Shown here: one piece after another, positions 1 to 64,000 of the stretch
Position numbering within the stretch: the first letter of the stretch is position 1
How the letters are laid out: every line of letters starts with the position of its first letter
Assembly (NCBI GenBank): GCA_964468125.1
Contig: CAYXVF010000007.1
Coordinates: 16,531 to 80,530, forward strand
Origin: an uncultured Bdellovibrionales bacterium
Lineage (GTDB): Bacteria; Myxococcota; XYA12-FULL-58-9; CAYXVF01
DNA: 64,000 bases
Reading direction: 5' to 3'
Notes under the pieces: generated by a model
Told to the model about the DNA's origin: nothing
The model's input: only the letters and a program-made list of their open reading frames with translations
Databases searched by the model: none
Made by a program: the position numbers and the translations under genes

Positions 1-209
1 TGCGTAGGAGCATGGTCGGTGGGCGGCTCATTCTTTCGAGGAGATCGCACTGCAGTGCCCATGCCAGCCGGGTGCCGCCCACTCCTCATTGTTTTCAGCA
101 CCTTACGCGATGTGGGAGCGCAGAGCAGCCCGCAAAGGTCGGCCCCGTGCTGTCGACTGTCGACATCACTCGCCAAGACCCCGCGCACGCTGGCATCCTC
201 GCTCGCGAA

Positions 210-1703
210 ATGCACTCGAGCACACGAACCGGAAAGACCCGGCGCTGGTTTCTCGGAAGCAGCGCGGCCCTTGCCGCTTGCGCCCGCGCCCCGGCGACGA
301 GAGCGCGGCCGCAAGTGCCTTTCGGAGCCCAAGTGGGCGACCTCAACCGCGACCGGGCGGTGTTTTGGAGCAAGTGCGACCGCCCGGCAACGCTCGTCGT
401 GGAATGGAGCACGCGCGAGAACGGTCCCCGCGAGCGCGTGGAGGCCCAGGCCACCGCGGCTCGGGATCATGTCGCCAAAGCGATGCTGAAGGATCTCCCG
501 CCCGGACAGACCGTGACCTACCGCGCCTGGTTCGATGACGGCCTCGCGAGCGAGCCCGTGGTCGGCACGTTCAATGTGCCCGCCCCCGACGCATCGACCC
601 GAATCGTCTGGGGTGGCGACGTGTGCGGCCAGGGCTACGGCATCGGACCGGACGGCTACGCGATTTTTGACACGATGGCGCGGACAGAGCCGGACCTGTT
701 CATCCACTCCGGTGACGCGATCTACGCCGACATTCCCCTCGAGCCCGAAGTCGCCCTGGCGGACGGGAGCCTCTGGCGCAACCTCGAGACAGCGGGCAAA
801 GAGAAGGTCGCCGAGACTCTCGACGAGTTTCGCGCACAGTTCGCCTATAACTTGCGCGATCGCCACTACCGAGCGTTCCTCGCCCGAACTCCGATGGTCG
901 CCCAGTGGGACGACCACGAGACTCACAACAACTGGTGGCCCGGACAGACACTCAAAGACGATCGCTACCGGGAGCGCAGCGTCGACGTGCTCTCCGCGCG
1001 CGCCCGTCGAGCATTTCACGAGTACATGCCGACCCGCGAGCGGCGAGAAGGGGTCGGGCTTCAGCGGGTGATTCACTACGGACCGGTCGACATCTATGTG
1101 GTCGATCTGCGCTCCTTTCGCTCCATGAACGACGCGAATCTTCAGCCCAATGGCGCAGCGGCATTCGGAGGCCGACAGCTTGCCTGGCTCGAGGAGCGCA
1201 TCGCCCGGTCGAAGGCGCGCTGGAAAGTCATCGCTTGCGACATGCCACTGAGTCTCTTGATTCCGGACGGCAAGAGCGCTTGGGAGGGGATCGCAAACGG
1301 CCACGGCGGTGCGCCACTCGGGCGCGAGCTCGAGCTGGCGTCGCTCCTCTCGGGACTGAAGGCACGCGAGGTCAAAAATGTGGTGTGGGTCACCGCGGAC
1401 GTGCACTACTGCGCAGCCCACCACTACGATCCGGAGCGGGCGATCTTTCGCGACTTCGACCCGTTTTGGGAGCTCGTTGCCGGGCCACTCCATGCGGGAA
1501 CCTTTGGCCCGAATCCGCTAGATCCGACCTTCGGCCCCGAGGCGGTCTTCGAGAAGGGGGCGGGCGACGCGCCCAACGCGCCCCCGAGCGCGGGACTGCA
1601 GTTCTTTGGCCAGCTCGACGTGCGCTCCAGCGGTGAGCTCGAAGTCGCGCTGCGCGACCGAGGCGGAGCGCGGCTGTGGTCACGGGTCCTCGAACCGCTC
1701 TGA
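210..1703 (+). CDS. phoD: PhoD-like alkaline phosphatase / metallophosphatase, Tat-secreted
   Basis: Twin-arginine signal 'TRRWFLGSSAALAACARA' sits directly after the ATG at 210. The listed ORF start at 12 is an in-frame upstream extension. PhoD-type metallophosphatase core 'WGGDVCGQGYG...FIHSGDAIYAD...WDDHE'. Size about 497 aa. Confidence 0.8.
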   Translation: MHSSTRTGKTRRWFLGSSAALAACARAPATRARPQVPFGAQVGDLNRDRAVFWSKCDRPATLVVEWSTRENGPRERVEAQATAARDHVAKAMLKDLPPGQTVTYRAWFDDGLASEPVVGTFNVPAPDASTRIVWGGDVCGQGYGIGPDGYAIFDTMARTEPDLFIHSGDAIYADIPLEPEVALADGSLWRNLETAGKEKVAETLDEFRAQFAYNLRDRHYRAFLARTPMVAQWDDHETHNNWWPGQTLKDDRYRERSVDVLSARARRAFHEYMPTRERREGVGLQRVIHYGPVDIYVVDLRSFRSMNDANLQPNGAAAFGGRQLAWLEERIARSKARWKVIACDMPLSLLIPDGKSAWEGIANGHGGAPLGRELELASLLSGLKAREVKNVVWVTADVHYCAAHHYDPERAIFRDFDPFWELVAGPLHAGTFGPNPLDPTFGPEAVFEKGAGDAPNAPPSAGLQFFGQLDVRSSGELEVALRDRGGARLWSRVLEPL

Positions 1704-1828
1704 GCGGACGTTCGGCGGCTCCGAGGCCTGGGGCGTCCGTAGGGTCTGGTGACAGATCTCGCCCGTCCCGGGGTTTTGGTGCCGATGCTCTGGCCTGAAC
1801 GCCTTCTTTGGTTTAGGGGGCGCCGGTG

Positions 1829-4363
1829 ATGGACGACGCTCCTTCCGGGCGCTTGCTCGCGCTCTCCCGCCGATACGTCGACTGGCTCGCGCCCCGGGCC
1901 ACGGCCGTGCTCGTCGCGAGCCTCTTGCTGACCCTCGTCGGCGGAGTTCTCGCCTCGAAGCTGCAGGTGCGCGGCAGCTTTGCGGATCTCCTTCCGCCGG
2001 ATCGCCCCTCGGTCAAAGCGCTCGACGAGGTGCAGACACGCATCGAGGTCTTGGGCTCCCTCTATGTCGCGGTGGAACACGCCGACGAAGACAAACGTCG
2101 CGACGCGATCCGGTTCATCGAACGAGCGCTCGGCGACCTCGACAGTGAGCTCATCGGCTCGGTGGAGTCGGACCCGCTCCCGACCGCCTCATACCTGTGG
2201 AACAACCGCTTCCTGTTCGTCTCCCTCGATGACCTTCAAGAAGCCCTCGCCCGACTCCCGGAGTTCATCGAGGAGCGCCGCAAGAAAGCGAACCCGCTCC
2301 TCCTCGACTTCGAGGACGAAAAAGAATCGGACGCGGAGCAGGAGGCCGAGCGGGACCGCCTCGAGCGAATGAAGGAGCGCCTCGACCGCGCCGAGTACCG
2401 CTACGAGAGCGCCAAGAATGGCTACGTCTCCGAGGACGGCGCGTTCCAGGTCATCGTCATCCGTACGAGCTTTGAGAGCTCGAAGACGAGCAGCGGTCGC
2501 AAGCTCGTGCGCGCGGTGCGCGGCGTGGTCAAAGAGGCTCGCGGCAAATTCCCCGAGGCACGCTTCGGCATTACCGGTGACGTGATCACCACGATGCAGG
2601 AGCAGGAGTCGATCATTCGAGGCATGGCGACCGCCGCGGGGATCACCGTGCTCTTGGTGATGATTTCTCTCGTCCTCTACTACCGCGCGCTCCGGGCGGT
2701 GTGGTGGATCCTCGCAGGTCTCACGGTCGGATCCGTGGTGACCTTCGGCGCCGCCGAGCTCATCATCGGCCACCTCAACGTCGCCTCCGCGTTCCTCGCA
2801 GCGATTGTCGTAGGCAACGGGATCAACCCGAACATCATCCTGATCGCCCGCTTCCGCGAGGAGTACGGTGACGGCGGCTCCGACCGGGAGGCTCTCGTGC
2901 GTGCTATCGCCGGAGCCTTCCGCGGCACCGTCGCCGCATCGCTCACCGCCGGCGTCGCCTACGCTTCGCTCATCGCCACGGAGTTTCGGGGCTTTCGCGA
3001 TTTCGGAATCATCGGCTCCCTCGGCATGGCGCTGTGCTGGGTGGCGGCGTTCACCGTAGTGCCGGCGCTCGTGTTGCGCTTTGGCGGCAAGGGAGAGACG
3101 AACTGGTCCGAGGGCGAGAGTTGGGGCGTGGCCCTCTCAAAGCTGCTCCCGCAGCGGCGCTATGGCCTGGTTCTCGCCACGGGCGCGATCCTGAGTGTCC
3201 TTTCCATTTCGCAGACCTATCGCTTCATCGCCGGTGACCCGCTCGAAGAAGACTGGCGGAAGCTGCGTTCGAGCTCCTCGGACCTGCAAGAGACGCGCTA
3301 CTGGAACGAGCGCATGAAGGCCGAGCTCGTCAACGCCCCGAACAAGTATCTTGCCGGCCGCTTTCTCATCGCCGCGGAGAGCGCGGAGGACGCCTCGGCG
3401 ATTCGCGACGCGCTCAAACCCTACGCTGGCGAAAGCGCGCCGGACGATAAACGGCTCCTCGCCTACATGCGCGGCTACGACGACGCCGTCCCGCGTGACC
3501 AGGAGAAGAAGCTCGAGGTGCTCGCCGAGATCCGAAGCACCATCGACGAGGTCATGGGCAAGGTGCCACGAAAAGACCGGCCAATGATGCGGAAGCTCAG
3601 GCCTTCGGCAGGCCTCGACGCGATCCGCCCGGAGGAAATTCCTCCGGAGCTCACGAAAGCGTTTGTCGAGACCGACGGGCAGATCGGGCGCACGTTGGTC
3701 GCCGCCCTCGATGAACGCTTCGACCACTGGAACGTCGTGCAGCTCGTCGATTTCGTCGAGCGCTTCCGAAAGATCGAGCTTCCGCGCGAAGCGGTGATCG
3801 GGGGACAAGCCTTCGTGTTCGCCGACATGGTCGCTTCGATGACTCGAGATGGTCCGATCGCCTCCGCCCTCGCGATGATCGGCTCGTTCCTGGCGGTGCT
3901 GCTGATCGTCGGCATGCGCTGGCATGGCGTCGTCACCCTCGCCTGCGCGGGCCTCGGCACCCTCGCCATGATCGCCATCGCCTCGGCCCTCGGCGTGAAA
4001 TTGAACTTCCTCGACTTCATCGCGCTTCCGCTGACGATCGGAATCGGAGTCGACTATGCCGCCAACATCGCGGCCCGCGATCAGCAAGACAATCCCTCCA
4101 ACCCACGCCACTTGCTCGCCACTACCGGCGGGGCGGTGTTTTTGTGCTCGCTCACCACGACGATCGGCTACGGTTCGCTGCTGCTGTCGGACAATTCGGG
4201 GATCCGCTCCTTTGGCCTTGCGGCGATCATCGGTGAGATCGCTTGCGGTGTCGTGGCGTTGATCGGTGCCCCGGTGGTCTTCGCCTGGTTGCGCCGTCAC
4301 GGGCGTTTGCCGGCGAGCGCACCCCTGCCTGCGGCCGCCGAGCCTACTCGCGAAAGCGCTTGA
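1829..4363 (+). CDS. MMPL/RND-superfamily membrane transporter (exporter)
   Basis: 844 aa with two blocks of about 6 hydrophobic helices each, separated by large soluble loops. This is the SSD/MMPL architecture. AGGGGG Shine-Dalgarno 9 nt upstream of the ATG at 1829, which lies 1 codon inside the GTG-initiated listed ORF. Confidence 0.7.
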   Translation: MDDAPSGRLLALSRRYVDWLAPRATAVLVASLLLTLVGGVLASKLQVRGSFADLLPPDRPSVKALDEVQTRIEVLGSLYVAVEHADEDKRRDAIRFIERALGDLDSELIGSVESDPLPTASYLWNNRFLFVSLDDLQEALARLPEFIEERRKKANPLLLDFEDEKESDAEQEAERDRLERMKERLDRAEYRYESAKNGYVSEDGAFQVIVIRTSFESSKTSSGRKLVRAVRGVVKEARGKFPEARFGITGDVITTMQEQESIIRGMATAAGITVLLVMISLVLYYRALRAVWWILAGLTVGSVVTFGAAELIIGHLNVASAFLAAIVVGNGINPNIILIARFREEYGDGGSDREALVRAIAGAFRGTVAASLTAGVAYASLIATEFRGFRDFGIIGSLGMALCWVAAFTVVPALVLRFGGKGETNWSEGESWGVALSKLLPQRRYGLVLATGAILSVLSISQTYRFIAGDPLEEDWRKLRSSSSDLQETRYWNERMKAELVNAPNKYLAGRFLIAAESAEDASAIRDALKPYAGESAPDDKRLLAYMRGYDDAVPRDQEKKLEVLAEIRSTIDEVMGKVPRKDRPMMRKLRPSAGLDAIRPEEIPPELTKAFVETDGQIGRTLVAALDERFDHWNVVQLVDFVERFRKIELPREAVIGGQAFVFADMVASMTRDGPIASALAMIGSFLAVLLIVGMRWHGVVTLACAGLGTLAMIAIASALGVKLNFLDFIALPLTIGIGVDYAANIAARDQQDNPSNPRHLLATTGGAVFLCSLTTTIGYGSLLLSDNSGIRSFGLAAIIGEIACGVVALIGAPVVFAWLRRHGRLPASAPLPAAAEPTRESA

Positions 4364-5834
4364 AGAAGGTTTCCTGGGCCGGATCGTGCCCTTTACGCTC
4401 CGTATGACCGTAGTGGCGCACGTGGTCGCCGAACCAGCTCGGAATGAAGTCGCTGTCTGCGAGCACATTCGCCACGCCTTCGTGAGTGACGCCGTCCATG
4501 ACCACGTCCACGCGATAGAGCGGCATGCCGGGGCGAATACGCCGTGCGATTTCCCAGCGAACGTCCGTGCAGAGGTAGATCGCCTTGCGCGCTTCGTCGC
4601 TCGGCCGGTCGAGGCGGAGGACCACGTCCCGACCCTCTCGTCGAACGGGCCAAGCCTCGGCGGTCGCAACGCCGCCGCCGTCCTTGCGAATGCGCACCGG
4701 AAACGGCTGCCCTGGCGGCAAATACTCCATGCCGCGCGGGAGGTGCACGCGGATCTCCTCGAGAGCGACGTCAACGACTTTGAGTGGCTCCTTCGAGCCC
4801 GGATAGGTCACCTCGATCCGGCCGTGTTTGTCTCGAATGGCTTCGCCCGACTTTCCATCGACCGCGAGGGTCTCCAGGGGGGCGAGCCAGCGCGTACTGA
4901 GCTCCGAGTTGGGGACGAGGCGAACCTCGTCGGCGACCGGTGCCGCGGCGTCGAAACGACCGCCCTGGTGATAGCGAAACATGTGATGGGCCGGACGGAC
5001 GCCACTCTCGGCGGTGAGGCCGAAGATCCAATTCAGCGCTTTAAAGCGGGTCGGCGTATGCGCGTCGGGCTCCGCGCGGGTTGAGAGAGGTTTGCCGAAG
5101 AAGTCGAAGGTGTCGGTCTGCGAGCCCGGGCCCGTGAGCATCAGTAGGTTTGCCGACTCTACCCCGTTCGCGTTCGGGCCCAGGGGAATGCCGAGGGCCG
5201 CGCCGACCACGTTCGTGTCCTGCCCAGCGCCGAGGGACATGCGAAAATCGCCGACGCCGCCGGACGCGAAGATCCCTGCGGCAACTCGCTTCGCCGGATC
5301 GCTCGACGGCACGAAGCGGATCTTTCCGGAGACCCCGCGGTCGTGCATGTTCTTCTCGCGGGGGATCAGCGCGGCTTTCTGCATCGACGGCTCGAAAGTT
5401 ACCCCCATGCCTGCGACGTCGAAGAGCACCTGAGGGTTCGAGGTGATGCCGTGTTTTCCCATGGCGGCTAGGGCACCGCTGTGGGCTGTGCGAACCGTGT
5501 AGTGCCAGAGCGCTTCGTTCTTCTCGGGACCCGAAAGCGCAGCGAAGGAATCGAAATAAGGCAGGGGCACCTCCGTCGGCCACTGATTGCCCGGCACGAC
5601 GAGGTCGTGACCGAGAGGGCCGATCGCGGGGAGTCCGAACTGCTGCCGGAGGGGCACCTGCATCTCAGGGGCGGGGCGATCGCGAAACAGGCCGCCAAGC
5701 ACCTGCCCCCAGCTCGGAACGCTCGGCGTCCCGTCGTGGGCGATGGGCATCGAAGGAAAGAATCGCGATCCGGTGACCGGGCACTTGCTCATAGACCCAG
5801 GATATCGGCGCAAGAGGCGAGGTGTTGCCCCCAC
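4344..5834 (-). CDS. conserved hypothetical protein (about 480-496 aa, no signal peptide; start ambiguous, GTG 5834 or ATG 5792)
   Basis: Long ORF with high GC3, convergent with and overlapping the MMPL gene by 20 nt. No family recognised by eye. Confidence 0.5.
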   Translation of the reverse strand: MGATPRLLRRYPGSMSKCPVTGSRFFPSMPIAHDGTPSVPSWGQVLGGLFRDRPAPEMQVPLRQQFGLPAIGPLGHDLVVPGNQWPTEVPLPYFDSFAALSGPEKNEALWHYTVRTAHSGALAAMGKHGITSNPQVLFDVAGMGVTFEPSMQKAALIPREKNMHDRGVSGKIRFVPSSDPAKRVAAGIFASGGVGDFRMSLGAGQDTNVVGAALGIPLGPNANGVESANLLMLTGPGSQTDTFDFFGKPLSTRAEPDAHTPTRFKALNWIFGLTAESGVRPAHHMFRYHQGGRFDAAAPVADEVRLVPNSELSTRWLAPLETLAVDGKSGEAIRDKHGRIEVTYPGSKEPLKVVDVALEEIRVHLPRGMEYLPPGQPFPVRIRKDGGGVATAEAWPVRREGRDVVLRLDRPSDEARKAIYLCTDVRWEIARRIRPGMPLYRVDVVMDGVTHEGVANVLADSDFIPSWFGDHVRHYGHTERKGHDPAQETFFKRFRE

Positions 5835-5851
5835 GGACCGGGCGGATGCGC

Positions 5852-6781
5852 TCAGGAAGCTCCGAGTGGCCCCATTTTCCTGCGATTGACCTGCAGCTCG
5901 AACACATCCGGCCGGGCGTAGTGGCCGACGACGTCGAAGTCGTACTTGCCCCGGGCGATCTCCGCCCCATCGAGGTCCGCAAAGAGAACGGCGTCCTGCT
6001 CAAAGACAGGCTCTGCCAGCACCTCACCGAGGGGCGAGACGATGCAGCTTCCGCCGCGAATCAACAGGATCTCCGGGTCGTCGCCCTGGATCGGTGCGTA
6101 GTCCTCCGGACCGTCGGAGCGGCGCAGGTGCTGGCACGCGCTCAGGACGAAACAACGGCCTTCGAGAGCAACCGTGCGCATGAGAGGCAGCCAGCTGTCC
6201 CGGTCGTCTACCGTCGGCGCGCAATAGAGCTCCACGCCCTGGCCATAGAGTGTCAAGCGTAGCTGGGGCATGAAGTTCTCCCAGCAAATTGCGCTGCCCA
6301 CCCGACCGATGGCGGTTTCGGCGACGTTCAGCGTGGAGCCGTCGCCAAACCCCCAGACCACCCGCTCGAGGGCGGTCGGCATGAGCTTGCGCCGGAGATT
6401 CATGAGCCGGCCCCGGTCGTCGAAGGTGAGCGCGCTGCAGTAGAGCGTACCGCCGTCTCGCTCGATCACCCCTACGACTCCGTGGAGCTGATGCTCGGCA
6501 AACGATTCGCCCACGCGCGCGAGCTCGGGGCCCTCGAGCTCCACCGCCGAGTCAAAATAGCGTCGAAACCACTCGCGCCCTTCCGATGAGCGCATGCCCA
6601 TGCGGGCACCAAAATCGATGCCTTTGGGGTAGCCACCAATGAATGCTTCCGGGAACACGACGAGCTCGGCGCCCCCTTTGGCGGCGGTGGCGAGATGCGC
6701 CGCGAATCGCTCGAGGGTCTTTGGTGTATCGAAGAGCGCGGAACCCGCCTGAACGACCGCCGCGCGGAGACTGTTCTTCAT
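5852..6781 (-). CDS. nitrilase / carbon-nitrogen hydrolase family protein
   Basis: Nitrilase-superfamily hallmarks: 'LVVFPEAFIGGYP' (catalytic Glu region), 'RKLMPT' (Lys) and 'GSAICWENFMP' (nucleophilic Cys). Confidence 0.85.
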   Translation of the reverse strand: MKNSLRAAVVQAGSALFDTPKTLERFAAHLATAAKGGAELVVFPEAFIGGYPKGIDFGARMGMRSSEGREWFRRYFDSAVELEGPELARVGESFAEHQLHGVVGVIERDGGTLYCSALTFDDRGRLMNLRRKLMPTALERVVWGFGDGSTLNVAETAIGRVGSAICWENFMPQLRLTLYGQGVELYCAPTVDDRDSWLPLMRTVALEGRCFVLSACQHLRRSDGPEDYAPIQGDDPEILLIRGGSCIVSPLGEVLAEPVFEQDAVLFADLDGAEIARGKYDFDVVGHYARPDVFELQVNRRKMGPLGAS

Positions 6782-6843
6782 GGCTCGACTCTATAGCGCA
6801 GCTCGAACGAGCGCTGCAGGATCCGAAGCGACGTCGCGAAGCC

Positions 6844-7851
6844 TCACGCCGGTTCGGCGGGCTCGGGGTCTTCGAGCGCGGCGCGGCGGCGCAGGCGACC
6901 GAGGACGTCCTCTTCCGCCCCCTTGACGAACACCAAGCCGATGAAACCAGGCAGCATATTGCTGATCAGCGACTGAATGAGCACCGCACTGACCGCGGCT
7001 CCTGGAGCAATGCCCGCGAGCGGCAAGATCTTGAGCCCGACCCACTCGCGAATGCCCACACCACCGACGGTGAGCGGCACCGCATCGGAGAGCTGGATCA
7101 AAGGAATGTAGGCGAGCGTCGCGGGGGAAACCTCGGCACCCACGGCCCACAGGAGCACGAAGAGCTGAGAGAAACGAAACACGCTGATCGCGAGGGTCAC
7201 GCCGATGGCCTTCAACCAGCCCCGCGTACCGAGCCGTCGCATCATGTCGCGGGCGGACAAGAGCTTCCGATCGAGCTTTTCGTTACCGATCAGCTGGGCG
7301 ACCGGGTGCGCGACACGATGAGGGAAACGGGTCAACACCGCGATCACGAGCACCGCGACGACCCCCACCACCACCGCTTTTGTCCCCCAGAGGACATAGA
7401 GGCCGGGGATGGCCCACAAGAGGGCCACCTGGGCTTCGACGAGAATGTCGATCAGCGTCAGACCGACGCCGGAGCTCACGCGGAGCCCGGGGATCATGAA
7501 GATCCGCGCGAATTCACCGATCTTGCTCGGCAGCACGATGCGTCCCGCCGCGGCCACGAGCAGCGACTTCAAAGCCGTGGGGTAGCGCATCTCCGGCACC
7601 GCCGCACGCACCAATACGAGCCAGCGCACGGGCTTGACCACGTTGAGCATCACGGTGAAGAGAACGGCCGAGGCCACGAGCCACAGGTTGGCATTGCGCA
7701 GAACGCGCCAGAGCTCCTCCGAGTCCACCTCGCGGAAAATCAGCCCGATGACCGCTGCGGTGATCGCCACGCGCAGGAGCGTCTTCAGGGTCTTGGCTCC
7801 CCAAGAAGGCGCCGGGTTTTCCGGCTCGCCGGTGAGCGCGTCAGCAGCCAT
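6844..7851 (-). CDS. lysylphosphatidylglycerol-synthase-TM-domain-like (UPF0104 flippase-like) membrane protein
   Basis: About 8 TM helices. N-terminal 'LLRVAITAAVIGLIFREVD...LW' is typical of the LPG_synthase_TM family. Overlaps the downstream membrane-protein gene by 11 nt. Confidence 0.6.
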   Translation of the reverse strand: MAADALTGEPENPAPSWGAKTLKTLLRVAITAAVIGLIFREVDSEELWRVLRNANLWLVASAVLFTVMLNVVKPVRWLVLVRAAVPEMRYPTALKSLLVAAAGRIVLPSKIGEFARIFMIPGLRVSSGVGLTLIDILVEAQVALLWAIPGLYVLWGTKAVVVGVVAVLVIAVLTRFPHRVAHPVAQLIGNEKLDRKLLSARDMMRRLGTRGWLKAIGVTLAISVFRFSQLFVLLWAVGAEVSPATLAYIPLIQLSDAVPLTVGGVGIREWVGLKILPLAGIAPGAAVSAVLIQSLISNMLPGFIGLVFVKGAEEDVLGRLRRRAALEDPEPAEPA

Positions 7852-9526
7852 AGAGCTCTTTCGCCTGGGTGACCATCCACTCGGGCACGTTCACGAGCTT
7901 GCCCTGAGCCCGAATGAGGACCATCGCATCGACTTCTTTCTCATCCAGCTCTGTCACTTCTTCCGAGATCGCTTCGATCGGGAAGGACAAGAGCTTCTTG
8001 TGGGTGAACTCGTGACGGACCTCTCCATCCCAGTACTGCTCGTGATACCAGACTTCAACCTCGGCCGCGGGCTCCTGGCCCCGATAGCGCGGCAAATCGC
8101 CCCAGTAGTAGAACTGGCCGCCCGGAGCCTTGAGCCATCGGAGCGCCTTCGGAAAGACGAACTTGCGCCTGCCCTCGTTGATCCGCCCGAGAAACCGCTT
8201 GAGGTACGTGATGTGCTGCTCGGTCTGCTTCGGCTCCAGAACCGAAATGGCAAAATCACGACGGATATCATCGATCACGGCCGGATTCTCGCGCACTTCA
8301 CGGATCCGGTCGCGCAGGTCACGCTTCCAGACCTCACCGAGGTGATAGGTGAAAACCGGCTCGTCGATCATGAAACAGCCGTGCACGCGGCCGTAGAGCC
8401 GCTCGTGGGGGCACATGAAGTTGTTGTGCAAGCCGTAGAGCTGGCCGCTCGCGCCGCGCACGATCCATTGCACACGCTGGGTGAGTGGCGTGTCCCACCA
8501 TCCGAGGGGTGTTGGCGCCCAGAGCCGCCCACGCAGCGGGAAGAGGCCCATCAGGAAGACGCCGCCCAGGAAGGGCCACAGGCCGAAGGCCGCGTCCACC
8601 ACCACCGGATCCATCACGTAGATCAACCAGATCGACAGGGCGTTCGTAACGATCCACTCCCAAAAGAAGATTCCCGTCGTGAGGAAGACGCCGACGTGAA
8701 AGCAGCTGAGGGTGAACAGCAACGCGAGCGCGAGCATCGGATCCAACAACACGAGCGGCACCAGGCCTTCGGCGACAAAGGTGACGACCTGCAGTGGACT
8801 CTCGACCTTCTTGCATACGGCGACAAAGCGCTTCCAAAGCGACTCAGGGAGAAAGCGCGCCCAGCCCCAGACGTAAGCCGATGCCACGACGTGATGCAGC
8901 TTGTTCTCGGTCATCCAGGAGTACCACTTGGGCCCGAGCAGGCCCTTTGCGACCGCCGTGATGACGTAGTGCGAGCCGATCATCATGAAGAGCAGGAGCA
9001 GGAAGCCGCTCGTGGTCTCCGGCCCGTAGCCAAAGGGTGTCATCGCCGTGGCCGCGACGATGAAAGCGACCGCGAGCTGCATGGCGCGCAAGGGAAGCGT
9101 GCCGTGGTGTTTCCAGCCATGAAACGGAGTGGTGATGATCTGAAGCTGAAGGGCGATCCAGAGCGGCGAGAACCAAGCGCCGACAGCCGTCGCGACCAAG
9201 AGCGCGCGCTCAGGCCAGTGGGCGCGATTCGCAGCGACGTCGATGTCTTCGGTGGCGGATTTCCAGGCGAGCATCACCGCTTGCACACAGGCGAAGATCT
9301 GCAGCGGGAAGGCTTCGTAGCTCACCTCCCAGGGAACGAAAACGGTTCCGGCGGCGACCCCGACGGTGAGTACGAGCGTCGAGGCGAGCTGCGGGATGCC
9401 GAGCGCTCCGAGCGCCTTGGACCACCACTGACGGCGAAAGAGCAGGTCGAGCAACCAGTAGGCCAGTAGGGTCGAGCCCGCGGAGAGCGGGAGGTCGAGT
9501 AACCAGTCGAGCTCTGAGACATTCAT
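7841..9526 (-). CDS. polytopic integral membrane protein (about 12 TM) with C-terminal 190-aa cytoplasmic domain, unknown function
   Basis: Hydrophobic helices throughout the first 370 aa, followed by a charged soluble tail 'ERLYGRVHGCFMIDEP...'. Translationally coupled to the LPG-synthase-like gene. Confidence 0.55.
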   Translation of the reverse strand: MNVSELDWLLDLPLSAGSTLLAYWLLDLLFRRQWWSKALGALGIPQLASTLVLTVGVAAGTVFVPWEVSYEAFPLQIFACVQAVMLAWKSATEDIDVAANRAHWPERALLVATAVGAWFSPLWIALQLQIITTPFHGWKHHGTLPLRAMQLAVAFIVAATAMTPFGYGPETTSGFLLLLFMMIGSHYVITAVAKGLLGPKWYSWMTENKLHHVVASAYVWGWARFLPESLWKRFVAVCKKVESPLQVVTFVAEGLVPLVLLDPMLALALLFTLSCFHVGVFLTTGIFFWEWIVTNALSIWLIYVMDPVVVDAAFGLWPFLGGVFLMGLFPLRGRLWAPTPLGWWDTPLTQRVQWIVRGASGQLYGLHNNFMCPHERLYGRVHGCFMIDEPVFTYHLGEVWKRDLRDRIREVRENPAVIDDIRRDFAISVLEPKQTEQHITYLKRFLGRINEGRRKFVFPKALRWLKAPGGQFYYWGDLPRYRGQEPAAEVEVWYHEQYWDGEVRHEFTHKKLLSFPIEAISEEVTELDEKEVDAMVLIRAQGKLVNVPEWMVTQAKELYGC

Positions 9527-9924
9527 CGGGAGCGCCCCCCAAGAGCAGCAAAACGGCCAGGATCCGGCCCTACAATGACCACGATGGCGCGCATTCGTAT
9601 GAAAAATCCCACTCTTAACAACCCTTTTTCCGCAAAGACGCCTTGATTTGGATCAGCTCTCGGCGGGGCTGTCAGACTCAACACCGACGGCGGCCCGTGG
9701 CGACCCAAAGGAGGTGCATTCTTTGGCCTGTGCGAACGTCACAACTCGACTTATTTGACAGGGCGAGATGCGAGGGTGGTGCGAGATCACGGACCTGGTG
9801 TTGGCCCAGGGGACGTCGTTCAACGACAACCGCTGACATTTCAAAGAGGACAAACCTTGCGCTAGCGCCGAAATTCGTGCACGTCGGGGCGCAACGCAGT
9901 GCGACAGCAGCTGGAGTAAAGAGC

Positions 9925-11022
9925 ATGGCGACCGTTTTCTATGGATTGGCCGGCGAGGGCCGAGGGCACGCGATGCGCGCCCGCACGGTGATCGAGCACC
10001 TGCGAAGAGAGGGCCACCGGGTCGTGATCTACACCTTCGGTCAGGCGCTCGAGGTCCTCGAGCCGATCTACGAGGGGACCGATGTCGAGATCAACGCGAT
10101 TCCGGGACTGCGCTGGGGCTACGTGGGCAAGAAGGTGAGCTTCTTCAAGACGACGTTCCAAGCCTTTCCCCTTCTCGCTCAGATCCCGTTCTACGCCCAC
10201 CGCATCGCAAAACGCATGCGCCAAGAGCGCGTCGACCTCGTTCTCTCGGACTTCGAGCCCATCACGATTCATGCGGCCAAGCGTGCGAAGGTGCCGCTGT
10301 GGTCCCTGGACCACCAGCGCTTCTTGCAGGTCTGTGACCTCGGCAAGCTCCCCTGGTTCGAGGCCTTCCGCGTCTGGTGCATGCGCACGGCCATCAACAT
10401 TGTCTACGGCGACCCGGATCGCATGTTCGTCTCGGGCTTCTATTTGCCGGAGCTCAAGAAGCCGAACCCCAAAGTCGAGCGCGTCGGCATCCTGATGCGC
10501 GACGTGGTGTTGAAGGCCAAGCCGACCAAGGGCGAGCATCTGCTGGCCTACATGCGACGGGATTGCCCCGAGCATTTCATCGACATGCTGGCAGGCTGCG
10601 GCCGCGAGGTCCGCCTCTACGGTCTCGGCAAGCAGGAGCCGCGCGGCAGCATCGTATACCGGGAGATCGACACGGAGCGCTTCATCGCCGATCTCGCCAG
10701 CTGCGCGGGGCTCATCTGCACCGCGGGCAATCAGCTGATCGGCGAAGCGATGTACATGTCGAAGGCGGTGCTCGCGCTTCCCGAGGCGAGCAACTCCGAG
10801 CAGCAAATGAACGCGCACCTTCTGAAAATGTCCGGCGCCGGGATGGTGGTCGATTTTGACAGCGTGAAGCCGGAGGACTTCGAGACCTTCATCGACCGCA
10901 CGGAGACGATGGGGCGTCGGATCGACCCGACATCGGTGTCTGCAAACGAAACCGTCCTGAGCGCGATCGATGCCCAGCTCGCGAGCCGGACGGTGCGAAA
11001 AGCGGCGCGCAAGGTCGGCTGA
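9925..11022 (+). CDS. glycosyltransferase (GT-B fold, GT28/MJ1255-like)
   Basis: N-terminal 'MATVFYGLAGEGRGHAMRA' matches the G-rich nucleotide-sugar loop of MurG/GT28-like enzymes. C-terminal 'CTAGNQLIGEAMYMSKAVLALP' is the donor-binding region. GGAG SD 9 nt upstream of ATG 9925. The listed ORF 9643 start is an upstream extension. Confidence 0.6.
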   Translation: MATVFYGLAGEGRGHAMRARTVIEHLRREGHRVVIYTFGQALEVLEPIYEGTDVEINAIPGLRWGYVGKKVSFFKTTFQAFPLLAQIPFYAHRIAKRMRQERVDLVLSDFEPITIHAAKRAKVPLWSLDHQRFLQVCDLGKLPWFEAFRVWCMRTAINIVYGDPDRMFVSGFYLPELKKPNPKVERVGILMRDVVLKAKPTKGEHLLAYMRRDCPEHFIDMLAGCGREVRLYGLGKQEPRGSIVYREIDTERFIADLASCAGLICTAGNQLIGEAMYMSKAVLALPEASNSEQQMNAHLLKMSGAGMVVDFDSVKPEDFETFIDRTETMGRRIDPTSVSANETVLSAIDAQLASRTVRKAARKVG

Positions 11023-11042
11023 CCTGAAGAACGGGCGCTCGC

Positions 11043-13379
11043 CTAGGCGCGCTCGTTGTCGTCTTCGTCGATTTCTTCTTCGTCGTCGACTTCTTCGTAC
11101 TCGTATTCGTATTCTTCGTCGTCGCCGGGCTCTTCGTCCTCGTCGACCTCTTCGTACTCGTATTCGTATTCGTCTTCGGCTTCGCGGACCTCTTCGCCCT
11201 CGTCGTCCCCGGCGGTTTCGTCCTCTTCCTCGTATTCCTCTTCGTCTTCGTCGCCCTCTTCCGTATCGACGGAGGGAGGATCGAAGGAGGGCGGCACGGG
11301 CATCTCGACGGTCGGTCGGCTTTCGAGCGCCGCTGTGGCGGCCCCAGGGGATTCGATCCGAAGTGCAAAGCGAAGGGACGCTTCCCCGTCGACGCGGAGC
11401 GCGAGTACGAGGGAGATCCCCTGGTCTTCCCCGCGAAAGCCATCCACGTCTTTGACCGTGGTGCGGATGCGGTCCGCCCACAGATCCACCGGTGCGGAGA
11501 AGCTCAGGTGCACGGTGGTGCCGTCGATGCCCTTCACCGCGACAGCCCTCGCCTCGTGGTACTCCGATTGGGACGGCTCGTGATTCTGGCCTTCGATCAC
11601 CAAGACCGCCTGGTCGAGCCGAATGGGGATCTCCGTGGCGTAGATCAGTCGGCTACCGTCGTTCGCGCGCACCTTGGTCTCGAACACGACCTCCGGTGCG
11701 TCGATGGGGATCCGCAAAGAGCGCTCAACATCCAGAGTCCGGCGAGCGACGCTCGCGAGGGGCAAGGATACGGTGGCATCATAGTGGTAGGTCAGGTCGT
11801 CTTCATCGACCTCATTGCGCTCCACAGACCACTCGGCGTGCTCCGGAGTCAGGTCCAGGCCCGAGCCACTGAAGAGCTCCGCAGCACTCGCCCCCGCATC
11901 GAGGATCCAGTCGCGCATCCCGGAACGATCCGAACGATCGGTGTCGAGCGGGAGGTCCTGCTCCCGGCGTGGCAGAGGGTCGAGCGGACCCCGCGGGCCC
12001 CGAGCTTCGAGCTCCTGAGCGGATGCGAAGGGTGCTTCGGAGGCGCGGGCAAAGAACACCTCGTTGCGCCGAGGAGGGACATCAAAGAGCGTCTTCGCTC
12101 CGAGTCTGTCGTCGAGCGTCCGAATCGCACCACCCTGATGCGGGTCTATCCACGCGGTCAAATAGCGGGTGTTGATGAACACTTCATCGCGAAGATCACT
12201 GTCGCGGTCGTCTTCCTCCTCGCCGATGAAATCCTCGTCTCCTTGGACGAGCGCATCGATCATGAGCTCCGCGCGCAGGAGCTTTTCGTAGGTCGACGAA
12301 CGAAGAAGTGGGTCGGTGAAACCTGCGTGACGCCCGCGCCAATAGGCGTCAGGGGACTGGGCCGCAAAGATCATGCGCTGCGCGGTAGCGAGCTCGCCGG
12401 CCCACTCCGCTTGAAGACCTTCTTCCTCCATCGTGGCGACGGTCTCGCGCAGCTTGTCGCTCGCCCGGAGCATTCGACGCGCGAGCGTGTCGACTTCACG
12501 AAAGCTCTGTAGAAAATCGTGCCAGTCCACCGGCGCTACGCCGCCCGCGTCCGGCTCGATCACGTCGCAGCAGCCATGAATGAACTTCAGAGCGGTCACC
12601 GAACGCACCTGCTCGAAGCTATCGCCCGGGCGGACGGTCTCGATCTCCGGTCGCTTCCCACCCAACGCATCGAGAAAGCTCGCAAGCCAGCCGCGTTCAA
12701 ACGCCCAGGCTCGGCTTCCGAGCTCGAAGCCGAGCCGTTCGCCTCGGACCCACACCGAGATCACCGGTCGGCTCTGCCCGCCGGCGCGGTCGACCACCGA
12801 GTCGATCCAGCGGTACACGTCGGAGCCGACGATGGAGCGCGACAGGGTGTCATCGAGAATGAAGGCGGGAAGCTTGTGGCCACCGCGCTCGAACACCCCG
12901 AGGCCGCGATGGGGATAGTCATCGCGCAAGAACTGAGAGGCGGCGCCAAAACTGTAGAGCGTATCCGTGTCGCTGAGGAAGCGCGGCACCTCGGTGGTCC
13001 AGGCCAGCTCCGGGAGCCAAATGCCGCTCGGTGCCTCGCCCACGAGCGATTCCCAGTACTCCGTGCTCATCTCGAGCTGGGCGCGAATGTCCTCTTCGGG
13101 CAGGAGCGCTGGCAAGCCGCCGTAGAACAGGCCTCCGAGGACCTCTACCTGCTCACGCAGAACGAGGGCTCGGATCCGCATGAGGAGCGGCTCGCGGAAC
13201 TTGGAGAGAAAATCCAAGAGGTGGCCGCCGAAGTGGAGGGCGACGCGGAGAGTGGGCCGAGCCTCGAGGTGTTCGATGAAAGGCTCGTAGAATCGCTCAC
13301 ATGCGGTGGAAAGCTCATCCTTTCCAACCGAAAGCGGCTGGTGAAAGGGAATGACGAGCTGGAGCTGAATCGGTTCCAT
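11043..13379 (-). CDS. glycoside hydrolase family 57-like protein with acidic low-complexity C-terminal tail
   Basis: N-terminal 'LVIPFHQPLSVGKDEL' is the GH57 region-I HQP motif. 778 aa. The last about 110 aa are D/E/Y-rich '(EYEYEYEEVDEDEE)x2'. Confidence 0.6.
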   Translation of the reverse strand: MEPIQLQLVIPFHQPLSVGKDELSTACERFYEPFIEHLEARPTLRVALHFGGHLLDFLSKFREPLLMRIRALVLREQVEVLGGLFYGGLPALLPEEDIRAQLEMSTEYWESLVGEAPSGIWLPELAWTTEVPRFLSDTDTLYSFGAASQFLRDDYPHRGLGVFERGGHKLPAFILDDTLSRSIVGSDVYRWIDSVVDRAGGQSRPVISVWVRGERLGFELGSRAWAFERGWLASFLDALGGKRPEIETVRPGDSFEQVRSVTALKFIHGCCDVIEPDAGGVAPVDWHDFLQSFREVDTLARRMLRASDKLRETVATMEEEGLQAEWAGELATAQRMIFAAQSPDAYWRGRHAGFTDPLLRSSTYEKLLRAELMIDALVQGDEDFIGEEEDDRDSDLRDEVFINTRYLTAWIDPHQGGAIRTLDDRLGAKTLFDVPPRRNEVFFARASEAPFASAQELEARGPRGPLDPLPRREQDLPLDTDRSDRSGMRDWILDAGASAAELFSGSGLDLTPEHAEWSVERNEVDEDDLTYHYDATVSLPLASVARRTLDVERSLRIPIDAPEVVFETKVRANDGSRLIYATEIPIRLDQAVLVIEGQNHEPSQSEYHEARAVAVKGIDGTTVHLSFSAPVDLWADRIRTTVKDVDGFRGEDQGISLVLALRVDGEASLRFALRIESPGAATAALESRPTVEMPVPPSFDPPSVDTEEGDEDEEEYEEEDETAGDDEGEEVREAEDEYEYEYEEVDEDEEPGDDEEYEYEYEEVDDEEEIDEDDNERA
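11083..11199. repeat. imperfect tandem direct repeat (about 57-60 nt x2) encoding the EYEYEYEEVD acidic tail
   Basis: 'gtcgacttcttcgtactcgtattcgtattc...' repeated at 11083-11139 and 11140-11199. Confidence 0.7.
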
Positions 13380-13412
13380 CGGGATGTGTATCCGGCGGAA
13401 CCAAAGGCGAAG

Positions 13413-14813
13413 TCAATCGACCCCCTGGAGCGCATCTAGGCGCGATCGGGCCTCTTCGTGGCGCGCATCTTCATCGTTGGGAATGTACTGGAGCAGCTCC
13501 TGAAGCGACTCGACGGCCCGCTGGCGCTCTCCGAAGCGAATCGCCTGCTCCGCCGCGAAGATGTACGACTCGAAGGTTTCCTGTAGCTCACGCTCGGCCT
13601 TCCGGAGACTCTTGCCGATATCGTAGTAGAGCGGCGGTCGCTCATCGATGCCCTCCAAGAAGAGACTGGCCTTCTCGAAGTACTCGATCGAGCGCGCGAG
13701 GTTCGGTCGAGCGACCGTCCGTGTATCGAAGGCTGCCTTGCCTAGGTCGAAGAGCTGCTGCGCCCGGTCCACGTCTACTTCGGGCAGTGGACTCTCGTTC
13801 ACCGAAATCCGAGCGACCCCCCACCGCGGCACCGAGCCCGCGAGGGGGTGGTGCACGAAGGCGATCAGATTGCGCCCGTTGTAGAGAAGCTCGCGCGGCA
13901 GGTCGATCGTGTGTCCCGCGGTCCAGCGCGCGGGGGAGGCCGGTGCGTGGCCAATGCGCTTGCCATTGAGCTCCACACTGACCTCGTCGTCCGTGTCGAT
14001 GCCCCCGGTTGCGAACTCGAGGGTCGCCTTGCCCCCTTCGTAGTCGAAGGCAAAGGTAGCCGAACGCGGCGTGAAGACATCCACCTTGCCCGCGCCAAAG
14101 CGCAGCTCGGCGTTGCTCTCGTTGACGACGAAGACCTCGCCGCTCCGATCGACTTTCGGGCGATGATTGAGAACGAAGTAGGCGCCCACGGTCGCGGCAC
14201 CCAAGACGAGCGCGAGGGAGAGCGCGGCAACGACTTTCGAGCGCGCGAAGCGACGGCGACGACGGCGACGACGCGACATCGATCCCGATGCCGAGGACGA
14301 ACGAGAGCCTGAGCGATCACTGCCGAGGCGTACGGGCGTGTTCGGACGACGGCCGGCGCTCATCAACTCGCGCACCGAGTCGGACTCGAACGCTTGGGTT
14401 TCCGCATTCGCCAGATGTCGCCGTTGACTGGCATTGCCTCCGTCCCAGGCGAGCCGCGAGCCACTCGGCCGGTTCCCCTGCTCCTCTTCGTCGAGCTCCA
14501 TCTTGAACTCGAAGGTCACCGGTCCCACGCCGATGCGGTCGCCGTCGTAGAGGTACGCCTCGGTGGTCAGGCTCTCGTTGAGGAAAGTTCCGTTGGCACT
14601 GCCGATGTCGCGAAGGACAAATTCTCCGTATTCGAAGGCGATCTGGCAGTGACCGCGGCTCACGTTGGTGTCGAGGAGCACGAGGTCGCAGGAGGGCATT
14701 CGGCCGATGGTGACGTGCGGCTGATCGAACTCAAACTCCCTCCCTTTGCCCTTGCCGGCGACGATGAAGAGCTTGAATCCCATACTCGCGGGAGTGTAGT
14801 GCGCCTCGCTCAC
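13413..14813 (-). CDS. FHA-domain membrane protein (cytoplasmic FHA - RS/RR-rich linker - single TM - periplasmic domain); terminal gene of the Tad-like operon
   Basis: 'MGFKLFIVAGKGKGREFEF...VTIGRMPSCDLVLLDTNVSRGHCQI...FVLRDIGSANGTFLNE' is an FHA domain. This is followed by 'RRRRRRRRFARSKVVAALSLALVLGAATVGAYFVL', a TM helix. GTG 14813 overlaps the tadC stop as TGA-G-GTG. Alternative ATG at 14783. Confidence 0.8.
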   Translation of the reverse strand: MSEAHYTPASMGFKLFIVAGKGKGREFEFDQPHVTIGRMPSCDLVLLDTNVSRGHCQIAFEYGEFVLRDIGSANGTFLNESLTTEAYLYDGDRIGVGPVTFEFKMELDEEEQGNRPSGSRLAWDGGNASQRRHLANAETQAFESDSVRELMSAGRRPNTPVRLGSDRSGSRSSSASGSMSRRRRRRRRFARSKVVAALSLALVLGAATVGAYFVLNHRPKVDRSGEVFVVNESNAELRFGAGKVDVFTPRSATFAFDYEGGKATLEFATGGIDTDDEVSVELNGKRIGHAPASPARWTAGHTIDLPRELLYNGRNLIAFVHHPLAGSVPRWGVARISVNESPLPEVDVDRAQQLFDLGKAAFDTRTVARPNLARSIEYFEKASLFLEGIDERPPLYYDIGKSLRKAERELQETFESYIFAAEQAIRFGERQRAVESLQELLQYIPNDEDARHEEARSRLDALQGVD

Positions 14814-14814
14814 C

Positions 14815-15672
14815 TCAGCCGCCTCGATACAGCCAGTCGAACACCAGGGGCCCCGCCAGAATCACCCAGATCGTCGGGAAGATGAAGACCACCAAGGGGA
14901 TCAACATCTTGACCGGAGCCTCGCCCGCGGCCTTTTCAGCCCGCTGGAAGCGCTCGCTGCGCAGCTGGTCCGCCTGGATCCGCAGGGTCTTGCCGAGACC
15001 GGTGCCGAGCCGGTCCGCCTGGATCATCGCCGAGAGAAAATTCGAGAGGGCCGGCAGACCGACCCGTGAGCTGACGGATTCCATCGCTTCTGCGCGGGTC
15101 TTGCCGACGCGGATCTCTCCGAGCATGCGCGCGAGCTCGTCGCGGAGTGGGCCGGCTTTTCCGCGATCCACCACCTTCGCGATCCCTGCGCCGAAATCGA
15201 GCCCCGCCTCCACGGAAAGCGTCAACAGATCGAGTTGGTAAGGCAGGTCACGCAGAATCAGCGCGTGCCGCTGCTTCACCTTGTCGCGCAGCCAGACGAA
15301 GGGATAGACCGCGCCCAAGACGAAGGTCGCAAGCGACAGCCAGATGGACCAACCGGTGGCGAGAGCGAACCACACGCCAAGGGCAAGCCCCCCGAGGCCC
15401 GCGAGCATCGCCCAGAGGAGCAGCTCCGCAGGGCTCAAGCCCTGGAGCCCCCCTGCCATCACGATCGCACGCTTGACCCGCGAGTCGAGCCTCTCAGGCA
15501 CCACGTGGCCAAACTGGCGCACCCACGTTTCGACGAGGGCCCCTCTGCGTGGGCGATTTCGACGATCCTGTCCCAGGCGCGCGATGGCCACCGCGGCGCG
15601 CACCCGCGAGGTCGCATAGTGGGCAAGGAGGAACGCCACCGTGGCGCAGAGGATGGGAACCAAAAGCTCCAT
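14815..15672 (-). CDS. tadC: Flp pilus assembly inner-membrane platform protein TadC-like (T2SSF domain)
   Basis: T2SSF-type sequence 'LPYQLDLLTLSVEAGLDFGAGIAK...' with 3 TM segments. ATG at 15672 overlaps the tadB stop (ATGA). Confidence 0.75.
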   Translation of the reverse strand: MELLVPILCATVAFLLAHYATSRVRAAVAIARLGQDRRNRPRRGALVETWVRQFGHVVPERLDSRVKRAIVMAGGLQGLSPAELLLWAMLAGLGGLALGVWFALATGWSIWLSLATFVLGAVYPFVWLRDKVKQRHALILRDLPYQLDLLTLSVEAGLDFGAGIAKVVDRGKAGPLRDELARMLGEIRVGKTRAEAMESVSSRVGLPALSNFLSAMIQADRLGTGLGKTLRIQADQLRSERFQRAEKAAGEAPVKMLIPLVVFIFPTIWVILAGPLVFDWLYRGG

Positions 15673-16514
15673 CACACGCGCACCGCAATGACACGCCGAA
15701 TGAACAACGCGCCACACGCCTCCATCAACACGACCAACGCGATCATCGTGTAGCCGAACCAGTGGCTCAACATCGGCCGAGTGAGGTCCGGTCGGATCGC
15801 GTCAAAGGCGAGCCATACCAGGACCGGCATCGCGCCAATCACGACCCCCTGGAGCCGGCCTTGCGCCGTGAGCGCACGGATACGTCCTTCGATCCGGAAG
15901 CGTTCCCGGATTGTGCTCGCGATCCGGTCGAACATCTCCGCTAGGTTGCCACCGAGTGACCTCGCCGTATTGACCGCGGTCACGACGAGCAACAGATCAT
16001 CGCTGCCGACCCGGCCCGCGAGATTCTCGAGCGCTTCTTCCGTGCTCGCGCCGAGGCGAATCTCCCGCACGGTGAGACCGAACTCCTGCGACAAGGGTGC
16101 GGAGGCTGTACGCCCCGTCTCCTCGAGCGCCTGCTGAAAGGTCATCCCCGCCCGGAGGGCCGCTGCGAGGCCGCCGAGCGCGTCGACGAGCTGGCGCTCG
16201 AAGAGTTTGATGCGACGGGCCCGATAGAAGCGGACGAGCAGGGTCGGGCTAGCCGCCCCAAATCCGACGAGGACGACCGTGACAACGGGGCCAAAGAGCA
16301 AGAGGCCCAGTGCCGCCCCCAAGGCCGTGATCGCCACCGTGAGGATCACGAGCTGACGCGGCCCGACGAAGAAGAACATTTCCGAGAGGTCGCTCACCCG
16401 CCGAGCCAGGTAGCGCTCCTCGTACTGGGCAAAGGCGCGCCGGAGCACGTCGATGACGACCACCGTGAGAAAGAAGACCGCGCCCGCGGTCATGAGAAGA
16501 ACGAGCACGTCCAT
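15672..16514 (-). CDS. tadB: Flp pilus assembly inner-membrane platform protein TadB-like (T2SSF domain)
   Basis: 'FERQLVDALGGLAAALRAGMTFQQALEE...' is a T2SSF/GspF-like domain with N- and C-terminal TM helices. 1-nt overlap with cpaB. Confidence 0.75.
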   Translation of the reverse strand: MDVLVLLMTAGAVFFLTVVVIDVLRRAFAQYEERYLARRVSDLSEMFFFVGPRQLVILTVAITALGAALGLLLFGPVVTVVLVGFGAASPTLLVRFYRARRIKLFERQLVDALGGLAAALRAGMTFQQALEETGRTASAPLSQEFGLTVREIRLGASTEEALENLAGRVGSDDLLLVVTAVNTARSLGGNLAEMFDRIASTIRERFRIEGRIRALTAQGRLQGVVIGAMPVLVWLAFDAIRPDLTRPMLSHWFGYTMIALVVLMEACGALFIRRVIAVRV

Positions 16515-17344
16515 CAGTTCGGCACCGTCTCGGTCTCGCGGCGGTCGCCGCGAATGATCTCGACCTTGAAGATCTTGGACTGTGTCTTCGAGATCCGTTT
16601 CGAGCGCTCACCGGTGAGCAGGGTCTGGAGAGTCGTACGACCTTCTCCGAGGTCATAGATCTCGTTGTCCTCCGGCGAACGCAGCGTGAGGTAAAGCTGG
16701 CCGAGCTCCTGCCCCAAAAGAAGCATCTCCGCCGCCTCCGGGAGCACGTGCAGGGTGACCGTGTTGTAGGCGCGCTCCGCCTCGCTCAAAAGCCTCCGGT
16801 TCGTGCGACCCCCGATCCTTCCCGTTGCGAGGACGATCACGTTCTGAAGCATCGTGACCGCGGCCATGTCCCGCCTCCCGTCGCGAAAAACGCCGAGCAC
16901 GTCGACCCGGTCGCCCGGCTCGATCCAGTGGTGCACAGAGCTTTCCGGGCTGACGCGTACGGACACGGCACGCCCCTTCTCCTGAATCGTACTCGAGAGC
17001 TTCTGATCACCGGCGAGCGTGTGAATGTGCGAGTAGAGAAGCACGTCACCCGCGAGCATGGGCGTTCCGAGCTTTCGGCCCACCACCGGCGCGCGATTGA
17101 AGTCTTCTACCGTGACCACCGACCGCGTCACTGAGCGGCGCGGCAAGGTGCCTACCGCCAATGCTTCGCGGGTCAGGGTATCGCCGACCTGCAAATCGCG
17201 GTTCGCGACGATCACCTCCACCGGGTCCCAACCGCGGGTAATCGCCTCGCGCTGCTTCTTGACGAGCAAGTAAGCCACGACACCGGCGAGAACCGCGAAG
17301 ACCGCGGCAATGATGAGGGGAGTACGTCCTTGCAGCATGGTCAT
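16514..17344 (-). CDS. cpaB: Flp pilus assembly protein CpaB/RcpC (SAF domain)
   Basis: N-terminal TM 'LIIAAVFAVLAGVVAYLL' followed by a SAF-like domain 'VIVANRDLQVGDTLTREAL...'. Typical CpaB length of 276 aa. Confidence 0.75.
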   Translation of the reverse strand: MTMLQGRTPLIIAAVFAVLAGVVAYLLVKKQREAITRGWDPVEVIVANRDLQVGDTLTREALAVGTLPRRSVTRSVVTVEDFNRAPVVGRKLGTPMLAGDVLLYSHIHTLAGDQKLSSTIQEKGRAVSVRVSPESSVHHWIEPGDRVDVLGVFRDGRRDMAAVTMLQNVIVLATGRIGGRTNRRLLSEAERAYNTVTLHVLPEAAEMLLLGQELGQLYLTLRSPEDNEIYDLGEGRTTLQTLLTGERSKRISKTQSKIFKVEIIRGDRRETETVPN

Positions 17345-17345
17345 C

Positions 17346-17549
17346 TCACGGAATGGGCAAGCTCAGGCCCGTGTGAATGGAATCGATGTAGATGTCGAAG
17401 GTGTTGACGAAGAGTCCAAAGACCGAGACGCGCCCGGCGCCGTCGGGTTCGGGCAGGTAAGGCACAAAGAGTACGACCGCCATCATCAGGAGGAGCAGGC
17501 CGTACTCCGTGGTGGCTTGGCCGCGTTCACTCTCATGGATTCGTTTCAT
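17346..17549 (-). CDS. flp: Flp/Fap-family pilin (67 aa prepilin)
   Basis: 'MKRIHESERGQATTEYGLLLLMMAVVLFV' carries the Flp G-x4-EY processing motif followed by a hydrophobic helix. GGGAGG SD 7 nt upstream. The ATG overlaps the upstream stop (ATGA). Not present as a separate entry in the ORF track; it is embedded in ORF 17346..17873. Confidence 0.75.
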   Translation of the reverse strand: MKRIHESERGQATTEYGLLLLMMAVVLFVPYLPEPDGAGRVSVFGLFVNTFDIYIDSIHTGLSLPIP

Positions 17550-18229
17550 CGTCGCGCCTCCCATCGCAGGGTGGCCGTGCTCTTCGCCTGCCCTGCTTCC
17601 TCGTCGCTGTAGACCGCGAGGTCGAGGTTCTCCTCCCCGTCGCCGAAGGAGGCGAACGCCCGCCGTCCATCTGAGAGTTGCGCGCGGGCCGGACCAAAGC
17701 GCTCTCCGTATCGCTCGATCAACGCATCGCCCTCGACCCTGCAACTCAGAGTCACAACCTCGCGCACTACCGCACCGTCGCGGCTCGCGCTGTGGTGGAG
17801 GGGCTCGCAGCTCTCGTCGATCGGAGCGCGTACGGTGTAGCCGCCCTCTCCAAAGAAACGACGACTCACCCACGCCACGGAGACCTTGCCCTGGCGAGCG
17901 ACCACGACGCTGCGACGCTCGTCACCGTCGGACGCGGTCAAGAGCTCCTCCTCTTCGTTGTAGCGGCGACTCACCACAAACCCCTCGCCGCGCCAGACCG
18001 CTTCGTAGTGCTCGACGATGGTGATCGGGTCGTCCATGCTCAGGAAGTAGGCGAGCTGTCGCTCATCACCATTGAGACGAACCCCTTCCCCGGCAGACAG
18101 GAGCCGATGCTCCGGGTAGTAGGCCCAGCGCAGATCGACCGGTGCACGACCGTCGCGGGCGGCGGCCACACCAGCGAGTGCCGCGAGCGCGCATCCGGCG
18201 AGGAGCACCATCGGAAAAGTACGGATCAT
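17546..18229 (-). CDS. secreted hypothetical protein encoded inside the Tad-like operon
   Basis: Signal peptide 'MIRTFPMVLLAGCALAALAGVAAA', then an acidic soluble domain of about 200 aa. ATGA overlaps on both sides. Confidence 0.6.
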   Translation of the reverse strand: MIRTFPMVLLAGCALAALAGVAAARDGRAPVDLRWAYYPEHRLLSAGEGVRLNGDERQLAYFLSMDDPITIVEHYEAVWRGEGFVVSRRYNEEEELLTASDGDERRSVVVARQGKVSVAWVSRRFFGEGGYTVRAPIDESCEPLHHSASRDGAVVREVVTLSCRVEGDALIERYGERFGPARAQLSDGRRAFASFGDGEENLDLAVYSDEEAGQAKSTATLRWEARR

Positions 18230-19353
18230 CGACACCTCCTGGATTGGGCATCGGCGCACCCCATGAATGCGTTGCCTCGAGCGTTCAGGGCCTCGAGCAT
18301 GTTGCTGCAGAGATCGCGGGGGTTGTCGAAAATCGGCAAGGTCTCGAACGACGTCACCGCGCCGTCCTCCTGTAGCTGCCCGCGCGAGACCCCGGTACGG
18401 CTGAAGGGATTGAACTGCCCGGCGAGCTCTTCGTAGCGTTCGCGATCAACCGCAACGCAGGAGCGGGCGTCGAGATAGGGGCGCGACACGACGTAGCGTC
18501 CCGCGTCCTTCGCCCCAACGAGGCCGAGAAGCCCACCCACCAGACCTCCGCCGGGAAGAACCTTCGGTGCCTCATCGTGAAAGCGCTCGACGACGTGCGC
18601 AAAGGCGCGCCGCGACTCGACCGACTCACTGGGCAGAACCGAGTAGCCGCTGTTGATTCGCCAGCTGTCCACGAGGAGCGTGGAGTCAACCGGCTGCCCT
18701 TCGTCGCGAAGCTCCCGTCCCTGCTGCCCCTGCACCACCGGGGTGAGGTCAAAGCGCGAAACCTCGGCGAGCGCAGCGAATCGTTCCCGGTCAGAGGCGC
18801 GCACCGGCGCAAGAATGCGAACGGAGCCGCGGCCGGTGACGAGACCGCGGTCGTTTAACCCGGCCCGTTGAAAGAAGCCCGCCGCGATGTCGTTCGTAGA
18901 GCCTCCCAATCCCAGCGCTCCGAGGATGAGAGACACGGTCGCGTTCGGCGCGGGGATCTCGAGGTTGGCCACGTCGGGAAGCACCGGCGCGCGCTCCTGG
19001 CGAGCTGCCGTCGGGAGCATCACCGCCGAGACGCTTTGCCGTGCCTGACCTGGAAGAAGCCTCGTGCGTGCCGCGTCGAGATCGAGATAAAGCGCACCGA
19101 CGCGGTCCCGCACGCGATCCCTGGCCTCGTTGAACTTCTCCGTATGCCTGGCGTTTTGACTCTCATAGTCCGAAAGGGGCTCTTGCGCGAAGGCCCAGGT
19201 ATTGAATCGCGCGATCTCCTGGGACTTGAGCTTAAAGAGGCCGACATCGATCAGGTAGACGGAGCCGTAGAACACGCCGATGAGAAGCGGCATGATCAAA
19301 GCGAACTCGGTCAACGCGGAGCCGCGCTCGTATTTCTCCGTTCGCCCTCTCAT
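18226..19353 (-). CDS. TadE/TadG-like pseudopilin (375 aa)
   Basis: N-terminal 'ERGSALTEFALIMPLLIGVFYGSVYL' is the TadE-like motif (PF07811-type). Confidence 0.7.
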   Translation of the reverse strand: MRGRTEKYERGSALTEFALIMPLLIGVFYGSVYLIDVGLFKLKSQEIARFNTWAFAQEPLSDYESQNARHTEKFNEARDRVRDRVGALYLDLDAARTRLLPGQARQSVSAVMLPTAARQERAPVLPDVANLEIPAPNATVSLILGALGLGGSTNDIAAGFFQRAGLNDRGLVTGRGSVRILAPVRASDRERFAALAEVSRFDLTPVVQGQQGRELRDEGQPVDSTLLVDSWRINSGYSVLPSESVESRRAFAHVVERFHDEAPKVLPGGGLVGGLLGLVGAKDAGRYVVSRPYLDARSCVAVDRERYEELAGQFNPFSRTGVSRGQLQEDGAVTSFETLPIFDNPRDLCSNMLEALNARGNAFMGCADAQSRRCR

Positions 19354-21005
19354 CAGAACATCATCGTGTTGTCGGCGAAGAAGTCTGCGATCACACCGCT
19401 CAATCCCAGGCTACCCAGGAGTCTGTCGGTCACGACACTCTTTGGCGCAAGGCGAGCGCCCCAGTAGGGATTGAAGAGATTCGGCGGCTCCCGCCAGGCA
19501 CCAGGGCGATGGTAGTAGACCTGCGCGCGGGCAATCGCGTTGACCCCACGAAGCGCTCCCGTCCCCAGGAGCCCGTCTTCCCCGATGCGCGCGTCGAGAC
19601 TCGCCACTTCTTCGCCGCGCCGGATCTCGAAGCTCAGATCCGACCCGGATTCCATTTCCCCCGGCGTCTTGTTCAAGAACACCCAAACGTCGGGCTGGTT
19701 GTAGTCGCGCACACCGTCAGCGGCGGCGTCGCTCTTCGACTTGAACCGAAAGTAGCGGCCGAGGCCTCGCCACTGGAGCCGCTGGCCGAACTCGTTCTCG
19801 TCGACGCATTGGAAGCCCGCCGCGTCTGGATCGCTCACCAGGGTAAAGAGCCTGGCTCCGAGAAAACCGGTGCTACCGTAGTCGTCGGGCTTCTCGTAGC
19901 GGCAGTAGCGATAGCCATCGCGGCCGGACTGCAGACTCGCAAAACCATCCCGCGCCGCGCGCGCGAGCGCAGGAATCGTCAAGATTCCGGTGCGAATGTC
20001 TTTCGAGGCCATCACCTCGCCGCGGGAGAGAAACGACGCTTCGTCCGCGCTGCGACCGGTATCCTCGAGCGTGTTCTCGTCGCCGAGACGAGTTAGGAGC
20101 TTCGAGGTCCCCTCGAATTGCAGGCCCGCAAAACCGGTCGCGAGCTCGTTGAGGCGTTCGCTGAGCCGCTTGCCCGCGCGTCGAGTGGACTTCTCCTGCG
20201 TCACCGATTCGAGCAGCTCGAGGGGCTCGGTGATCTCGTCGAGGATCCCGTTGCGCCACACGATCGTTCGCTGCCGCGCACCCGCAGCGAAGCGCGACGC
20301 ATTGATCACCTCTGCAAACGCCCGCTTTGATTCCGGAGACTTTTGGAGCGCCCCCGGGTCGAAGGCGTCGATGTAGGCGTACACGTTGTAGGCGTTGAAC
20401 GCGTAGGAGAGTGGGTGCAAACGCGCCCGCGGATCGTTTGCTTCGGCGATCTCTGGAGCTCCTTCGAGCAGGCGAGCGGTAGTGCTCGCCACCATGCCCG
20501 CCGCCATCGCGGTGTAGAGGGTGCTGAAGGCTGGCTCGCTCGCAAGTGCGGCCTCGAGGGCCGTCAGCTTCACCTCCAGCAAACCCGCCCGCACCTCGTA
20601 GACCGCTTGCAGCGATTGGCCGATGCCTTCGAGCGCCGAACCGGCGCTCGCGGTGAAGGGGATCGCGCTCAAGAAGCGACCGTAGGAGGTCGTGATGTCT
20701 CCGAGGTATCCGATGACCCCCACCGAGTAAGTCGAGCGCGAGACTTCTGCGTGCAGCTCGAGCAGCTCGAGCTGTCGAGCGGCGATCGCGCGGTTGCTGA
20801 AAGCGATGAAGTTGAAGCTCCGCGCAGACTGAGTGGCGAGCGAGTAGGCCGATGCATCGGCTGCGTTTTGCAGGGTGATCTTCTCGTAGACGGCGCGAGA
20901 GAAGTTGTAGGAAGTGTACATGCCGATCGCGAGGATCACGAGGGCTACAACCCCAAGTAGCGCCACCTGGCCGCGTTCGCGACGCGATGCTCGTCGCAAG
21001 CTCAT
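19353..21005 (-). CDS. TadG-like pseudopilin / pilus-associated protein (about 550 aa)
   Basis: N-terminal 'RRERGQVALLGVVALVILAIGMY' is Tad_N/TadG-like. Start placed at ATG 21005, which overlaps the upstream stop as ATGA. The listed ORF extends to 21029. Confidence 0.65.
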   Translation of the reverse strand: MSLRRASRRERGQVALLGVVALVILAIGMYTSYNFSRAVYEKITLQNAADASAYSLATQSARSFNFIAFSNRAIAARQLELLELHAEVSRSTYSVGVIGYLGDITTSYGRFLSAIPFTASAGSALEGIGQSLQAVYEVRAGLLEVKLTALEAALASEPAFSTLYTAMAAGMVASTTARLLEGAPEIAEANDPRARLHPLSYAFNAYNVYAYIDAFDPGALQKSPESKRAFAEVINASRFAAGARQRTIVWRNGILDEITEPLELLESVTQEKSTRRAGKRLSERLNELATGFAGLQFEGTSKLLTRLGDENTLEDTGRSADEASFLSRGEVMASKDIRTGILTIPALARAARDGFASLQSGRDGYRYCRYEKPDDYGSTGFLGARLFTLVSDPDAAGFQCVDENEFGQRLQWRGLGRYFRFKSKSDAAADGVRDYNQPDVWVFLNKTPGEMESGSDLSFEIRRGEEVASLDARIGEDGLLGTGALRGVNAIARAQVYYHRPGAWREPPNLFNPYWGARLAPKSVVTDRLLGSLGLSGVIADFFADNTMMF

Positions 21006-21982
21006 GGTGCTTCTCCGAGGCTGAACCACACGGGCTCGCGGCGGTTGTCCTCAAACAAATTCGACTGCATCTGCATGGCGTAGCTTGCGCGCAGAGGCAG
21101 GAGATAGAGGTCGTGGCGCTCGGCGAGCCATCGCAGGGTCCGCACTTCCTTGAGCCACTGGCTGGTCGTGAAGAAATCGTCGATGGGTCCGTCGCCGTCC
21201 GAAGAGCGCACCGCGTCCGACAACGTGCGCCCATCGCTCAGGCGCGTCTCGAGCTGCACCCAGTCACCCAGGTCGCTATTGAACGTCCGGCTATGCAGAA
21301 GCTCCTGCGCGAGCCAGAGCTCGAAGAGAATCCGGTTCACGAGCGGGATCCGCAGCGGATAGAGCACACGCACCTCGAGGGCGAGCGTGCCGAGCCCGTC
21401 GGGCGTGTTGGGATCGGCGAACATCGCCACGTCGTCAAAGTCGATCTCGCCGCTCGGGTAGCGCAGGGGCGCGCGCGGATCGACCGATTCGGAGAGGCGC
21501 GCCTGTCGGCTCGCCCACTCCCGAGCCGCCTCGAACTCTTCGCGGGTCGGGCGGGTCACGGCGACTTCGATGAGGGAGATGTCCTGAGCGAGCCCGGCGA
21601 TCTCGACGCCCAGCAGATCGCCGGCGAGACGCTCCACGGTGGCGGTGCCCGTGTCCACAGCCTCGGTGATCTCAGCGGCAGCTTTGACCTTGGCCCACGT
21701 TGCGAGATAGCGGCCGGCGTCATCCGTGCGATCGTAGAGGGGCAAGGTCGCCACCAGCGCGGCGTTGCGCATGACGTTCCAGTCCGCGTTGTGCACGATG
21801 CCCGCGCGGGTCGCGCAGTAGGCGGCGTATTCGGTGAGAATGCGACCGTGCTGCACGAGCATCAGCTGCAGCGCGCCGAGGGCGGCGAAGATCATCACGG
21901 GCATGATGATCGCCGTCTCGACCAGTGCTTGGCCGCGCTCGCCGCGGCGACCGCGACCCGTATGGGACCCAAGGCTCTTCAA
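21002..21982 (-). CDS. TadE-like pseudopilin (326 aa); first gene of the operon
   Basis: 'GERGQALVETAIIMPVMIFAALGALQLMLV' is the classic TadE N-terminus. A 300-nt non-coding region follows upstream (21983-22288). Confidence 0.7.
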   Translation of the reverse strand: MKSLGSHTGRGRRGERGQALVETAIIMPVMIFAALGALQLMLVQHGRILTEYAAYCATRAGIVHNADWNVMRNAALVATLPLYDRTDDAGRYLATWAKVKAAAEITEAVDTGTATVERLAGDLLGVEIAGLAQDISLIEVAVTRPTREEFEAAREWASRQARLSESVDPRAPLRYPSGEIDFDDVAMFADPNTPDGLGTLALEVRVLYPLRIPLVNRILFELWLAQELLHSRTFNSDLGDWVQLETRLSDGRTLSDAVRSSDGDGPIDDFFTTSQWLKEVRTLRWLAERHDLYLLPLRASYAMQMQSNLFEDNRREPVWFSLGEAP

Positions 21983-22288
21983 TGACCTACTTCCTGACGA
22001 GGCGCCCCGCCGGCGAAGGCGGACGCGCTCCCTTTCCTTATCGGCACCGGCAGGTGCGCTGGTGCGTGAGTCCGGCGATCGAAAACCGAGCTAAACGCCT
22101 GATTTTTGGTGGATTTCCACAGGGCTGGGCGGAGCCCAGGGCCCGCCCGGTCGAGCTGCACGCCGCGCCCGTCGCCGATCTGTGGTGGCCTGTCCACAGA
22201 TGTGTTCGACATCCTACAGGGACACACCACACTTTTTGCCGCCGATCGCGGTTTTCCGGGCCTTCTGACGTGGGTGGGTGATGGTCCG

Positions 22289-23608
22289 ATGTTTGCAGAA
22301 CCTTTCCGCGGCATGGATCGTTCCAAACTGAGAGTCTCATCATTCGCGCTCGCGCTGTCGGTGACGGTCGGCTGTGGCGTCGAATGGGTGGACGTAGAAG
22401 GAAGCGCTGTCGACTCGAGCCTCTTTGTCCCGAACGGGAGCACCGGCGGGGAGCAGAACGCGGGCGGCAACGACAACGACTCGGCGCTCGACTGTCCCGT
22501 CGACGAGCAGGCCGAATGGTCACGCTCGGGCTATCACGATTTCCTCCAGGCGAATTGCGGCCTCTGCCACCTCTTCGGTGAGCCCGCCACCGGCGCCTTC
22601 GCAGACCCGGACCTCTCTGTCGCATACTCCGAGTATTCGCTGCGCCCGGAGCAGGTCGTCGAGTTTTCGCTGAGCGCCACGCACAAGCCACCGTTCACGG
22701 GCCCGCATCTGCAGCCTGAGCTCGATGCGATCCTCGACGACTGGGAGGCGGTGCTGGGGCGCGTTGCCGCATGCGAGGCCGCGGAAGCGGAGAACACGAA
22801 CGACACGGAGTCACCCGGCGAGGAGCCTCGGGAAATCGTCACCGACCCGCTACTCGCGACCGTTGTCGAGTTCACCGCCCCGCTCGCCATGAACGCGACC
22901 GAAGAGGGGGTCACGCTGAGCTGGGAGCTCGCGAGCGCGCTGACGAGCGTCACGACGCCGGCGAGCCTCACCGACGTCGTCTTCGAGCTGACGGTTCGCA
23001 CGGTGGAGACCGCCACCGGGCAGCGCGCCTACCTGTTCTCCTCCCCCACCTTCAGCACGGGACCGCAGGCACTGAGCTTTGGCCGAATCGAAGTCCGCGT
23101 AAATGCCGCTAGGCCGAGCAGCGCGACGACCTTTCACAGCCTCGCGATCGCCGTTCCTTCAACGAGCACGATGACCGCGACCACCTCGGCGATGCCGGTC
23201 CCCTTCGACTTCAGCGCGAGCGACACCCTCGAGGTGGGCTTTGGCTTCATCAACGCCATCGACGACTTCGATCCCACCGAGCCTCCGCCGGTGGGTGGCG
23301 GAGACGACCCAGTCGGCGGCGGTGCTGATCCGGTTCCCGGCGTCACCTTCGCAACACTGAGCACCGGCGACGGGGTCTTCGCCCTCGAGTGCGTGAGTTG
23401 CCATTCAGCGGCGAATCCTGCTGGCGGACTCGATCTCACGAGCTACATGAGCACGCTCATGACGGTCACACCGAACGACCCGGATGCGAGCACGCTCGTG
23501 CAGCGCATGGAAGACCCAATGAACCCGATGCCACCAGCGGGGCTCTTGCCCCAGGCAATGATCGATAGCGTCCGCGAATGGATCGCATCAGGAGCACCTG
23601 AGGGCTGA
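22289..23608 (+). CDS. lipoprotein with two CxxCH motifs and a C-terminal planctomycete-cytochrome-C (PSCyt1)-like domain
   Basis: Lipobox 'LALSVTVGCG'. 'NCGLCHLF' and 'ECVSCHSAANPAGGLDLTSY...NPMPPAGLLPQAMIDSVREWIASGA' fit the PSCyt1 consensus C..CH...GGL.L...MPP...L...WI..GA. Alternative start at ATG 22313. The listed ORF starts at TTG 22106. Confidence 0.6.
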   Translation: MFAEPFRGMDRSKLRVSSFALALSVTVGCGVEWVDVEGSAVDSSLFVPNGSTGGEQNAGGNDNDSALDCPVDEQAEWSRSGYHDFLQANCGLCHLFGEPATGAFADPDLSVAYSEYSLRPEQVVEFSLSATHKPPFTGPHLQPELDAILDDWEAVLGRVAACEAAEAENTNDTESPGEEPREIVTDPLLATVVEFTAPLAMNATEEGVTLSWELASALTSVTTPASLTDVVFELTVRTVETATGQRAYLFSSPTFSTGPQALSFGRIEVRVNAARPSSATTFHSLAIAVPSTSTMTATTSAMPVPFDFSASDTLEVGFGFINAIDDFDPTEPPPVGGGDDPVGGGADPVPGVTFATLSTGDGVFALECVSCHSAANPAGGLDLTSYMSTLMTVTPNDPDASTLVQRMEDPMNPMPPAGLLPQAMIDSVREWIASGAPEG

Positions 23609-23644
23609 GGCCCTCCGGAGAGACGAGAGAGAGGAGTTGAGATC

Positions 23645-25237
23645 GTGAGCCATCTGCTTCTTCTAACCCTGCTGAGCCAAGCCCCTCAGGTTGAGACGGA
23701 GTTGGTCCTGAGCGAGGCCAACCCGGAGGAAACGATCACCATCGACATTCCTTCCGGCGAGGTGTCGATTCTGCAGCTGAACGTCCTCGACCCGGACTTC
23801 CCAGACGAAGGGGAGCTCTACATCAACGAGATGGGGCCGATCGCGCTCTTTCCCGGCGGAAACGGCGGCCTCGACAGCCAAACCGTCAACATCAACATCG
23901 CGCTCTCCCCGGAGCAGCAGGGTTGGTTCGTGGCCGGCCAGAATGCCCTGCGCTTCACCCGGGTCGCGACCGCGGGATACACGATTTTTAGGATCACCGC
24001 TCTCGGCGATCTCGCTCTCCTCACCTACGACGCGGTCATGCCCACCACGGACCCGGTGGACCAAGCGATGGAGAAGGCCTCCCTGCTCTATCGCCGGCTC
24101 GTCGGCCTACGCACGTCCGTGGACAACCCAACGGTCCGAGCGATGGCCGACTACATCGCCATCGACGATTGGGTCGGTGCGGCGATGGTCGCGACCGAGG
24201 AAGCGGGCTTCTACAACCACGTGGTTCGGGATTTTGCCGCGAAGATGTCAAACCAAGAGGTGAGCGTTGGAGCGCCACTCAACGACTTCGTAGCGACGAT
24301 CGTAGGCATCACCCGGGACGAGCTCGATGCGCGTGAAATGCTCACCGGCGACTTCTTCTATATGGCGACCGGCGACGCAGTGGCCGTGCCCTTGGACGTT
24401 CTTCAGGATGTGGTGACCTCGAACAATCACTACTCCGCCCTCGAGAACGAGCGCTACGACCTCGCTGCAGTTCTGAGCCGCATCGATCAGCAGTACATTC
24501 GCGACCCCTCTGCGACCGACGAGCTCGTAAGCCACCCGGAACCCGCCGGGGTGCTGACCACGCGAGGCTGGATGGAAGCGCACGCGACCGCGGGGACCAA
24601 CCGACGACTCGCGGAGTTTGCGATCAGCGAGTTCACCTGCACGGAGATGGAGCAGTGGGCGGACTCGACGAGCCCAGACGCATTCGTCTGGCGCGACGTG
24701 GACCGCTTCCCTGCCGGTGATGCCGCCCGCTACCAGACCGAGTGCAAGTCCTGCCATGCGAACCTCGATGCGTTCGCCGGCGCCTTCGCGCGCTTCGACT
24801 TCGAGAACGGGTTCACGAAGTACGCGCCGTACTACGCGGACGGCGAGGATGACCCGGACGCGATGAAGCAAGAACCCATGGGCGTCTCCGAGAAGATGAC
24901 CCACAACTCGGACGTCTTCCCGGAGGGATACTCGCTCACCGACGACCACTGGACGAACCTCGCCCGAAGCCCGGCAAACGAAGCACGCTTTGGTTGGCGC
25001 GGCGATGTGAACGAAGGGCAAGGAATCGCGAGCTTCGCGGAGGCGATCGCCAACTCGACGGCCTTCTCGCGCTGCATGGTCGAGCGGGTATTCAACGAGG
25101 TGTGCCTCCGTGCTCCAAGCGCTGCCGAGCTCGAGCTCATCAGTGGCCTCGCCTGCGACTTCGAGGCGAGCGGATACAACCTCAAGCAACTCTTTCAAAC
25201 CGTGGCTGCTCGTCCCGAGTGCCTCGGAGCGCACTAG
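23645..25237 (+). CDS. CxxCH-containing hypothetical protein (530 aa), possibly related to planctomycete DUF158x/159x families
   Basis: GTG start with a GAGAGAGGAG SD. Single 'ECKSCHANLDAF' heme-binding-type motif in the C-terminal third. Family assignment is by gestalt only. Confidence 0.5.
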   Translation: MSHLLLLTLLSQAPQVETELVLSEANPEETITIDIPSGEVSILQLNVLDPDFPDEGELYINEMGPIALFPGGNGGLDSQTVNINIALSPEQQGWFVAGQNALRFTRVATAGYTIFRITALGDLALLTYDAVMPTTDPVDQAMEKASLLYRRLVGLRTSVDNPTVRAMADYIAIDDWVGAAMVATEEAGFYNHVVRDFAAKMSNQEVSVGAPLNDFVATIVGITRDELDAREMLTGDFFYMATGDAVAVPLDVLQDVVTSNNHYSALENERYDLAAVLSRIDQQYIRDPSATDELVSHPEPAGVLTTRGWMEAHATAGTNRRLAEFAISEFTCTEMEQWADSTSPDAFVWRDVDRFPAGDAARYQTECKSCHANLDAFAGAFARFDFENGFTKYAPYYADGEDDPDAMKQEPMGVSEKMTHNSDVFPEGYSLTDDHWTNLARSPANEARFGWRGDVNEGQGIASFAEAIANSTAFSRCMVERVFNEVCLRAPSAAELELISGLACDFEASGYNLKQLFQTVAARPECLGAH

Positions 25238-25249
25238 GAGATGGGAACC

Positions 25250-25963
25250 ATGGCGAAGATTCTGCTGCGCTCACCGATTCTGCTGGCGCTCGCTCTCGCA
25301 GCCTGCTCGGCGGAAGAAGTTCAACCGACCGAGCAGGTCGCGATGAGCGGTGACGATGGGACGGGCTCCTCGAGTGGCCCGAATACACCGACCGAACCGG
25401 GCGGCGGCGCGACACCGGACGAACCGACGGACCCCATCGTGCCAACCCCCGAGCCCGTTGAGGTATGCACGGCTCCCGTGGCGACGGCCGCGGTCCCCGC
25501 CGAAGCCTCGGTGGTGCGTGCTAATCGTGCCCTCGACAATTTCGTCTCCTGCCTCGGGACCGGCACACCGAGTCGCGCTTCCGTCGACGCCTGGCGTGAA
25601 AACCGCGCGGCGCTGTCGACGACCGGAGACGCGGAGACAATCGGCGCCCCGGTGCTCCAAGCGCTCAACTCGATCGCGGCCGAAGTCTGCAACGATCTGG
25701 TCGAGCTCGAAGGCGCCCCCGAGGCGACGCCGAGGATATTTGCCGGGGTCGACCTCGACGCCGGAGCCCTGAGCGAGCGCGAGTCCGTGATGCAGCGGAT
25801 CGCCCGTTCGTGTTGGGGCCGAGAAGCGAGCAGCGCAGAGCGCGAACGCCTCGCCTCCGGCCTGGATGAAGCCTTTGCGGAAACCCCGGACCCGGGAGCG
25901 CGCATCGAGGGGTTGTTCCTGTGCACCTCGATGTTGAGCTCCCTTGCAGCGATCGAGATTTAG
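25250..25963 (+). CDS. hypothetical lipoprotein (P/T/E-rich linker then Cys-containing domain)
   Basis: 'MAKILLRSPILLALALAACSAEE' is a lipobox. AGGAG SD about 10 nt upstream of ATG 25250. The listed ORF starts at 25241. Confidence 0.55.
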   Translation: MAKILLRSPILLALALAACSAEEVQPTEQVAMSGDDGTGSSSGPNTPTEPGGGATPDEPTDPIVPTPEPVEVCTAPVATAAVPAEASVVRANRALDNFVSCLGTGTPSRASVDAWRENRAALSTTGDAETIGAPVLQALNSIAAEVCNDLVELEGAPEATPRIFAGVDLDAGALSERESVMQRIARSCWGREASSAERERLASGLDEAFAETPDPGARIEGLFLCTSMLSSLAAIEI

Positions 25964-25990
25964 AGCTCAGAACGTTTGGAGTGAGGACCC

Positions 25991-27442
25991 ATGCACGAGA
26001 AAGAAATCCAAGAACGAGAAGAAGAAAAGGCGGCGCGCGAGCTCGAGCGTCGTCGAACCTCCTACCGTGAGTTTTGTGAGGCCCATGGTCGACCCAAAAC
26101 CCGACGGGAGTTTCTCGAAGCTTGCGCCATCGGCTTTGGCGGCTATGTCATGCTGCCCACCACTTCGTCGCTTCTCTTCACCCCGGAAGCGTGGGCACAA
26201 AGCGGCGAGTGCCCTGCGCCCGTTCCTGCCAACGATCCGAACCGGCTGAGCCCGATCGTGAGCATCTCGCTCGGCGGCGGCGCAATGCTCTCGGGCAACA
26301 TGGTGCCCATGGGTCAGGACGGAAACCCTCTGCCCTCCTACGACAAGATGGGCCTCGGCCGCTCCCCGAATCTGGTCTCCCGCTTCGGAGGGGCCCGGTT
26401 CTTCGAGCGCAGCCAGCTCCTGGCCGGCATCGAGTCGGTCACGACCCAGGCCACGCGCGACAACACCGCTGCGGTCATGATTGCGGTGCGCTCCGGCGAC
26501 GACTCGCGCAACAACCGCATGAATATCGCTGGCCTCACGGCCGCCGCGGGCCTCACGGGAGAGGTGCTCCCGGATCTCGGCAGCAGCCGTCACATGGATG
26601 CCTTCGTGAGCTCCGCCTCGCCCCTCCAAGTGCGACGCTTTGGAGACCTGGCCAACGCCGCTTCCGGTGGCGGCTCCGGCGCGCTCGCGGTCCTCAGCCG
26701 CGAGCAACGTGCCTCGCTCCAGAACACGATCTTGCAGCTGAACGAAGAGCAAGCCCTCACCCTGGCTCAGCGCGGCCGGGGAGACGTGGCCGGCTTTCTT
26801 GCCCGGTGCGCTTCGCAGCAGAACTACCAGAACGCGACCGCCGAGCCGCCGCCGATCGACGTGCGTCAAACGCCCGCGCTCGCCGCGGCGTGGGGCGTGG
26901 ATGCGGGCACCGGCGACGGAGACCGCGAGGTGGTCTTCGGTTCCATGTTGCTCGCGAGTCTTCGGGGCTCTGCAGGACACGCGATGTTCGAGATCGGCGG
27001 CTACGACTACCACAACAACACCCGAACCCGTGGCGACGAGCGCGACTTCGAGGCGGGCGAGCTCATCGGTCGCACGCTCGAGACCGCGGCGCTCACGGGG
27101 CAGAAAGTGTTCATCTACGTCAGCAGCGACGGCGCATGCGTATCGCCCACGTCCGATGCAGATGATGCGCCCTGGCGGTCTGACCGGGGGAGCGCGGGCT
27201 CGATGCAGCTCTATGCCTACGACCCTGCGGGGCGCCCGAACCTCGCCAATGGTTGGCAGGTCGGCTGGTTCAACGACGCACAGGCGGCGGACACGTCGGT
27301 GATCGGCGGTGCGGAATCCGGAGCGGCTGCTGCATTCTTGAACTACATGGCCTTCAACGACAAGCTCAACATCGGCCAGAACCTGGTCTCAAACGTGTTT
27401 CAACCGTCGGACATCGAGCGGGTGGTGAAGTTCGGAGCGTAG
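25991..27442 (+). CDS. Tat-secreted DUF1501/DUF1552-like protein (sulfatase/alkaline-phosphatase-superfamily-like)
   Basis: Tat motif 'TRREFLEACAIGFGGYVMLP...AWAQ'. 'EIGGYDYHNN' resembles the GG-x-D-x-H metal-binding motif of DUF1501. Such proteins are typically encoded next to PSCyt-domain proteins. Confidence 0.55.
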   Translation: MHEKEIQEREEEKAARELERRRTSYREFCEAHGRPKTRREFLEACAIGFGGYVMLPTTSSLLFTPEAWAQSGECPAPVPANDPNRLSPIVSISLGGGAMLSGNMVPMGQDGNPLPSYDKMGLGRSPNLVSRFGGARFFERSQLLAGIESVTTQATRDNTAAVMIAVRSGDDSRNNRMNIAGLTAAAGLTGEVLPDLGSSRHMDAFVSSASPLQVRRFGDLANAASGGGSGALAVLSREQRASLQNTILQLNEEQALTLAQRGRGDVAGFLARCASQQNYQNATAEPPPIDVRQTPALAAAWGVDAGTGDGDREVVFGSMLLASLRGSAGHAMFEIGGYDYHNNTRTRGDERDFEAGELIGRTLETAALTGQKVFIYVSSDGACVSPTSDADDAPWRSDRGSAGSMQLYAYDPAGRPNLANGWQVGWFNDAQAADTSVIGGAESGAAAAFLNYMAFNDKLNIGQNLVSNVFQPSDIERVVKFGA

Positions 27443-27446
27443 GCGA

Positions 27447-29351
27447 TCACTCGTAGCGAATGGCGTCGACGGGGCGGGCGCGGGCGCCTTTGAGCGCTGG
27501 GTAGAGCGTCGCCAGATGTGAAATCACCATCGCCGAAATAGCGACCAGCGCGACCTCGAGCGGCCGGACGCGCACGGTGAGTGAATCGACCATGTAGACG
27601 TTCGCGGCGATCGAAATCCTCATCGCTTCGAGCGCGCTACAGACGAGCAGTCCGAGGGCGATCCCAACGGCCGTGCCCACGCCGCCAACGAACCAGCCTT
27701 CCATCACGAAAATCCGCATGATGCTCGTGTCGCGGGCACCCATCGACTTCAGGACGCCGATCTCCGCCGACTTCTCAACGACAGCCATGAAGAGCGTCGA
27801 TGCAATGTTGAACGCCGCCACGACGATGATGAAGCTCAGTACGAGAAAGAAGACGATCTTTTGAAGCGAGAGCGCGCGAAAGATCCCCTCGTTCAGTTTT
27901 CGCCAGTCGAGGGTACGATAGGGGTAGCGTCCGATCGCGCGCAGCACGCGATTCGCGGTGAGCTCCACCCGATCCGGCTGGGTGACGCGCAGCTCGACGC
28001 CGGTCACCGCCTTCCCCATCCCCATCAGCTTCTGCGTGGCGTCGATCGACGCATAGACCAGGCGTGAGTCGAACTCGTACATGCCCGAGCGAAAGGCGCG
28101 CCCCAGGCGAAAGCGCATCCGCTTGGGGGCATTTCCCCGCGCTCCGGCAAGCCCTACGGGTGTCGAGAGCAGGACGATCGAGCCCTCTTCGAGGTCGAGT
28201 TTTTCGAAGAGCTCCGCCCCGACCACCAGTGTTGGAACGCCATCGCGGTCCTGGACTGCATCGGTGAGCGCGGCGCTCGCCTCGTCGGCGCTCGAGTAGC
28301 GCACGCAGCCTCCCTCGACGATCTCCCGACACAGATTTCCGCCGATCCCGGTAACCTCCGCCGCGCTCGGAACTTCGATCCCTTTCAGGAGAATCGTGAA
28401 GGCTCGGTCGCCGGCGCTCATCATCGCTTCGTTGAAGGTGAAGGGGCTCGCGGCAGTGACATCGTCGAGCTGTACGACCGTATCGCGAATATCGTCGTAC
28501 TCGATGAAATCGTGGCCGTATTTCTGCACCACGAGATGGGCATTGGTGGAGAGGATTTTGTCCTGAACATCCTGCTGATAGCCGCTCATCACCGCGGTCA
28601 CCGCCACCAGCGCCGCAACGCCGAGGGCCACACCGCCGATCGCAACGACCGCGGTCAGTGACACCGCCGCACTCCGATCGCTTCCGAGGAGGTGCCGCAG
28701 GCTCACCATCAGCTCGAACCCCCGGCCGCGGCGCGCCACGTCGCTGCGAAGTGCGTCGGCCTTGTACATGAAGGCGAGCGAGCCCCCCACGATGCTCATC
28801 ACCCAGCTCGCAAAGAGGCAGAGCACGGAAGTCCGGACCCACATCTCACCAAAATAGCGGTAGCCCGGAGGTCGGGCGGCGTACATGTCAAAAAATGACT
28901 CGCCCGCGCCAGGACCGATACCGAACACGCTCTGCCAGCCGACGGCGAGGTGCACGCCGACCAAGACGCCCACCAGCATCATCAGGGCCTGGGTCTCGTA
29001 ATAGGCGATCCGTCGCCCGATCCACCCCATCACCGTGCCCGCAAGCCCGAGCACCAAGACGGCGGCGGTGAAGAGCAGCTCCGGATGAGCGCCGCCCCAC
29101 TGCTCGACGTCGAAGAAAATCGCGATCCGGGCCACAGGGAGCATCACCGCCGCAGTCAGCGCCCCGAGAGCGAAGGCGCCCCAGTGGAATTGGCGGCGCC
29201 AAACCGACAAGATGAGGCCCCAGATCAAAAAGAGCCACAGGAGCTTCACAGCGGTCCAGACCTGGCCTGCGATCCATGCGAGATAGGAGCGGCGCGGCTC
29301 TTCCGCGCGAGGTTTCGGTGGGCTATTCACAGCGTCGCAGGGGGCTAGCAT
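27447..29351 (-). CDS. FtsX/LolE-like ABC transporter permease with extra N-terminal membrane domain; no adjacent ATPase
   Basis: C-terminal 400 aa: 4 TM with a large periplasmic loop 'ILSTNAHLVVQKY...' and the FtsX signature 'EIGVLKSMGARDTSIMRIFVMEGWFVGGVG'. N-terminal about 230 aa form additional helices. Start set at ATG 29351; the listed ORF to 29738 would overlap the divergent gene. Confidence 0.7.
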   Translation of the reverse strand: MLAPCDAVNSPPKPRAEEPRRSYLAWIAGQVWTAVKLLWLFLIWGLILSVWRRQFHWGAFALGALTAAVMLPVARIAIFFDVEQWGGAHPELLFTAAVLVLGLAGTVMGWIGRRIAYYETQALMMLVGVLVGVHLAVGWQSVFGIGPGAGESFFDMYAARPPGYRYFGEMWVRTSVLCLFASWVMSIVGGSLAFMYKADALRSDVARRGRGFELMVSLRHLLGSDRSAAVSLTAVVAIGGVALGVAALVAVTAVMSGYQQDVQDKILSTNAHLVVQKYGHDFIEYDDIRDTVVQLDDVTAASPFTFNEAMMSAGDRAFTILLKGIEVPSAAEVTGIGGNLCREIVEGGCVRYSSADEASAALTDAVQDRDGVPTLVVGAELFEKLDLEEGSIVLLSTPVGLAGARGNAPKRMRFRLGRAFRSGMYEFDSRLVYASIDATQKLMGMGKAVTGVELRVTQPDRVELTANRVLRAIGRYPYRTLDWRKLNEGIFRALSLQKIVFFLVLSFIIVVAAFNIASTLFMAVVEKSAEIGVLKSMGARDTSIMRIFVMEGWFVGGVGTAVGIALGLLVCSALEAMRISIAANVYMVDSLTVRVRPLEVALVAISAMVISHLATLYPALKGARARPVDAIRYE

Positions 29352-29360
29352 AGGAACGGT

Positions 29361-30419
29361 ATGGGAACCAGAGTCTCCAAGTGGATCTCCGCGGGGGTCT
29401 TGAGCTTCGCAGTGCTCAGTCCAGCGAGTTTGCCTCTGGAAGCCACCGAAGCCCAGGCGAGCGACAGCCTCCGCGCCCGCCGCTTCGACAAGGTACAGGG
29501 GGTCACGATCTCCACCCACCGCATCGGCCTCGAATGGGGAACCGATGTGATCGGTCCCACTCTCGATCACATCGCGTCCGTCGGTGCCAACTGGGTCGCG
29601 ATTCACCCCTACGCGGGAATCGGATCGGACGGCACCGTGCGTTTCGATCGCTTCGACCCGGAGGCCTACGCGGAATCTGTGCGCCGACCGATCCGAGAAG
29701 CCCACGCCCGGGGACTGAAGATCCTGGTCAAGCCGCACCTCGCCTACTGGGGCACCGGCTTCAGCTGGCGCGGCGAGATCGACTTCGAAGGTGAGGCGCT
29801 CAAACGCTTCTTCGAGGACTATCGCCGATGGACGGTCTACCTGGCCGAGCTCGCCGCAGACGCGGATGCCTTTTCCGTCGGATGCGAGCTCGACCGTCTC
29901 CTACAACATGAAACTCAGTGGCGCTCGATCATTGCAGAGGCGCGAGGGAAGACCGATGCCCCTCTCACCTACGCGGCCAACTGGCCCACCTACGAGAAGG
30001 TGCCGTTTTGGGACGCCCTCGATGCGATCGGGATCCAGGCGTACTTTCCGCTCTCGGAGAATCCATCGCCAACGCGCACCGAGCTGAAGCAGGCCTGGGA
30101 CGGCTTGATGAAGAAGCTGCGCGTCTACTCCCGGTCGAAAAACAGGACCGTGGTCTTCACCGAGCTCGGCTACAATCATTCGACCGAGACGGCGCGCAAG
30201 CCCTGGGACTACGGCGTCGAGCACAACGCTCGCGCCGCATCGCTGCAGCGGCTCTGCTTTGAGGTCGCGCTCGAAGCGGTCGACGCTGAGCCGAGCGTCG
30301 TCGGCTCATTCCTGTGGAAATGGTTCCCCGAGCCACACCCAAACGGTCGGACCTACGCGCTCGCGACCGACGAGCTCAAAGCGTTGATCTGCGATCGCTG
30401 GTGCAAGACGGAGCCCTGA
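29361..30419 (+). CDS. secreted glycoside hydrolase, clan GH-A-like (GH5/GH26/GH113-type TIM barrel)
   Basis: Signal peptide 'ISAGVLSFAVLSPASLPLEATEA'. Candidate acid/base 'VGCELDR' and nucleophile 'VVFTELGYNHS' motifs are spaced about 100 aa apart. Confidence 0.55.
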   Translation: MGTRVSKWISAGVLSFAVLSPASLPLEATEAQASDSLRARRFDKVQGVTISTHRIGLEWGTDVIGPTLDHIASVGANWVAIHPYAGIGSDGTVRFDRFDPEAYAESVRRPIREAHARGLKILVKPHLAYWGTGFSWRGEIDFEGEALKRFFEDYRRWTVYLAELAADADAFSVGCELDRLLQHETQWRSIIAEARGKTDAPLTYAANWPTYEKVPFWDALDAIGIQAYFPLSENPSPTRTELKQAWDGLMKKLRVYSRSKNRTVVFTELGYNHSTETARKPWDYGVEHNARAASLQRLCFEVALEAVDAEPSVVGSFLWKWFPEPHPNGRTYALATDELKALICDRWCKTEP

Positions 30420-30801
30420 GAGGCTCAGCCGGTCACGAAGCGGTAGCCGATTCCCCTGACCGTGAGAAAGTGGCTCGGCTTCTGCGGGTCATCTTCGAGT
30501 TTTTGGCGCAGACGGCTCACGAAGTTATCGAGTGTACGGTCGGTACCTGCGTAGTCGTACCCCCAGACCTTGGCGACGGGATCTCGAGCTCGAGCCTGTG
30601 GATTTCGCGCAGCACCTCGAAGCCATTCATCTTTGGGAGCATCACGTCGAGGAGTACCAGATCCGGGGTGTTGTCCACCGCCGTGGTCAACCCTTCATCC
30701 CCATCCGGAGCCGCCTGGACCGAATTTCCCTCGAACTTCAGGTTTCTATACAGCCCCTGGGCAATCGATGGCTCGTCTTCGATAACCAGTATTCGCTCCA
30801 T
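30419..30801 (-). pseudogene. OmpR/PhoB-family response regulator remnant (receiver N-half fused out of frame to wHTH C-half)
   Basis: 'MERILVIEDEPSIAQGL...DLVLLDVMLPKMNGFEVLREI' is the receiver N-half with Asp pocket. It then shifts frame into 'VWGYDYAGTDRTLDNFVSRLRQKLEDDPQKPSHFLTVRGIGYRFVTG*'. About 100 aa covering receiver alpha3-alpha5, linker and first half of the wHTH are missing. The junction lies at a GGGGG run near 30575. Confidence 0.6.
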
Positions 30802-31051
30802 CCGATCCCTCAACAGCCAGCGCGCATTCACGCTGCCCCCACGATGAAGCTCGCGCCGATGGAGGACGGAAGTCAGCGGCATGGGATCCAGTTTCATCAG
30901 ACGGGCTCTAGCAGCTCTTTGTCACGGGAGTATCACCGCCCGGTCGGGGTTCCTTTTTTCGACCGTGACCAAATCATGACCTGCCGGTGGACCCCTCGAG
31001 ACTGTCCTAGGGCGATTCTTTGGGCGCCTGACCGGCCCAAGGAGGACAGAC

Positions 31052-31204
31052 ATGGTCATTCGCATCAGCCTCGTCGCGGAAATCGCCCTGACCGCGCTCC
31101 CTGCCCCGGTGAGTGCCGGGGAGACGACTGCGAAGCGACAATTGTGGTTGCGCGCACTGCAGGCCCGCGACGAAGGGAACGCGGCGGCTACATCGTCTCG
31201 ATGA
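31052..31204 (+). CDS. candidate small ORF (50 aa) with strong Shine-Dalgarno
   Basis: AAGGAGG 6 nt upstream of the ATG. 'MVIRISLVAEIALTALPAPVSAGE...' has a signal-peptide-like N-terminus. High GC3. Overlaps the 3' end of the convergent ttpD by 17 nt. Not in the ORF track (<60 aa). Confidence 0.3.
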   Translation: MVIRISLVAEIALTALPAPVSAGETTAKRQLWLRALQARDEGNAAATSSR

Positions 31205-32393
31205 GACGAAGCCACTGCTTTGCAACGTTCGAGTGGGTCGCGTTCTTCGACTTGGCCGCCCGTTCGAGCGCGCGGCGGGCCGGGACCTTGCGACCCGCGT
31301 AGTAGTTGCCGATACCCATGAGCAGGTACGCCTGGCCGCTGTCCGCCAGCTTCCCGGTCTTGATCGCGGCCTCCGCCGAATCGACGGCCTTTTGCCATTT
31401 CTCCTCCTCGAGGAGGAGCTGCGTGAGGCGGAGATAGAGATCGGGAGAGCGCGCGATCTTCGCGGCCTGCTGCAGCGGGGGTACGGCTTTTTCGACTTCT
31501 TTCGCCCGCACATATGCGTCGGCAAGAATCTTCAGGTGCTCTTCGTCGCGGGGGATCGTCTTCTTTCCGAGCTCCTTTTCGAGCACCTGCGCGCCCTTTA
31601 GCGGCACGTCTTGGTAAATAAACATCTGAGCGAGCTGCTTGATGTTGTTCGGCTTGGTGACATAGCCGCCTTCATAAGCGAGCTCGAAGACCGCAAGTGC
31701 ACGCTTTTCGTCGTTGATCTCGCTGTAGAGCCCGCCGAGCTGCAGCCAATAGGTGGCCTTGGGGTAGAGCTCGACCAAACTCTTGAGCGTAGTGATCATG
31801 TCGCGCTTCTTTTTTAGCTCATACTGCACTGCGCCCATCGATTGGAGCCAATTCTCCGGAGGCTTCGGCTTCGCGGCGATGGCGATGGCGAGCTGGTTGA
31901 GCGCTTTGTTCCAATCCTTCTTCTGGATGTAGGCCTGGGCGATGATGAAGCGCGTATCCGGTTTGGGGCTCTCGGCGTCTTTCAGCCAGATCTCGAAGTT
32001 CTTGACCGCATCGTTCCAGCGCTCGAGGGCCATGTAGAGCTGGCCGAGGTTGAAGCGCATGTCGAGGATCACGTTGTCCTCGAGCGCCTCCTGCGCCAGA
32101 GACTTCTCGAAGGCAGCGGCGGCGGGCTTGTACTTGTTCTGAATGAAGTACAGGTGACCGAAGGCCTGGTACATCATCGCGACCTCGCGCTTGTCCAGGC
32201 GACCCTCTCGGTCCTTCATGCGATTGAGCTCGGTGAGCGCGTCGTCGTACTTGTTCTCGTTCATCGCCTCGAACGCGCCGTTGAGGCGCTTGAACGCCCA
32301 CTCACTCACCTGCGCGTGAGCGTCCGTGGGTGCGAGCCACAGAAGGCTCGCGAGCACGATTCCGGGAACTATTCTACGAAGCACTCGATTCAT
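31188..32393 (-). CDS. TPR-repeat periplasmic protein, TtpD-like component of TonB2-type system
   Basis: Signal peptide 'IVLASLLWLAPTDAHA'. Multiple 34-aa TPR-like repeats (W/LG/Y/A/F/AP pattern). Last gene of the exbB-exbD-tonB cluster. Confidence 0.7.
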   Translation of the reverse strand: MNRVLRRIVPGIVLASLLWLAPTDAHAQVSEWAFKRLNGAFEAMNENKYDDALTELNRMKDREGRLDKREVAMMYQAFGHLYFIQNKYKPAAAAFEKSLAQEALEDNVILDMRFNLGQLYMALERWNDAVKNFEIWLKDAESPKPDTRFIIAQAYIQKKDWNKALNQLAIAIAAKPKPPENWLQSMGAVQYELKKKRDMITTLKSLVELYPKATYWLQLGGLYSEINDEKRALAVFELAYEGGYVTKPNNIKQLAQMFIYQDVPLKGAQVLEKELGKKTIPRDEEHLKILADAYVRAKEVEKAVPPLQQAAKIARSPDLYLRLTQLLLEEEKWQKAVDSAEAAIKTGKLADSGQAYLLMGIGNYYAGRKVPARRALERAAKSKNATHSNVAKQWLRLIETM

Positions 32394-32403
32394 CCACCCG
32401 CCC

Positions 32404-33036
32404 CTAGAGATTGAACTCGAGCCGCACCGGCGTCACGCCGTACTCGATCGCTTTTCCATCCACGACCTTCGGATTGTATTTCCATTTGCGTACCGCCTTG
32501 AGGGCGGCCTGCTCGAAGACCCCACGCGGATCTGCGTCGATCACGCTCGGGTTGAGCACCTGGCCCGCGGTTCCCACCCGAAACTTCACCGTGACGTACC
32601 CGGTGATCCCGCGTTCCGCGGCCCGTCTCGGATACATCGGCTGCACCCGAACAATCGGCGTAGCGTCTTGGTCACCGGTCGGACGCGCACCAGGATTGAA
32701 GCCACCCCGTGGTCTGAAGCCGGACCCTCCGGAGAAGCCCGTCGCTTTGAAGTTCGTTTGCGGCGCGTCGATGGTTGCAGAGGCGCTGTTGTTGTCGACA
32801 GTGGAGAGCTTTGGCGGGGGGGGTTCCTTCGGAGGCGGCGTGCGATTGGGCTTCTCGCGCACCTTTTGTTGCGTCACCGAGTCCGTGGGCACGCGGATGA
32901 AGTCGGTTACGAGACCGGCGCGCTTGTCGTCGCTTTGACGACGGGCGCCTTCGATCAGCGCACGCATCCCGAGAAAGAGCGCGAAAGTGATGATGAAGGC
33001 GATCGGCGCCGTGAGCACTACCCTTGGGATCTTCAC
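32404..33036 (-). CDS. tonB: energy transducer TonB
   Basis: N-terminal TM, Pro-rich spacer 'PPPKEPPPPK', and C-terminal TonB domain 'YPRRAAERGITGYVTVKFRVGTAGQV...'. Confidence 0.85.
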   Translation of the reverse strand: MKIPRVVLTAPIAFIITFALFLGMRALIEGARRQSDDKRAGLVTDFIRVPTDSVTQQKVREKPNRTPPPKEPPPPKLSTVDNNSASATIDAPQTNFKATGFSGGSGFRPRGGFNPGARPTGDQDATPIVRVQPMYPRRAAERGITGYVTVKFRVGTAGQVLNPSVIDADPRGVFEQAALKAVRKWKYNPKVVDGKAIEYGVTPVRLEFNL

Positions 33037-33042
33037 GTCAGA

Positions 33043-33444
33043 TCATTCCCGCACCGCGGAGATGGCCACATCCGGCACGCCCGCTTGCTTGGCCGCATCG
33101 ATCACCTTCACCAGGAGCCCGTTGCGGCTGTTTCGGTCCGCCTGAATCACCACTGTTCCTCTTGGATTCTCAGCTCGCAAGCGCTCGATGTTCGCCCGGA
33201 CAGTCGAAATGTCCACACTGCGCTTGTCGATCCACACCTCGTCCGTCTCCGTGATCGCGATCAGGATGCTCGCCGATTCCTTCGACATGGCGGTCTTGGC
33301 CGCGGGGCGCTTCACCTGGACCCCCGCCTCCTTCACGAAGGACGCGGTCACGATGAAGAAGATCAGCATGATGAAAACGACGTCGAGCATCGGTGTGATG
33401 TCGACTTCGGTTTCGTCACCGCCTCCAGTCCGCACTCGCCGCAT
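33043..33444 (-). CDS. exbD: biopolymer transport protein ExbD/TolR
   Basis: 'DITPMLDVVFIMLIFFIVTASF' TM followed by the ExbD periplasmic domain. 133 aa. Confidence 0.85.
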   Translation of the reverse strand: MRRVRTGGGDETEVDITPMLDVVFIMLIFFIVTASFVKEAGVQVKRPAAKTAMSKESASILIAITETDEVWIDKRSVDISTVRANIERLRAENPRGTVVIQADRNSRNGLLVKVIDAAKQAGVPDVAISAVRE

Positions 33445-33447
33445 CGA

Positions 33448-33978
33448 TCAATCCATGTCCTGGCGGAGACGGTCGAAAAACTGCCCCACCTTTGCTTCCG
33501 CCGTGCGGACGAACTGGTTGCTGAAGTACAGCCCTGAAAGGGCGACGACCAAACCCGCCATCGTGGGGATTGTGGCCCGCGACACGCCCGAAGCCATGGC
33601 TCGCGGATTGCCGTTCCCCGACACCGCCATGACGTCGAACACCTCGATCATGCCGGTCACCGTGCCCAAGAGGCCAAACAGTGGCGCCAGCGCCACCAGG
33701 GTCTTGATCAACTGCGTGTTTCGCCGGGCCTCTTCGGCCACCCGAGACACCAGCATCTTTCGCACCTGCTGTGCGTGCCAGGAGCGGAACTCCGCGCGCT
33801 TTTTCCAGTGCTGCAGCTCCTTCGAGATCACGTTGCGATGCTCGAAGTTGAAGTACCAGATGCGCTCGAGAATCAGGGTCCAGAGAACCATCGCCGCGAT
33901 GAAGATCGCGATCAACACGGGCCCGCCTCGGTCGATGAACGCGCCCAAGGCTTCCCAAAGGCGTACGACCGGGTTCAC
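33448..33978 (-). CDS. exbB: MotA/TolQ/ExbB proton-channel protein (short form)
   Basis: 3 TM. 'LAPLFGLLGTVTGMIEVF' is the ExbB signature. ATGA overlap with ttpC. Confidence 0.85.
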   Translation of the reverse strand: MNPVVRLWEALGAFIDRGGPVLIAIFIAAMVLWTLILERIWYFNFEHRNVISKELQHWKKRAEFRSWHAQQVRKMLVSRVAEEARRNTQLIKTLVALAPLFGLLGTVTGMIEVFDVMAVSGNGNPRAMASGVSRATIPTMAGLVVALSGLYFSNQFVRTAEAKVGQFFDRLRQDMD

Positions 33979-35333
33979 GCTGCTTCCTTCTTCTCAGCGC
34001 GCTCGGCGATGATACCGGCGCTCTGCTCGGAGAGGATGTCGATCAGGTTGCGGGTGATGCTCGACAGCCACGAGTGCATGAGTACGAGCGGAATCGCTAC
34101 CACCAGACCGAGCATCGTCGTGACGAGGGCTTCCGAAATACCGCCCGCCATCTGCTTCGGATCGCCCGTACCGAAGAGCGTCAGGGTCTGGAAGGTCTCG
34201 ATCATACCGGTGACCGTACCGAGCAGTCCCATCAACGGTGCAATACCGGCGACGACCTTGATGGCCCACAGGAAGCGTTCCAGTGACGCGGATTCGCGAA
34301 TGATCGATTCGTCGAGCTTCGCTCCTAGCACTTCCGTGTCAACATCCGGGTTCTTCTTGTGCACCATCATGATGCGGCCGAGCGGGTTGCCCTCGCTCGG
34401 CTCTTTGGCCGAGCGTTGCGAGCGGACCTTGGCCGCCACCACGAAGAGCATCGCGAGACGAATCACCGCGACCAGGAAGGTGATCGCGCCGAGCGTGAGG
34501 ATGATGTAGCCAATCAGTCCTCCGAGGGCCAAACGCTCCCGCACCGTCGGCGCCGACACCAAGAGCGAAAGCAGGCTGCCCTGGGTCGGGTCGATTGCGG
34601 CCTGAACAAAGCCATCCTTTGCGTCCAGAAGGCGTTTTGCATCGGCGAGGAAGCGGCTCGCCGGCTGACGGCCGAGCTCTTTGAGCTTCTGCAGATTCGG
34701 GTCCCAGACCATGTACTTGTCGTCCGCGACCGCGGTGAAGGGCCCGATGCGCGCGACGGTGAGGTCTTCCTGCTGACCGTCGGCCCGGATCACCGGCGCC
34801 TCGAACTTCACGATCTCACCGGACGCCACGAGCTCCTGCTGCAGCATGAACCAGAGCGTTTCGAGCTGGTCCACGGACGGCAGCTTCTTGCTCGCGGCGA
34901 GGTCCGTCAGGCGCTCGGCGCGTCCGGGGTACTGAGCGCTCGACAACGAGCCGACGAGCAGACTGTTCGTCTCACCGGCGGAGGCGCGAACCACTCCGAA
35001 GAGCTCGCCGAGCGTACCCAGGCGAATCCGAAGGGTCTCTTCGAGGTCCGCGAGCTTCTTCTCGTTCTCCTCGAATTGCGCTTCCAGCGACTCGCCACGG
35101 CGCTCCTGGCGGGCGAGCTCGGCGCGAGCCTCCTGTAGCTTGCGCGCCTGCGCGTTCTTGTCGGCGAGAAAATCCGCTTCCCGCTTCTTCAGCTCCGCCG
35201 CCTGCGCGTTCCAGCCAGCCTGGACCTTGTTCAGGAGCTCACGTGCAGTGGTAGGCTTTCCCTCTTGGGCCGCAGCCGGTGAGCTGATCAAGGCCAACGC
35301 GAGCGTTGCCGCCCAAAACTCACTTCTTGCCAT
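33975..35333 (-). CDS. large MotA/TolQ/ExbB-family protein with N-terminal periplasmic coiled-coil extension (TtpC-like)
   Basis: Signal peptide plus about 250-aa coiled-coil region. The C-terminal part carries the ExbB signature 'IAPLMGLLGTVTGMIETFQ'. 452 aa, as for Vibrio TonB2-system TtpC. Confidence 0.75.
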   Translation of the reverse strand: MARSEFWAATLALALISSPAAAQEGKPTTARELLNKVQAGWNAQAAELKKREADFLADKNAQARKLQEARAELARQERRGESLEAQFEENEKKLADLEETLRIRLGTLGELFGVVRASAGETNSLLVGSLSSAQYPGRAERLTDLAASKKLPSVDQLETLWFMLQQELVASGEIVKFEAPVIRADGQQEDLTVARIGPFTAVADDKYMVWDPNLQKLKELGRQPASRFLADAKRLLDAKDGFVQAAIDPTQGSLLSLLVSAPTVRERLALGGLIGYIILTLGAITFLVAVIRLAMLFVVAAKVRSQRSAKEPSEGNPLGRIMMVHKKNPDVDTEVLGAKLDESIIRESASLERFLWAIKVVAGIAPLMGLLGTVTGMIETFQTLTLFGTGDPKQMAGGISEALVTTMLGLVVAIPLVLMHSWLSSITRNLIDILSEQSAGIIAERAEKKEAA

Positions 35334-36231
35334 CTTTGCGACCCTTTTCGTTGCTGTCTTCGTTCTCGTCTTCGGTGGACTTCACGCGCGGCCGGGCGGC
35401 CTTCGGTGGCGGCACCGGTGCGGCTGCTTCCGTGGCCGGGGCAGCGACGGGCAGTCGCATGAGGTCCGGGGCGGCCTGCTTGCGCGCAATCCGGAAGCCC
35501 TTTCGAAGCTCGTTGAAGTAGGCGCTTTCCACCGGCTTCCAGGACCGTGCCATCTGGTCCCAGAGACCCGCCTCCTCGCCATCGGCGGTCATGTAGAGCA
35601 GAACGACACGGCCGATGCGAAGGAACTGCACGGTGCGGTCTTCGCCTTCGAGCTTCGCGTTGTAGTCCTCGATGGTGCGCCCGTAGCCGTTCTCGATGGA
35701 GTAGGCCTCCATCACCTGACGGAACTTCTCCGAATCGGTGATGTTCGGGTCGGTCATCATCTTGCGCAGCCGCTCGAGACGCTCGCGACGCTCTTCAATC
35801 AAGAAGGGCACGTCGAGGTCGATGAAGGACTCGAGGGAGTCGATCATCTTGAGCATCAGCGGCGTGATCTCCCGACCCACCAACACCGCGTCTTCGATCT
35901 GCTGCTCGAGGGAGACGATTTCGTCGTTTTGGTTGGTGACGAGGGCGCTCACCTGGTCGTTGTAGGTGCGAAGCGACTCGATGCGCCGTTGCAGCTCGCG
36001 ATACTCCTGGAGCATCTGGAACGCTTGGTCGCTCAGGCTATCGATCTTTTTCTGGCTCGTGGCCGCCAGCGCATTCGCCTTCATCGTGAGCTCGATGGCG
36101 GTATCCAGGTCCCCAGCGCTCGCGCTCAATACGGGGACAGCCACGACCGCTGCTCCGACGAGCCAAACACCTCGCGGCGCCCGGAGGCGACGTTTCTCAC
36201 AAGTCATTCGCAACACTCCTAAAAATCTCAC
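35320..36231 (-). CDS. DUF3450-like periplasmic coiled-coil protein (TtpB-like)
   Basis: Signal peptide, heptad-rich 'LQEYRELQRRIESLRTYNDQVSALV', and the conserved 'SIENGYGRTIEDY' region. First gene of the ttp/exb/tonB operon. Confidence 0.65.
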   Translation of the reverse strand: MRFLGVLRMTCEKRRLRAPRGVWLVGAAVVAVPVLSASAGDLDTAIELTMKANALAATSQKKIDSLSDQAFQMLQEYRELQRRIESLRTYNDQVSALVTNQNDEIVSLEQQIEDAVLVGREITPLMLKMIDSLESFIDLDVPFLIEERRERLERLRKMMTDPNITDSEKFRQVMEAYSIENGYGRTIEDYNAKLEGEDRTVQFLRIGRVVLLYMTADGEEAGLWDQMARSWKPVESAYFNELRKGFRIARKQAAPDLMRLPVAAPATEAAAPVPPPKAARPRVKSTEDENEDSNEKGRKDGKK

Positions 36232-36255
36232 TCCGCTACAAAAAACACCTGACGC

Positions 36256-36295
36256 GAAATGACAACCGGCGCTGTCACCTTCGTGTCATTTTTTC
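36256..36295. other. AT-rich palindromic element / possible terminator (AAATGACA-N19-TGTCATTT then T-run; nested TGACA-N8-TGTCA)
   Basis: Seen at 36257-36294 in the 190-nt low-GC gap between the photolyase stop (36424) and the ttpB start (36231). Confidence 0.3.
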
Positions 36296-36423
36296 GGCGC
36301 GGCCGACCCGCTCTGACGAAATTTAAGAGCCGTTAGTACAGAATACCGGGCGATGACGTAAAGGATCGGTATTCGAAAACTTTGCAGGAGCGTTCCCTGT
36401 TCGCCTCGCGGGCGCCACTGATT

Positions 36424-37947
36424 TCAACGCTCAGCCGCCGGAGAGGGCCGTTTGCGTGACCTCGGACGTTTTCGGCTGCCATGGCGCTGATAGACCTCCG
36501 CGGCCTCCTTTTTTGCCTCCTCACGGCGTCGGACCGCAAAAATCCGCTCCCGAGCCGTCTTGTAGGCTCTCTTGTGGTCCACGACCGGCGCCGGATAGTC
36601 GCGGCCGATCACACAGCCGCTCGTCCGCTGCAGCAGGGGCGGCATGCGGTGGGGCTCGGGCAGGTGGGCGTCGTCCACCCCTTCGAGCTCCGGGACCCAA
36701 CGCCGAATGAACACGCCGCGCGGATCCTGGTCCTGCGCCTGCTTGGCCGGAGAGTAGACCCGGACCGAGTTGATGCCCGTCACCCCGGACTGCATCTGGA
36801 ATTGCGAAAAGTGGATGCCGGGCTCGAAATCGAGAAACTGCGCCGCCAGGTATTGGGCCGGCCGGCGCCAATGAAGCCAGAGATGATAGGAAGAAAAGGA
36901 GACGAGCATCGCGCGCATTCGAAAGTTCAGCCAACCGGTCTCGTGTAGGCAACGCATGCAGGCGTCGACCATCGGGTAGCCGGTCTGGCCGGCACAGAAG
37001 GCCTCAAAGCGCGCTTCGTCGAACTCGTCCTCGCGCAGACCGTCGTAGACCCGCGCCATGTTCCGAAACTCGATCTCCGGCTCGTCCTCGAGCTTCTGAA
37101 TGAAGTGGCAGTGCCAGGAAAGCCGCGAAAAAAACGACGAGAGCGACGGCAGCCAGCGACTGTCGATCTCCATTCCGTCCGCCTTCGCGGCTTTGAGCTC
37201 CGCCTCCCTTTCCTTCGCGCGCTGGTAGACCTCACGAATCGAAAGCGAGCCCCAGGCGAAATGCGGGCTCAGGCGACTGCAGCCATCCCAGCCGGCGACG
37301 GGGGTCGACATGTCGGCTCGGTAGTTGACTCCCCGCTCGGCCAGAAAAGAGTCGAGAAGCAGGAGCCCCGCCTGCGTCCCGCCGGCCTGCACCTGCCCTT
37401 TGCGCGACGGCTCGATGCGGAGCGCGCTCTCGTCGGCTTCGCCCTGCCCCTCGAGCTCCACCCCTTCGAAGTGCTCCGGGACCGGGACACACTCCTTCTC
37501 CATCTGTCGCTTCCACTTTCGCGCCCAGCCGTCGCGTTTTTTGAGTGGACGAAAGACCCCGTGCTGCATCGGTTCCCGCCACTCGATGGCGTTTTCGCGG
37601 CACCACGCAGCAACCCGCAGGTCACGGTCATAGGTCGTGCGATTGCCGGTTTCCTGATGGGACCAGAGCGTTTCGATCGGATGGGCGCGATGGATCTCCG
37701 CCAACAGGTCGGGCATTTCCCCGATCCGCCGGGTCAGACGAGCGCCACGTTGCCGAAGCTCGCCTTCGAGCTCGGCGAGGCACTCGTTGATGAAGCGCAG
37801 GTGCGAGCCGTCCATCTCGGGCGTTTGCCATAGGGAAGGCTCGTAAACGTAGAGGACGATGGTGGGTCCGCGGCGGCTCGCCTCAAAGAGCGGTGCGTGA
37901 TCCCGAAGGCGCAGATCACGCTTAAGCCAGACGAGTTGCGTTCCCAT
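36424..37947 (-). CDS. cryptochrome/DNA-photolyase-family FAD-binding protein
   Basis: N-terminal 'LVWLKRDLRLRDHAPL' is the photolyase alpha/beta domain. 'FEPGIHFSQFQMQSGVTGIN' is the FAD-binding-7 region. C-terminal Cys cluster 'FCAG...DACMRC'. Confidence 0.7.
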   Translation of the reverse strand: MGTQLVWLKRDLRLRDHAPLFEASRRGPTIVLYVYEPSLWQTPEMDGSHLRFINECLAELEGELRQRGARLTRRIGEMPDLLAEIHRAHPIETLWSHQETGNRTTYDRDLRVAAWCRENAIEWREPMQHGVFRPLKKRDGWARKWKRQMEKECVPVPEHFEGVELEGQGEADESALRIEPSRKGQVQAGGTQAGLLLLDSFLAERGVNYRADMSTPVAGWDGCSRLSPHFAWGSLSIREVYQRAKEREAELKAAKADGMEIDSRWLPSLSSFFSRLSWHCHFIQKLEDEPEIEFRNMARVYDGLREDEFDEARFEAFCAGQTGYPMVDACMRCLHETGWLNFRMRAMLVSFSSYHLWLHWRRPAQYLAAQFLDFEPGIHFSQFQMQSGVTGINSVRVYSPAKQAQDQDPRGVFIRRWVPELEGVDDAHLPEPHRMPPLLQRTSGCVIGRDYPAPVVDHKRAYKTARERIFAVRRREEAKKEAAEVYQRHGSRKRPRSRKRPSPAAER

Positions 37948-37989
37948 GGCGCCTTAGGTGCTCATGCCCCGTCGGCGATTCAAGTCGGT

Positions 37990-38511
37990 TTAGAGCTCCC
38001 GCAGATTCTCACGATAGAGACGCCCGGCCTTGCGGTAGTGCTCGGTTCCCTGGGCGATCCGTTCTCGCTCCGCCGCGCTGGTCTCGCGGATCACCTTTCC
38101 TGGCACTCCGAGCACGAGGGAGTTGTCCGGGATCACCTTGCCCTCGGAAACGAGTGCGTTCGCTCCGATGATGCAGCCAGATCCGATTCGCGCGCCGTTC
38201 AAGATCGTCGCCCCGATCCCGACCATCGACCCCGCCCCAATGCGGCAGCCATGAACCATCGCGAGATGCCCCACGGTGACGTCGCGTTCGAGCACGCAGG
38301 GAAAACCCGCATCCGCGTGCAACACCGCTCCATCCTGAATGTTCGATCCCTCGCCGACGACGATCTCCTCGACGTCCCCTCGAACGACCGCCGAAAACCA
38401 AACGGACGCCTGGTGTCCGAGTCGAACGCGTCCGACGACCGTAGCGCTCGGCGCGACGTACCACTCGGCGCTGTCAAAGTGCGGCCTAGGCTCGCCGAGT
38501 GCGTAGATCAT
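37990..38511 (-). CDS. gamma-class carbonic anhydrase family (left-handed beta-helix, YrdA/PaaY-like)
   Basis: Hexapeptide repeats 'IGAGSMVGIGATILNGARIGSGCIIGANALV', His ligands 'VLHAD...GHLAMVHGC'. ATGA overlap with acsA. Confidence 0.8.
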   Translation of the reverse strand: MIYALGEPRPHFDSAEWYVAPSATVVGRVRLGHQASVWFSAVVRGDVEEIVVGEGSNIQDGAVLHADAGFPCVLERDVTVGHLAMVHGCRIGAGSMVGIGATILNGARIGSGCIIGANALVSEGKVIPDNSLVLGVPGKVIRETSAAERERIAQGTEHYRKAGRLYRENLREL

Positions 38512-40460
38512 GGTTTCGCCCCCGCGAGCGCGAAGAAGGGCTCGAGGGCACTCGGGTCGCTCACTGTGTCCATGTTCACTGCGCCCTCCACCGGAACTCC
38601 ATTCAAGAGCTTCTTGATCGGCACTTCCATCTTCTTGCCATTGAGGGTCCGCGGCACGACGTCGATGGCCCGCAGCTCATCCGGGACGTGACGCGGCGAG
38701 AGCTCGGAGCGAATTAGGCTCGCGATTCGTTTGCCGAGCGCCTCGTCGAGGGTCGCACCTTCCGCCAAGACCACGAAAAGCCACATCGTGCCTTCGGTCT
38801 CGAGGGAGCTCGTATCCACCACCAGGCTGTCCGCAACCTCCGGGAGGCTCTCCACCACCCGGTAGAACTCGCTCGTTCCCATTCGCACTCCGCCGCGGTT
38901 GAGAGTGGAGTCGGAGCGACCGTAGATGACGTAGGTGCCTCGCTCCGTGTGCTTCACCCAATCGCCGTGACGCCAAACCCCGGGGAACGTCGCGAAGTAG
39001 CTCTCGCGCAGGAGCGAGCCGTCTTCGTCGCCCCAGAAGAAGACCGGCATCGACGGCATCGGCTTGGCGATCACGAGCTCGCCCACCTCACCCCGGACCG
39101 GTTCCCCCGCCTCGCTCCAGGACTGGACATCGCAGCCGAGCTCCGCGCACTGGATTTCTCCGGCGTGCACGGGCAGCCATGGGCAGCAGCCGACGAAGGC
39201 GGTGCACACGTCGCTCCCGCCGCTCACGGACCCCAGGATGAGATCGGTGCTCACGTTGTCGTAGACCCACGCGAAGCCGCCAGCCGGCAGGGGCGCCCCC
39301 GTGGAGCCAAGCGCCCGCAGCTTCGAGAGGTCGTGGTGGGCCCGAGGGGAGTAGCCCTGCTTCTCGAGCGCCAGGAGAAAAGGCGCGCTCGTGCCAAAGA
39401 AATCGAGCTCGAGCTCTTCGGCCATGCGCCAAAGGCCGCCGAGATCCGGATGGCCGGGGCTTCCGTCGTAGACGACGACGGTGACCCCCAGGAGCAATCC
39501 GCCGATCAGGAAGTTCCACATCATCCAGCCGGTCGTCGTGAACCAGAAGAAGCGGTCACCTTCTCCGAGGTCGCAATGGAGCGCCAACGTCTTCAGGTGT
39601 TCGAGCACGATCCCGCCGTGACCCTGCGTGATCGCCTTCGGAAGACCGGTGGTTCCGGACGAGTAGAGGATCCACAGGGGGTGCTCAAAGGGCACGCGCT
39701 CGAACTGGATCTCCTTGGCGTTCCGGTCGATGAAATCCGACCATGCGGTCGTGCCGTTCAGTGGCGTCGACCCGGGCAAGAGCACGGTCGCTTCGAGCGA
39801 GTCGAGCCCATTCATGATCTCGGCCACTTCCTTTTGACGATCGTAGGTCTTTCCGCCGTAGACGTAGCGGTCGACGGTGAAGAGCACCTTCGGCTGAATC
39901 TGCCCGAAACGGTCGAGCACGCTCCCGACGCCGAACTCAGGGGCACAGCTCGACCAGGTCGCACCGAGGGAGGCACTCGCGAGAAACGCGACGAGCGCCT
40001 CCACGCCGTTGGTCACGTAGGCGACCACCCGGTCTCCTCGTCCAACGCCGAGCTTTCGCAAGCCCGCGGCAGCCTGGGCGGTCATTCGGTAGAGCTCGTC
40101 CCGGGTGAGCTTGCGCTCTTCGCCCGCCTCATTGCGCGCGATCACGGCGATGGCGTCACCACGGTAGCGAAGCGCATTCTCGGCGTAGTTCAGACGCAGA
40201 TTCGGAAACCACTCGGGTCCCGGCATCGTCTCGCGGCCGAGCACCGGCTCGGGCTCGCCCTCGCCAAGAACGTCGAACCAGTCGTGAATGGCGCGCCAGA
40301 AGCGGCTGACGTCCGCAACGCTCCAGGCGTGAAGCGCCGTATAGCCGGCGCCACTCGGAGCGCCGCAGTGCTCGCTCGCCCATTCGGCGAAGGCGGTGAG
40401 GCGCGTCTTCGCGATGCGCTCGGGGGAGGGTCTAAAGAGCTCGGTGCCTTCCGCAGTCAT
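38508..40460 (-). CDS. acetoacetyl-CoA synthetase (acetoacetate-CoA ligase)
   Basis: 650 aa. AMP-binding 'LYSSGTTGLPKAI' and 'GWMMWNF'. The N-terminal 'HAWSVADVSRFW' is typical of AcsA-type acetoacetyl-CoA synthetases. Confidence 0.8.
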   Translation of the reverse strand: MTAEGTELFRPSPERIAKTRLTAFAEWASEHCGAPSGAGYTALHAWSVADVSRFWRAIHDWFDVLGEGEPEPVLGRETMPGPEWFPNLRLNYAENALRYRGDAIAVIARNEAGEERKLTRDELYRMTAQAAAGLRKLGVGRGDRVVAYVTNGVEALVAFLASASLGATWSSCAPEFGVGSVLDRFGQIQPKVLFTVDRYVYGGKTYDRQKEVAEIMNGLDSLEATVLLPGSTPLNGTTAWSDFIDRNAKEIQFERVPFEHPLWILYSSGTTGLPKAITQGHGGIVLEHLKTLALHCDLGEGDRFFWFTTTGWMMWNFLIGGLLLGVTVVVYDGSPGHPDLGGLWRMAEELELDFFGTSAPFLLALEKQGYSPRAHHDLSKLRALGSTGAPLPAGGFAWVYDNVSTDLILGSVSGGSDVCTAFVGCCPWLPVHAGEIQCAELGCDVQSWSEAGEPVRGEVGELVIAKPMPSMPVFFWGDEDGSLLRESYFATFPGVWRHGDWVKHTERGTYVIYGRSDSTLNRGGVRMGTSEFYRVVESLPEVADSLVVDTSSLETEGTMWLFVVLAEGATLDEALGKRIASLIRSELSPRHVPDELRAIDVVPRTLNGKKMEVPIKKLLNGVPVEGAVNMDTVSDPSALEPFFALAGAKP

Positions 40461-40527
40461 GGCGGTCAGCTATCGAAAAAGCGCCGGCTGGTCCAACGGG
40501 CACCGAGGCCAAAAATGCCGCGACGAC

Positions 40528-40983
40528 CTACTCGATGACGAGCGTTTCGGCGAGCTGCTCGCCGGTCTCGTCACCGCGCGGCGCGCGATATTCGTTCGAA
40601 TGCTTCACGAGCACCCGGTCCGCATTGAAGGTCTCGCCATCGTAGCGCCCCTCCACGACGACCCCGATCCCCTCGCGGAACATCTGCGGCGGTGCGCCGG
40701 TCGCATTTACGGCAACCGTGGCCCCACCCTCTTCAGGCATGATCCCCACCGCAAAGCGCAGGTCGAGGCTCTTCTCGTCGAACTTCACCGAGCCGTTCTT
40801 CACGACCCCGCCGAGACGCACCGGTTTGCCGACCCCGTCGTCACCTTTGGCGAGCAGCTCCTGCGGTTCCCAGTAGTAAACGAGGTTCTCGCCAATGTCG
40901 CCGAGGGAGATGTAGGCCAGCGCACCGCCGGCGATCAGCATCGCGACCACTGCGGTGATCTGTTTCTTGGCGTTGGGACTCAT
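40528..40983 (-). CDS. ccmE: cytochrome c maturation heme chaperone CcmE
   Basis: N-terminal TM plus 'NLVYYWEPQEL...VRLGGVV' OB-fold and a C-terminal His/Tyr region 'VLVKHSNEYRAP'. Confidence 0.8.
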   Translation of the reverse strand: MSPNAKKQITAVVAMLIAGGALAYISLGDIGENLVYYWEPQELLAKGDDGVGKPVRLGGVVKNGSVKFDEKSLDLRFAVGIMPEEGGATVAVNATGAPPQMFREGIGVVVEGRYDGETFNADRVLVKHSNEYRAPRGDETGEQLAETLVIE

Positions 40984-41147
40984 GAATTGCTCTCCGGATC
41001 AGCAGGGACTTCGCCCTTTTCACGGGTGAAGAGGTAGACGCCGTAGAGCGTTAACCCCAGCCAGGTAATCGCATAAGCCGCGATGACATATTCCCAACCG
41101 CCGATGATCGGCGCGGTGCCCGCGGCAGCAAGGTTGTCCAGGATCAT
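40980..41147 (-). CDS. ccmD: heme exporter protein CcmD
   Basis: 55 aa 'MILDNL...GGWEYVIAAYAITWLGLTLYGVYLF'. ATGA overlap with ccmC. The listed ORF 40980..41369 is an upstream extension. Confidence 0.7.
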   Translation of the reverse strand: MILDNLAAAGTAPIIGGWEYVIAAYAITWLGLTLYGVYLFTREKGEVPADPESNS

Positions 41148-41839
41148 GACGCCACCGCCTCCTCCGTTGCGACGCGCGCCACCGGCGGCGGCGCGAGCGC
41201 TTTGGCTTGGTCGTGTCGAGCGATGCGATAGCGCATGCCGAGGAACCCGAGCCAGAGAAACAGGAACGCGAAGGCGTTCAAGCGCAGCACCCAGGCCATC
41301 GGCGAATCCACCGACTGCGGGTTCGACTGCGCTTGATGAATGCTGTTCCACCACTTGACCGAGAACCAAACGATTGGAACGCCAATGGCGATCAGAATCC
41401 CGACCGCCGCGGACCAGGTCGCGCGTTTATCGGGGTCGTCCACGAACTTACGTAGGGTCAAATAGCCGAGATAGCTCATCCACACGACCGCCATGCTGGT
41501 GAGGCGTGGGTCCCAGGTCCAGTAGGTGCCCCAGGTAGGGCGCGCCCAAATGCTGCCGGTCAAGAGCAGGAGCGTCGCGAGCAAGACCCCGGTCTCCGCC
41601 GAGGCCTCGGCGAGCGCATCGGCTTTGAGGCTCGAGCTGAACAGAAACGCGACGCAGCAGCCAGCGTTCAGCGTGAACGCGAGCAGAGAGATCCATCCGG
41701 CGGGCACGTGGGTGTAGAGAATGCGGTACACGTCGCCCATCATCGAATCGCGCGGCGCGAGCACCAGGCCCGAATAGGCTCCCGTGACGAGGAGCAGCAC
41801 CCCGAATGCGACGAGCGCGACATCAATCTTCTTCCCCAT
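41144..41839 (-). CDS. ccmC: heme exporter protein CcmC
   Basis: WWD domain 'VWFSVKWWNSIHQ', 6 TM. Confidence 0.85.
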   Translation of the reverse strand: MGKKIDVALVAFGVLLLVTGAYSGLVLAPRDSMMGDVYRILYTHVPAGWISLLAFTLNAGCCVAFLFSSSLKADALAEASAETGVLLATLLLLTGSIWARPTWGTYWTWDPRLTSMAVVWMSYLGYLTLRKFVDDPDKRATWSAAVGILIAIGVPIVWFSVKWWNSIHQAQSNPQSVDSPMAWVLRLNAFAFLFLWLGFLGMRYRIARHDQAKALAPPPVARVATEEAVAS

Positions 41840-41868
41840 GGCGATCTTCCCTCCCCGTTAGATGCCTT

Positions 41869-42603
41869 TCACTCTTCAATGACGCGCGAGAAGAGCAGGG
41901 TGCACATGATCCAATACAAAACGTTGAATACGAGCAAGAGGGTGGTCCATGACGAAAGTTGGTTCATCGCGTCACCCTCTAAGCACAGCTGCGTCGCGCG
42001 CACGGCCGCGATCAAGCTCGGCACCAGAATCGGAAAGAGCAGAAGAGGCAGCAGAACGTCTCTCGCGCGGATTTGCGAGGCGATCGCCGCATAGAAGGTG
42101 CCCGGCGCCGCGATCGCGAAGCAACCTAAACCCATTACGTAAGCAAGCTGCAGCGGAGAAGCGATGCTCACTCCATAAAGGCCCACGGAAAGCGGCACGA
42201 TGAGCAGGCAGAGCAAGCATAGGAACAACGCGTTGACGAGGGACTTACTCAGAAACAAGCCGCGAGCATCGACGGGCACGAGGCGCAGTCCCTCCATCGC
42301 ATCGTTGTCCGCCTCCACGCGCATCGACTCGCCGAGCGCGAACGTGCTCGCGAGCAACAACGCGAGCCAGAGATAGCCCGGAGCATTTTCGGCCAGCAGC
42401 TTTGGCCGGGGGCCCGCCGCGAAAGAGAAGAGCAGCAGGGTCATGACGGAAAAGAAAATCGTCGCGTTGATGCGAGCGCGACTTCGCCACTCGAGGCGAA
42501 TATCCTTGCCAATCAACGTCAGCATGGATCCGAAGGTTCCAACCGCAGGTTGCGGCTGAACCTCGGGGCGGGCGGGGCTGTCGGTCATGCTGTGCGAGCT
42601 CAT
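41869..42603 (-). CDS. ccmB: heme exporter permease CcmB
   Basis: 6 TM, 'FSFAAGP...' CcmB-type. 4-nt overlap with ccmA. Confidence 0.8.
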   Translation of the reverse strand: MSSHSMTDSPARPEVQPQPAVGTFGSMLTLIGKDIRLEWRSRARINATIFFSVMTLLLFSFAAGPRPKLLAENAPGYLWLALLLASTFALGESMRVEADNDAMEGLRLVPVDARGLFLSKSLVNALFLCLLCLLIVPLSVGLYGVSIASPLQLAYVMGLGCFAIAAPGTFYAAIASQIRARDVLLPLLLFPILVPSLIAAVRATQLCLEGDAMNQLSSWTTLLLVFNVLYWIMCTLLFSRVIEE

Positions 42604-43262
42604 GCCGCTTTCTCCACCGGTCGAATCGGCCCTTTGGGCTGCCCGGTGATCATCTCGAGATGCACGTCTCCGATGCGCTTGCCACGGGGAATGTCGTGGG
42701 TAGAGATGAAGAGGGTCGCCCCTTCCGCTTTGAGCTCGGCGATTACTTCTTCCATCAACGCGACGCCCTCCGGGTCCAACTGTCCAAAGGGCTCATCTAG
42801 GAGCACCAGCTCCGGCCTTGCGATCAGCACTCGCGCGAGCCCCAGGCGGCGCTTCATCCCCGCAGAATAGGTCCGGACCGTGCGTTCGCAGGCTTCGCCA
42901 CTCAGTCCAACGCGTTCGATCGCGTCGCCGATCGTCGATCCGGGTCGCTGCACCAGCCGATGCAGCAGCGCGAGGTTTTCGCGTCCACTCAGATCCGAGT
43001 AGAGGTGGCTGTGGTGCGTGAGCAAACACAATCGCGAACGCACCTCATCGTGCTCACGAATTCCGTCCTTGCCGAAGAGCGTGAGGGAGCCGAGCGTTGG
43101 CCGCAGAGCGGTTGCGAGCACACGCAAGAGCGTCGTCTTGCCCGCCCCATTGGAGCCCGTCAGCAAGACCGTCTTGCCTGCTTCGACCTCAAACGACACG
43201 TGCGAGAGCGCCCAGTGCCGTCCAAAGCGCTTTCCTACGCCTTCGAGTTTGACCCATGACAT
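42600..43262 (-). CDS. ccmA: heme exporter ATP-binding protein CcmA
   Basis: Walker A 'GSNGAGKTT', signature 'YSAGMKRRL', Walker B 'VLLDEP'. Confidence 0.85.
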   Translation of the reverse strand: MSWVKLEGVGKRFGRHWALSHVSFEVEAGKTVLLTGSNGAGKTTLLRVLATALRPTLGSLTLFGKDGIREHDEVRSRLCLLTHHSHLYSDLSGRENLALLHRLVQRPGSTIGDAIERVGLSGEACERTVRTYSAGMKRRLGLARVLIARPELVLLDEPFGQLDPEGVALMEEVIAELKAEGATLFISTHDIPRGKRIGDVHLEMITGQPKGPIRPVEKAA

Positions 43263-43288
43263 CGCGACCCCTTATTAGATATCCCACG

Positions 43289-44992
43289 ATGAACGAAGAG
43301 CAAATCAAGGCGTGGCTTTCGCGGGACCCGGATCATGAAACCCGTGAAGAGGTAAGCGCGCTTCTGGAAAGCGGTGATCACGACGCGCTCGTCGATCGCT
43401 TCCTCGGTCGTCTCGAATTCGGCACTGCCGGCCTGCGCGGAGTGCTCGGCGGCGGTCCCAATCGCATGAATCGCCTGGTCGTGATCGAGAGCTCTCTGGG
43501 CTTTGCACGCTATGTGAAAGACTCGGTCGACGACGCTGCTGAGCGTGGCATTGCGATCGCTTACGATGGACGTAGGAAGTCGGACGTCTTCGCGCGCGAC
43601 GCGGCCGCTGCCTTCGCCCACCACGGCCTCAAGGTGCATCTGTTCTCGCGCATGATGCCGACGCCCGCGGGCGCCTTTGCGGTGAAGCACCTGGGTGCGG
43701 CTGCAGGGGTGATCATCACGGCGAGCCACAATCCCCCCGAATACAATGGCTACAAGGCCTACTGGGAAAACGGTGCCCAGATCATTTCACCGGTAGACAA
43801 AGGCGTCGCCGCGGCCATCGACGAGGTGGCGAAGGCGCCCCTTCCGGAGCTCGACTTCGAGGCGGCGCGCGCAGCCGGCTCGATCGTCGAGATTCCCGAA
43901 TCGGTCATCGAAGCCTATCTCGACGGCGTAGAAGCTCAGCTCATCCATCGCGGCGAAGGGGACCGATCCATTGGCGTCGCGTATACCCCGCTGCACGGCG
44001 TCGGCGCGGAGCTCGTGAAGAAATCCATGGCGCGCGCCGGTTTTGAGCATCTTCGGGTCGTCCCGTCGCAGGAGCAGCCCGACGGTGAGTTCCCGACCGT
44101 TCGCTTCCCCAACCCGGAGGAGCCCGGGGCGATGGACGCAGTGCTGAAACTCGCGCGCGAGATCGACGCAGAGCTCGCTGTCGCCAACGATCCGGACGCG
44201 GATCGCCTCGCAGTCGCCGTCAAGGAGGGCGAAAGCTATCGTATGCTGACCGGCGACGAGATCGGCACGCTCCTCGCACACGATTTGCTCTCTCGCGCCT
44301 CCGACGATGCGGCGGTGGCGACGACCATCGTCTCCTCTTCTTTGCTGCGCTACATGGCGGAGGCGCGCGGCGTCGAGTACTTCGAGACGCTCACTGGCTT
44401 CAAGTGGATCGCAAACGGGAACATCGCGCGTCAGGCGGCGGGAAAACGCTTCCTCTTCGGCTACGAAGAAGCGCTCGGCTACACCATCGGCGACAACGTG
44501 CGCGACAAGGACGGCGTGGTGGCGATGGTCGCGTTCGCGGAGATGGCCGCCGTAGCCAGAAGTGCCGGCCGTAGCGTGCTCGACGACCTCTACGACATCT
44601 ACCGCGAGCACGGGGTCGTGCTCACCAAGCAAAAGAGCCTGAAACTTCCTCCGGGCCCGCCCGTCGGGCGCACGCTGCGCGCGAAGCCACCGGAGACCAT
44701 CGCCGGCCGCGCGGTCACGGCGATGGAAGATCTCGCGAGCTCGACCCGGCGCTTCATGGACGGTCGTGAAGAGTCGATCGACCTGCCGAGCAGTGACGTC
44801 CTGATTTACCGGCTCGAGGGCGACGCGCGCGTGGTGATCCGGCCCTCTGGGACCGAGCCCAAGCTCAAGTGCTACTACCTCGTGCGACGAGCGGTGGGTG
44901 ACGGAGACCCACGCGCCGTGGAGCAGGAAGCGCGCGATGAGCTCGATGCGCTCCTGGATACGCACCAACGAGAGCTCGAGGCCATTCTCTGA
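43289..44992 (+). CDS. phosphoglucomutase/phosphomannomutase (alpha-D-phosphohexomutase family)
   Basis: Active-site 'ITASHNPPEYNGYK', Mg loop 'AYDGRRKSD', sugar-binding 'GYEEALGY'. The ATG at 43289 avoids overlap with the divergent ccmA. The listed ORF starts at 43256. Confidence 0.85.
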   Translation: MNEEQIKAWLSRDPDHETREEVSALLESGDHDALVDRFLGRLEFGTAGLRGVLGGGPNRMNRLVVIESSLGFARYVKDSVDDAAERGIAIAYDGRRKSDVFARDAAAAFAHHGLKVHLFSRMMPTPAGAFAVKHLGAAAGVIITASHNPPEYNGYKAYWENGAQIISPVDKGVAAAIDEVAKAPLPELDFEAARAAGSIVEIPESVIEAYLDGVEAQLIHRGEGDRSIGVAYTPLHGVGAELVKKSMARAGFEHLRVVPSQEQPDGEFPTVRFPNPEEPGAMDAVLKLAREIDAELAVANDPDADRLAVAVKEGESYRMLTGDEIGTLLAHDLLSRASDDAAVATTIVSSSLLRYMAEARGVEYFETLTGFKWIANGNIARQAAGKRFLFGYEEALGYTIGDNVRDKDGVVAMVAFAEMAAVARSAGRSVLDDLYDIYREHGVVLTKQKSLKLPPGPPVGRTLRAKPPETIAGRAVTAMEDLASSTRRFMDGREESIDLPSSDVLIYRLEGDARVVIRPSGTEPKLKCYYLVRRAVGDGDPRAVEQEARDELDALLDTHQRELEAIL

Positions 44993-45172
44993 GCCACCGG
45001 TGTGGCCATACTTCGGCTGTGGTTTCGCCTCTCGGGCTCACCACGATTTGACGGATGCGGGAGCGAGCCATTTCGCATTTCGGGCTTGGCCGTGTCAGTA
45101 TGGACGCGCGGCGGGCCCGCCGCGACGCAAGGATGGGAGCCAGACGCGGGAGGAGCCCGCGGAGGCCTGGAG

Positions 45173-48100
45173 ATGAAATTGGACCGATTGAGCCTCCTGA
45201 CGCTCGCAGGCCTCTGTTCGTGCGTGGCGGATCCTCTTTCGAATGGGCAGCCTCTCCTCTGCAGCGAAGACACCGAGTGTGAAGAGCGCTTTGGCGAGGG
45301 GTGGCGCTGCCTGAGTGGCGGTTGTGTGCTGAACGCCCCGCCTCAGATCGATGGCTTCGCGCTCGCCGATGATGAATCCTTCGAGGCGGGCCCGTTCTTC
45401 GTCCGCCAGCCCATGACCGTGACCGTTCGGGTGGCCGGAACGGACTCGGACGGCGATACGGTCAGCTTCACCTGGATCGAGGAAGAAGAGAGCCGCCCCC
45501 TGCCCGACCGGAGACCGGCGCAAAGCTTCACGGGTAATTCGATCACCATCGAGAGCACGACCCCCGGCCAACCGCTCTCCCTCGGAAGCTACCGCTATCG
45601 TGTGGTGCCGAATGACGACCGCGTCGACGGCGCGGCGCGCACCGTCGTGGTGACGATCGTAGCGGCCGGGGACGTGATTTTCGTTTCGCAACTCACGGGC
45701 GAGGATTCAGACTCCTGCGGCACGATCGAGCGTCCATGCCGGAGCTTGGGTCAGGCGCTGAGCCGCTCCCCCGGTTCGACCATTCAATTGGCCGCCGCCG
45801 CGTCGCCGTACTTCTACTGCCTCGGACGAGACGCGCCGGGTACCTTTGCAGAGCCCGTGCCCATCGCGATGGAGGGGTGCTTCGACCCGCTGAGCTGGGA
45901 GCCAGTCTCGAGTCGGCGCCGCGAGTGCGAGATCCAGTGCGAGCCCGATTCCATCACCGTCGACGCCGACGAATTCGGTGTCGGACACGTGTTGGTCGGC
46001 CCGAGTAGACTGTACGACGTGACCCTCACCCTGAACCCACAGACCGTCCTCCCCGCCGAAATCGTCGCCGGCACCGCGTTGCTCCAGCCGAACGTAGATG
46101 TGAATGTGCCTGAATTCGACCGAATCGAGCTCACAAACGTCGATGTCGTCGCGCCCGGATGCGGCGATAGCTGCGTCTCCGTCGGGGTCGGAGCCCAGGA
46201 CGTCGAGGTCGCGATCGATCGCGTCGACGTCGTCGCCGACGCTCGCGAGTTCAGCCCGGTGTTCTCGTTTATCGGGATCTCCCTCGAGCGCAGCCGCGGC
46301 ACGGTTGTCGGGGGCTTGCTGGGTGCAACCATTCCCAGCGCACCGGACGCGCGCAAGGACTTGGTGGCGCGCTCCCGGGGCCGGATTTCGCTCAACGCTC
46401 CGGCGAGCTCGGACGCGGTCGGGGTGAGCGCCATCGATTTTAGCGGGACCCTTCGAGGACTCGCCGTCACCGGCGGTATCGGGCTTGGAATATCGGGGTT
46501 CAACCTCGAAGGCGGAAGCCCCGTCCTAGAGGACAACCTCGTAGACGTGCTGGGCTTCAGCACGCGCGCGGTTTCTGGCTTCACCCTGCATGACTGCAGC
46601 GCTGATGGCGGGTGCGCAATCTCGGGGGCGACTCCCGCAGACCGGCCACTGAACGCGATCGTGCGCAACAACACGGTCTACCTCGCGGGCGCGAGCGAGC
46701 TCGAAACCAGCTCCCCGTGCGTCGGCCTCGGGGTTCAGCTCGACTCGAGGAGCGCCAACCAGGTGATCGAGTCGAACACGGTCGTGTTGGGCAGCGAGTT
46801 CACCCTCGGGATCGGCGCCTCGATCGCTCTCGACGATCAAGGATCGAATACGTCTTTCGCTTCCGTGAGCTCGAACCACATCGCGGTGCGTGGCGCCAAT
46901 CGCGATGAGCTGTGCGTGCTCATCAACGGAGAGCTCGGTCTACCTTTCAACGCGGGACTTCTCGGCGTGCGCGTATCGGGCTCGACGCGGGCACGCGTGG
47001 ACCGGAACCGCATCGAGATCGGTCACTTGAGCTCGAGCGAGGATCCCTACAGCGTCGGCCCAGAGCTCATTTCCACGGGGATCTCCGTCACTAGCGCGCA
47101 GGATTCGACCGATCCCATGCGGGTGACTCAAAACGAAGTGTTGGTGGGACAGGGTCCTTCGCAGAGCTTCGCCCTCTCAACCGACACCTCACGGATCGAA
47201 ATCGTCAACAACCTGCTCTACGGTGGCGATACGCCCCGCTCCGGCGGACTCCTGATTCTCGCGACGGACAACGATGTCGACACGAACGGGCAATCTTCGA
47301 CCCCTTTTCCGATCCTACGACACAATACGATCCACGGCGGCGGGGTACTGGGTCGCACCGCATCGAGCCGAGGATTGCAGCTCAGCCTGGCTCCGGTGTC
47401 GCTCGAGCTAGACAAACTGCGACGCATCGGAACACTCACGGGCAACCTCATCGACGGCGGCTGGGGCCAGGGTCGGCGACACATCGTAGACAATGAGATG
47501 AACCAAGGTGAGCCGCTCCTTCCAGGCGTCACCTTCGCCCCGAGCAGTGACTACGGCCAACTCGTCGGTGCTGCGAGCGAAGAACGTCCCGTGGCCGCGA
47601 CGGCGAGCCTGAACGGCCGCGGCGAGCGTTGGAGGGTGTTCACGGCGGCCGGCGAGGTGCTCTCCCTCTCCGAAGAAGAGAGCCCGAGTCGCCTGGAGCT
47701 CGTCGACGAGGCGCCGGTGCGCCTCGACAGGCCGGTCTACGACGTCGAAGAATTTGACGCCGGCACGGGCCGCGTCGTGGCTGCGAGCACGGCGGGGATC
47801 GGAATCGCATCGATCGTCTCCGACAGTTCGGCGAGTGATGGCGCATTTGACGTCTATCCGCTGGGTGATGTGGAGCTCATCGATGTCCTCGATGTCACCA
47901 CGAGAGCCACCCGAGAGGATCTGCAGGTGCTCGTTCTCGCGGAGACCGCCGACGGGCCCTCTCTCTTCGCCACCGCCTCCTCGAACGGCTTCACTCCGCT
48001 CACGCCATTCCCGGTGATTCCTGCCGGTCGACCGTTTCTCCTGCTCGCACGTAGTCCCGCCGGCACGGTGCTGGGGCTCAGAGCCGGGACGGCCGCAGGC

Positions 48101-48973
48101 TACGAGCTCGTTCAGATCGCACCCACCGGCGAGCTCAAGAATGTCGCTACCCTCCTCGGCACGGGCGTGCCCCGGGAGCTCGTCCCTCTCAGGAGAGGTC
48201 TTTCCATCGACAGCTCGGGGCTCGATTTCGCGTTGGTCCACGACGGAGGCCTGGAGATCTTCTTGGACGTACAAGGAGGAACCCCCAGGCTCTGTGCTGC
48301 GGGTGCCTCCTTTCCCGACTGCGACGACTTCGCGGTGACGGCCACGGACGTGTGTGTGGGAGGCGTAGCCAGCGGCGTACTCGAGCTCCCGAGCAGCGAC
48401 GCCGAGCAGCTCTTCCTCGTCGGCTGCAGCACCGGCGAGGTCGAAATCCAAAGTCGGGTCGGCGATACGTTGAGCTTTGTGAGTCGGGCTTCCGTATCAG
48501 AGCCCAGCGCGGGCGACATCGACTCACCGATCACGGCGCTCGCGGCGAGGCCGGGGCTCACAATGCGTCGTGCACGCGTTCTGGCGCTTTTGCCAGACGC
48601 GGGCGTGCTTGCCGTGTTCGAGCTCGACGAAAACTCGCTCGCGCTCACTCCGGGGCCGATCTACGGCGACTTCGCAAATGTCGCTCTGCGCACGACGAAT
48701 GGCGTACCGCTGCAGAGCCTGACGCAGGTGAGCGACCTCACTCTCGTCGCCCCATCCGTGAGTTGTGAGGTGATCGCACCCGCACCGATGTCCGAAACAC
48801 CCGAGGAAGAGCGCGACCGTATTCGCAACCTTCGCCTCCTCGGCGGCTCGTGTGTGAACTCGACGGAGCTCACCCTCGAGCCACTGGATGTCGATGTCGA
48901 TGGAGTAATGCGAGACTGCGAGCCAGACGTGGGGGCTTCGGAGCTCACGTCGAGCCCGGGGGCCTGCCCATGA
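45173..48973 (+). CDS. large (1266 aa) lipoprotein with Myxococcus-type Cys-rich disulfide repeat and right-handed parallel beta-helix repeats
   Basis: GGAGG SD 7 nt upstream. Lipobox 'LTLAGLCSC'. 'CSEDTECEERFGEGWRCLSGGC' is a C-x5-C-x9-C-x4-C Myxo-disulfide-repeat pattern. The long central region has periodic 'N/T-x-V-x-G' beta-helix-like turns. Confidence 0.6.
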   Translation: MKLDRLSLLTLAGLCSCVADPLSNGQPLLCSEDTECEERFGEGWRCLSGGCVLNAPPQIDGFALADDESFEAGPFFVRQPMTVTVRVAGTDSDGDTVSFTWIEEEESRPLPDRRPAQSFTGNSITIESTTPGQPLSLGSYRYRVVPNDDRVDGAARTVVVTIVAAGDVIFVSQLTGEDSDSCGTIERPCRSLGQALSRSPGSTIQLAAAASPYFYCLGRDAPGTFAEPVPIAMEGCFDPLSWEPVSSRRRECEIQCEPDSITVDADEFGVGHVLVGPSRLYDVTLTLNPQTVLPAEIVAGTALLQPNVDVNVPEFDRIELTNVDVVAPGCGDSCVSVGVGAQDVEVAIDRVDVVADAREFSPVFSFIGISLERSRGTVVGGLLGATIPSAPDARKDLVARSRGRISLNAPASSDAVGVSAIDFSGTLRGLAVTGGIGLGISGFNLEGGSPVLEDNLVDVLGFSTRAVSGFTLHDCSADGGCAISGATPADRPLNAIVRNNTVYLAGASELETSSPCVGLGVQLDSRSANQVIESNTVVLGSEFTLGIGASIALDDQGSNTSFASVSSNHIAVRGANRDELCVLINGELGLPFNAGLLGVRVSGSTRARVDRNRIEIGHLSSSEDPYSVGPELISTGISVTSAQDSTDPMRVTQNEVLVGQGPSQSFALSTDTSRIEIVNNLLYGGDTPRSGGLLILATDNDVDTNGQSSTPFPILRHNTIHGGGVLGRTASSRGLQLSLAPVSLELDKLRRIGTLTGNLIDGGWGQGRRHIVDNEMNQGEPLLPGVTFAPSSDYGQLVGAASEERPVAATASLNGRGERWRVFTAAGEVLSLSEEESPSRLELVDEAPVRLDRPVYDVEEFDAGTGRVVAASTAGIGIASIVSDSSASDGAFDVYPLGDVELIDVLDVTTRATREDLQVLVLAETADGPSLFATASSNGFTPLTPFPVIPAGRPFLLLARSPAGTVLGLRAGTAAGYELVQIAPTGELKNVATLLGTGVPRELVPLRRGLSIDSSGLDFALVHDGGLEIFLDVQGGTPRLCAAGASFPDCDDFAVTATDVCVGGVASGVLELPSSDAEQLFLVGCSTGEVEIQSRVGDTLSFVSRASVSEPSAGDIDSPITALAARPGLTMRRARVLALLPDAGVLAVFELDENSLALTPGPIYGDFANVALRTTNGVPLQSLTQVSDLTLVAPSVSCEVIAPAPMSETPEEERDRIRNLRLLGGSCVNSTELTLEPLDVDVDGVMRDCEPDVGASELTSSPGACP

Positions 48974-49980
48974 CGGTCGCGCTCATTCTCTTCACGCTCG
49001 CAGCAACAGGCGCGGGTACGGACGGCACGGACGCTGCGGCACCGACGGTCGAACGGATTCGCCCCCTCGACGACGGGCGAGTGATCCTGCTCGGCCCCCT
49101 GGGCAGCTTCGGTTCCACCGGTGAAGCAGTCGAAGCGATCCAGCGGGTCTACATTTCAGAATTTGAGAAGCTCCTCGGCGAACAGCTACGCACCCCCGCA
49201 GACCTCGCGGCGATCGATGGGACGGTCGCCGAAGCGGTCGACGGCTGCGGCTCGACGCCGCCCTGCTTGCTCGAGGTGGCAGCAGCGTTCGGTTTGGACA
49301 GCGTGATCACGGGAAACCTCACCGGCCTCGGCGACGATCGAGTCATCGATCTTCGTCACCTGAGCGCGGTGAACGGTAAGGAGCTCGGCCGTCAATCGGT
49401 GCAAGCCAGTGGCAACGAACGGGAGCTGATCATCAAGATCCGCGGCGCGGCAGTTCAGCTCCTCGCGCCGGAGCGCTACATCGGCACGGTCGCCTTTGAC
49501 GTGAAGCAAACCGGGGTCCGGGTGGTCGTGGACGGACAGCTCGTGGGGACGACCCCCTTGCCGCGCGGAGAGCTCGACTTGCGCGTGGGCCGCCACGCGA
49601 TCGAGGCGAGCGGCGAAGGCCTCGTGCCCTTCTCAGAGATGGTCGACGTGCGCTACGGCGAGCTTCGCTCCGTGACCATCGACCTGCCGCCGAATACGGT
49701 GTTCGTCGGCGGAGACACCCCCTACTATGCGCGCTGGTGGACCTGGGCGATCGCCGGAGCTGGGGCCACGAGTCTCGGTCTAGGCGGCTACTTCAGCTAC
49801 CTACAAAACGATACGGTGAGCGAGATCGAAAACCGCGTCGACGCAGGCTCGCTCACCGGCGAGGACGCCTTTCTCTACCAGGACCAGGACGAACAACGAC
49901 AACGGGCGCTGATTTTCTACGGGATCGGCGGCGCCTTGACCCTCACGACGGCCACCCTGCTGAGCCTCGACCTATTCTGA
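48970..49980 (+). CDS. PEGA-domain membrane protein
   Basis: N-terminal signal/TM 'MTVALILFTLAATGAG'. PEGA motif 'VAFDVKQTGVRVVVDGQLVGTTPLPRGELDLRVGRHAIEASGEG'. C-terminal TM 'WWTWAIAGAGATSLGLGGYF'. ATGA overlap with the upstream stop. Confidence 0.7.
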   Translation: MTVALILFTLAATGAGTDGTDAAAPTVERIRPLDDGRVILLGPLGSFGSTGEAVEAIQRVYISEFEKLLGEQLRTPADLAAIDGTVAEAVDGCGSTPPCLLEVAAAFGLDSVITGNLTGLGDDRVIDLRHLSAVNGKELGRQSVQASGNERELIIKIRGAAVQLLAPERYIGTVAFDVKQTGVRVVVDGQLVGTTPLPRGELDLRVGRHAIEASGEGLVPFSEMVDVRYGELRSVTIDLPPNTVFVGGDTPYYARWWTWAIAGAGATSLGLGGYFSYLQNDTVSEIENRVDAGSLTGEDAFLYQDQDEQRQRALIFYGIGGALTLTTATLLSLDLF

Positions 49981-50184
49981 GCACTGTCCAGGCGCGTCCT
50001 GCCGAGGGAGCGGGACAAAAAGTAAATCAGGTACGTGTCTCACCGCTTGCCAACGCGAACACCGGTGGATATGACGCCGCCCATTCGGGGGGACACTGAA
50101 ATCACGCGCGTGTTTTCGTGATCCCTTCGAGACAATGAATGGGCGGGGTTACCCGCAATGGCAATTGGAATGAGGAATAGCGGT

Positions 50185-50406
50185 ATGGCAGCAGAAGAGC
50201 CTCAAAAAGGCACCGTCAAGTGGTTTAACGACGCCAAGGGCTTCGGATTCATCACCCCCGAGGGCGGTGGTGAAGACATTTTCGTCCACTTCTCGGCGAT
50301 CAACGTCGATGGGTTCAAGTCTCTCGCCGAGGGCGAGCGCGTGCAGTTCATCTGCGTACGCGGTGACAAGGGCCTCCAGGCTCGGGACGTCAGCCGCGCA
50401 AACTGA
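50185..50406 (+). CDS. cold-shock protein (CspA family)
   Basis: '[32 protein letters not shown]' carries RNP1/RNP2. GAGGAA SD. Long 5' leader of about 200 nt. Confidence 0.9.
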
Positions 50407-50444
50407 GTGGCTCACTCTCAGATCGTTTCGTTCTGAGGCGCGAC

Positions 50445-52010
50445 TCAACTGACCCGCAAAGAAGTTTCCACCTCCGCGGTCGCGTCCCGATCGAGTACTC
50501 GATAGGACAGCGCCTCGCGGAGGTGTTCCACCCCGATCGACTCGATCCCCTCCAGATCCGCAATTGTTCGAGCCACCCGTTGCACGCGTGTCAACGCACG
50601 GGACGTGAGCCCGTGCACGTCGACTGCCTCCTCCAGAAGTGCGAGCGAGGGCTCGTCGAGCTCGAGGGTTCGCAGATCCCTCGGCCCCGCACTCGCGTTG
50701 GTTCGGTAGCTCCCCAATCTCCGGTGCTGCCTCTCGCGGGCCTGAACTACGCGGGCTCGGATCACCGCCGAGCTCTCCGCCGACCCACGCCTTCGGGTCT
50801 CGCGAAATCGAACCGCGTCGACACGTACGTGCATGTCGATGCGATCCAGTACGGGCCCAGAGACGCGGCTGCGGTAGCGCGCGATCGACTGAAAGTTGCA
50901 GGTACACACGCGCCCACTGCCCGCCCCGTCGAAGTCCCCGCGATAGAAGCCGCAGGGGCAGGGGTTCATGGCGGCAACAACCAGTGTCTGTGCGGGAAAG
51001 GTAGCCCGCTCGGAGGCTCGAGCAACATGCACGACTCCGCTCTCGAGCGGCTCACGAAGCGACTCGATCGCCCGACGCGAAAACTCCGGGAGCTCGTCGA
51101 GGAAGAGCACACCGTGGTGCGCCAAGGTGACTTCTCCTGGACGCAGGGGCGATCCTCCGCCGCACAGAGCCGTGTAGCTCGACGTGTGGTGCGGAGCCCG
51201 AAAGGGGCGGTTCTGAATCCAGGCGCGGCCACGCAACAGTCCGGCCGCCGAATAGATCCGGGTGAGCTCTGTTGATGCCTCCGTGTCGAGGGGCGGCATC
51301 ACCGTCGGCAGCCGATGGGCGAGCATCGTCTTACCGCTGCCGGGCGGACCGATCAGCAGAAGGTTGTGGTGGCCGGCGGCGGCGATTTCGAGCGCTCGCT
51401 TTGCGACGGACTGCCCCGCTACCTCCGACATGTCGACGCTCGCCGCGCGCGGCGGTGGCGAGACCTCGCTGCGCAGAAGCGGCTCGATCTCCACCGCGCC
51501 GTTCAAATGATCGACCACCTGCTGAAGCGTGTCGACCGGGTACACGTCGATGCCAGGGATCAACGCCGCTTCTTCGGCGTTTTCCCGCGGCACGAAGAGC
51601 TTGCTTTCGCCGCGACGGCGGACGAGGTCCGCCACCAGCACCGCCCCCCGACATCCCTCTAGCCGACCGGAAAGGGAGAGCTCGCCGAAGAAACGCCGTC
51701 CCGTCAGGGCCTCGCGCGGAATGCGGTCATGAGCGGCGAGCATCGCCACCGCGAGGGCGAGGTCGAGCGAGCTCGCGTCCTTGGGGATCTCCGCCGGAAG
51801 CAGGTTGCACACGATCTTCGTGCTGGACAGCTCGATCCCGCTCGCGGCGATCGCAGAGCGCACCCGCACCAATGCTTCGCGGACGGCGCCGCGAGCGAGC
51901 CCGACGAGTGCGGCCTGGGGCAGGCCTTTTCCGCGGTAACACTCCACGGTGACCGGCAGTGCTTCCACACCCCGGACGGTTCCTGTTCCAACGCGTGAAA
52001 ACCCGGTCAT
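50445..52010 (-). CDS. comM: YifB/ComM-family Mg-chelatase-like AAA+ ATPase
   Basis: 'LLLIGPPGSGKTMLA' Walker A, 'HHGVLFLDELPEF' Walker B, C-terminal 'CPCG' zinc motif. Start at ATG 52010. The listed ORF extends to 52229. Confidence 0.85.
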   Translation of the reverse strand: MTGFSRVGTGTVRGVEALPVTVECYRGKGLPQAALVGLARGAVREALVRVRSAIAASGIELSSTKIVCNLLPAEIPKDASSLDLALAVAMLAAHDRIPREALTGRRFFGELSLSGRLEGCRGAVLVADLVRRRGESKLFVPRENAEEAALIPGIDVYPVDTLQQVVDHLNGAVEIEPLLRSEVSPPPRAASVDMSEVAGQSVAKRALEIAAAGHHNLLLIGPPGSGKTMLAHRLPTVMPPLDTEASTELTRIYSAAGLLRGRAWIQNRPFRAPHHTSSYTALCGGGSPLRPGEVTLAHHGVLFLDELPEFSRRAIESLREPLESGVVHVARASERATFPAQTLVVAAMNPCPCGFYRGDFDGAGSGRVCTCNFQSIARYRSRVSGPVLDRIDMHVRVDAVRFRETRRRGSAESSAVIRARVVQARERQHRRLGSYRTNASAGPRDLRTLELDEPSLALLEEAVDVHGLTSRALTRVQRVARTIADLEGIESIGVEHLREALSYRVLDRDATAEVETSLRVS

Positions 52011-52230
52011 GTTGGTCAATCCTCTCGTCGAGCCGCTCGCGGCAACCGCGGCCGTAGAGAGCGAGGATCGTGCCAAATCAGACTTGGCTGAGGCGTGTGG
52101 AATTGGGCGAGCGAACCGATCGGAAATCTCGCTGGGGGTCCAAAATTTTCGGGCGTCGCAGGGGCCCGTTGGCGCCCCGCTAGCGACGAGCAGGTCGCGC
52201 GAACGGACCCGCCCGGGGTAGAGTCTCATC

Positions 52231-54285
52231 GTGCCAAGTGATCCCCGCTACGACGTCCTCTTCGAGGCGGTGCCGATCGGCCCCGTCACCGCAAAGAACC
52301 GCTTCTACCAAGTACCCCACTGCAACGGCATGGGGCATCGGGCACCCAAAGCCCACGCGGCGATGCGAGGGATGAAGGCGGAAGGCGGATGGGCGGTGGT
52401 GAGCACGGAGGAAGTGGAGATCCATCCCTCCGGCGACATCACGCCGTACATCGAAGGTCGGATATGGGACGATCGCGACATCCCCTATCTGCAATTGATG
52501 ACCGACGCGGTCCACGCGCACGGCTCCCTCGCCGCGATCGAGCTCGTCCACAACGGCCCGTCTTGCGCAAACCTCAACACCCGCATTCCGCCGATCGCCC
52601 CGTCCCACATGCCCGTGTTCTGGCACACGCCGACCCAGGCCCGTGCGATGAGCAAACGCGATATCAGCGACTATCGCCGCTGGCACCGCGAAGCCGCGCT
52701 CCGCGCAAAGCGTGCGGGCTTCGACATCGTCTACGTTTACGCGGGGCACAACCTTTCGCTGCCCATGCATTTTCTGTCGCGGCGCCGTAATCACCGCGCG
52801 GATGAGTATGGCGGATCCCTGGAAAACCGAGCACGCCTCCTCAAAGAGCTCCTCCAGGAAACGAAAGAAGCAGTAGGCGACACGTGCGCCGTCGCAATTC
52901 GCTTCGCGGTCGACGAGCTCGCGGGACCGGACGGTATTCGTGCGGACGCGGAGGGTCGAGACGTCGTGGAAATGCTGGCGGAGCTTCCGGACCTCTGGGA
53001 CGTGAACGTCGCCGATTGGGTGAACGACTCACAAACCGCTCGCTTCGCAGAAGAGGGGTACCAAGAGCCCTACACCGCCTTCGTCAAGCGCGTGACCTCG
53101 AAGCCCGTCGTGGGCGTCGGTCGCTTCACGTCGCCGGACACGATGGTCTCGCAAATCAAGCGCGGGGTGCTCGACTTCATCGGCGCTGCCCGGCCGTCCA
53201 TTGCCGATCCCTTTCTCCCGAAGAAAATCGAAGACGGCGAGCTCCAGCGCATTCGTGAGTGCATTGGCTGCAATATCTGCGTCAGCGGGGACATGACCAT
53301 CTCGCCGATCCGCTGCACGCAAAACCCCGCGATGGGTGAAGAATGGCGGCGAGGTTGGCACCCGGAACACGCGCCCAGGGCTGCTCGGCAGCGGCACATC
53401 TTGGTCGTCGGTGGAGGTCCTGCCGGGCTCGAAGCCGCTCGCGTAGCCGCGCTCCGCGGACACCGCGTGACCGTGGCTGAGGCCAAGAGGGTGCTCGGCG
53501 GACGCCTCGTGGCGGAAGCAAAGCTGCCGGGACTCGCGAGCTGGATCCGAGTGCGAGACTACCGCGAATGGGAGCTCAAACGCTTCGAGCAGGCGGAGAT
53601 CTATCTCGAGAGCGCCCTCGGCGTGGATGACATTCTCGAGCTCGCCCCCGATACGGTCGTGCTCGCCACCGGCGCCCGTTGGCGCAAGGACGGCGTAGGT
53701 CGCGCGCACCACAAGGCGATCCCGGGCTTCGAGCGCGCCTTGACCCCAGACGAGGTCATGGCAGGTCCTCTACCCGAAGGCCGAATCGTGATCTTTGACG
53801 ACGACCACTATGTGATGGGCGGGGTGCTCGCCGAGCTCTTGACCCGCGCCGGAAGAGAGGTCGTTCTCGTGACCCCCGCAGCGTCGGTCTCCGCCTGGAC
53901 CAGCCACACCCTCGAGCACGGACCGATTCAAAAACGCATGCGCGAGCTCGGCGTCCGGATCGAGCGCGAGCGCGACGCGGTCGAATGGCGCATCGACGGG
54001 CTCGTGACCCGGGACGTTTACAGCGACGAGCGCAGCCTCATCGAGGCAAGCGCCTTGGTGTCGGTTACCGCACGGCTTCCAAACGACGAGCTCCTGCAAG
54101 CGATGGAGGTGCGCCGCGACGAGCTGACCGCCGCGGGAATCGAGCATTTCGAGGCGATCGGCGACGCTCATTGTCCGGCGACCGTTGCCGCCGCGGTCTG
54201 GAGCGGCTACCGCTTCTCCTTCGAGCTCGACCAGGACGCAGGAGCAGTCGCGATGAAGCGACAGATTCACGGCGAGGCGTATTGA
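52231..54285 (+). CDS. NADH:flavin oxidoreductase (OYE-like TIM barrel) fused to FAD/NAD(P)-binding domain; 2,4-dienoyl-CoA reductase / TMADH-like
   Basis: 'LFEAVPIGPVTAKNRFYQVPHCNGM' is the OYE N-terminus. The 4Fe-4S Cys cluster is 'CIGCNICVSGDMTISPIRC'. 'ILVVGGGPAGLEAA' is the dinucleotide fold. GTG start. Confidence 0.8.
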   Translation: MPSDPRYDVLFEAVPIGPVTAKNRFYQVPHCNGMGHRAPKAHAAMRGMKAEGGWAVVSTEEVEIHPSGDITPYIEGRIWDDRDIPYLQLMTDAVHAHGSLAAIELVHNGPSCANLNTRIPPIAPSHMPVFWHTPTQARAMSKRDISDYRRWHREAALRAKRAGFDIVYVYAGHNLSLPMHFLSRRRNHRADEYGGSLENRARLLKELLQETKEAVGDTCAVAIRFAVDELAGPDGIRADAEGRDVVEMLAELPDLWDVNVADWVNDSQTARFAEEGYQEPYTAFVKRVTSKPVVGVGRFTSPDTMVSQIKRGVLDFIGAARPSIADPFLPKKIEDGELQRIRECIGCNICVSGDMTISPIRCTQNPAMGEEWRRGWHPEHAPRAARQRHILVVGGGPAGLEAARVAALRGHRVTVAEAKRVLGGRLVAEAKLPGLASWIRVRDYREWELKRFEQAEIYLESALGVDDILELAPDTVVLATGARWRKDGVGRAHHKAIPGFERALTPDEVMAGPLPEGRIVIFDDDHYVMGGVLAELLTRAGREVVLVTPAASVSAWTSHTLEHGPIQKRMRELGVRIERERDAVEWRIDGLVTRDVYSDERSLIEASALVSVTARLPNDELLQAMEVRRDELTAAGIEHFEAIGDAHCPATVAAAVWSGYRFSFELDQDAGAVAMKRQIHGEAY

Positions 54286-54598
54286 GTCGCCACGGCCGGT
54301 CGTTTGTGTCAGTCGTCCTCTTTGAGCGTCGACGACAGCTCGCCGTCGAGGCCCACCACTGAGCGCGCCCCGTTCTCCGCCATGCGTCCGAGAGACTCGA
54401 GCTGTCGAAGCTTGAGCTACGCGCGGGAAAGAGTGCGTATTCGGGTAATGAGTCCTGATTTCTTGGAAAGATTCAACACGCGCACCTTCCGCTTCTGCCG
54501 GGCGGCCGACGGGTCGGAGGGTCGCAGGGAACCACAGTCTCGAAAAGCGGCCCCGACCGAATCGAAAAGAAGTGCTCTCTGCGCTAGGCTCTTCTCCC

Positions 54599-55642
54599 AT
54601 GCGGCGCTCACTCGGCTTTTTCGTGCTCTTCGTGTCCGCCTGTGGAGGTGGCCCGTACCAGCAGAGCTGATGCCTGCGCCCGAGCTCTATCAGGACGGCA
54701 CGATCGACCCCTTCATCGAGTCTGAGGAGTCGCTGAGTGAGATCCCCGGAATTCTTTACGCCACTGATCGACACCCCGCGGGACCGGATGACGATGAGCC
54801 GTTCTATCTGAACGACCGTGGTGGGGTCGTCCGACTCGGCGTCGCCAACATCGGTGTAGACGGCGACCTCGACTGGGAGGACGTTCGAGACGTCTCTATG
54901 ATGAGAGAGCGCAGCAAGAAGCTGAAGCTTCGGGTGACTCGCGTGGACGAGCTCGGAGTGCTCGACCGCACGGTGACCGACTTCACCCGAGACCTCGCCT
55001 CGGACCTCGACCCCAAAGGGCCATCCAGCCTCTTCGCGCGCTTGGTCAACCAGAAGCTCGCGCGCTCGAAGCACAACGACGTCTACATCTACGTGAACGG
55101 CTACAAGGTGCCTTTCGAGAGCGGCGTGCTGATCGCAAGCGAGCTCTGGCATTTCCTCGGCTATCAGGGCGTTTTCATGGCCTACCCCTGGCCCACCTCG
55201 CCGGCCACCTTCGCCCACGCGGGCGATATCGAGACCGCGGCGGGTTACGCCCGTAACCTGCGCGAATTACTGCGTTTCCCTGAGTGAAGAGACCGAGACG
55301 GAACGGATGATCCACATCGTCGCCTATAGCGCCGGGAACCGGGGTATGCCTGAGCGCACACGAGAGTATCTGCGGCGCCTGAAGGAGCGCGCGCACGTCA
55401 TCAACGTCACCGAGGCACGGGATGCGACGTCCGGTAACGGCCACGGCTATTTCTTGGCAAGCCTGTCGGTGAGCAGCGACATTCTGATGACACTGATGTA
55501 CAGACTCGACCCGGAGGGGCGCGGCCTCACCCGTGGTGGAGACGGTGTCTGGTTCTTTCCCGACGACTACGTCGACCGGCTTCGCGTTGCGCTGCGGTCA
55601 GCTGCCGAGAAAGAGGCGCGGAGCACGAACGACAGCGAGTGA
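54599..55642 (+). pseudogene. DUF900-type alpha/beta-hydrolase lipoprotein split into three frames (signal peptide / body / catalytic C-terminus)
   Basis: Frame 2, 54599-54670: 'MRRSLGFFVLFVSACGGGPYQQS*' is a lipoprotein signal. Frame 1, 54670-55287: '...IYVNGYKVPFESG...AYPWPTS...'. Frame 2, 55307-55642: 'MIHIVAYSAGNRG', a GxSxG-like nucleophile elbow. Junctions are TGATG (54668-54672) and a 19-nt gap. Alternative reading: three translationally coupled ORFs. Confidence 0.5.
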
Positions 55643-55649
55643 GCTTGCC

Positions 55650-56369
55650 TCAAACGGTCTGCTGAGCGTGTTCTTGCTGCACGGCGCTCAACATCCAGTG
55701 GCAGGCATGTCGCGCTCGTGCTTTCGCATCGTCTTCGAGTACCTCGCCGTGGGCCATGACCACGCGCTCGAAGGGCCACTCTAGGGCGCGCGCAACGGAG
55801 GCACCGGCGCGTGCTCGGTCTTTGGTCACAGTTCGGATGAGCTTGCTCTGCATCGGCCGGGCCCAGGCTCCGGCCAATCGCAGCATCAGCGGGGTCAGGA
55901 AACCGCGGGCGAGCGAGGGCTGGACGTTGAAGAAGAGGTCCGCGCAGATCAAGGTCTTGCTCGCCGCGTGAAAGAAGACGGTTTCGCCCCAGGCGGGTGC
56001 CCCTTCGATGAAGACCTTCTCAATGCCGGGCCAGCTCACCTCCTCGTCGAGGGTGGCCGCAAAGGACAAGTCCGGACGTTTCTTGCGCAGGCCGCGCGCT
56101 CCGGCCATCACTGCGTTCGGCCAACGCTCCTTCCAGGCGCCGATGTAAAGGTGATGCAGGTTGTTGGGCGCCACCAGATGCGCGACCGGTCCGAGTGCAT
56201 CGACCGCCCCTGCGATTTCCTCCTCGAGTGCCACCGGGGAGTGGACCCAGAGCGCTCCGTCGCCCAATCGAACGATCGTAGCGCGGACCGGCAAGTATGC
56301 ACCGGGCAAGACCTTCACGTGGCCGCCGTCGAGGGTCCAAAGATCGTCTGCGAGTTGCGCGAGTGCCAT
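55650..56369 (-). CDS. DUF4336-like metallo-beta-lactamase-fold protein
   Basis: 'LADDLWTLDGGHV...LVAPNNLHHLY' resembles an MBL-fold His motif. Divergent from the MarR gene. Confidence 0.55.
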   Translation of the reverse strand: MALAQLADDLWTLDGGHVKVLPGAYLPVRATIVRLGDGALWVHSPVALEEEIAGAVDALGPVAHLVAPNNLHHLYIGAWKERWPNAVMAGARGLRKKRPDLSFAATLDEEVSWPGIEKVFIEGAPAWGETVFFHAASKTLICADLFFNVQPSLARGFLTPLMLRLAGAWARPMQSKLIRTVTKDRARAGASVARALEWPFERVVMAHGEVLEDDAKARARHACHWMLSAVQQEHAQQTV

Positions 56370-56380
56370 CGGCTCTCTCC

Positions 56381-56443
56381 CTTGGTCAAGTGTGCTTGAC
56401 TAAATAGAAGCGCTCGGCTAATTAGTCAAGTATGCCTGACCAA
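56381..56443. promoter_or_regulatory. pair of near-identical 22-bp palindromic operator-like sites in the marR/DUF4336 divergent promoter
   Basis: 'TTGGTCAAGtgtgCTTGACTAA' at 56382-56403 and 'TTAGTCAAGtatgCCTGACCAA' at 56422-56443, 40 bp apart. The second overlaps the marR ATG (56432). Confidence 0.55.
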
Positions 56444-56908
56444 AAATTTCGGGCCGAGCTCGAGGCCGCCAAGGCGGCGAGCGTGCCGCAGCTGCTGTTC
56501 AAGGCGGCGCGGCTGCTCAACGACTACGCGATCACGGAAATGCGAGAACAGGCCGGGCTACCGGGCCTGCGTGCGAGCCACACGAGCGTGTTTCCCCACA
56601 TCGCGCTCGAGGGATCGAGGCTCACGGATCTGGCCAGGAGCATGGGGGTGAGCAAGCAGGCGGTGGCCCAGCTCGTCGACGAATTGGTCGAGATGGGGGT
56701 GCTCGTGCGCTTGCCGGATCCGGACGATGGGCGGGCCAAGCGCATCGCCTTCGCGCGTGGGGGCCGGGGGCTCCTCTACGGACTCACGGTGCTCGACCAG
56801 GTGCAGGAGGTGATCGGTGACGCGATCGGCCGGGGGCGGCTCGACGCCCTGCACGATGGATTGAGCGCCCTGCTCGCCTTCCTGGAATCCTCGCCTCGAG
56901 CGGATTGA
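56432..56908 (+). CDS. MarR-family transcriptional regulator
   Basis: Winged HTH 'LTDLARSMGVSKQAVAQLVDELVEMGVLVRLPDPDDGRAKRIAF'. 158 aa. Confidence 0.85.
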   Translation: MPDQKFRAELEAAKAASVPQLLFKAARLLNDYAITEMREQAGLPGLRASHTSVFPHIALEGSRLTDLARSMGVSKQAVAQLVDELVEMGVLVRLPDPDDGRAKRIAFARGGRGLLYGLTVLDQVQEVIGDAIGRGRLDALHDGLSALLAFLESSPRAD

Positions 56909-56939
56909 GCCCTCCCCCTCCCCGCACTAGAGTGCGAGC

Positions 56940-58418
56940 GTGATCACACTCGCCCTCGCGTTTTCCTGCGGACTGTCACTGGCCGCCCCGGAGCTCTACG
57001 ACCGAGACACGGTCGTCGCCGTGCCGTTCTCCACCACCGCTTCGGAACACCTGTGGATCGGCAGCGGTCTTGCCCACGCGTTGAACCTGCGCATCTACGC
57101 GCAGCCGGGACTGAACGCGATGTCCCTGCGTCAGGTCCGCGCGGCGGCCCGCAACGACGGACTCGACCTCGCGAATGCCGCTGACCCGGCGGTCGCCTCG
57201 GCGTTGGGGCGACAGCTCGGAGCGGACACGATGGTGGTCGGCGCCTATGAGGTGAAAGGCCAATCGGTGATCCTCGACCTGATGGTGCTGCAACCGGGCG
57301 GCGGCCAGATCCTTCTTGAAGGTGTCATCCGCGGTACACTCGACGGCTTGGTGAAGCTTGAGGCAGAGGTCGCGAAGAAGGTGGCCCAGGCGTTGGGAGC
57401 CAAACAGCCGGACGTGAGTCTCGGCGCGTTCGGTACGACTTCGGTCGAGGCCTGGAAGGAAGTGACCTCAGGCCTCGGCGGCACGAGCTGGCAATCGCTG
57501 AGCCCGAGGAACGCGAGTGCGAGAAAGCCGCGGGTATTGGACGACGAAACGCTGAAACGGGTGGAGGAGCATTTCCGACGCGCCACCGAGCTCGACGAAG
57601 ACTACGGCGAAGCCTGGGCGGGCCTCGGCCTCGTCGCTGCCCTCCGCGACGACTTCGAGGCCGCGCGCCAGCACCTCACCCAGGCCACCGCGGTGTCCGG
57701 CGCCCATCAACCCACCGCCGTGTTAGCCACCCATTATTCCTTGCTGCGGCAGGGTCGAGCCGAGGACGCGGCGAAAGTGTTGGAGCATGCGCTCGCGATC
57801 CACCCCGGTTTCCTCCACGCCCGTGGCTATCTCGCCGAGCTCTACGTACAGCTCGGTCGCTACGACGATGCGGTCAAAGCCTACGACGACTACCTCGCGG
57901 TCGCGCCCCGTCAGCCCTGGGCGTTGGCTCAACGCGGCTACGTGCGCGCCAAGCTCGGAGACACCACCGAGGCCATCGCCGACACCATCAAGGCGGTCGA
58001 TCTCTTGCCCGGCTCACCCACGCTGCTCATCGAGCTTGCGAGCCGCTACATCGACGCCGGCAAGTTGATCGGCGCGGAAGACACGCTCCGCCATGCGCTG
58101 GAGCTCCACCCGAACGAGGGACGCATCTACGTTCGTCTGTGCTACGTGTACCTGCTCCAAGAAAACGATGAGGTCGCGATTCCTTTGTGCGAGAAGTCGC
58201 TGACGCTCAATGGCTCAGCGGAGCGCCGTCGGGATCGCGGCTACGCCCACCTCAATCTCGCGCAGGCATACGGGCGCAAGGGACAGCTCGACCTCGCCTT
58301 CGACCACCTCGCCAAGGCCGAGGCTGAAGGTATGCGTCGATTCGGCGCCCTCGAGCGAGATCCCGCCCTCGCGAAGATGCGGTCGGACCGTCGGTTCTCG
58401 AAGATCGTCGGGAAGTAG
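56940..58418 (+). CDS. TPR-repeat protein with N-terminal signal/lipobox-like segment
   Basis: GTG start, 'ITLALAFSCGLSLAA'. C-terminal half contains tandem TPRs 'AWAGLGLV...', 'ARGYLAELYVQLGRYDDAVKAYD', 'YAHLNLAQAYGRKGQLDLA'. Confidence 0.65.
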   Translation: MITLALAFSCGLSLAAPELYDRDTVVAVPFSTTASEHLWIGSGLAHALNLRIYAQPGLNAMSLRQVRAAARNDGLDLANAADPAVASALGRQLGADTMVVGAYEVKGQSVILDLMVLQPGGGQILLEGVIRGTLDGLVKLEAEVAKKVAQALGAKQPDVSLGAFGTTSVEAWKEVTSGLGGTSWQSLSPRNASARKPRVLDDETLKRVEEHFRRATELDEDYGEAWAGLGLVAALRDDFEAARQHLTQATAVSGAHQPTAVLATHYSLLRQGRAEDAAKVLEHALAIHPGFLHARGYLAELYVQLGRYDDAVKAYDDYLAVAPRQPWALAQRGYVRAKLGDTTEAIADTIKAVDLLPGSPTLLIELASRYIDAGKLIGAEDTLRHALELHPNEGRIYVRLCYVYLLQENDEVAIPLCEKSLTLNGSAERRRDRGYAHLNLAQAYGRKGQLDLAFDHLAKAEAEGMRRFGALERDPALAKMRSDRRFSKIVGK

Positions 58419-58678
58419 CGTGGCGTGAAAATCGGTGGCCGGAGCCTGCGCCACGGGGGTGAGGTCAGCCGAGGCGCCGCCCCCCGAGAGCTAGACGAGA
58501 GGCGACAGGCTTACGGTGACGCAGGCTCCGACGAAAAAACGTATCGGTCTCGGTGGGGTCGGGTTGCGCGTTCTAGACGCAGCTCGCGCATTTTTCGTTC
58601 AGGTTTTCGGATCGTCTCGAAAAAAGTTGCGTAGGTCTCAATCTTGCGGCCGGGCGAGCTGCGCCACGGAGCGTCTTT

Positions 58679-58777
58679 TCAGCTCATGCCGACCACTTGG
58701 AAGATGAAAGTGGTGACCGCCCACTTGGCGACGAGCAACAAACCGAGGCCCGCGACGATGAGCACGAGGCGCTTCAC
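58679..58777 (-). CDS. candidate 32-aa hydrophobic peptide coupled (GTGA) to the upstream secreted-protein gene
   Basis: '(V/M)KRLVLIVAGLGLLLVAKWAVTTFIFQVVGMS*'. The GTG overlaps the TGA of gene 58774-59328. Single predicted TM helix. Not in the ORF track (<60 aa). Confidence 0.3.
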   Translation of the reverse strand: MKRLVLIVAGLGLLLVAKWAVTTFIFQVVGMS

Positions 58778-59328
58778 CGGTCGCTATACTGAGCGATGAC
58801 CGCCTTCGCCGCGGGGTCCCCGTGCAGGGATGCGAGAGCCCGAAGCGCATGGGTGTTGCGGTCGAGCATTCGCGGCAGGTCGTGATTCACCATCCGGAGA
58901 AACGCATCGTAGCTGTCTCCGCCCAGCATGGGTCGGTCCGGTAGGGTGATGGAGACCCTGGAGCCGGTGACCGCAATGCGTATCGTGACGTCTCTGCTCA
59001 GAAGGCCCGAACCCATCTGCGTGCTCAAGGTGGCCACGTTGCCGTTCCAGGTGACGGAACCCTCGCGCATCGGCGCGTTGCCGTGGGGTTCGCGCCGCAG
59101 GTAGGCGATGTACACGTTCATTCGCGCCCTCGCTTCCGCCACGGACACGTTGTGCGGAAAGCGGAGGGTTCGACCGCTCGCCGCGTGAGCGATTCGTTCA
59201 ACCGAGTCCACGTCACCGATTCGCGTCATGGAGCCACTGTATCCGATTTGCGCTCGGCGAGCAGCCCTCGCTGGCTGGGCGACCGCGCTGAGCACGAGAC
59301 ACATGAGAATGAAGCGCGTCATTGGCAT
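58774..59328 (-). CDS. secreted hypothetical protein (184 aa)
   Basis: Signal peptide 'MPMTRFILMCLVLSAVAQPARA'. No recognisable domain. Confidence 0.5.
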   Translation of the reverse strand: MPMTRFILMCLVLSAVAQPARAARRAQIGYSGSMTRIGDVDSVERIAHAASGRTLRFPHNVSVAEARARMNVYIAYLRREPHGNAPMREGSVTWNGNVATLSTQMGSGLLSRDVTIRIAVTGSRVSITLPDRPMLGGDSYDAFLRMVNHDLPRMLDRNTHALRALASLHGDPAAKAVIAQYSDR

Positions 59329-59331
59329 GAC

Positions 59332-61005
59332 TCAATCCGTGACCGCGCCCCGGTCCGCGGAGCTGACGAGGGCCGCGTACTTGGCGAGCACGCCGCGCGT
59401 GTACTTCGGCGTTGGCGGGTTCCATTGGGCCCGGCGCTGCTCCAGCTCTGCGTCGTCGAGCTCGACACTCAAAGACCGGCTGTCCGCGTCGAGGGTGATC
59501 GTGTCACCGTCGCGCACGAGGCCGATCGGCCCGCCGACCGCCGCCTCCGGCACCACGTGCCCCACCACCATGCCGTAGGTGCCGCCGGAGAAGCGGCCGT
59601 CGGTGATGAGCGCCACGTCGTCGCCGAGTCCCGCGCCGATGATAGCAGAAGTGGGCGCGAGCATTTCGCGCATGCCGGGCCCCCCCTTCGGCCCCTCGCC
59701 ACGGATCACGACCACGTCGCCCTTGACGATCTTTCCGGTGAGGATCGCCTGGAGCGCCGCCTCCTCGCCCTCGAAGACCTTGGCCGGCCCGGTGTGTCTG
59801 CGTTTCTTCACTCCGCTGAGCTTCGCGACACTTCCGCTCGGTGCGAGGTTGCCGCGCAGGACCGCGAGGTGCCCCTCGGGATAGAGGGGAGCATCGAACG
59901 GTCGGATCACCTCCTGGTCCGCGGGCGGCTCGCTCGGAATGCCCTCGAGGGTCTCGGCGACGGTCTTGCCGCTGATGGTCGGTCGCGTGCCGTCGATCAG
60001 GCCGCGTTCGAGGAGCATCTTCATCACCTGGGGCACGCCGCCGGCGCGGTGAAAATCCGTGGTGACGAAACGACCGGAGGGCTTGAGGTCCACAAAGACC
60101 GGCACCTTTTTTCCGACCGCCTCGAAATCGTCGAGGGTGAGCTCGACGCCCGCCGCGTGGGCGATCGCCGGCAGGTGGAGCGAAGCGTTGGTGGAGCCCC
60201 CCACCGCCATGATCACCGCGATCGCATCGAGAAAGCTCTGTTTGGTCAGAAACTGGCGGGCGTTGCGGCCGGCGCGGATCGCCTCCACCAGGACGCGAGC
60301 GGACTCCGCCGCGCTCTCCGCTTTCTCCGCGTCCACCGCAGCCATCGTGCTCGATCCGGGGAGTGAGAGCCCCATCGCCTCGATCGCCGAGGACATGGTG
60401 TTGGCGGTGAACATTCCGCCGCAGGAGCCGGCCCCCGGACAGGCATTGCGCTCGACCGCGAGCAACTGAGCGTCATCGATGGCGCCAGCGGCGTGTTTGC
60501 CCACCGCCTCGAACGCGCTCACCACGGTCAAGTCTTCCCCGTCGAGGTGTCCCGGCTTGATCGTTCCGCCGTAGACGAAGATCGCCGGAATATCGAGGCG
60601 ACCGATCGCGATCATCGCGCCGGGCATGTTCTTGTCGCAGCCGCCGATGGCGAGCACCCCGTCCATGCTCTGACCATTGCACACGGTTTCGATCGAGTCG
60701 GCGATCACCTCGCGCGACACGAGCGAGTACTTCATGCCCTCGGTCCCCATCGAGATCCCGTCGGAGATGGTGATCGTGCCAAAGAGCTGCCCCTTCGCCC
60801 CAGCCTCGGCGAGGGCGGTGTCGGCGCGTTCGGCGAGCGCGCCGATCCCAATGTTACAGGGCGTGATCGTCGAGTGGGCGTTGGCAATGCCGACGATGGG
60901 CTTCTGAAAATCGTCGTCGTTGAAGCCTACTGCCCGGAGCATGGCGCGGTTGGGGGCCCGGGCGGGTCCTGCGGTCACGGTCTTGCTGCGTCGGTTGTCG
61001 GTCAT
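59332..61005 (-). CDS. ilvD: dihydroxy-acid dehydratase
   Basis: '[11 protein letters not shown]', '[18 protein letters not shown]' Fe-S Cys ligands. '[19 protein letters not shown]' is the C-terminal IlvD/EDD signature. Confidence 0.9.
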
Positions 61006-61050
61006 GGTTTCGTCCTAACCGCTGTCGGAAGAGAGGTGAACCTTTTTGCG

Positions 61051-62374
61051 CTACGGCAAACGATAGCGCACCCGCACCTCGATGTAGTCGGTCTCGAGGT
61101 TGGCCATGCTCGGGAAGCGGTTGGTGCCCGCGGGTTGCACCGCGACGTAGAGGGTCTGACGTTCTCCGGTGATGAGCTCCGATGGCATTCGATCGCGAAG
61201 GTCCAGGCGCGCGACGAGCTGAGTCACCCCTTCCGTGAGGCGGACGAAGCGGGCGCCTTCCCACAGCTCGGGGGTCGCGTCGTTTCCCCGAGGTCGAGCA
61301 GGTCGCTGTCGAGCAACGCGACATCGAGCGCTCCGCCTGAGACGAAAAAGACGCCTACCTCTTCCGTGGGCGCCATCGTGTGACCGGAGCGGGCGAACTC
61401 GAAATCGCCGCGCGGCTTCGCGACCGTCCAAATCTCGAAGCGCGGCGGGCTCTCCGACCGGGACCGCGACGCCGCTGATCACCTCGATGGGGGGACATCA
61501 CATCCCGAGATGCAAGTGCTGCCGACCGGCACGGAGCCGAGAGCCGCATCGAACGCGAAGAGGTCGGTCGGTTCGTCGGTCACCTCGTCGAGGGTGTAGA
61601 ACGAACCGGCCAGACCAGCATTCGGGCCGAGGGTTGCGCCAAACCCACCGTGCGTGCCTCGGGGTGGAGCACAGGCGTTACAGCAGGGTCCAGCGCGATC
61701 CCGGAACTGAGGACGGATCAAACGAGTAGGCATCAATGCTCGACCCGCCGCCCACGGTGATGAGACGGCCGGTCGGATCAGGACCGAAGGGTGTAGAGTT
61801 GAGGTCGGGATGGGGGTCGCGTCCGAGCAAGGTCCAGGCGCGGTCCGCAAAGAACCAGGTCGCGCTTGCCCCTCCCTCGAGGAGATAGGTTTGGCCCGTG
61901 TTCGGGTCAAACTCGGCGCTCGAATCGACGTGAGCGCCCGGCTCGGAAGCGAACTCGTCGAAAGGCTCGGACTCCCGGGTGCAATTCGCGACGCATCGCC
62001 AATGGTCGCCTTGCCACTCAAAGATGCCCGTGACGTCGCCGATCTCCGCGCGCCGACCCCCGAAGAGAAGAAGGCCTTCGGGTGTGGTCGCCACTGAACG
62101 CGTCGACCCACGTCTCGTTCTCCGAATCGAGAGAGTGGAGAGTGAGTCCTTCCAGGGTCGAGCCCACGGCACAAAGGGCTCGGAGCGACTCGTGAAAAGC
62201 AATGCCGTCGGTCCCCGGGTCACCCTCGGCGTCGACAAAGACCCAGGTCTCGTCACGCAAATACCAGTAGTCGCCGTCCAGAACTGGAGCGGTTACGAGC
62301 GTCGCCCGGTTCAGGTCAAAGGCGCTCAAGAAGCCATCGGGGATTGGATCACCGAAATCGTCGCTCACTTCCAC
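61051..62374 (-). pseudogene. Kelch-repeat beta-propeller protein disrupted by at least three frameshifts
   Basis: Kelch-like segments 'DGDYWYLRDETWVFVDAEGDP', 'TTPEGLLLFGGRRAEIGDV', 'AEFDPNTGQTYLLEGG', 'GRLITVGGGSSIDAYSFDPSS' lie in three different frames. These correspond to listed ORFs 62018..62374, 61678..62256, 61479..62174 and 61051..61482. A plausible C-terminal domain follows in 61051-61482. Confidence 0.4.
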
Positions 62375-62790
62375 CCGTTCCCTGCGTCGTCGTTGGGGCC
62401 GGGTGCAGCGAGCAGACCTGTGACGGGTTCACCGCGACGGGCTGCGCCTACGTCACGCCGGGTTGCCTTCAAACGGCGGCTCGATGTGTCGACGACCGAT
62501 GCGCCGCGGTGCCCGTGGAGTAGCACTCGAGCTTTCTGGCTCCGGTCGGACAGCTCCATCCGCATTGGAGAAAAACACCATCGTGCCGACCGGTAGTGCG
62601 TTGAAACGTACGTACCAAAAGAGCGGGCATCCCGGGCGCCGAAGCACGCAACTCGCTGCCCCGAACACCGAAGATGAACGGGAGTCGGTCCCTCGGCTCA
62701 TCTCCCAAAGCCTCATCGCTCGCCACGTCGGCGGGTGTTTCAAACCGAATCTTCACGCCGCGTGAACCACGCGGGGAGTCATGAATTGCC

Positions 62791-64000
62791 ATGGTCGCGA
62801 TCGCCACGCGGGCCACCGTCCGCCTATCCCCCCAGTCCGCCGCGCAACCCGTCTCGCCGGTCGCCGGGACGGTGCGGCTCGCCTCCGCCTCGGCGGTCTT
62901 GCCCGAGCACGCATCGCTGCGGATCTGCGACGCCGGGTCCGCCTCCTCGCTCCTCGAGCTCGAAGACGTGCAGGCCCCCTGCCGCACGCATGTCCCGAGC
63001 CTGACCCGCTACGGCCGAAACGGCGCGATCCTGCGCGAAACGGTCACCCTCGCCGCGGATTCGGGAGTGAGCTGGGCGGATGAGGCGGAAGAGGTCGGCG
63101 TCGAGCTGCGCGTCGCGCGCCCGGGGATCGCCCGCTTGAAGATGACCCGCGCGAATGGCTCCGCGTTGCTCTGGGAGCCGGGCGACGGACCCTCAGCGGC
63201 AGCGCTTGCGGTCCTCGATCGCCTCGGCGAGGTCTACGGTGAAAACGACACCTTGAATGCGCTGCGCGCCGCGGCTCGGCGCCTCGAGCCCGGGGAGATC
63301 CGCTGGATCGAGCGCGACGGCACTCCGGTCGCCCTCCTCGAAGACGAAGGCCTTCTCGTTGAAGCGTCCATCTCGCAGTATGATGAGGGGCTCACCCTCG
63401 AAGTACCGCTCTACCGCAACGAGGAGAGCACCTACCAAGACCTGAACGGCGACGGGCGGATCGGAGGGCAGCTCGGCGGCGACGACCCCACCGCGCGAAT
63501 GCTGGTGAGCGAGCGCATTCGCACACGCGTGCTCGCCCAACAGCAGCTCCCGGAGGTGGAAGAGCTGCTGGCTCGACTGCAAGACTTTCCCGACACCTTT
63601 GGCTTCTACAGCCACGCGATACGCGTGCCCTTCGAGGCGAACGTCGTGCTCGAAGACGGCCAGCCCCGCATCGTGGCCGCGGGCGAGGCAACGCTCCCGA
63701 TCGTCGCCATTCAGTATTCGCGTTACGGCAACGATGACGCACGGCTCGTGACCCCCACCGGCCAGAGCTTGCGGCTTCCGCTCTTCGACCACGCGATCGC
63801 CGGCGTCACCCGGGAGGTGCTGGCAGGCCTCGACCCGAACCAGCACTGGTTCGCGAACGATTGGCAGCGCGAGCTCGATGCGCTCGCACGCACGCCGACG
63901 GAGCCGGAGCTCGACTACTATCGCGCCACCCTTCCCCTCGACGGCGCCGCTCTCGCCGAGCGTCTCCCCGGCATCGCGAGCGACGCCCTGCGCGATGCCA
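62791..64000 (+). CDS. hypothetical protein, 3'-truncated by window end (at least 403 aa)
   Basis: Open + frame from ATG 62791 to the window end with no stop codon. Very high GC3 (about 85%) over a manually translated stretch at 63001-63190. Absent from the ORF track, presumably because it lacks a stop. Antisense ORFs 63193..63846 and 63392..63742 are judged spurious. Confidence 0.5.
   Translation, partial: MVAIATRATVRLSPQSAAQPVSPVAGTVRLASASAVLPEHASLRICDAGSASSLLELEDVQAPCRTHVPSLTRYGRNGAILRETVTLAADSGVSWADEAEEVGVELRVARPGIARLKMTRANGSALLWEPGDGPSAAALAVLDRLGEVYGENDTLNALRAAARRLEPGEIRWIERDGTPVALLEDEGLLVEASISQYDEGLTLEVPLYRNEESTYQDLNGDGRIGGQLGGDDPTARMLVSERIRTRVLAQQQLPEVEELLARLQDFPDTFGFYSHAIRVPFEANVVLEDGQPRIVAAGEATLPIVAIQYSRYGNDDARLVTPTGQSLRLPLFDHAIAGVTREVLAGLDPNQHWFANDWQRELDALARTPTEPELDYYRATLPLDGAALAERLPGIASDALRDA

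Follow-up and report, generated by a model that had tools for sequence, protein, structure and literature searches.

An earlier note had read the four co-directional genes at 22289-27442 of the window (the whole 64 kb stretch of DNA analysed) as a reduced partnership between a planctomycete-type cytochrome and a DUF1501-like protein. The locus raises the question of whether these genes, whose products we call p1 to p4, act as one unit and, if so, to what kind of periplasmic system that unit belongs.

The four genes form one conserved operon

The ORF map confirmed four ORFs, all on the plus strand (Table 1), and the short gaps claimed earlier were borne out (p1/p2 36 nt, p2/p3 3 nt, p3/p4 27 nt). 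The GC content of the cluster (0.650) matched that of the window (0.644). GGAG-type ribosome-binding sites were seen 5' of p2 and p4; the start of p1 is ambiguous (ATG 22289 or ATG 22313, MDRSKLR...), with a clear ribosome-binding site at neither. Since no sigma-70 consensus was found in the divergent intergenic region upstream of p1, the operon promoter can only be presumed to lie there, and promoter or terminator signals were not detectable for the cluster as a whole. When all ORFs of 100 aa or more in the window were considered, CxxCH occurred only in p1 and p2, with three motifs between them.

We compared 87 loci from other genomes, mostly of Bdellovibrionota, which are predatory bacteria, with a few from Myxococcota and Gammaproteobacteria; most of them had homologues of all four proteins side by side. 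Gene order in most of these loci was p2-p3-p4-p1, exactly so in 39; in approximately 29 further loci extra cytochrome-like ORFs accompanied this order, and contig ends cut off some of the remainder. In the loci examined, genomes carried the module once, a few of them twice, and the flanking genes varied between loci. The p1-first order beside divergent Tad genes recurred in an independent SRA assembly, with a p2 that was 88% identical, and a second, short contig carried an upstream ORF, p2 and p3. In seven loci p1 and p3 were replaced by one protein of the arrangement p1N-(Laminin_G_3/Calx-beta)-p1M-p3 domain, the p3 domain being C-terminal, and one MAG contained both the split and the fused variants (L068, L087).

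A chance adjacency of unrelated secreted-protein genes has next to no probability in our view. The one point in its favor is that no promoter or terminator signals could be detected, whereas the genes stay together in most of the 87 loci, across Bdellovibrionota, Myxococcota and Gammaproteobacteria, while their flanks change; the domain fusion and the gaps of 3-36 nt also count against it, and synteny refutes it. Because p1 and p2 alone carry CxxCH among window ORFs of 100 aa or more, and because of the adjacent homologues and the recurrence in the SRA assembly, the cluster is not a product of chance: the four genes are one real operon and one functional unit. Synteny and the single type of fusion further suggest that p1-p4 may form a complex.

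The module is not the "reduced" form of a partnership that had been supposed; it is well conserved in its own right and has its center in Bdellovibrionota. The proposed link to the Tad operon or to the GH113 glycoside hydrolase gene was not supported either, as outside the close lineage of the window itself neither was among the 25 neighbor families that recur most at related loci. An outer-membrane-barrel-like CxxCH protein accompanied the module in 22 loci.

Table 1. Positions of the four genes and of their main features in the window.
Feature	Position	Strand	Description and basis
Divergent intergenic region, TadE-like gene (minus strand) to p1	21983..22288	.	Presumed operon promoter; ORF map and sequence
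p1, predicted lipoprotein c-type cytochrome, 439 aa	22289..23608	+	N-terminal heme domain, middle beta-rich domain p1M, C-terminal PSCyt1/class I cytochrome c domain
p1 Cys29, lipobox cysteine (..TVGC)	22373..22375	+	Invariant in 48/48 p1 homologues, signal-peptide-like segment before each
p1 CxxCH no. 1, CGLCH, aa 90-94	22556..22570	+	Putative core heme site; C90, C93, H94 invariant
p1 C-terminal PSCyt1/class I cytochrome c domain	23354..23584	+	PF07635 HMM match; CVSCH at 23390-23404
p2, predicted Sec-exported mono-heme protein, 530 aa	23645..25237	+	Sequence, family HMM scans
p2 N-terminal beta-sandwich, aa 15-120	23687..24004	+	Resembles CBM6/35/36-type carbohydrate-binding module
p2 CxxCH, CKSCH, aa 367-371	24743..24757	+	C367, C370, H371 invariant in 54 homologues; weak PSCyt3 match here
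p2 C-terminal PSD2 (DUF1585)-type domain, aa 458-521	25016..25207	+	Family-level HMM match
p3, predicted lipoprotein, 240 aa	25241..25963	+	Lipobox, Pro/Thr-rich linker, conserved domain aa 88-240
p4, Tat-signal protein, 483 aa	25991..27442	+	Predicted alkaline-phosphatase-superfamily fold; no Pfam or NCBIfam model
p4 twin arginines R38-R39 in KTRREFLE	26102..26107	+	R38, R39, L42 invariant in 32 homologues
p4 DDSRNN, aa 170-175	26498..26515	+	D171, N175 invariant; at DUF1501 'TRSHF' position; after beta-strand 159-166
p4 GGYDYH, aa 336-341	26996..27013	+	Candidate metal-ligand motif (D339, H341); after strand 331-335; aligns with DUF1501 GGWDTH
p4 D380-G381 (..SSDG) and W395..D398 (PWRSDRG)	27128..27184	+	Conserved acidic residues at strand ends; opposite DUF1501 SEFGR and GTDHG in low-confidence colinear alignment

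p1 and p2 are putative c-type cytochromes

The invariant CxxCH motifs, with signal peptides on all of the carriers, point to p1 and p2 as c-type cytochromes. The first protein had been described as a di-CxxCH lipoprotein with a C-terminal PSCyt1 domain, and this description held: aa 368-418 matched PSCyt1 (PF07635) with 36.2 bits (GA 22, E 9.6e-9), with CVSCH at aa 368-372, and the signal peptide and invariant lipobox Cys of p1 are those expected of a lipoprotein, the lipobox having an atypical Thr at position -3. C90, C93 and H94 of the first heme site, together with His132 (22682-22684), were invariant in 48/48 and 30/30 homologues. PSCyt1 matches occurred in 21/30 p1 homologues, and since the second CxxCH was missing in most Bacteriovoracales-type homologues, the PSCyt1 domain is accessory. 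In profile searches this C-terminal domain matched FoxE, cytochrome c6, CcoP and QcrC (E 3.5e-8 to 1e-5); with solved cytochromes c among its matches, it resembles soluble electron-carrier cytochromes. The middle domain, p1M, belongs to no Pfam or NCBIfam family, and neither PSCyt2 nor PSD1 was among the 25 p1-family matches listed.

The second CxxCH protein named in the earlier note is p2, with its CKSCH motif. At least one CxxCH was present in all 73 p2 homologues listed from loci, with two in one of them. The N-terminus is variable: the CBM6/35-like module was lacking in many homologues, and Laminin_G_3, PA14 and Calx-beta occurred in homologues. The PSD2 (DUF1585, PF07624) assignment was made at family level. 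The p2 of the window scored 17 bits (E 0.005), below the GA of 25.8, whereas 44/54 family members matched (best E 6e-8), the consensus reached 36.3 bits, above GA, and PF07624 is precomputed for many relatives in the database. Matches to PSCyt3 (DUF1588, PF07627) covered the CxxCH stretch only and were weak in 25/54 members (best E 0.001), with 14.4 bits and E 0.047 for the window p2 (GA 27 bits) and E 0.23 for the consensus. PSCyt2 (PF07583) gave no match for p1, p2, the listed p2-family matches or the p2 consensus, and PSD1 (PF07587) reached only E 0.15 against that consensus. By its family profile p2 is therefore a PSD2 protein with a weak PSCyt3 signal, and not the DUF1549/DUF1553 member of the pairing proposed earlier. 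Over the PSD2 stretch the p2 consensus also weakly matched DUF1800 (E 7e-4), as did 3/54 members; when the p2 profile was compared with one individual DUF1800 sequence, there was no match.

p3 is a predicted lipoprotein

The third protein, previously called a lipoprotein, does have a signal peptide and an invariant lipobox Cys, suggesting that it is one: Cys22 of LAAC22 (25304-25306) was invariant in 71/71 homologues. Cys150 and Cys228 were likewise invariant in its conserved domain. HMM scans, which included the homologues and the consensus, placed p3 in no Pfam or NCBIfam family. One homologue marginally matched PSD5 (DUF1595; E 0.014), and the p3 consensus had no match to the PSD families.

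p4 has a predicted alkaline-phosphatase-superfamily fold

In p4, KTRREFLE is followed by a hydrophobic stretch and then by AWA, as expected of a Tat substrate (motif, hydrophobic region, AxA). A charged extension of approximately 35 aa precedes the twin arginines, with a helix predicted at 2-32 (pLDDT 86 and 83 for the first two 10-residue blocks). The AF2 model (pLDDT 84.8) predicts an alkaline-phosphatase-superfamily alpha/beta fold for the core. A search with p4 returned 1392 representative clusters at E<=1e-3, and no PDB chain matched it at sequence level. The family has 26 invariant columns, including RR, D171, N175, D339, H341, R345, D352, D380 and D398, each of which adjoins a strand end in the predicted secondary structure. 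Around GGYDYH, G336, G337, D339, Y340, H341 and R345 were invariant in the 32 homologues, and Y338 was conserved in at least 90%. The invariant Asp, His, Asn and Arg residues are predicted to lie just after beta-strands, where the alkaline-phosphatase fold builds its metal site, and from this secondary structure we infer that they cluster in three dimensions. On the predicted fold, the p4 family would add one or more new branches to the superfamily.

The last protein had been regarded as DUF1501- or DUF1552-like. Its Tat signal and the alignment of its invariant GGYDYH with the GGWDTH of DUF1501 stood up; neither family's HMM matched, and p4 had no HxxSHH motif. DUF1501 (PF07394) matched neither p4, nor its 32 relatives at E<=10, nor the family consensus, in a scan whose positive control (L018:3076-4341) scored 99.3 bits. 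DUF1552 (PF07586, HXXSHH) gave the same result with the same sequences, and H..SHH was absent from the translation of the whole window.

At profile level, no similarity was found for p4 other than that to DUF1501. Columns invariant in 37 DUF1501 members (GGxD-G after beta-1, R-S-H-F, G-W-D-T-H, S-E-F-G-R-T and G-T-D-H-G) have LGGGAM, DDSRNN, GGYDYH, SSDG and RSDRG as their p4 counterparts, and p4 retains only the third motif's GG and D.H. The DUF1501-invariant D46, S114-H115-F116, E325..R328 and H340 are not retained, and the His of the 'DH' pair is Arg. The motifs come in the same order, with gaps of 74/168/41/18 aa in p4 and 68/161/50/14 aa in DUF1501. An hhalign comparison gave a probability of 41.7%, covering the Tat signal and beta-1 only; larger profiles gave P 8e-4 over p4 36-174, signal peptide included, and a weak P of 0.054 for the mature parts only, with an alignment that was colinear over 351 columns.

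These results bear on whether the module could be a canonical PSCyt1-DUF1549-DUF1553 cytochrome in reduced form, paired with a genuine DUF1501/DUF1552 partner. Such an origin would fit the PSCyt1 domain of p1, the Tat signal and GG[WY]D.H of p4, and the true DUF1800+DUF1501 pair beside the module in L018. We consider it quite improbable, given scans of p2 without PSCyt2 and with PSD1 at E 0.15 at best, the missing DUF1501/DUF1552 matches of p4, its family and its consensus, and the loss from p4 of the DUF1501-invariant residues.

p4 was also tried, and rejected, as a catalytically canonical member of the alkaline-phosphatase superfamily, as it has no beta-1 Asp and no invariant Ser/Thr/Cys nucleophile. 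After beta-1 it reads LGGGAM, and the position of the metal-binding Asp (mapped via secondary structure and hhalign) is occupied by M/A/G/N in the family; most members have Ser/Thr at residue 172, and 3/32 have Phe. Because of these two changes, and of the Arg at the 'DH' position, p4 may be a non-canonical hydrolase or no enzyme at all. Compared with enzymes of the superfamily (NPP, S1 sulfatases, EptC/MCR-1, PhoK/PafA and cofactor-independent phosphoglycerate mutase), with which it shares 4-15% identity, p4 further differs in a helical insertion of approximately 140 aa and in its obligatory association, by genes, with c-type cytochromes.

Comparison with known systems

PSCyt1/PSCyt2/PSD1 plus DUF1501 modules of unknown function have been described in the PVC superphylum (Kamneva et al., 2012, PMC3542564), among them a four-gene form (DUF1501; PPC-like secreted protein; PSCyt1/Big_2/PSCyt2/PSD1; PSCyt1/WD40) (PMC3542564). 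Pairs of PSCyt/PSD with DUF1501/DUF1552 occur in Planctomycetes and Verrucomicrobia, with nothing on function (PMC3542564, PMC5615132). Large numbers of DUF1501 clusters per genome (PMC3542564, PMC5615132) and CBM associations of PVC PSCyt proteins (PMC5615132, PMC3542564) have been reported, and genes of one unknown family lie beside PSCyt3 genes (He et al., 2017, PMC5615132). The likeness in composition to these PVC modules, noted earlier, was confirmed (PMC3542564): a Tat-signal, enzyme-like protein lies beside CxxCH proteins, PSCyt1 is present, Laminin_G_3 lectin-type modules occur on the heme partner and a four-gene version exists. In contrast to the PVC modules, p2 is without PSCyt2/PSD1, p4 falls outside PF07394, two of the proteins are predicted lipoproteins, the loci examined point to a copy number of one or two in each genome in place of large expansions, and the hosts are mainly Bdellovibrionota. 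The lack of an established function for these families was also upheld. HMM and sequence searches found no characterized relatives for any of the four proteins and HMM scans did not place them in unrelated characterized families; no characterization of the families was found in the literature searched.

Against the DUF1800 + DUF1501 pairs, the resemblance consists of the weak DUF1800 match of the p2 consensus and of the Tat signal, motif order and spacing that p4 shares with DUF1501, but profile-profile support is weak and p4 has other residues at key DUF1501 positions.

The PSD2/PSCyt3 architecture (DUF1585/DUF1588) pairs with DUF1552. The module might therefore be a split planctomycete DUF1587/1595/1592/1588/1585 protein with its DUF1552 partner, in which p1N, p3 and p2 are successive parts and p4 is a divergent DUF1552. 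Like the PSD3-PSD5-PSD4-PSCyt3-PSD2 proteins of planctomycetes and Verrucomicrobia, the p2 family combines PSD2 (44/54 members, and a consensus above GA) with a PSCyt3-like CxxCH stretch (weak, 25/54), and CBM-type fusions and a Tat-signal partner are found in both; the PSD5 match of one p3 homologue and the fusion of p1 and p3 domains in some loci also fit. Unlike those systems, the module is split over four polypeptides and has no PSD3/PSD4 matches and just the one marginal PSD5 match, the p3 consensus matching no PSD. p4 and its 32 relatives are without a PF07586 match at E<=10 or the HxxSHH motif, and the profile similarity found for p4 was to DUF1501, DUF1552 having been compared by HMM and motif only. 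We regard this derivation as possible but doubtful.

A redox-coupled envelope system is proposed

The reading that we favor, which we hold to be an even call, is that p1-p4 make up a periplasmic, membrane-tethered four-protein system, a compact and split relative of the 'planctomycete cytochrome/PSD + DUF1501/DUF1552/DUF1800' pairs, with a redox-coupled p4. After export and heme attachment, the proteins would assemble on the membrane through the lipid anchors of p1 and p3, and the beta-sandwich modules would bind the substrate, a polymer of glycan type or of the envelope. p4 would be the catalytic, metal-dependent subunit, for which Tat export would allow metal or cofactor loading in the cytoplasm. 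Three c-hemes (p2 -> p1 N-domain -> p1 PSCyt1) would carry electrons between the p4/p2 center and the respiratory chain. If electrons do pass via the hemes, the reaction would be redox-coupled and not plain ester hydrolysis. To our knowledge no alkaline-phosphatase-fold enzyme works with c-type cytochromes, so this coupling would be without precedent.

Alternatively, p4 could be a degenerate pseudo-enzyme that serves as a scaffold or binding subunit in a device for envelope assembly or uptake, with hemes of structural or sensing function, or it could be a plain phospho-/sulfo-esterase with unrelated hemes. The lost beta-1 Asp and the non-invariant nucleophile position would agree with such an alternative, and the lipid anchors, the lectin-like modules and the barrel-like CxxCH protein of 22 loci would suit a binding or uptake device. 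However, the 26 invariant columns, with their many Asp, His and Arg residues along the catalytic edge of the sheet, suggest a maintained active site, the invariant CxxCH motifs of two partners and the electron-carrier-type domain suggest electron transfer, and strict co-occurrence and fusion suggest that the hemes are no bystanders. This alternative therefore seems unlikely to us.

The strongest form of the redox-coupled reading would make p4 the founding alkaline-phosphatase-fold metalloenzyme hard-wired to c-type cytochromes, a Tat-delivered redox metal center performing oxidative or reductive chemistry, and not hydrolysis, on a glycan or envelope polymer by way of three hemes. We offer it as speculation with a low chance of being correct. 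If it were true, the same logic would account for the 'dark' PSCyt/PSD/DUF1800 + DUF1501/DUF1552 superfamily in its entirety, of which Bdellovibrionota would hold the minimal, low-copy version. The many DUF1501 clusters per genome would probably hamper genetics in PVC hosts. The Bdellovibrionota module is related but distinct, and with its parts divided among four small proteins at low copy, it offers a much simpler system for finding the function of such periplasmic machinery; Bdellovibrionota includes genetically tractable species.

At one locus, L018, the module is adjoined by a true DUF1800+DUF1501 pair (L018:1055-4341).

Conservation and Gene Order of the Four-Gene Cluster

Four co-directional ORFs were recovered at exactly the coordinates claimed for them in the earlier note, and the features it had ascribed to their products were present: two CxxCH motifs in p1, one in p2, a lipobox in p3, and a Tat-type signal with GGYDYH in p4. 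The intergenic gaps are 36, 3 and 27 nt, and GGAG-type ribosome-binding sites lie upstream of p2 and p4. Among ORFs of 100 aa or longer, no CxxCH motif other than the three in p1 and p2 occurs in the 64 kb window. Recent horizontal transfer was rejected, as the GC content of the cluster equals that of the window. A promoter and terminator scan gave no signals above shuffled expectation, and a search against Rfam found no RNA families in the window. The p1-first order beside divergent Tad genes was also seen in an independent SRA assembly, with 88% identity in p2; another contig, a short one, held an upstream ORF, p2 and p3.

Coordinates of features in the window and in related loci from other genomes (L numbers)
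Feature	Position	Strand or direction	Remark
p1	22289-23608	co-directional with p2-p4	ORF map
p2	23645-25237	co-directional with p1, p3, p4	ORF map
p3	25241-25963	co-directional with p1, p2, p4	ORF map
p4	25991-27442	co-directional with p1-p3	ORF map
p4 aa 1-37	25991-26101		extension before twin arginines
Tad/Flp pilus-type locus	13413-22090	minus	divergent from cluster
FHA/YscD-like protein	13413-14861	minus	in Tad/Flp-type locus
RcpC/CpaB	16514-17362	minus	in Tad/Flp-type locus
TadG-like	19353-21029	minus	in Tad/Flp-type locus
TadE-like	21002-21982	minus	in Tad/Flp-type locus
MacB/FtsX-type permease, 763 aa	27447-29738	minus	converges on p4, stop codons 4 nt apart
GH113 glycoside hydrolase	29361-30419	plus	after permease
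LspA	L072:9830-10696, L002:8198-9049		also in other Bacteriovoracales loci
CxxCH barrel-like protein	L034:9690-10859, L072:10868-12031		also in 20 further loci
FG-GAP/Big_7-repeat protein	L005:4961-6967	same strand as p2	also in 14 other loci
DUF1800 + DUF1501 pair	L018:1055-4341	same strand as p2-p3-p4-p1	directly upstream of p2-p3-p4-p1

A word-indexed search found only 33 relatives of p4 among 5.8 billion proteins, yet at a threshold of E ≤ 1e-3 an exhaustive profile search returned 1392 representative clusters, and at E ≤ 1e-30 it still returned 632. For the locus search a 16-sequence subset of the p4 alignment was used, the full 32-sequence alignment being too diverse. Scanning 185,579 species genomes gave 138 relatives, and 80 loci were kept. 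Most of these (71/80) were titled as Bdellovibrionota lineages (Bdellovibrionales, Pseudobdellovibrionaceae, Bacteriovoracaceae, Halobacteriovorax and Oligoflexia), the other nine being Myxococcota or Gammaproteobacteria, plus one ‘Sulfitobacter’. The ORF arrangement and sizes of this ‘Sulfitobacter sp.’ MAG locus (L074) match those of a Halobacteriovorax locus (L072), and its title in the public database probably stems from misbinning or contamination. A tblastn search of plasmids with p4 gave no match.

The neighborhoods inspected around p4 and p2 homologs all held the four genes. Gene orders were then taken from iterated HMM searches of all ORFs in 87 loci. The exact order p2-p3-p4-p1 was found in 39 of the 87, and about 29 more had this order with extra cytochrome-like ORFs; the remainder include loci truncated at contig ends. 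The order in the window, p1-p2-p3-p4, is a cyclic permutation of this arrangement and occurs only in the window’s own lineage. Flanking genes vary across loci, and include ATP synthase, mraZ/mur genes and, in Bacteriovoracales, LspA. In seven loci (Gammaproteobacteria, Myxococcota and Oligoflexia) p1 and p3 are fused into a single gene between p2 and p4, whose product carries in order the p1 N-terminal heme domain, Laminin_G_3 or Calx-beta, the p1 middle domain and the p3 domain; one MAG (L068, L087) has both four-gene and three-gene forms. The case for the products acting together rests most strongly on this fusion and on the strict synteny, and chance adjacency of the four genes has a negligible probability. 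We are highly confident that the cluster is a conserved four-component periplasmic system.

Predicted Heme Proteins p1 and p2 and the Small Lipoprotein p3

The signal peptide of p1 ends in TVGC29, and the lipobox Cys is invariant (48/48 homologs). Its heme motifs are CGLCH (aa 90–94) and CVSCH (aa 368–372); CxxCH and His132 are invariant in the N-terminal heme domain, whilst the middle domain has no Pfam family. The C-terminal domain scored above the gathering score for PSCyt1, bearing out the assignment made previously, and its profile matches the class I electron-carrier cytochromes FoxE, c6, CcoP and QcrC (E = 3.5e-8 to 1e-5). Most Bacteriovoracales-type homologs lack this domain; at some loci a small additional di-heme protein provides it.

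The p2 protein has a short signal peptide and a single CKSCH (aa 367–371), and each of its homologs has a signal of Sec type and one or more CxxCH. Across 54 homologs, C367, C370, H371, GTNRR (aa 317–321) and another four Cys show no variation. By HMM the window p2 fell below threshold for PSD2 and for PSCyt3; among the 54, matches were to PSD2 (44), PSCyt3 (25), Laminin_G_3 (8) and DUF1800 (3). The family consensus scored above the gathering score for PSD2 and matched DUF1800 weakly over the same stretch, and comparison of the p2 profile with one DUF1800 sequence showed no relation. The HMM results contradict a canonical PSCyt2/PSD1+DUF1501 pair, which is a very improbable reading of the cluster; a split ‘PSD/DUF1552-type’ system is a possible, if doubtful, alternative that bears on family origin only. 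Weak cytochrome P460 matches to p2 (E about 0.07) were discounted, having been judged to stem from the CxxCH end of the alignment. The helical heme part of p2 had no PDB relative by sequence profile, and sequence and profile searches gave nothing meaningful in the PDB for p2, p3 or p4.

In p3 the lipobox LAAC22, with Cys22 kept in 71/71 homologs, is followed by a low-complexity linker and a domain some 150 aa long in which Cys150 and Cys228 are invariant. No family was assigned to p3, one homolog alone giving a marginal PSD5 match (E = 0.014). A Sox-like thiol carrier was rejected, as the invariant Cys are internal or pre-terminal and there is no GGCGG, the SoxY-type C-terminal motif.

Relation of p4 to DUF1501 and DUF1552

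The twin-arginine signal of p4 reads KTRREFLE..AWA. Searches of Pfam and NCBIfam gave no match for the window sequence, 32 relatives at E ≤ 10, or the family consensus. Invariant residues lie directly behind predicted strands (G96-G97, D171/N175, G336-G337/D339-Y340-H341/R345, D380-G381 and D398), and form the putative catalytic edge of the predicted alkaline-phosphatase-type fold; residue 172 is Phe in 3/32 members. That p4 is non-catalytic, or a plain hydrolase, would fit its degenerate canonical site but conflicts with 26 invariant p4 columns and the invariant heme motifs, and we consider it unlikely.

One Bdellovibrionales MAG (L018) carries a genuine DUF1800 (177 bits) and DUF1501 (99 bits) pair, from which the DUF1501 alignment for profile-profile comparison was built. 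This comparison gave 41.7% probability over the Tat signal and β-1. With larger profiles, p4 aa 36–174 aligned with DUF1501 aa 1–114 (P = 8e-4), and the mature parts alone gave no significant match (P = 0.054). At low stringency the alignment was colinear across 351 columns, pairing LaGGa, S.DD[ST]..N, GGYDYH, VTSDG and SDRG of p4 with LRGaxDG, GSP.TRSHF, GGWDTH, VMSEFGR and GTDHG of DUF1501, respectively. The spacing from one motif to the next is also similar (74/168/41/18 aa in p4, 68/161/50/14 aa in DUF1501). However, the β-1 Asp and S-H-F triplet that are invariant in DUF1501 are absent from p4, and the His of ‘DH’ is Arg. The proposed likeness to DUF1501 thus holds for architecture and not for membership of PF07394, as there was no HMM match and several DUF1501-invariant residues are missing, whilst DUF1552 failed both HMM and motif tests. 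Within the alkaline-phosphatase superfamily, p4, on its predicted fold, appears to define a branch that has so far not been classified.

The charged extension before the twin arginines makes an unusually long Tat n-region. Across the family this extension is conserved, highly charged and predicted-helical, at 20–35 residues. The cluster contains no dedicated chaperone gene.

A Proposed Mechanism

Export signals are of Sec type in p2, lipoprotein type in p1 and p3, and Tat type in p4, and both p2 and the p1-p3 fusions carry lectin/CBM-type modules. Tat exports proteins that fold, or bind a metal or cofactor, before they leave the cytoplasm. The same Tat argument was made for DUF1501 by Kamneva et al. 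(PMC3542564). We propose that the four proteins would assemble in the periplasm, held to the membrane by two lipid anchors, where the β-sandwich modules may recruit a glycan-type or envelope polymer. The catalytic subunit would be p4, metal-dependent, and the three hemes would link the p2/p4 center to the respiratory chain via the cytochrome c6-like domain of p1. We give this general mechanism an even chance of being correct.

The cluster is real and conserved, and belongs with an already known, uncharacterized kind of system. DUF1501 modules with PSCyt1/PSCyt2/PSD1 partners have been described, among them a four-gene form and Laminin_G_3 fusions, with function left open (Kamneva et al., 2012, PMC3542564); PSCyt2 and PSCyt3 genes each adjoin a family of unknown genes, and CBM fusions occur (He et al., 2017, PMC5615132). 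Titles and abstracts retrieved by full-text search reported no functional characterization of DUF1501, DUF1552, DUF1585, DUF1800 or PSCyt, nor did they describe a module of this kind from Bdellovibrionota. The module offers a low-copy model for a long-standing unknown, in a phylum with cultivable members. The earlier picture of a PSCyt/DUF1501-like periplasmic module survives in spirit, but its family assignments and its link to neighboring genes do not.

Neighboring Genes

The suggested functional connection with GH113 or with the Tad pilus operon was not upheld, as both recur solely in the window’s close lineage and not at other loci. The adjacency of Tad genes and cluster is repeated in a close relative (L088). 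Neither the permease nor GH113 is among the 25 most recurrent neighbor families of other loci. In the Bacteriovoracales and Halobacteriovorax versions, LspA (lipoprotein signal peptidase II, PF01252) directly follows p1.

A CxxCH protein of about 385–434 aa with a signal peptide was present in 22/87 loci and absent from the window. It has no Pfam family, and its motif, C-I/L-T-C-H-Y-N..GNGPLTDYGRA, is conserved. With a long beta-rich stretch after the motif and a terminal aromatic residue, it looks like an outer-membrane barrel, and might belong to the module as an optional fifth component. An FG-GAP/Big_7-repeat protein of about 630 aa lies immediately 5′ of p2 in the subgroup where p2 is long (about 670–840 aa), several with an N-terminal Laminin_G_3.

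Follow-up and report, generated by a model that had tools for sequence, protein, structure and literature searches.

The six-gene operon

The DNA analysed here is a stretch of 64 kb (64,000 nucleotides; hereafter the window) from a metagenome-assembled genome of the Myxococcota. Its minus strand carries, between positions 31188 and 36231 (ORF coordinates), six co-directional, tightly packed genes, neighbours overlapping or lying at most 10 bp apart, which form a single unit in the order ttpB-ttpC-exbB-exbD-tonB-ttpD. These genes and two features beside them are:

35320..36207, minus strand: ttpB, exported DUF3450 coiled-coil protein, 295 aa (PF11932; conserved ATG)
33975..35333, minus strand: ttpC, ExbB/TolQ-like motor subunit with an exported DUF3450-like N-terminal domain, 452 aa (PF01618)
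33448..33978, minus strand: exbB, short ExbB paralogue, 176 aa (PF01618); 4 bp of overlap between its start and the ttpC stop
33043..33444, minus strand: exbD, 133 aa, one transmembrane helix (PF02472)
32404..33036, minus strand: tonB, 210 aa, membrane anchor, short Pro-rich linker and TonB C-terminal domain (PF03544)
31188..32393, minus strand: ttpD, exported TPR protein, 401 aa, 9.8% Lys (13 TPR-type Pfam families)
36208..36423, minus strand: spacer between the photolyase gene and ttpB, 216 bp, GC 0.523; position of a TonB-dependent transporter (TBDT) gene in relatives
30425..30817, minus strand: remnant of a two-component system (tblastn with proteins of the related locus L084, frames read directly, and blastn collinearity)

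TtpB matches PF11932 in Pfam almost from end to end (E = 5.8e-85, model positions 5-240 of 241), and its N-terminus has a hydrophobic segment ending in ASA that fits a signal peptide. The most likely start of ttpB is the ATG at 36207, because an AGGAG precedes it and both this Shine-Dalgarno sequence and the start codon are conserved in three related loci (L084, L086, and L091); the GTG at 36231 merely opens the longest ORF. For TtpC, an earlier note on this DNA had let its interpretation stand or fall with the 452-residue protein being MotA/ExbB-like in HMM searches, and Pfam indeed places a MotA_ExbB domain (PF01618) at residues 328-433 with an E-value of 1.1e-29. Its N-terminus gives a weak DUF3450-like match (Pfam, E = 2.6e-4), and hhalign aligned this N-terminal domain with the TtpB family over 181 columns with a probability of 92% and an E-value of 6e-7; by the hhalign comparison, the domain is homologous to TtpB. 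The AF2 model of TtpC (mean pLDDT 84) shows a helix at residues 30-128, an alpha/beta domain at 139-260, and three long helices at 264-308, 355-387, and 392-451, which hold three hydrophobic segments. When this model was submitted to Foldseek, TolQ and ExbB chains came out on top, with target-normalised TM-scores of about 0.6-0.7 among the best matches.

The short ExbB (PF01618, E = 2.7e-23) has the motif GLLGTVTGM in common with TtpC. ExbD (PF02472, E = 3.1e-29) contains a hydrophobic segment at residues 19-37, with an Asp inside the transmembrane helix (MLDVVF). TonB contains a TonB_C domain (PF03544, E = 6.9e-21), and the best match of this C-terminal domain among solved structures is 2K9K, the TonB2 of V. 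anguillarum (E = 5.3e-25; next match, 6.5e-11). Its N-terminal membrane anchor is devoid of His, a residue present in 10 of the 76 TonB anchor windows of the Ttp-type family, where it mostly replaces the Gln of an LMQxLI motif. TtpD was matched by 13 TPR-type Pfam families, the best with E = 2.9e-11.

Homologous loci

We fetched 80 homologous loci from Gamma- and Alphaproteobacteria, Myxococcota, Opitutales, and Pseudobdellovibrionaceae. Eight of these were broken by contig ends, and all 72 complete ones have the order ttpB-ttpC-exbB-exbD-tonB-ttpD, with ttpD last. Over nearly their full lengths, and listed from ttpB to ttpD, the window's proteins are 36, 39, 43, 56, 30, and 27% identical to those of the V. 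campbellii TonB2 cluster, and 43, 47, 48, 65, 33, and 29% identical to those of a Pseudoalteromonas cluster whose six genes bear the same product annotations. Even the most divergent pair, TtpD and its V. campbellii counterpart (27% identity), aligns over nearly the whole protein with E = 1.6e-21. The earlier note had proposed a TonB2-style system from gene content and order, and the domain assignments, the gene order, the near-full-length alignments, and the structural match of the TonB C-terminal domain all bear this out.

Identities to the proteins of a V. maritimus locus, L015, are 42, 47, 46, 54, 36, and 31% in operon order, so that all proteins but ExbD resemble L015 more than V. campbellii TonB2. 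From its identities and operon layout, L015 is probably of the TonB3 type, as its divergence from V. campbellii TonB2 reproduces the published TonB2-versus-TonB3 values almost exactly; the comparison runs through these values and not directly through V. vulnificus TonB3. Under a narrow definition of Vibrio TonB2, which demands greater similarity to TonB2 than to its TonB3 paralogue, five of the window's six proteins would fall outside. The locus does display the features of the Ttp-type systems at large: a DUF3450 protein encoded by the first gene, a TtpC of about 450 residues with a C-terminal MotA/ExbB channel domain and a large N-terminal domain in the periplasm, short ExbB, ExbD, and TonB proteins next, and a TPR protein of about 400 residues last, all in a single co-directional unit.

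Chromosomal context

The operon has a photolyase gene as its upstream neighbour and a convergent GH113 gene downstream. The window, L084, L086, and L091 have the same flanking genes, namely those for CcmE, an acyl-CoA synthetase-like protein, a hexapeptide transferase, and photolyase on one side, and for GH113 and MacB on the other. What differs is the interval between photolyase and ttpB, which measures about 3.7 kb in L084 and about 2.2 kb in L086, both with a gene for a TBDT of the generic Plug-and-barrel type, versus 216 bp in the window. The ttpB-proximal 90 bp or so of this spacer are conserved, positions 36294-36204 aligning locally to the sequence between the TBDT gene and ttpB in L084 and L086.

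The earlier note had remarked that no TonB-dependent receptor is adjacent, which proved correct: Pfam revealed no TBDT Plug or barrel domain in 26 neighbouring ORFs, a home-made HMM for TBDTs gave no match in any window ORF of at least 70 aa, and tblastn with the relatives' TBDTs found none in the window DNA. As a pointer to function, however, this absence is not informative, since at least three quarters of the homologous loci have no TBDT within 8 kb. A loss specific to this lineage is the best reading of it. L091, which comes from an independent assembly of a second genome with 83% nucleotide identity, likewise has no TBDT gene at this position; its genes are intact and its spacer is collinear with that of the window.

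Downstream of the operon, the nearest relative, L084, encodes a two-component system. With L084 queries, tblastn located histidine kinase residues 686-708 at 30817-30749, the last 23 codons of the gene, and response regulator residues 1-75 at 30801-30577 (88% identity) and 175-227 at 30586-30428 (81% identity). The OmpR-type response regulator has thus suffered an internal deletion of about 100 codons and a frameshift, and the downstream genes for a hypothetical protein, a TetR protein, and the histidine kinase are deleted. The window's lineage has lost the downstream two-component system and, on the best reading, the upstream TBDT gene, while keeping the six operon genes.

Upstream of ttpB, the best Fur-box candidate agrees with the 19-bp consensus at 10 of 19 positions, which is the mode of 330-bp windows over the 64 kb, although this E. 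coli-type consensus may not suit Myxococcota. A simple scan detected no sigma-70-like promoter for the operon.

Proposed function and alternative explanations

We propose that the locus encodes an intact Ttp-type (Vibrio TonB2/TonB3-type) six-gene TonB energiser, inherited over the long term within the Myxococcota, that works for transporters encoded elsewhere; we estimate the probability of this reading at roughly 0.82. It builds on the gene content and order, the homology, the predicted topology and fold, the normality of synonymous sites, the shared chromosomal context, and purifying selection. A proton-driven motor in the inner membrane would consist of TtpC, the short ExbB, and ExbD, possibly with the 5:2 stoichiometry of the ExbB/TolQ kind. 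Anchored beside this motor, TonB would cross the periplasm, and its C-terminal domain would pull on the TonB box of TBDTs in the outer membrane. TtpB, the N-terminal domain of TtpC, and TtpD, all predicted to be exported, may constitute an accessory periplasmic scaffold. Because the upstream transporter and the downstream regulators are deleted, the motor would have to serve transporters elsewhere in the genome, whose presence is an assumption, as the analysis covered 64 kb of it; their substrate may be an iron chelate, a carbohydrate, or another compound.

It is unlikely that the motor instead energises a task other than import, such as secretion via an Oar-like transporter or, like other myxobacterial Exb/Tol homologues, an envelope or motility function, secretion and motility having been considered in the earlier note. 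A precedent exists in M. xanthus, in which the protease PopC is not secreted properly unless a TonB system and the transporter Oar are both available (PMC6434023). A role outside siderophore uptake would gain weak support from the lack of a Fur-box-like site and from the closer similarity of five of the six proteins (not ExbD) to an apparent TonB3-type paralogue, TonB3 of Vibrio having shown no activity in iron transport in the conditions used (PMC6957404). What speaks against a non-import task is that the C-terminal domain of TonB is a standard TonB_C, the nearest relatives encode a generic Plug-and-barrel transporter directly upstream, the Oar-linked cluster of M. xanthus differs in having four genes and none of the three ttp genes (PMC6434023), and the locus contains no pointer to motility genes.

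The losses on both sides of the operon could also mark it as an orphan that has begun to decay, its function gone with the cognate transporter and regulators. This is what the missing TBDT gene of L084 and L086, absent from L091 as well, the vanished hypothetical, TetR, and histidine kinase genes, and the broken response regulator would lead one to expect. Yet all six reading frames are intact and agree in length with their orthologues, and the six genes, with dN/dS values of 0.04-0.25, are under purifying selection, although dS exceeds 1 and is saturated, so that a recent relaxation would be undetectable. Moreover, the conserved block upstream of ttpB, its Shine-Dalgarno sequence, and its start codon have been retained, the receptor-less layout has persisted, as L091 has it with intact genes, and a transporter gene beside the operon is missing from the majority of homologous loci in other bacteria, too. 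Decay is therefore quite improbable, and an intact energiser the preferred reading.

Base composition and origin

A distinct evolutionary origin had been suggested in the earlier note from low GC and a Lys-rich codon choice, with codon statistics and a TtpC phylogeny named as the checks. Total GC is indeed lower in the operon (0.618 versus 0.646 in 40 other window genes; Mann-Whitney p = 2e-4), and Lys is enriched 2.4-fold (6.0% versus 2.5% in the background; z = 5.5 for the 9.8% in TtpD). The choice of codons, in contrast, does not differ from the background: GC3 is 0.807 versus 0.795 (p = 0.31), synonymous codon divergence gives p = 0.25, and AAG makes up 0.84 versus 0.73 of the Lys codons (p = 0.16). 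The GC deficit is located in GC1 and GC2. The lower GC of the operon, the Lys richness, also that of TtpD, and the low GC of the ttpB spacer listed above are thus amino-acid and intergenic effects and not matters of codon choice.

In phylogenetic terms, too, the suggested distinct origin found no support. TtpC is 46-76% identical to members of a clade labelled Myxococcota/Deltaproteobacteria and 37-48% identical to all others, and it nests in this clade with moderate support (67 of 100 neighbour-joining bootstraps), several clade members being metagenome-assembled genomes labelled just 'Proteobacteria bacterium'. Its grouping with its two nearest relatives was recovered in 100 of 100 bootstraps. 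When the neighbour-joining tree was rooted on V. campbellii TonB2, the longest internal branch separated that sequence from all others.

Recent horizontal acquisition from a lower-GC marine bacterium, for instance a Vibrio- or Alteromonas-like gammaproteobacterium, would explain the lower total GC and the abundance of Lys, and it is in marine Gammaproteobacteria that Ttp-type loci are commonest. Such a transfer is largely refuted and very improbable in view of the background-like synonymous sites, the recurrence of Lys-rich TtpD and TonB in four other Myxococcota loci of 60-65% GC, the position of TtpC closest to and nested in Myxococcota sequences, and a chromosomal context common to relatives at 59-85% protein identity. 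The operon looks long resident in its Myxococcota genome.

That a different MotA/ExbB machine, such as Tol-Pal or the anti-phage system Zorya, has been misread as a TonB system is refuted for practical purposes: the TolQ and TolR models match partially (63 and 62 bits) but far below their cut-offs of 221 and 127, as does YbgF/CpoB on TtpD (E = 8.9e-9; 36 bits versus a 90-bit cut-off), Pfam found neither TolB nor Pal encoded within the cluster or next to it, the TonB_C domain is present and has TonB2 as its closest structural relative, and PADLOC gave no Zorya (ZorAB) match for any of the six proteins, TtpB showing weak coiled-coil matches only.

Comparison with known systems

With Tol-Pal (TolQ-TolR-TolA-TolB-Pal-CpoB), the window's system shares a TolQ/TolR-like motor, a periplasm-spanning protein of the TonB/TolA type, and a periplasmic TPR protein recalling CpoB/YbgF, but it has neither TolB nor Pal, and its C-terminal domain is of the TonB type. 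With E. coli ExbB-ExbD-TonB, it has in common a channel subunit of the MotA/ExbB family, the Asp in the membrane helix of ExbD, and the TonB_C domain, and the C-terminal half of TtpC superposes on both ExbB and TolQ chains. Unlike the E. coli system, it comprises two ExbB paralogues, one with an exported domain of about 260 residues, and two additional exported proteins (DUF3450 and TPR), and its TonB anchor is without the His of the E. coli motif. The Oar-associated system of M. xanthus is likewise a Myxococcota Ton system untied to siderophore genes; from its description, it is set apart by its four genes, tonB1-exbB1-exbD1-exbD2, with two ExbD proteins and a position next to Oar, and by having no TtpB, TtpC, or TtpD (PMC6434023).

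The closest likeness is to the Vibrio systems. TonB2 of V. vulnificus, V. anguillarum, and V. cholerae (ttpB2-ttpC2-exbB2-exbD2-tonB2-ttpD2) consists of six proteins of the same kinds, encoded in identical order, and lengths in V. campbellii (255/455/184/134/206/390 aa) are similar to the 295/452/176/133/210/401 aa of the window, although identities are only 27-56% and the host is a Myxococcota genome. In V. vulnificus, siderophore uptake through TonB2 depends on every one of the six proteins, as genetics show, and the TonB2 operon has a Fur box and is iron-induced (PMC6957404), unlike the window operon, which has no Fur-box-like site. The TonB2 system of Teredinibacter turnerae additionally contributes to growth on cellulose, and iron does not regulate it (PMC10734418). 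Judged by TtpC identity, the broad marine clade is closer to the window's system than Vibrio TonB2 in the strict sense is, and TonB3-type relatives in Aeromonas, Pseudoalteromonas, and other marine bacteria have the same six genes. A transporter gene heads the operon in Vibrio TonB3 (PMC6957404) and in the nearest Myxococcota relatives, but not in the window.

One may speculate that Ttp-type operons are not a speciality of vibrios or marine gammaproteobacteria but an old, self-contained trans-envelope force transducer found across several phyla, in which the scaffold of TtpB, the TtpC N-terminal domain, and TtpD couples a His-less TonB to a motor with two ExbB paralogues, and that the Myxococcota version serves non-iron substrates or export via transporters swapped in and out upstream of ttpB; as a whole, this broader picture is doubtful. 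The locus itself, ordinary apart from the lost neighbouring receptor gene, adds a Myxococcota copy to a known system.

Identification of the operon

The six genes ttpB-ttpC-exbB-exbD-tonB-ttpD lie on the minus strand at 31188-36231, run in one direction, and overlap or are at most 10 bp apart. By homology, they would encode a TonB energiser driven by the proton motive force. The features of the locus, including a broken regulator gene downstream, are as follows.

35320-36231, minus strand: ttpB, longest ORF 303 aa; Pfam DUF3450, E 5.8e-85
33975-35333, minus strand: ttpC, 452 aa; Pfam MotA_ExbB at residues 328-433, E 1.1e-29
33448-33978, minus strand: exbB, 176 aa; Pfam MotA_ExbB
33043-33444, minus strand: exbD, 133 aa; Pfam ExbD
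32404-33036, minus strand: tonB, 210 aa; Pfam TonB_C
31188-32393, minus strand: ttpD, 401 aa; TPR protein (Pfam)
30425-30817, minus strand: broken OmpR-type response-regulator gene and kinase tail; the pair is intact in the near relative L084

For comparison we used the operons of a 2.06-Mb Vibrio campbellii replicon and a Pseudoalteromonas replicon, found by tblastn of a plasmid collection; the annotation of the latter lists exactly these six products in the same order. From ttpB to ttpD, the window proteins align over nearly their full length with those of V. campbellii (ORFs of 255, 455, 184, 134, 206, and 390 aa) at 36, 39, 43, 56, 30, and 27% identity, and they are 43, 47, 48, 65, 33, and 29% identical to those of Pseudoalteromonas. 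The best solved structure for the C-terminal domain of TonB is that of V. anguillarum TonB2 (2K9K, E 5.3e-25; next match 6.5e-11). Together with the Pfam domains, these alignments bear out the content and order described in the earlier note, and the identification as a Vibrio TonB2-style system is correct. All matches of the operon proteins to the NCBIfam equivalogs for TolQ, ExbB, TolR, ExbD, and TonB were sub-threshold, so that none of these curated narrow families claims them. PADLOC matched none of the six to a defence system.

For ttpB, the ATG at 36207 (295 aa) appears better placed than the start of the longest ORF, as AGGAG precedes it and relatives conserve it, their gene calls for ttpB being 295, 296, and 290 aa long. 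Hydrophobicity and N-terminal sequences indicate signal peptides, as predictions, in TtpB, TtpC, and TtpD, and predicted membrane helices in ExbD (one), TonB (one), and TtpC (three). A simple scan revealed two hydrophobic segments in the short ExbB, a third being expected from homology. The membrane helix of ExbD contains an Asp. TtpC and the short ExbB both retain the GLLGTVTGM helix; in the GISEALVTT helix, the Glu is kept in TtpC and is replaced by Arg in the short ExbB. The TonB anchor of the window has no counterpart to the His in the SHLS motif of E. coli, and a His is present in this stretch in 10 of 76 family members, mostly substituting the Gln of an LMQxLI motif. A conserved VTxxLFxLMQxLI-type anchor motif was observed in the TonB N-termini of 76 related loci (among L001-L082) and the window (32404-33036).

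The 452-aa TtpC is indeed MotA/ExbB-like, as had been proposed: besides its Pfam match, its AlphaFold2 model (mean pLDDT 84) matched chains of TolQ and ExbB in a Foldseek search of the PDB, and among the best of these matches the target-normalised TM-score was about 0.6-0.7. Past the signal peptide, the model displays a helix of about 100 residues (30-128) and a small alpha/beta domain (139-260), followed by a C-terminal part in which three long helices hold the membrane segments. The N-terminal part gave a weak DUF3450-like Pfam match (E 2.6e-4), and profile-profile comparison established its homology with the TtpB family (181 collinear columns, probability 92%, E 6e-7); it had no solved-structure counterpart among the top PDB matches listed by Foldseek. 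A DUF3450 N-terminal appendage on MotA/ExbB-like subunits is on record without an assigned function (PMC12505986).

Reduction of the locus

In L084 and the related locus L085, the interval between the photolyase gene and ttpB encodes a 990-aa transporter with Plug and barrel domains; in the near relative L086, it encodes one of 657 aa. The L084 and L086 transporters are collinear homologues (plug 45%, barrel 26% identical), so this slot was probably occupied by a transporter ancestrally. The barrel of the shorter protein carries many deletions, and its gene may be degenerating. This 657-aa transporter (L086, 7064-9037) is a shortened form of the 990-aa one, with many barrel segments gone. The window and the near relative L091 have only a spacer of about 220 bp at the same place, and tblastn detected no transporter remnant in the whole 64 kb, confirming that no TonB-dependent receptor adjoins the operon.

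About 90 bp adjoining ttpB (36294-36204, minus strand) are conserved in L084 and L086, where they lie in the spacer between the transporter gene and ttpB, and also in L091; ttpB thus retains its own upstream element, probably a promoter, operator or 5' UTR. The conserved block (36204-36294, minus strand) contains GGTTGTCATTTCGCGTCAGGTGTTTTTTGTAGCGG. Scanning of 30000-37000, including this block, revealed no sigma-70-like promoter site, and terminator-like sites in the same region were no more frequent than expected from shuffled sequence. A Fur consensus scan upstream of ttpB gave no site above background, and Rfam gave no match in 29000-38000 at E up to 1.

Downstream, between the operon and a GH113 gene, L084 carries, besides a second tonB, one hypothetical and one TetR gene and a small ORF, the genes of a histidine kinase (708 aa) and an OmpR-type regulator (228 aa). 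The window keeps three pieces of the two-component pair: the 3'-terminal 23 codons of the kinase gene and, from the regulator, residues 1-75 and, in another frame and after a deletion of about 100 codons, residues 175-227. Since the transporter is absent and only pieces of the regulators are left, with the six genes intact, the locus in the window is a reduced version in which the motor is intact and the receptor and regulators are gone. This lineage-specific loss is its only locally unusual feature. The three-genome comparison shows that, in this Myxococcota lineage, the motor is retained as the adjoining transporter shrinks or vanishes, which fits a general-purpose energiser rather than the motor of a single receptor.

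Composition and ancestry

The earlier note had hinted at a distinct origin from the low GC and Lys-rich codon choice of ttpD and the region upstream of ttpB. We compared the six genes with the 40 other confidently framed genes of the window.

Table. Composition of the operon genes versus the other genes of the window
Total GC: 0.618 versus 0.646, p 2e-4
GC2: 0.420 versus 0.476, p 0.006
Lys: 6.0% versus 2.5%, p below 1e-4
GC3: 0.807 versus 0.795, p 0.31
Synonymous-codon divergence: 0.099 versus 0.082, p 0.25
AAG share of Lys codons: 0.84 versus 0.73, p 0.16

The low GC and the abundance of Lys stand, TtpD reaching 9.8% Lys (z 5.5); the claim about codon choice does not, since GC3, synonymous divergence, and AAG share are all close to background, and the anomaly is one of amino-acid content. 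Four other Myxococcota loci, with a GC of 60-65%, likewise encode Lys-rich TtpD (6.8-10%) and TonB (6-10%). With a GC of 0.523, the spacer upstream of ttpB falls near the bottom of the intergenic range of the window (0.48-0.68), as expected of a promoter region.

Neighbour joining of 99 TtpC sequences groups the window protein with those of two Myxococcota MAGs (100/100 bootstraps in a 53-taxon subset), and the enclosing clade (67/100) comprises MAGs labelled Myxococcota or Deltaproteobacteria and a few labelled only 'Proteobacteria'. More telling than the tree is the chromosomal context. The contigs of the two nearest relatives, about 75% identical in TtpC, have operon-upstream genes in common with the window. 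In L086, these encode CcmE, an acyl-CoA-synthetase-like protein, a hexapeptide transferase, and photolyase; the contigs of L084 and L085 begin further in and have the hexapeptide-transferase and/or photolyase genes. Downstream, the window, L084, and L085 share the GH113 and MacB-like genes. L091, from a third, independent assembly, is 83% identical at the nucleotide level and collinear over photolyase-spacer-ttpB-ttpC-exbB. For all six genes, dN/dS versus L084 and L086 is 0.04-0.25, values that are approximate, as dS exceeds 1. Tree, context, and dN/dS together argue for long residence under purifying selection, not recent import, and with synonymous measures at background a foreign origin is not supported. 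For annotation, low GC and Lys-rich exported coiled-coil or TPR proteins in a high-GC genome do not by themselves point to a foreign origin; third-position and synonymous statistics must agree.

Several long ORFs elsewhere in the window have gene-like GC3 and no Pfam match: 45002-48973 (+), 23645-27442 (+), 4344-5834 (-), and 7841-9526 (-). One of the Pfam-less ORFs encodes a 1323-aa protein in which Lys makes up only 0.3%; three others (530, 240, and 483 aa) lie in a row downstream of the gene (22106-23608) for a PSCyt1 cytochrome-c-domain protein.

Distribution of the module

In a word-indexed protein search, at least 7994 of 8000 scored candidates were found at E 1e-10 or better, the nearest named matches being Myxococcota MAG proteins. 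Scanning one genome from each species confirmed at least 593 loci, the best 80 of which include many from marine Gammaproteobacteria and also some from Alphaproteobacteria, Myxococcota, one Opitutales MAG, and one Pseudobdellovibrionaceae MAG. Gene order, scored with HMMs from three reference operons, was ttpB-ttpC-exbB-exbD-tonB-ttpD in all 72 of these 80 loci that are uncut by a contig end. The operon also occurs in three more Myxococcota MAGs, where its neighbourhood is unrelated; one of them (L088) has no ExbD in its gene calls. The full module in unchanged order is thus a form of the TonB machinery with a wide distribution; ttpB, ttpC, and ttpD have been described (PMC10734418) as peculiar to vibrios and certain marine bacteria.

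Duplications also occur: a second exbD in tandem in 11 of 80 loci (among L008-L073), and a second tonB in tandem inside the operon of L084 and L085 (9164-10478). The Myxococcota genome Arabian9_MAG_39 carries two complete paralogous operons on separate contigs (L006 and L007), whose TtpC proteins are 50% identical, recalling the TonB2/TonB3 pair of some vibrios.

Function and relation to known systems

We know of no mechanism and no solved structure for the three extra components, TtpB, TtpC, and TtpD. In a reasonable model, an ExbB-type pentamer of one or both paralogues (TtpC and the short ExbB) would surround an ExbD dimer, TonB would dock in a family-specific manner, and the paralogous DUF3450 domains and the TPR protein would build a periplasmic scaffold.

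No substrate class could be assigned to the relatives' transporters with NCBIfam, all equivalog scores being far below the cut-offs; the best partial matches were to B12, haem, and siderophore receptors, in the plug domain only. At least three-quarters of the related loci have no transporter within 8 kb by a home-made HMM that is crude, so that counts of adjoining transporters are lower bounds. Genetics in V. vulnificus showed all six proteins to be required for TonB2 siderophore uptake (PMC6957404). The TonB2 gene of Teredinibacter turnerae, which is not regulated by iron, supports growth on cellulose as well (PMC10734418).

In V. campbellii, the six ORFs are preceded by the genes of a two-component pair and by an ORF of 685 aa matching other TonB-dependent receptors. 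This layout is that reported for V. parahaemolyticus, where peuRS lies upstream of peuA, and peuA is in one operon with the TonB2 genes (PMC4141801). Five of the six window proteins are closer to those of a V. maritimus locus (L015) than to V. campbellii TonB2. L015 itself is 35, 37, 42, 53, 26, and 27% identical to V. campbellii TonB2, nearly matching the 30, 37, 40, 57, 27, and 23% published for TonB2 versus TonB3 of V. vulnificus (PMC6957404), from which we infer that L015 is TonB3-type. Under the conditions of that study, the TonB3 paralogue did not contribute to iron transport (PMC6957404). The absence of a Fur-box-like site upstream of ttpB, the scarcity of adjoining transporters, and the closeness to L015 lend mild support to a role that need not be siderophore uptake; they do not support a link to gliding motility. 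PopC/Oar secretion in Myxococcus xanthus relies on another cluster, which has four genes (PMC6434023).

Follow-up and report, generated by a model that had tools for sequence, protein, structure and literature searches.

A conserved gene pair encoding a predicted beta-helix lipoprotein and a PEGA-domain membrane protein in uncultured Myxococcota

Background

What is the function of two overlapping genes, the first of which encodes a very large putative lipoprotein and the second a PEGA-domain membrane protein? An earlier note on this DNA took the large protein for a surface adhesin or an S-layer-like protein, and the PEGA protein for its outer anchor or secretion adaptor. We analysed both genes within the window, i.e. 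the whole stretch of 64,000 nt, and in the loci where relatives of either product are encoded. The features are collected in Table 1.

Results

Gene pair and start signals

The 1266-residue open reading frame described earlier, with a stop overlapping the PEGA start, is borne out by the ORF coordinates. The spacing of the GGAGG motif favours the ATG at 45173 over the upstream GTG at 45002 as start of the large gene, and the homologues of the large protein all align from the methionine at 45173. The PEGA product would be translated off the mRNA of the large gene by way of the ATGA; 4-bp gene overlaps are common in GC-rich genomes. No tandem repeat was found at the DNA level in the large gene, and the 180-bp leader was searched for regulatory RNAs without a match.

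Table 1. Features of the gene pair and its immediate neighbours (positions in the window)
Feature	Position	Strand	Basis or remark
Phosphoglucomutase (PGM) gene, upstream same-strand neighbour	43256..44992	+	Pfam PGM_PMM I-IV
Shine-Dalgarno-like GGAGG	45161..45165	+	7 nt 5' of the ATG of the large gene
Large lipoprotein gene	45173..48973	+	ORF and translation; 1266 aa including signal peptide; TGA 48971-48973
Signal peptide with lipobox, residues 1-17	45173..45223	+	C17 invariant in 8 members
Four-cysteine module C30-x5-C36-x9-C46-x4-C51	45260..45325	+	putative small disulfide knot, unnamed; four Cys invariant
PKD-like Ig domain, about residues 55-165	45335..45667	+	family profile against PDB and Pfam
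Right-handed parallel beta-helix, about residues 166-795	45668..47557	+	confident AF2 model, ~630 aa
Beta-propeller, about 7 blades, about residues 806-1173	47588..48691	+	AF2 model; fastest-evolving part
Conserved C-terminal tail, D-x-D-G-x2-R...D-x-G-A-x-E and Cys1227/1249/1265	48818..48970	+	motif ends most family members
ATGA start/stop overlap of the large and PEGA genes	48970..48973	+	read in the sequence
PEGA partner gene	48970..49980	+	ORF, 336 aa; 30 homologues
N-terminal hydrophobic signal peptide and low-complexity linker, residues 1-27	48970..49050	+	begins MTVALILFTLAATGAG
PelC/LpoB/TolB-N-like alpha/beta domain, residues 39-165	49084..49464	+	invariant C93 and C99
PEGA domain, beta-sandwich, residues 171-241	49480..49692	+	Pfam and AF2 model
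C-terminal helical hairpin, helices 256-292 and 297-335	49735..49974	+	AF2 pLDDT >90; hydropathy
Cold-shock-domain (CSD) gene, downstream neighbour	50158..50406	+	ORF translation

The large protein

The family of the large protein surfaced through the neighbours of PEGA homologues and through an exhaustive HMMER search, which recovered only 41 relatives among 1.84 billion representatives. Word-indexed homologue searches recovered only 3 family members, and repeating the search with a profile of 8 sequences brought in nothing beyond matches to PKD domains. Two homologues share 53% and 32% identity with the large protein.

The N-terminal lipobox noticed earlier is real and conserved across the family, in which the signal peptidase II pattern [LVI][ASTVI][GAS]C was found. 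An alignment of 8 members identifies the conserved lipobox cysteine as C17, not C15. Nearly all full-length family representatives have canonical boxes (e.g. LTGC, LIAC, LAGC and LAAC), the L-C-S-C of the window being less canonical, and C-x-x-[DE]-P is conserved after the lipobox. Judged from these sequences, the large protein would be lipidated at Cys17.

The mature protein is very acidic (net charge -83) and contains 24 cysteines, of which 14 are conserved. Four of them make up the module CSEDTECEERFGEGWRCLSGGC, the only C-x5-C-x9-C-x4-C match in any of the six reading frames of the 64,000-nt window, and are invariant in 8/8 family members. This module had been labelled a Myxococcus-type disulfide repeat, a label that we do not retain. 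The module is single-copy, the models of the Myxococcus cysteine-rich repeat (NCBIfam/TIGRFAM; Pfam DUF4215) gave no match at E<=1 over the whole large protein, and the module isolated from 7 relatives gave none at E<=10. No curated model matched the module, for which EB, DUF7107, Dickkopf_N and Nodulin_late were detected below threshold only.

By profile comparison, the family is predicted to carry a PKD domain after this module. The family profile matched the KIAA0319L PKD domains of the PDB (E=5.4e-7, profile positions 81-158) and Pfam K319L-like_PKD matched 16 of 32 family members, with a best value of 4.5e-16; in the large protein of the window taken alone, PKD stays below the Pfam threshold. 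M36 metallopeptidase was considered and rejected: the NCBIfam matches occur in full-length relatives and not in a fragment of the window's protein without the PKD region, and we ascribe them to the PKD region that these proteins have in common, not to a peptidase domain.

Structure prediction and a fold search, which were among the checks proposed in the earlier note, recovered a right-handed beta-helix. Its best structural match in the PDB, obtained with the AF2 model, is the non-enzymatic passenger of the autotransporter Vag8 (7akv). The model comprises 49 strands in three-stranded coils stacked right-handed; from the strand count and the canonical rise we estimate that the modelled helix has about 16 coils and is about 8 nm long. 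Pfam Beta_helix (PF13229) reached E 0.14 and 12.2 bits in the window's large protein against a cut-off of 25.9, and E<=5.4e-4 in only 3 of 32 relatives. The very long beta-helix-like region announced earlier holds for residues ~165-795, whereas residues ~806-1173, about a third of the protein, are modelled as a beta-propeller.

Within the family, conservation of the large protein is lowest in the propeller, in which no propeller repeat family was detected by sequence. Identity climbs back to 29-73% in the tail, where D1241, R1247 and E1257 are 97-100% conserved among 32 sequences. Strong conservation in the family also extends to H272, D578, D761 and R768/R769, which on sequence grounds could form, with the acidic tail motif, an active or metal site. 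The conserved polar residues lie mostly at Asn, Gly and Cys positions of the helix and we read them as structural.

An autotransporter C-terminal beta-barrel is absent: the C-terminal third is occupied by the propeller and a short tail, and no autotransporter family of Pfam or NCBIfam was matched. A defence system or a phage tailspike-like beta-helix was rejected for want of any PADLOC or PHROGs match.

The PEGA partner

The partner protein was modelled by AF2 with a pLDDT of 86.6. PEGA (PF08308) was detected at residues 177-241 with 24.9 bits, above the Pfam cut-off of 20.8, and in 27/27 partner homologues (best E 2.4e-10). The N-terminal domain has the PelC fold, PelC being its best structural match. 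In the earlier note, this protein was given membrane anchors at both ends. The PEGA domain and the C-terminal anchor stand, the latter as a two-helix hairpin, whereas the N-terminal stretch resembles a signal peptide. Residues 1-27 were modelled with a short helix (3-12) at pLDDT <50, and since this stretch contains no cysteine the partner is no lipoprotein.

The hairpin consists of two hydrophobic membrane segments (W256-L278 and the hydropathy segment 313-336) with a polar acidic turn between them, and is kept in the close homologues but missing in the distant P0031 and P0032. Its first helix is Gly-rich and only moderately hydrophobic. With this hairpin placed after a periplasmic domain of PelC/LpoB-like type, the partner looks like a protein of the inner membrane, a look that does not suit an anchor at the surface or in an S-layer. 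That both products are extracytoplasmic is in turn supported, by the lipobox and the 24 cysteines of the mature large protein and by the signal peptide and invariant cysteine pair of the partner.

Conservation and neighbourhood

The pair is present in 9 lineages (the window, L001, L003, L005, L006, L009, L010, where it is partial, L012 and L017), and the names of the relatives are those of Myxococcota MAGs. The ATGA is identical in 6 lineages (the window, L001, L003, L005, L012 and L017). It is replaced by an abutting TAG|GTG in L006 and by a 12-nt gap containing GGAG in L009. Across the pair lineages, identity is 48-85% for the partner versus 24-53% for the large protein.

PEGA orthologues with 42-48% identity were also found without the large gene (L007, L008/L011, L013 and L014), and one distant PEGA relative is likewise alone. 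Two candidates for the missing partner were rejected: a convergent 1144-aa protein in L007 is not homologous despite its lipobox and similar four-cysteine module, and the ORFs upstream in L008, considered as a frameshifted large gene, are a maltokinase and GlgB. The co-occurrence of beta-helix and PEGA genes, which the earlier note had proposed to look into, is real in 9 lineages but fails in four lineages with PEGA orthologues, so that the coupling is frequent and not obligatory. The lone orthologues further imply a role of the partner that is independent of the large protein. The collections were scanned with the PEGA alignment and one very specific peptide pattern, giving 2 genome and 7 metagenome loci, and the co-occurrence count is small.

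PGM, which is possibly co-transcribed with the large gene, precedes it in L001, L003, L005, L009, L012 and L017, with L006 as an exception, and the CSD gene lies in the same place in L001, L003, L005 and L017. Much of the conservation of the pair accompanies synteny of a whole block composed of ccmABC, PGM, the pair, CSD and a ComM-like gene. The only independent context is that of L006, where the neighbourhood of the pair is wholly different.

Discussion

A proposed binding or scaffold pair in the envelope

The reading that we favour, and to which we would give about an even chance, is that of a co-expressed, non-catalytic envelope binding or scaffold pair belonging to a single lineage of uncultured, for the most part marine, Myxococcota. 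The large protein would be exported by its type II (lipoprotein) signal, lipid-anchored at Cys17, and would fold in an oxidising compartment, stabilised by disulfides. Its domains would follow each other in the order four-cysteine knot, PKD-like Ig domain, beta-helix of the autotransporter-passenger type, propeller of ~7 blades and acidic tail, the helix serving as a rigid stalk and the propeller, which evolves fast, facing the ligand. In the topology that we infer, the partner would face the periplasm, held in the inner membrane by its C-terminal hairpin, and would present its PelC/LpoB/TolB-N-like domain and the PEGA beta-sandwich near the membrane. It would most likely dock, position or help to assemble the lipoprotein, which presupposes a physical contact of both proteins. 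The final location of the large protein would be either periplasm-spanning or at the surface, and its role probably non-catalytic. The asymmetric divergence seen in the sequences, slow in the partner and fast in the propeller, would be expected if the partner is constrained at the membrane and the large protein is exposed, adaptable and turned towards a ligand.

Alternative readings

The pair might instead serve a polysaccharide. The large protein would then be a lyase, hydrolase or epimerase acting on glycans, or else a glycan binder, periplasmic or on the surface, the partner a membrane-anchored scaffold that guides a glucan or exopolysaccharide through the envelope, and PGM would supply glucose-1-phosphate. 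In every lineage but one, PGM immediately precedes the pair on the same strand; GlgB comes before PGM in L017 and Mak-GlgB before the lone PEGA gene of L008, and GlmS and GlmU are found near the pair in L006. However, PGM, GlgB and Mak are cytoplasmic enzymes of the glycogen/trehalose pathway whose adjacency may be inherited synteny, and the neighbour genes examined included neither a glycosyltransferase, polymerase or flippase nor a Wza/PelB-type porin. Pectate lyases, GH28 enzymes and AlgG-type epimerases usually fold as right-handed beta-helices, glycans are frequent ligands of PKD domains and propellers, the structural matches include PLL fucose lectins, and the conserved H272, D578, D761 and R768/R769 may belong to a catalytic site. 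Against this, the nearest structure is a non-enzymatic passenger, and neither Pfam, NCBIfam, the PDB sequences nor the search of 1.84 billion proteins linked the large protein to a glycan-active or any other enzyme family; no polysaccharide lyase or glycoside hydrolase family profile was matched by the large protein or its relatives. Most of what the earlier note had named as undoing its own model did not come about; in particular, profile searches placed the large protein in no cytoplasmic enzyme family. As for the partner, its N-terminal domain best matches PelC, a part of the Pel exopolysaccharide exporter, but does not have the lipid anchor of PelC. On balance we hold a polysaccharide module to be unlikely, yet still a serious rival.

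The surface adhesin or S-layer-like protein of the earlier note, with the PEGA protein as outer anchor or secretion adaptor, appears decidedly improbable. A passenger-like helix, a PKD domain and a propeller are typical parts of adhesins, the distal domain evolves fast, the large protein is highly acidic and the gene pair is conserved. PEGA domains were moreover first described in cell-surface proteins (PMC2447325). Yet the partner has as its sole membrane element an alpha-helical hairpin placed behind a periplasmic domain, which indicates the inner membrane and not the surface. Pfam and NCBIfam revealed no beta-barrel, sortase-type or other surface-sorting signal in either protein, and no match to SLH or another S-layer family; nothing indicates lattice formation, and no known surface-lipoprotein exporter was seen among the neighbour genes examined.

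We see a slim chance that the pair constitutes a trans-envelope tether, in which a rod of PKD domain, helix and propeller, anchored in the outer membrane, would cross the periplasm and dock on a PelC-like/PEGA ring in the inner membrane. If true, this would be a new kind of bridge or spacer between outer and inner membrane in this Myxococcota lineage.

Finally, we think it very unlikely that these are two functionally unlinked envelope genes, adjacent and overlapping through compact inherited gene order: the block is syntenic at most loci, PEGA orthologues occur alone in L007, L008, L013 and L014 and short overlaps are commonplace in GC-rich genomes, but in L006 the two genes remain side by side amid wholly different neighbours, L009 carries a second large-gene paralogue directly after its PEGA gene, and the identical ATGA persists in L012 and L017 at only ~24-27% identity of the large protein.

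Significance

We consider the pair to be real, conserved and unstudied, and moderately novel: an unnamed family and a new architecture built from familiar cell-envelope folds. If the favoured reading holds, it is an unnamed, lineage-restricted envelope module made of a lipid-anchored helix/propeller protein and an inner-membrane PelC-like/PEGA protein, and the widespread, functionally blank PEGA domain would be linked to a definite partner and to a role that can be tested. The organisms being uncultured and the folds all familiar, the immediate impact is limited to annotation and to the envelope biology of Myxococcota.

Comparison with known systems

The PEGA model PF08308, which the partner matches above the curated cut-off, covers only ~70 residues and has no assigned function. 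We found neither a curated model nor a paper covering the architecture of signal peptide, PelC-like domain, PEGA and hairpin coupled to a beta-helix lipoprotein, and in the literature on PEGA no functional study of such a pair was found. The N-terminal domain of the partner resembles PelC (PDB 5t0z, 9h80) and the related folds of LpoB, the TolB N-domain and CsgG at 9-18% identity. PelC is an outer-membrane lipoprotein encoded in the pel operon with PelB, which does not apply to the partner: it has no lipobox, and the PEGA domain and two-helix membrane hairpin come after the domain. No Pel family of Pfam or NCBIfam was matched by the partner, none of the genes seen near the pair is a pel, tol, curli or PBP gene, and the related loci contain no pel genes.

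Like the Myxococcus cysteine-rich repeat proteins, such as TraA, the large protein is predicted to be exported, is rich in cysteine and occurs in Myxococcota; its module differs in being single rather than tandem, with 4 cysteines at another spacing. The propeller resembles, at ~10% identity, the EPTP domain of LGI1, the PLL/PHL fucose lectins of Photorhabdus and integrin alpha, which are 7-bladed and ligand-binding. The closest relationship in structure is to autotransporter passengers, Vag8 of Bordetella pertussis (PDB 7akv; pertactin type) sharing 16% identity with the large protein. The latter differs from these passengers by its additional four-cysteine knot, PKD domain and beta-propeller, and by a predicted N-terminal lipid anchor in place of the C-terminal beta-barrel translocator. 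If this is true, it would amount to a lipoprotein route, without an autotransporter barrel, to the display of a passenger-type beta-helix.

Gene structure and neighbourhood

The start of the large gene, encoding a putative envelope lipoprotein, was placed at ATG 45173 rather than at GTG 45002 further upstream, because a Shine-Dalgarno-like GGAGG lies 7 nt 5' of this ATG and all homologues align starting at its Met. Its stop codon shares bases with the ATG of the PEGA gene, forming an ATGA junction. ORF calls and a window-wide pattern scan confirmed these features, which an earlier note had read from the sequence: the ORF, its 4-Cys peptide and the overlap with the PEGA gene. In a six-frame translation of the whole window (GC fraction ~0.61-0.67), the peptide is the sole match to its Cys spacing.

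Features of the window and of the two encoded proteins
Feature	Position	Strand	Basis
Large gene, 1266 aa	ATG 45173 to TGA 48971-48973	+	ORF
4-Cys peptide CSEDTECEERFGEGWRCLSGGC	45260-45325	+	Translation
Large protein, PKD-like Ig domain	residues ~55-165		Family profile
PEGA partner gene, 336 aa	ATG 48970 to 49980	+	ORF
Partner, short hydrophobic N-terminal helix, then disordered linker			AF2
Partner, alpha/beta domain	residues 39-165		AF2
Partner, PEGA beta-sandwich	residues 171-237		AF2
Partner, two long C-terminal helices	residues 256-292, 297-335		AF2
Phosphoglucomutase gene (PGM)	43256-44992		
GH57-type alpha-amylase/4-alpha-glucanotransferase gene	11043-13379	-	
Cold-shock-domain gene	50158-50406	+	
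Terminator-like hairpin within cold-shock gene	50235-50209	opposite	
452-aa ORF	33975-35333	-	
Long ORF, no Pfam match	4344-5834	-	
Long ORF, no Pfam match	7841-9526	-	
Long ORF, no Pfam match	19353-21029	-	
Long ORF, no Pfam match	23645-25237	+	
Long ORF, no Pfam match	53770-55218	-	

The cold-shock gene, ~180 bp after the pair, occupies the same position in L001, L003, L005 and L017, which are loci from other genomes or metagenomes. Five long ORFs matched no Pfam family at the thresholds applied; in sequence this rich in GC, a number of them may be spurious, as shadows of real genes. The 452-aa ORF has its MotA/TolQ/ExbB channel domain confined to residues 328-433 (the last ~110) and a long N-terminal region outside any assigned domain.

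The large lipoprotein

The large protein had no significant match in Pfam or NCBIfam (Beta_helix at E 0.14 only). In an alignment of 8 full-length relatives, Cys17 is invariant and preceded by a hydrophobic signal, the lipoboxes of the relatives are canonical (LTGC, LIAC, LAGC), and Cys 30, 36, 46 and 51, C-terminal to Cys17, are also invariant. This agrees with the lipobox initially proposed, the residue predicted to be lipidated being C17 rather than C15. Among the representatives of the exhaustive search, nearly all full-length members carry a lipobox with C-x-x-[DE]-P followed by the 4-Cys module. The label of Myxococcus-type disulfide repeat found no support: the Myxococcus cysteine-rich repeat was absent in the Pfam and NCBIfam searches, and the isolated module (7 relatives) gave only sub-threshold similarity to small disulfide modules of a generic kind (EB, DUF7107, Dickkopf_N and Nodulin_late). 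At L007, a 1144-aa lipoprotein (9119-12553, minus strand), whose end is overlapped by a convergent, partnerless PEGA orthologue, has a lipobox followed by a comparable 4-Cys module, CQKDDQCLAGFICEANLC. This lipoprotein shows no homology to the large protein, and lipoproteins of this group may have the module in common as a reusable N-terminal element.

The family profile searched against the PDB matched the KIAA0319L PKD (E 5.4e-7), and K319L-like_PKD of Pfam was matched in 16/32 relatives. Using 32 family sequences, AF2 gave a confident model of residues 164-1266, with a pLDDT of 85.6 and a pTM of 0.86. Lipoprotein signal, PKD domain and beta-helix fold are all present, and the C-terminal barrel of an autotransporter is absent. 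Within the family, the helix, the tail and the Cys module are the best conserved parts and the propeller region the least; a D-x-D-G-x2-R...D-x-G-A-x-E motif is strongly conserved in the final 50 residues. The conserved polar positions of the helix, mainly Asn but also Gly and Cys, are probably structural; the only other strongly conserved candidate residues are H272, D578, D761 and R768/R769, and no catalytic signature was recognised in the sequence or the family alignment. The mature protein contains 24 Cys. Its composition is extreme (45173-48970; 4 Lys versus 80 Arg, net charge -83) and is compatible with export and disulfide bonding; that of the partner tends likewise (4 Lys, 21 Arg, net -19).

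HMMER, run exhaustively against 1.84 billion representatives, retrieved 41 relatives at E<=0.001, nearly all of 1200-1400 aa with the same architecture, and no link to any other family. The named ones come from uncultured Myxococcota or 'Deltaproteobacteria' MAGs.

The PEGA partner

The PEGA identity of the second protein was upheld, with a score of 24.9 bits against a Pfam cut-off of 20.8 and a PEGA domain in 27/27 aligned homologues. In the AF2 model (pLDDT 86.6), a polar, acidic turn is flanked by the hydrophobic halves of the two C-terminal helices. The C93 and C99 pair is invariant. The separate N- and C-terminal membrane anchors and the surface-anchor role first attributed to this protein were not recovered: AF2 and hydropathy give a C-terminal helical hairpin, through which we infer that the partner is held in the inner membrane, facing the periplasm.

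Conservation of the gene pair

A pair was counted when the large gene directly preceded the PEGA gene. The ATGA overlap of the window recurs in L001/L002, L003/L004, L005, L012 and L017 (hhalign E 5e-104), while the genes abut in L006 (TAG then GTG, BLASTP E 2e-46) and are separated by 12 nt in L009; L010 holds a partial pair on a contig too short to show the junction type. Most pair loci have in common the whole neighbourhood (ccmABC, PGM, the pair, the cold-shock gene and an opposite-strand ComM-like ATPase), so that inherited synteny accounts for part of their agreement. More can be learned from L006, where every neighbour differs and the pair is still adjacent.

In L006, the sole non-syntenic locus, the pair lies within a same-strand gene run. 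Upstream (631-4097) are two putative secreted proteins (706 and 449 aa, with signal-peptide-like N-termini and no Pfam match), and downstream a DsbH-like thioredoxin (9000-11240), GlmS and GlmU. The 746-aa thioredoxin, 13 bp downstream, places a disulfide-handling gene beside that of a 24-Cys protein. In L009, a 'Deltaproteobacteria' MAG, two diverged large-gene paralogues (1970-5905 and 6678-10568) lie either side of the PEGA gene (5917-6921).

The proposal that both genes form a unit holds for adjacency in these loci, L006 included, but PEGA orthologues at 42-48% identity occur without the large gene in L007, L008/L011, L013 and L014, which speaks against a strict dependence. L018 has a distant PEGA relative within a tandem PEGA pair. 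The partner is far more conserved than the large protein (85% versus 53% and ~50% versus ~25% identity in example pairs).

Glucan-metabolism genes recur beside the module: PGM is upstream in nearly all loci, GlgB-PGM adjoins it in L017 (272-4073), maltokinase-GlgB precedes the lone PEGA gene in L008/L011 (immediately 5' of it in L008, 94-3782), and glycogen phosphorylase is close to that of L007. Either inherited synteny or a functional connection could lie behind this recurrence. In the window, PGM and the GH57-type gene show glucan metabolism genes scattered across the region.

Proposed function

The reading we favour, to which we give an even chance of being correct, is a co-produced lipoprotein stalk with a propeller and an inner-membrane docking partner. 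Both proteins would be made from one mRNA by translational coupling. The large protein would be exported, lipidated at C17 and folded oxidatively into a rigid acidic stalk (PKD and passenger-type helix) bearing the variable propeller. The partner, its PelC/LpoB-like and PEGA domains just outside the inner membrane, would dock or position the lipoprotein. The folds, signals and gene linkage are observed; contact between the proteins, their topology, the non-catalytic role and the final location are inferred.

The main rival, a polysaccharide-handling role, seems unlikely: the persistent PGM neighbour, the GlgB, Mak or GlmSU genes close by in some loci, the PelC-like fold of the partner and the prevalence of glycan-active beta-helices speak for it, whereas the large protein gives no enzyme-family signal and resembles an autotransporter passenger best, and the neighbouring genes examined include none for export or polymerisation. 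As regards the large protein, the surface-adhesin or S-layer model of the earlier note retains some plausibility; it conflicts with the predicted inner-membrane placement of the partner. A tether spanning the periplasm from outer to inner membrane is quite improbable. That the genes are neighbours by pure coincidence is unlikely because of the L006 adjacency, the L009 arrangement and the preserved ATGA junction.

In the literature that could be searched, no paper describing such a pair was found. All domains of both proteins are known folds; the combination of a lipid-anchored knot-PKD-helix-propeller protein with a PelC-like/PEGA/hairpin protein was in no curated family queried. The partner shares the fold of PelC, the Pel exopolysaccharide export lipoprotein, but falls outside the PelC family, as it has neither a lipid anchor nor a pel operon.

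Follow-up and report, generated by a model that had tools for sequence, protein, structure and literature searches.

The proteins of Pfam family PF05990 (DUF900) carry the COG label 'esterase/lipase superfamily enzyme'. They are alpha/beta hydrolases whose function is not established, and a member from Rhizobium has been noted to have a lipoprotein-type N-terminus (PMC11878206). A further point of reference is cinquedea, a secreted archaeal alpha/beta hydrolase and bactericidal phospholipase, most of whose archaeal homologues carry a DUF900 domain (bioRxiv 10.64898/2026.06.10.730825).

The locus described here lies in a stretch of 64,000 nucleotides (the window) and belongs to a subfamily of DUF900-type lipoproteins that are typically ~430-465 aa long and share the motifs LMPAP, YATDR, HGYKV, WHFLGY, GYSAGTR, GSDxD, SxxDKAL and GNGHAYFRxSPWVSSD. 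An earlier note on the same DNA had described a lipoprotein of this type encoded in three frames, and had offered sequencing indels, a decaying gene, a leader-peptide-style coupled arrangement and, as a much less likely option, programmed recoding. We conclude that positions 54599-55642 are very probably a non-functional remnant, that is a pseudogene, of a gene for an exported DUF900-type alpha/beta-hydrolase lipoprotein of ~430-440 aa. The features of the locus are as follows.

54286..54598, plus strand: spacer of 313 nt from the stop of the upstream OYE-type oxidoreductase gene to ORF1; presumed former 5' region of the gene.
54599-54670, plus strand: ORF1, a lipoprotein signal-peptide remnant with lipobox MRRSLGFFVLFVSAC and GGGPYQ, then out of frame to a TGA; aligns with the homologues' signal peptide, lipobox and PYxI(x)LMPAP.
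54659..54666, plus strand: lesion 1, loss of one nucleotide (cag-ca-gag), which leaves the two bases CA of the affected codon at 54662-54663.
54664..55287, plus strand: body, in the second frame; N-terminal domain and first half of the DUF900 alpha/beta-hydrolase domain (NGYKV, WHFLGY, WPTS).
55278..55280, plus strand: lesion 2, a C run longer by one base (TTC-C-CTG).
55280..55342, plus strand: nucleophile-elbow segment, in the first frame again, LSEETETER-M-IHIVAYSAGNR; Ser codon at 55328-55330.
55307-55642, plus strand: ORF3, 111 aa, in the frame of ORF1, with N-terminus MIHIVAYSAGN, 19 nt past the body stop.
55340..55345, plus strand: lesion 3, the junction (~55342/55343) of an in-frame deletion of ~87-88 codons right after AYSAGNR.
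55343..55642, plus strand: C-terminal remnant with GMPERT...HVINVTEA, GNGHGYF, VSSDILMTL, FPDDYVDRL and the stop; His codon at 55442-55444; family HMM positions 339-432.

All three frames were recovered where the earlier note had placed them (ORF1 at 54599-54670, the body at 54670-55287 and ORF3 at 55307-55642). ORF1 translates as MRRSLGFFVLFVSACGGGPYQQS*, and its lipobox, VSAC, was found to align with the lipoboxes of homologues, which bears out the lipoprotein signal peptide that had been read there. The TGA of ORF1 (54668-54670) and the ATG (54670-54672) of the 205-aa ORF (54670-55287) have an A in common, and the bases at 54668-54672 agree with the TGATG overlap as reported. The body frame closes at the TGA at 55285-55287, two codons past the loss of the true frame, and the third ORF does take up the original frame after 19 nt and start at the elbow, with MIHIVAYSAGN at 55307. 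Third-position GC tracks the same three frames as ORF1, the body and ORF3, and because it follows exactly these frames all three pieces were once coding sequence.

A TTG-started ORF of 327 aa (54304-55287) was considered as the gene and rejected, its first 120 codons being without homologue support and merely stop-free in GC-rich sequence. Within the spacer (54286..54598) no match to a sigma-70-like promoter was found, and a terminator-like hairpin at 54441-54458 was not above chance.

Against the Pfam DUF900 profile (PF05990, cut-off 20.5 bits) the 205-aa ORF scored 35 bits (E = 1.4e-8, profile positions 8-85 of 232), in keeping with the assignment of the body to DUF900, and the 111-aa ORF alone had zero Pfam matches. 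Joining the frames across lesion 2 lengthens the match to profile position 108, and the repaired window product, with 50.7 bits over positions 8-108 of 232, is like the body above the cut-off; an intact homologue matched positions 6-223 with 130 bits. NCBIfam models matched neither the repaired product nor a homologue that is intact.

A search of ~5.8 billion proteins returned an identical 205-aa product on one 95.6-kb NCBI contig, with the other relatives <= 49% identical. In a collection of species-representative genomes, of which the window's own genome is not a member, there were 208 relatives, the best with 53% identity, and the taxa of the relatives included Gammaproteobacteria, Desulfobacterota, Myxococcota, Alphaproteobacteria and Kiritimatiellales. 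A scan of JGI metagenomes yielded no close relatives and no intact near-identical allele. Among the 67 loci that were examined and are not cut by a contig end, 65 hold the gene as one uninterrupted frame of 439-588 codons, and the possibility raised in the earlier note that orthologues might show the same three ORFs was not borne out by any of them. Forty-four loci were modelled as lipoproteins of 429-496 aa, with a signal peptide, a lipobox and, ~10 residues on, the invariant LMPAP. There is no conserved gene neighbourhood among the homologues, any one neighbour family occurring in <= 5 of ~72 loci, and the neighbour genes in the window were not found beside homologues.

Disrupted members, each broken in a way of its own, were seen elsewhere in the family. 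The locus L083 (Desulforhopalus sp. MAG, 2808-3837) has an 80-aa signal-peptide/N-terminal ORF that is stopped by a frameshift after YATDRQP, together with an internal deletion; L048, from the Olavius algarvensis Delta 4 symbiont, has a single in-frame stop at about 6229, and in L052, from Photobacterium sagamiensis, a stop at about 7137 replaces the invariant Trp of SPW. As a separate observation, two proteins that are mutually 49% identical (P0002 and P0012) have a common internal junction, LVGSD|IL(I/A)TL, and are without the stretch from GSD to SSD, including the GNGH histidine; this junction could be a recurrent short-repeat deletion or the mark of an old short subfamily.

The lesions were placed by a MAFFT alignment of the window product with 46 intact homologues, in which the product is collinear with the homologues through both frame junctions. 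The two compensating shifts that the earlier note had located on either side of the body are evident in the alignment as 1 nt missing at ~54659-54666 and 1 extra C at 55278-55280. Lesion 1 falls between PYQ and ELMP, and restoring one base gives C-GGG-PYQ-x-ELMPAP, with the same spacing as C-ASG-PYQ-I-NLMPAP in the homologue L006. Around lesion 2 the body frame is right through TTC (LLRF) and the frame of ORF1 is right from CTG (LSEETETER), and LLRF and LSEETETER together match the family motif LLE(F/Y)L(A/S)EET. At lesion 3 the alignment has a gap of 85-91 residues (median 87) against all 46 homologues.

A family HMM run against the six-frame translation of the whole window gave the same picture. 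Positions 24-230 match the body frame (265 bits), and positions 229-250 and 339-432 match the frame of ORF1 (105 bits for that piece), the profile jumping from 250 to 339 at lesion 3 with one residue between; the 88 positions 251-338 have no counterpart in any of the six frames of the window. The repaired product is 42-53% identical to homologues and collinear with them along its entire retained length.

A smaller change is found at the start of ORF3. None of the 46 homologues (0/46) has a residue at the position of M237, the ATG of ORF3 (55307-55309), which makes this a codon inserted in the window only; by its sequence the insertion looks like a tandem duplication of GAT, from CGGATC to CGGATGATC (CGG-ATG-ATC). 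This codon, the ~88-residue deletion and the excess of conserved-residue replacements described below had been overlooked in the earlier note.

Given that the source appears to be a metagenome-assembled genome (a 95.6-kb NCBI contig, with singleton protein clusters), and that the second indel lies inside a short C run (55278-55280), we considered whether the gene is intact and the frameshifts are errors of sequencing or assembly in that genome. Against this, the Logan assembly of run SRR7048222, made with a different assembler, has the same indels: its contig L001 (3402 nt) corresponds to window positions 53900-57301 with 2 SNPs and 0 gaps, both SNPs (54476 and 54497) lying upstream of ORF1 within the 313-nt spacer, and a second Logan contig (4748 nt) corresponds to window positions 28628-33375 with one substitution and no gaps. 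The NCBI and Logan assemblies may share one read set, and are thus independent in assembler and maybe not in sequencing; a literature search on the run accession found no paper. Further, the first indel is outside any homopolymer, a 620-nt stretch of a single gene holds both indels, and the long ORFs of the window include no other same-strand split pair. Long intact ORFs of up to 1323 aa fill the remainder of the window, and the immediate neighbours have full-length Pfam matches. Because the two indels strike one gene within 620 nt and none was seen elsewhere, they argue for a pseudogene over random error. Finally, neither the 88-position deletion nor the replacement of invariant residues would be undone by fixing both indels. 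The sequencing indels suggested in the earlier note are therefore an unlikely explanation, given that the Logan assembly repeats every indel, that the other long ORFs are intact and that the deletion remains, and we regard an intact gene behind faulty sequence as very improbable.

Since the two shifts compensate one another, we asked whether programmed recoding, by shifting -1 near 54660 and +1 near 55280, might produce one full-length lipoprotein. In the frame of ORF1 (54599-54670), however, an X_XXY_YYZ heptamer is absent. The body frame does contain a heptamer, U_UUC_CCU at 55275-55281, but this gives a -1 shift (TTT CCC TGA, with an immediate stop) whereas +1 is required, and although the second shift window closes at a UGA, like stop-stimulated +1 sites, the sequence CGU UUC CCU GAG UGA is without a +1 re-pairing option. 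The RNA downstream folds no better than shuffled sequence at either place (z = +0.57 for 54655-54760, z = +1.38 for site 2), 0 homologues are shifted at these positions, the frameshift of L083 being elsewhere and L048 and L052 having in-frame stops, and the product of recoding would still be without the hydrolase core. Having neither a productive slippery site nor downstream structure to rest on, the recoding that the earlier note had already ranked lowest is in our judgement barely conceivable.

The geometry at 54668-54672 invites a different explanation, in which three small proteins are made by translational coupling: ORF1 would serve as leader peptide, ribosomes that terminate at UGAUG would reinitiate there to make the 205-aa body, and ORF3 would use the ATG at its own start. 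An overlap of TGA and ATG is the classic arrangement for coupling, but here it is the ancestral Leu-Met pair of the invariant LMPAP, and (C/T)TGATG occurs in 44/61 intact homologues. Because Leu-Met is spelled CTGATG or TTGATG, any upstream loss of 1 nt terminates beside the Met of LMPAP. The leader-peptide-style coupling of the earlier note thus loses its footing, the TGATG being in-frame Leu-Met codons in those 44 homologues. The ATG codon of ORF3 is specific to this genome, as separate initiation would suggest, but inspection of the sequence showed no clear Shine-Dalgarno before 55307. Codon-position GC is kept in each piece, but the body would be without export signal and nucleophile, ORF3 would be an elbow without core strands, and the layout is found in none of the homologues, with 65 of the 67 complete loci in a single frame. 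We consider coupling of this kind highly unlikely.

The catalytic residues are probably retained only in part. The nucleophile elbow is present, AYSAG (55322-55336) aligning with GYSAG, and two intact homologues (L005 and L008) likewise have AYSAG; the C-terminal histidine motif is present as GNGHGYF, against GNGHaYF in the family, with the His codon noted above. A complete hydrolase core that includes the segment with GSDxD and SxxDKAL was not found, HMM positions 251-338 being missing from the window, and neither was a signal peptide joined to a mature protein, since a stop follows 8 codons past the lipobox and the body is in another frame.

To place the deletion in the fold we used an AlphaFold model of the homologue P0015 (pLDDT 76.6, pTM 0.82), in which strands and helices alternate as in an alpha/beta hydrolase. 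Comparison of this model with the PDB by fold returned cutinases, lipases and thioesterases, matches that are generic and weak (E about 1e-4, TM 0.3-0.5), and a search of the PDB by sequence profile gave a single non-significant lipase match (E = 0.86). By a hand residue count the deleted stretch corresponds to approximately residues 133-220 of P0015, which comprise the helix after the nucleophile, three further helices and the strands 159-165 and 188-193. The invariant GSDxD and SxxDKAL motifs fall inside this stretch, and because the canonical order of the fold is nucleophile, acid, histidine, the catalytic acid likely belongs to GSDxD or SxxDKAL of the deleted segment.

Conserved positions outside the deletion have changed as well. 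Of the 88 columns that the window retains and in which intact homologues are >= 90% conserved, 14 are replaced in the window, compared with 0-9 (median 2) in each of the 46 homologues. The replacements include HGYKV to NGYKV, FENP to FESG, AY to AH and YFRxSPW to YFLASLS, and with the last of these the invariant R, P and W are lost. The excess is a sign of relaxed constraint, and some of the replacements could reflect divergence of the lineage instead of decay.

Intact homologues, two frameshifts, the 88-position deletion and the 14/88 replacements together leave the 'decaying gene' of the earlier note as the sole survivor among its options. Intact homologues exist, the disabling lesions were seen in a second assembly, and constraint on the remaining residues appears relaxed. 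In the history that we propose, an ancestral single frame was struck by at least four mutations. A 1-nt deletion just past the signal peptide uncoupled the export signal from the remainder, and 620 nt downstream a C run gained one nucleotide, which by chance restored the first frame. An in-frame loss of ~88 codons right after the nucleophile elbow removed two core beta-strands along with GSDxD and SxxDKAL, and a 3-nt insertion by chance created the ATG used by the ORF finder for 'ORF3'. Drift at many conserved residues has added to these lesions, and the remnant presumably yields no functional product.

The lesions account for the three 'ORFs', the TGATG overlap and the 19-nt gap, none of which represents a mechanism of expression. 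All three pieces have kept the codon-position GC of a gene, so the decay is not old, and there is no close orthologue by which to date the lesions, the best homologue being 53% identical. Some residual translation of the fragments would still be compatible with the sequence. It is also conceivable, if very improbable, that the remnant still has a product: the 205-aa fragment, now lacking an export signal, would be made through termination-reinitiation at the UGAUG and kept in a new role in the cytoplasm, and the ATG found only in the window would have been selected for expression of the C-terminal piece.

For annotation, the pseudogene reading means that the three ORFs should be recorded as one pseudogene, and neither as three hypothetical proteins nor as a candidate for recoding. 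It also illustrates how a TGATG coupling that looks designed can arise from frameshifts that compensate each other and from a CTG-ATG codon pair of the ancestral gene.

The setting of the remnant was examined in related genomes. Three MAGs labelled Myxococcota bacterium encode an IlvD with 89, 88 and 82% identity to the one encoded at a distance of 3.7 kb from the remnant, and contigs of these three MAGs are syntenic with the window (CSD, ComM, OYE-type oxidoreductase, DUF4336, MarR, TPR and IlvD). In the three syntenic MAGs no DUF900 gene or remnant was found (tblastn best E = 5.5). At L085 (16504-19214) there is a 4-nt overlap between the OYE and DUF4336 genes, which in the window are 1364 nt apart; at L089 (12271-16520) genes for a GST and a WYL regulator occupy the OYE/DUF4336 spot, and at L087 (16813-19266) the OYE gene is missing. 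Because these three loci and the window each differ there, the spot is variable. The gene was probably an accessory one, acquired by the window's Myxococcota lineage and now disappearing from it; alternatively, the relatives may have lost it. A search on both sides of the 1.36-kb segment for repeats that might betray a mobile element gave short chance matches only, the GC content of the segment is slightly lower (0.62 vs 0.64-0.69), and no remnants of GST or WYL genes, as at the L089 spot, occur in the window. Repeated inactivation of this DUF900 lipoprotein family in unrelated genomes and the variable spot here fit a dispensable accessory role.

Several other regions of the window drew our attention. 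A second decayed gene lies at 30425-30801 on the minus strand, where the remnant of an OmpR-type response regulator consists of a receiver piece (MERILV..., 30801 to 30517; Pfam Response_reg positions 1-71 of 111) and, in another frame, a winged-helix tail (30589 to 30425; Trans_reg_C 32-77 of 77), with ~100 residues missing and the sequence repeated in a Logan contig. Between 61006 and 63192, a region of ~2.2 kb, long ORFs with the third-position GC pattern typical of this genome are absent, the frames give a mixed signal and the ORFs have zero Pfam matches; further decayed genes or a foreign insert could account for this. The DUF4336 protein encoded at 55650-56369 on the minus strand (239 aa) matches just Pfam positions 2-86 of 321, and the DUF4336 products of the syntenic relatives are of similar length (228-244 aa), so that a short subfamily is probably represented rather than a truncation. 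Rfam and tRNA scans of the whole window returned nothing.

Compared with Pfam family PF05990, the window product likewise has an A/G-Y-S-A-G elbow, a GNGH motif and a lipoprotein-type N-terminus, but it covers only positions 8-108 of the 232 of the profile, its frame is broken twice and the segment with GSDxD and SxxDKAL is deleted. Compared with the subfamily of ~430-465-aa lipoproteins, it is the sole three-frame copy among those examined, and has the most replacements at conserved sites (14/88). Cinquedea is secreted and is encoded by a stand-alone gene without informative neighbours, and the bacterial family considered here is likewise without conserved neighbours; the likeness is only a lead to a possible function of the intact members, and the window copy is dead whichever function that may be. 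With ordinary frameshift and deletion pseudogenes the locus shares several independent lesions, relaxed constraint, intact homologues elsewhere and the lack of a copy in syntenic relatives. Nothing essential differs, the compensating frameshifts simply giving it a misleading designed look: it is an ordinary pseudogene, and a dead member of a known family.
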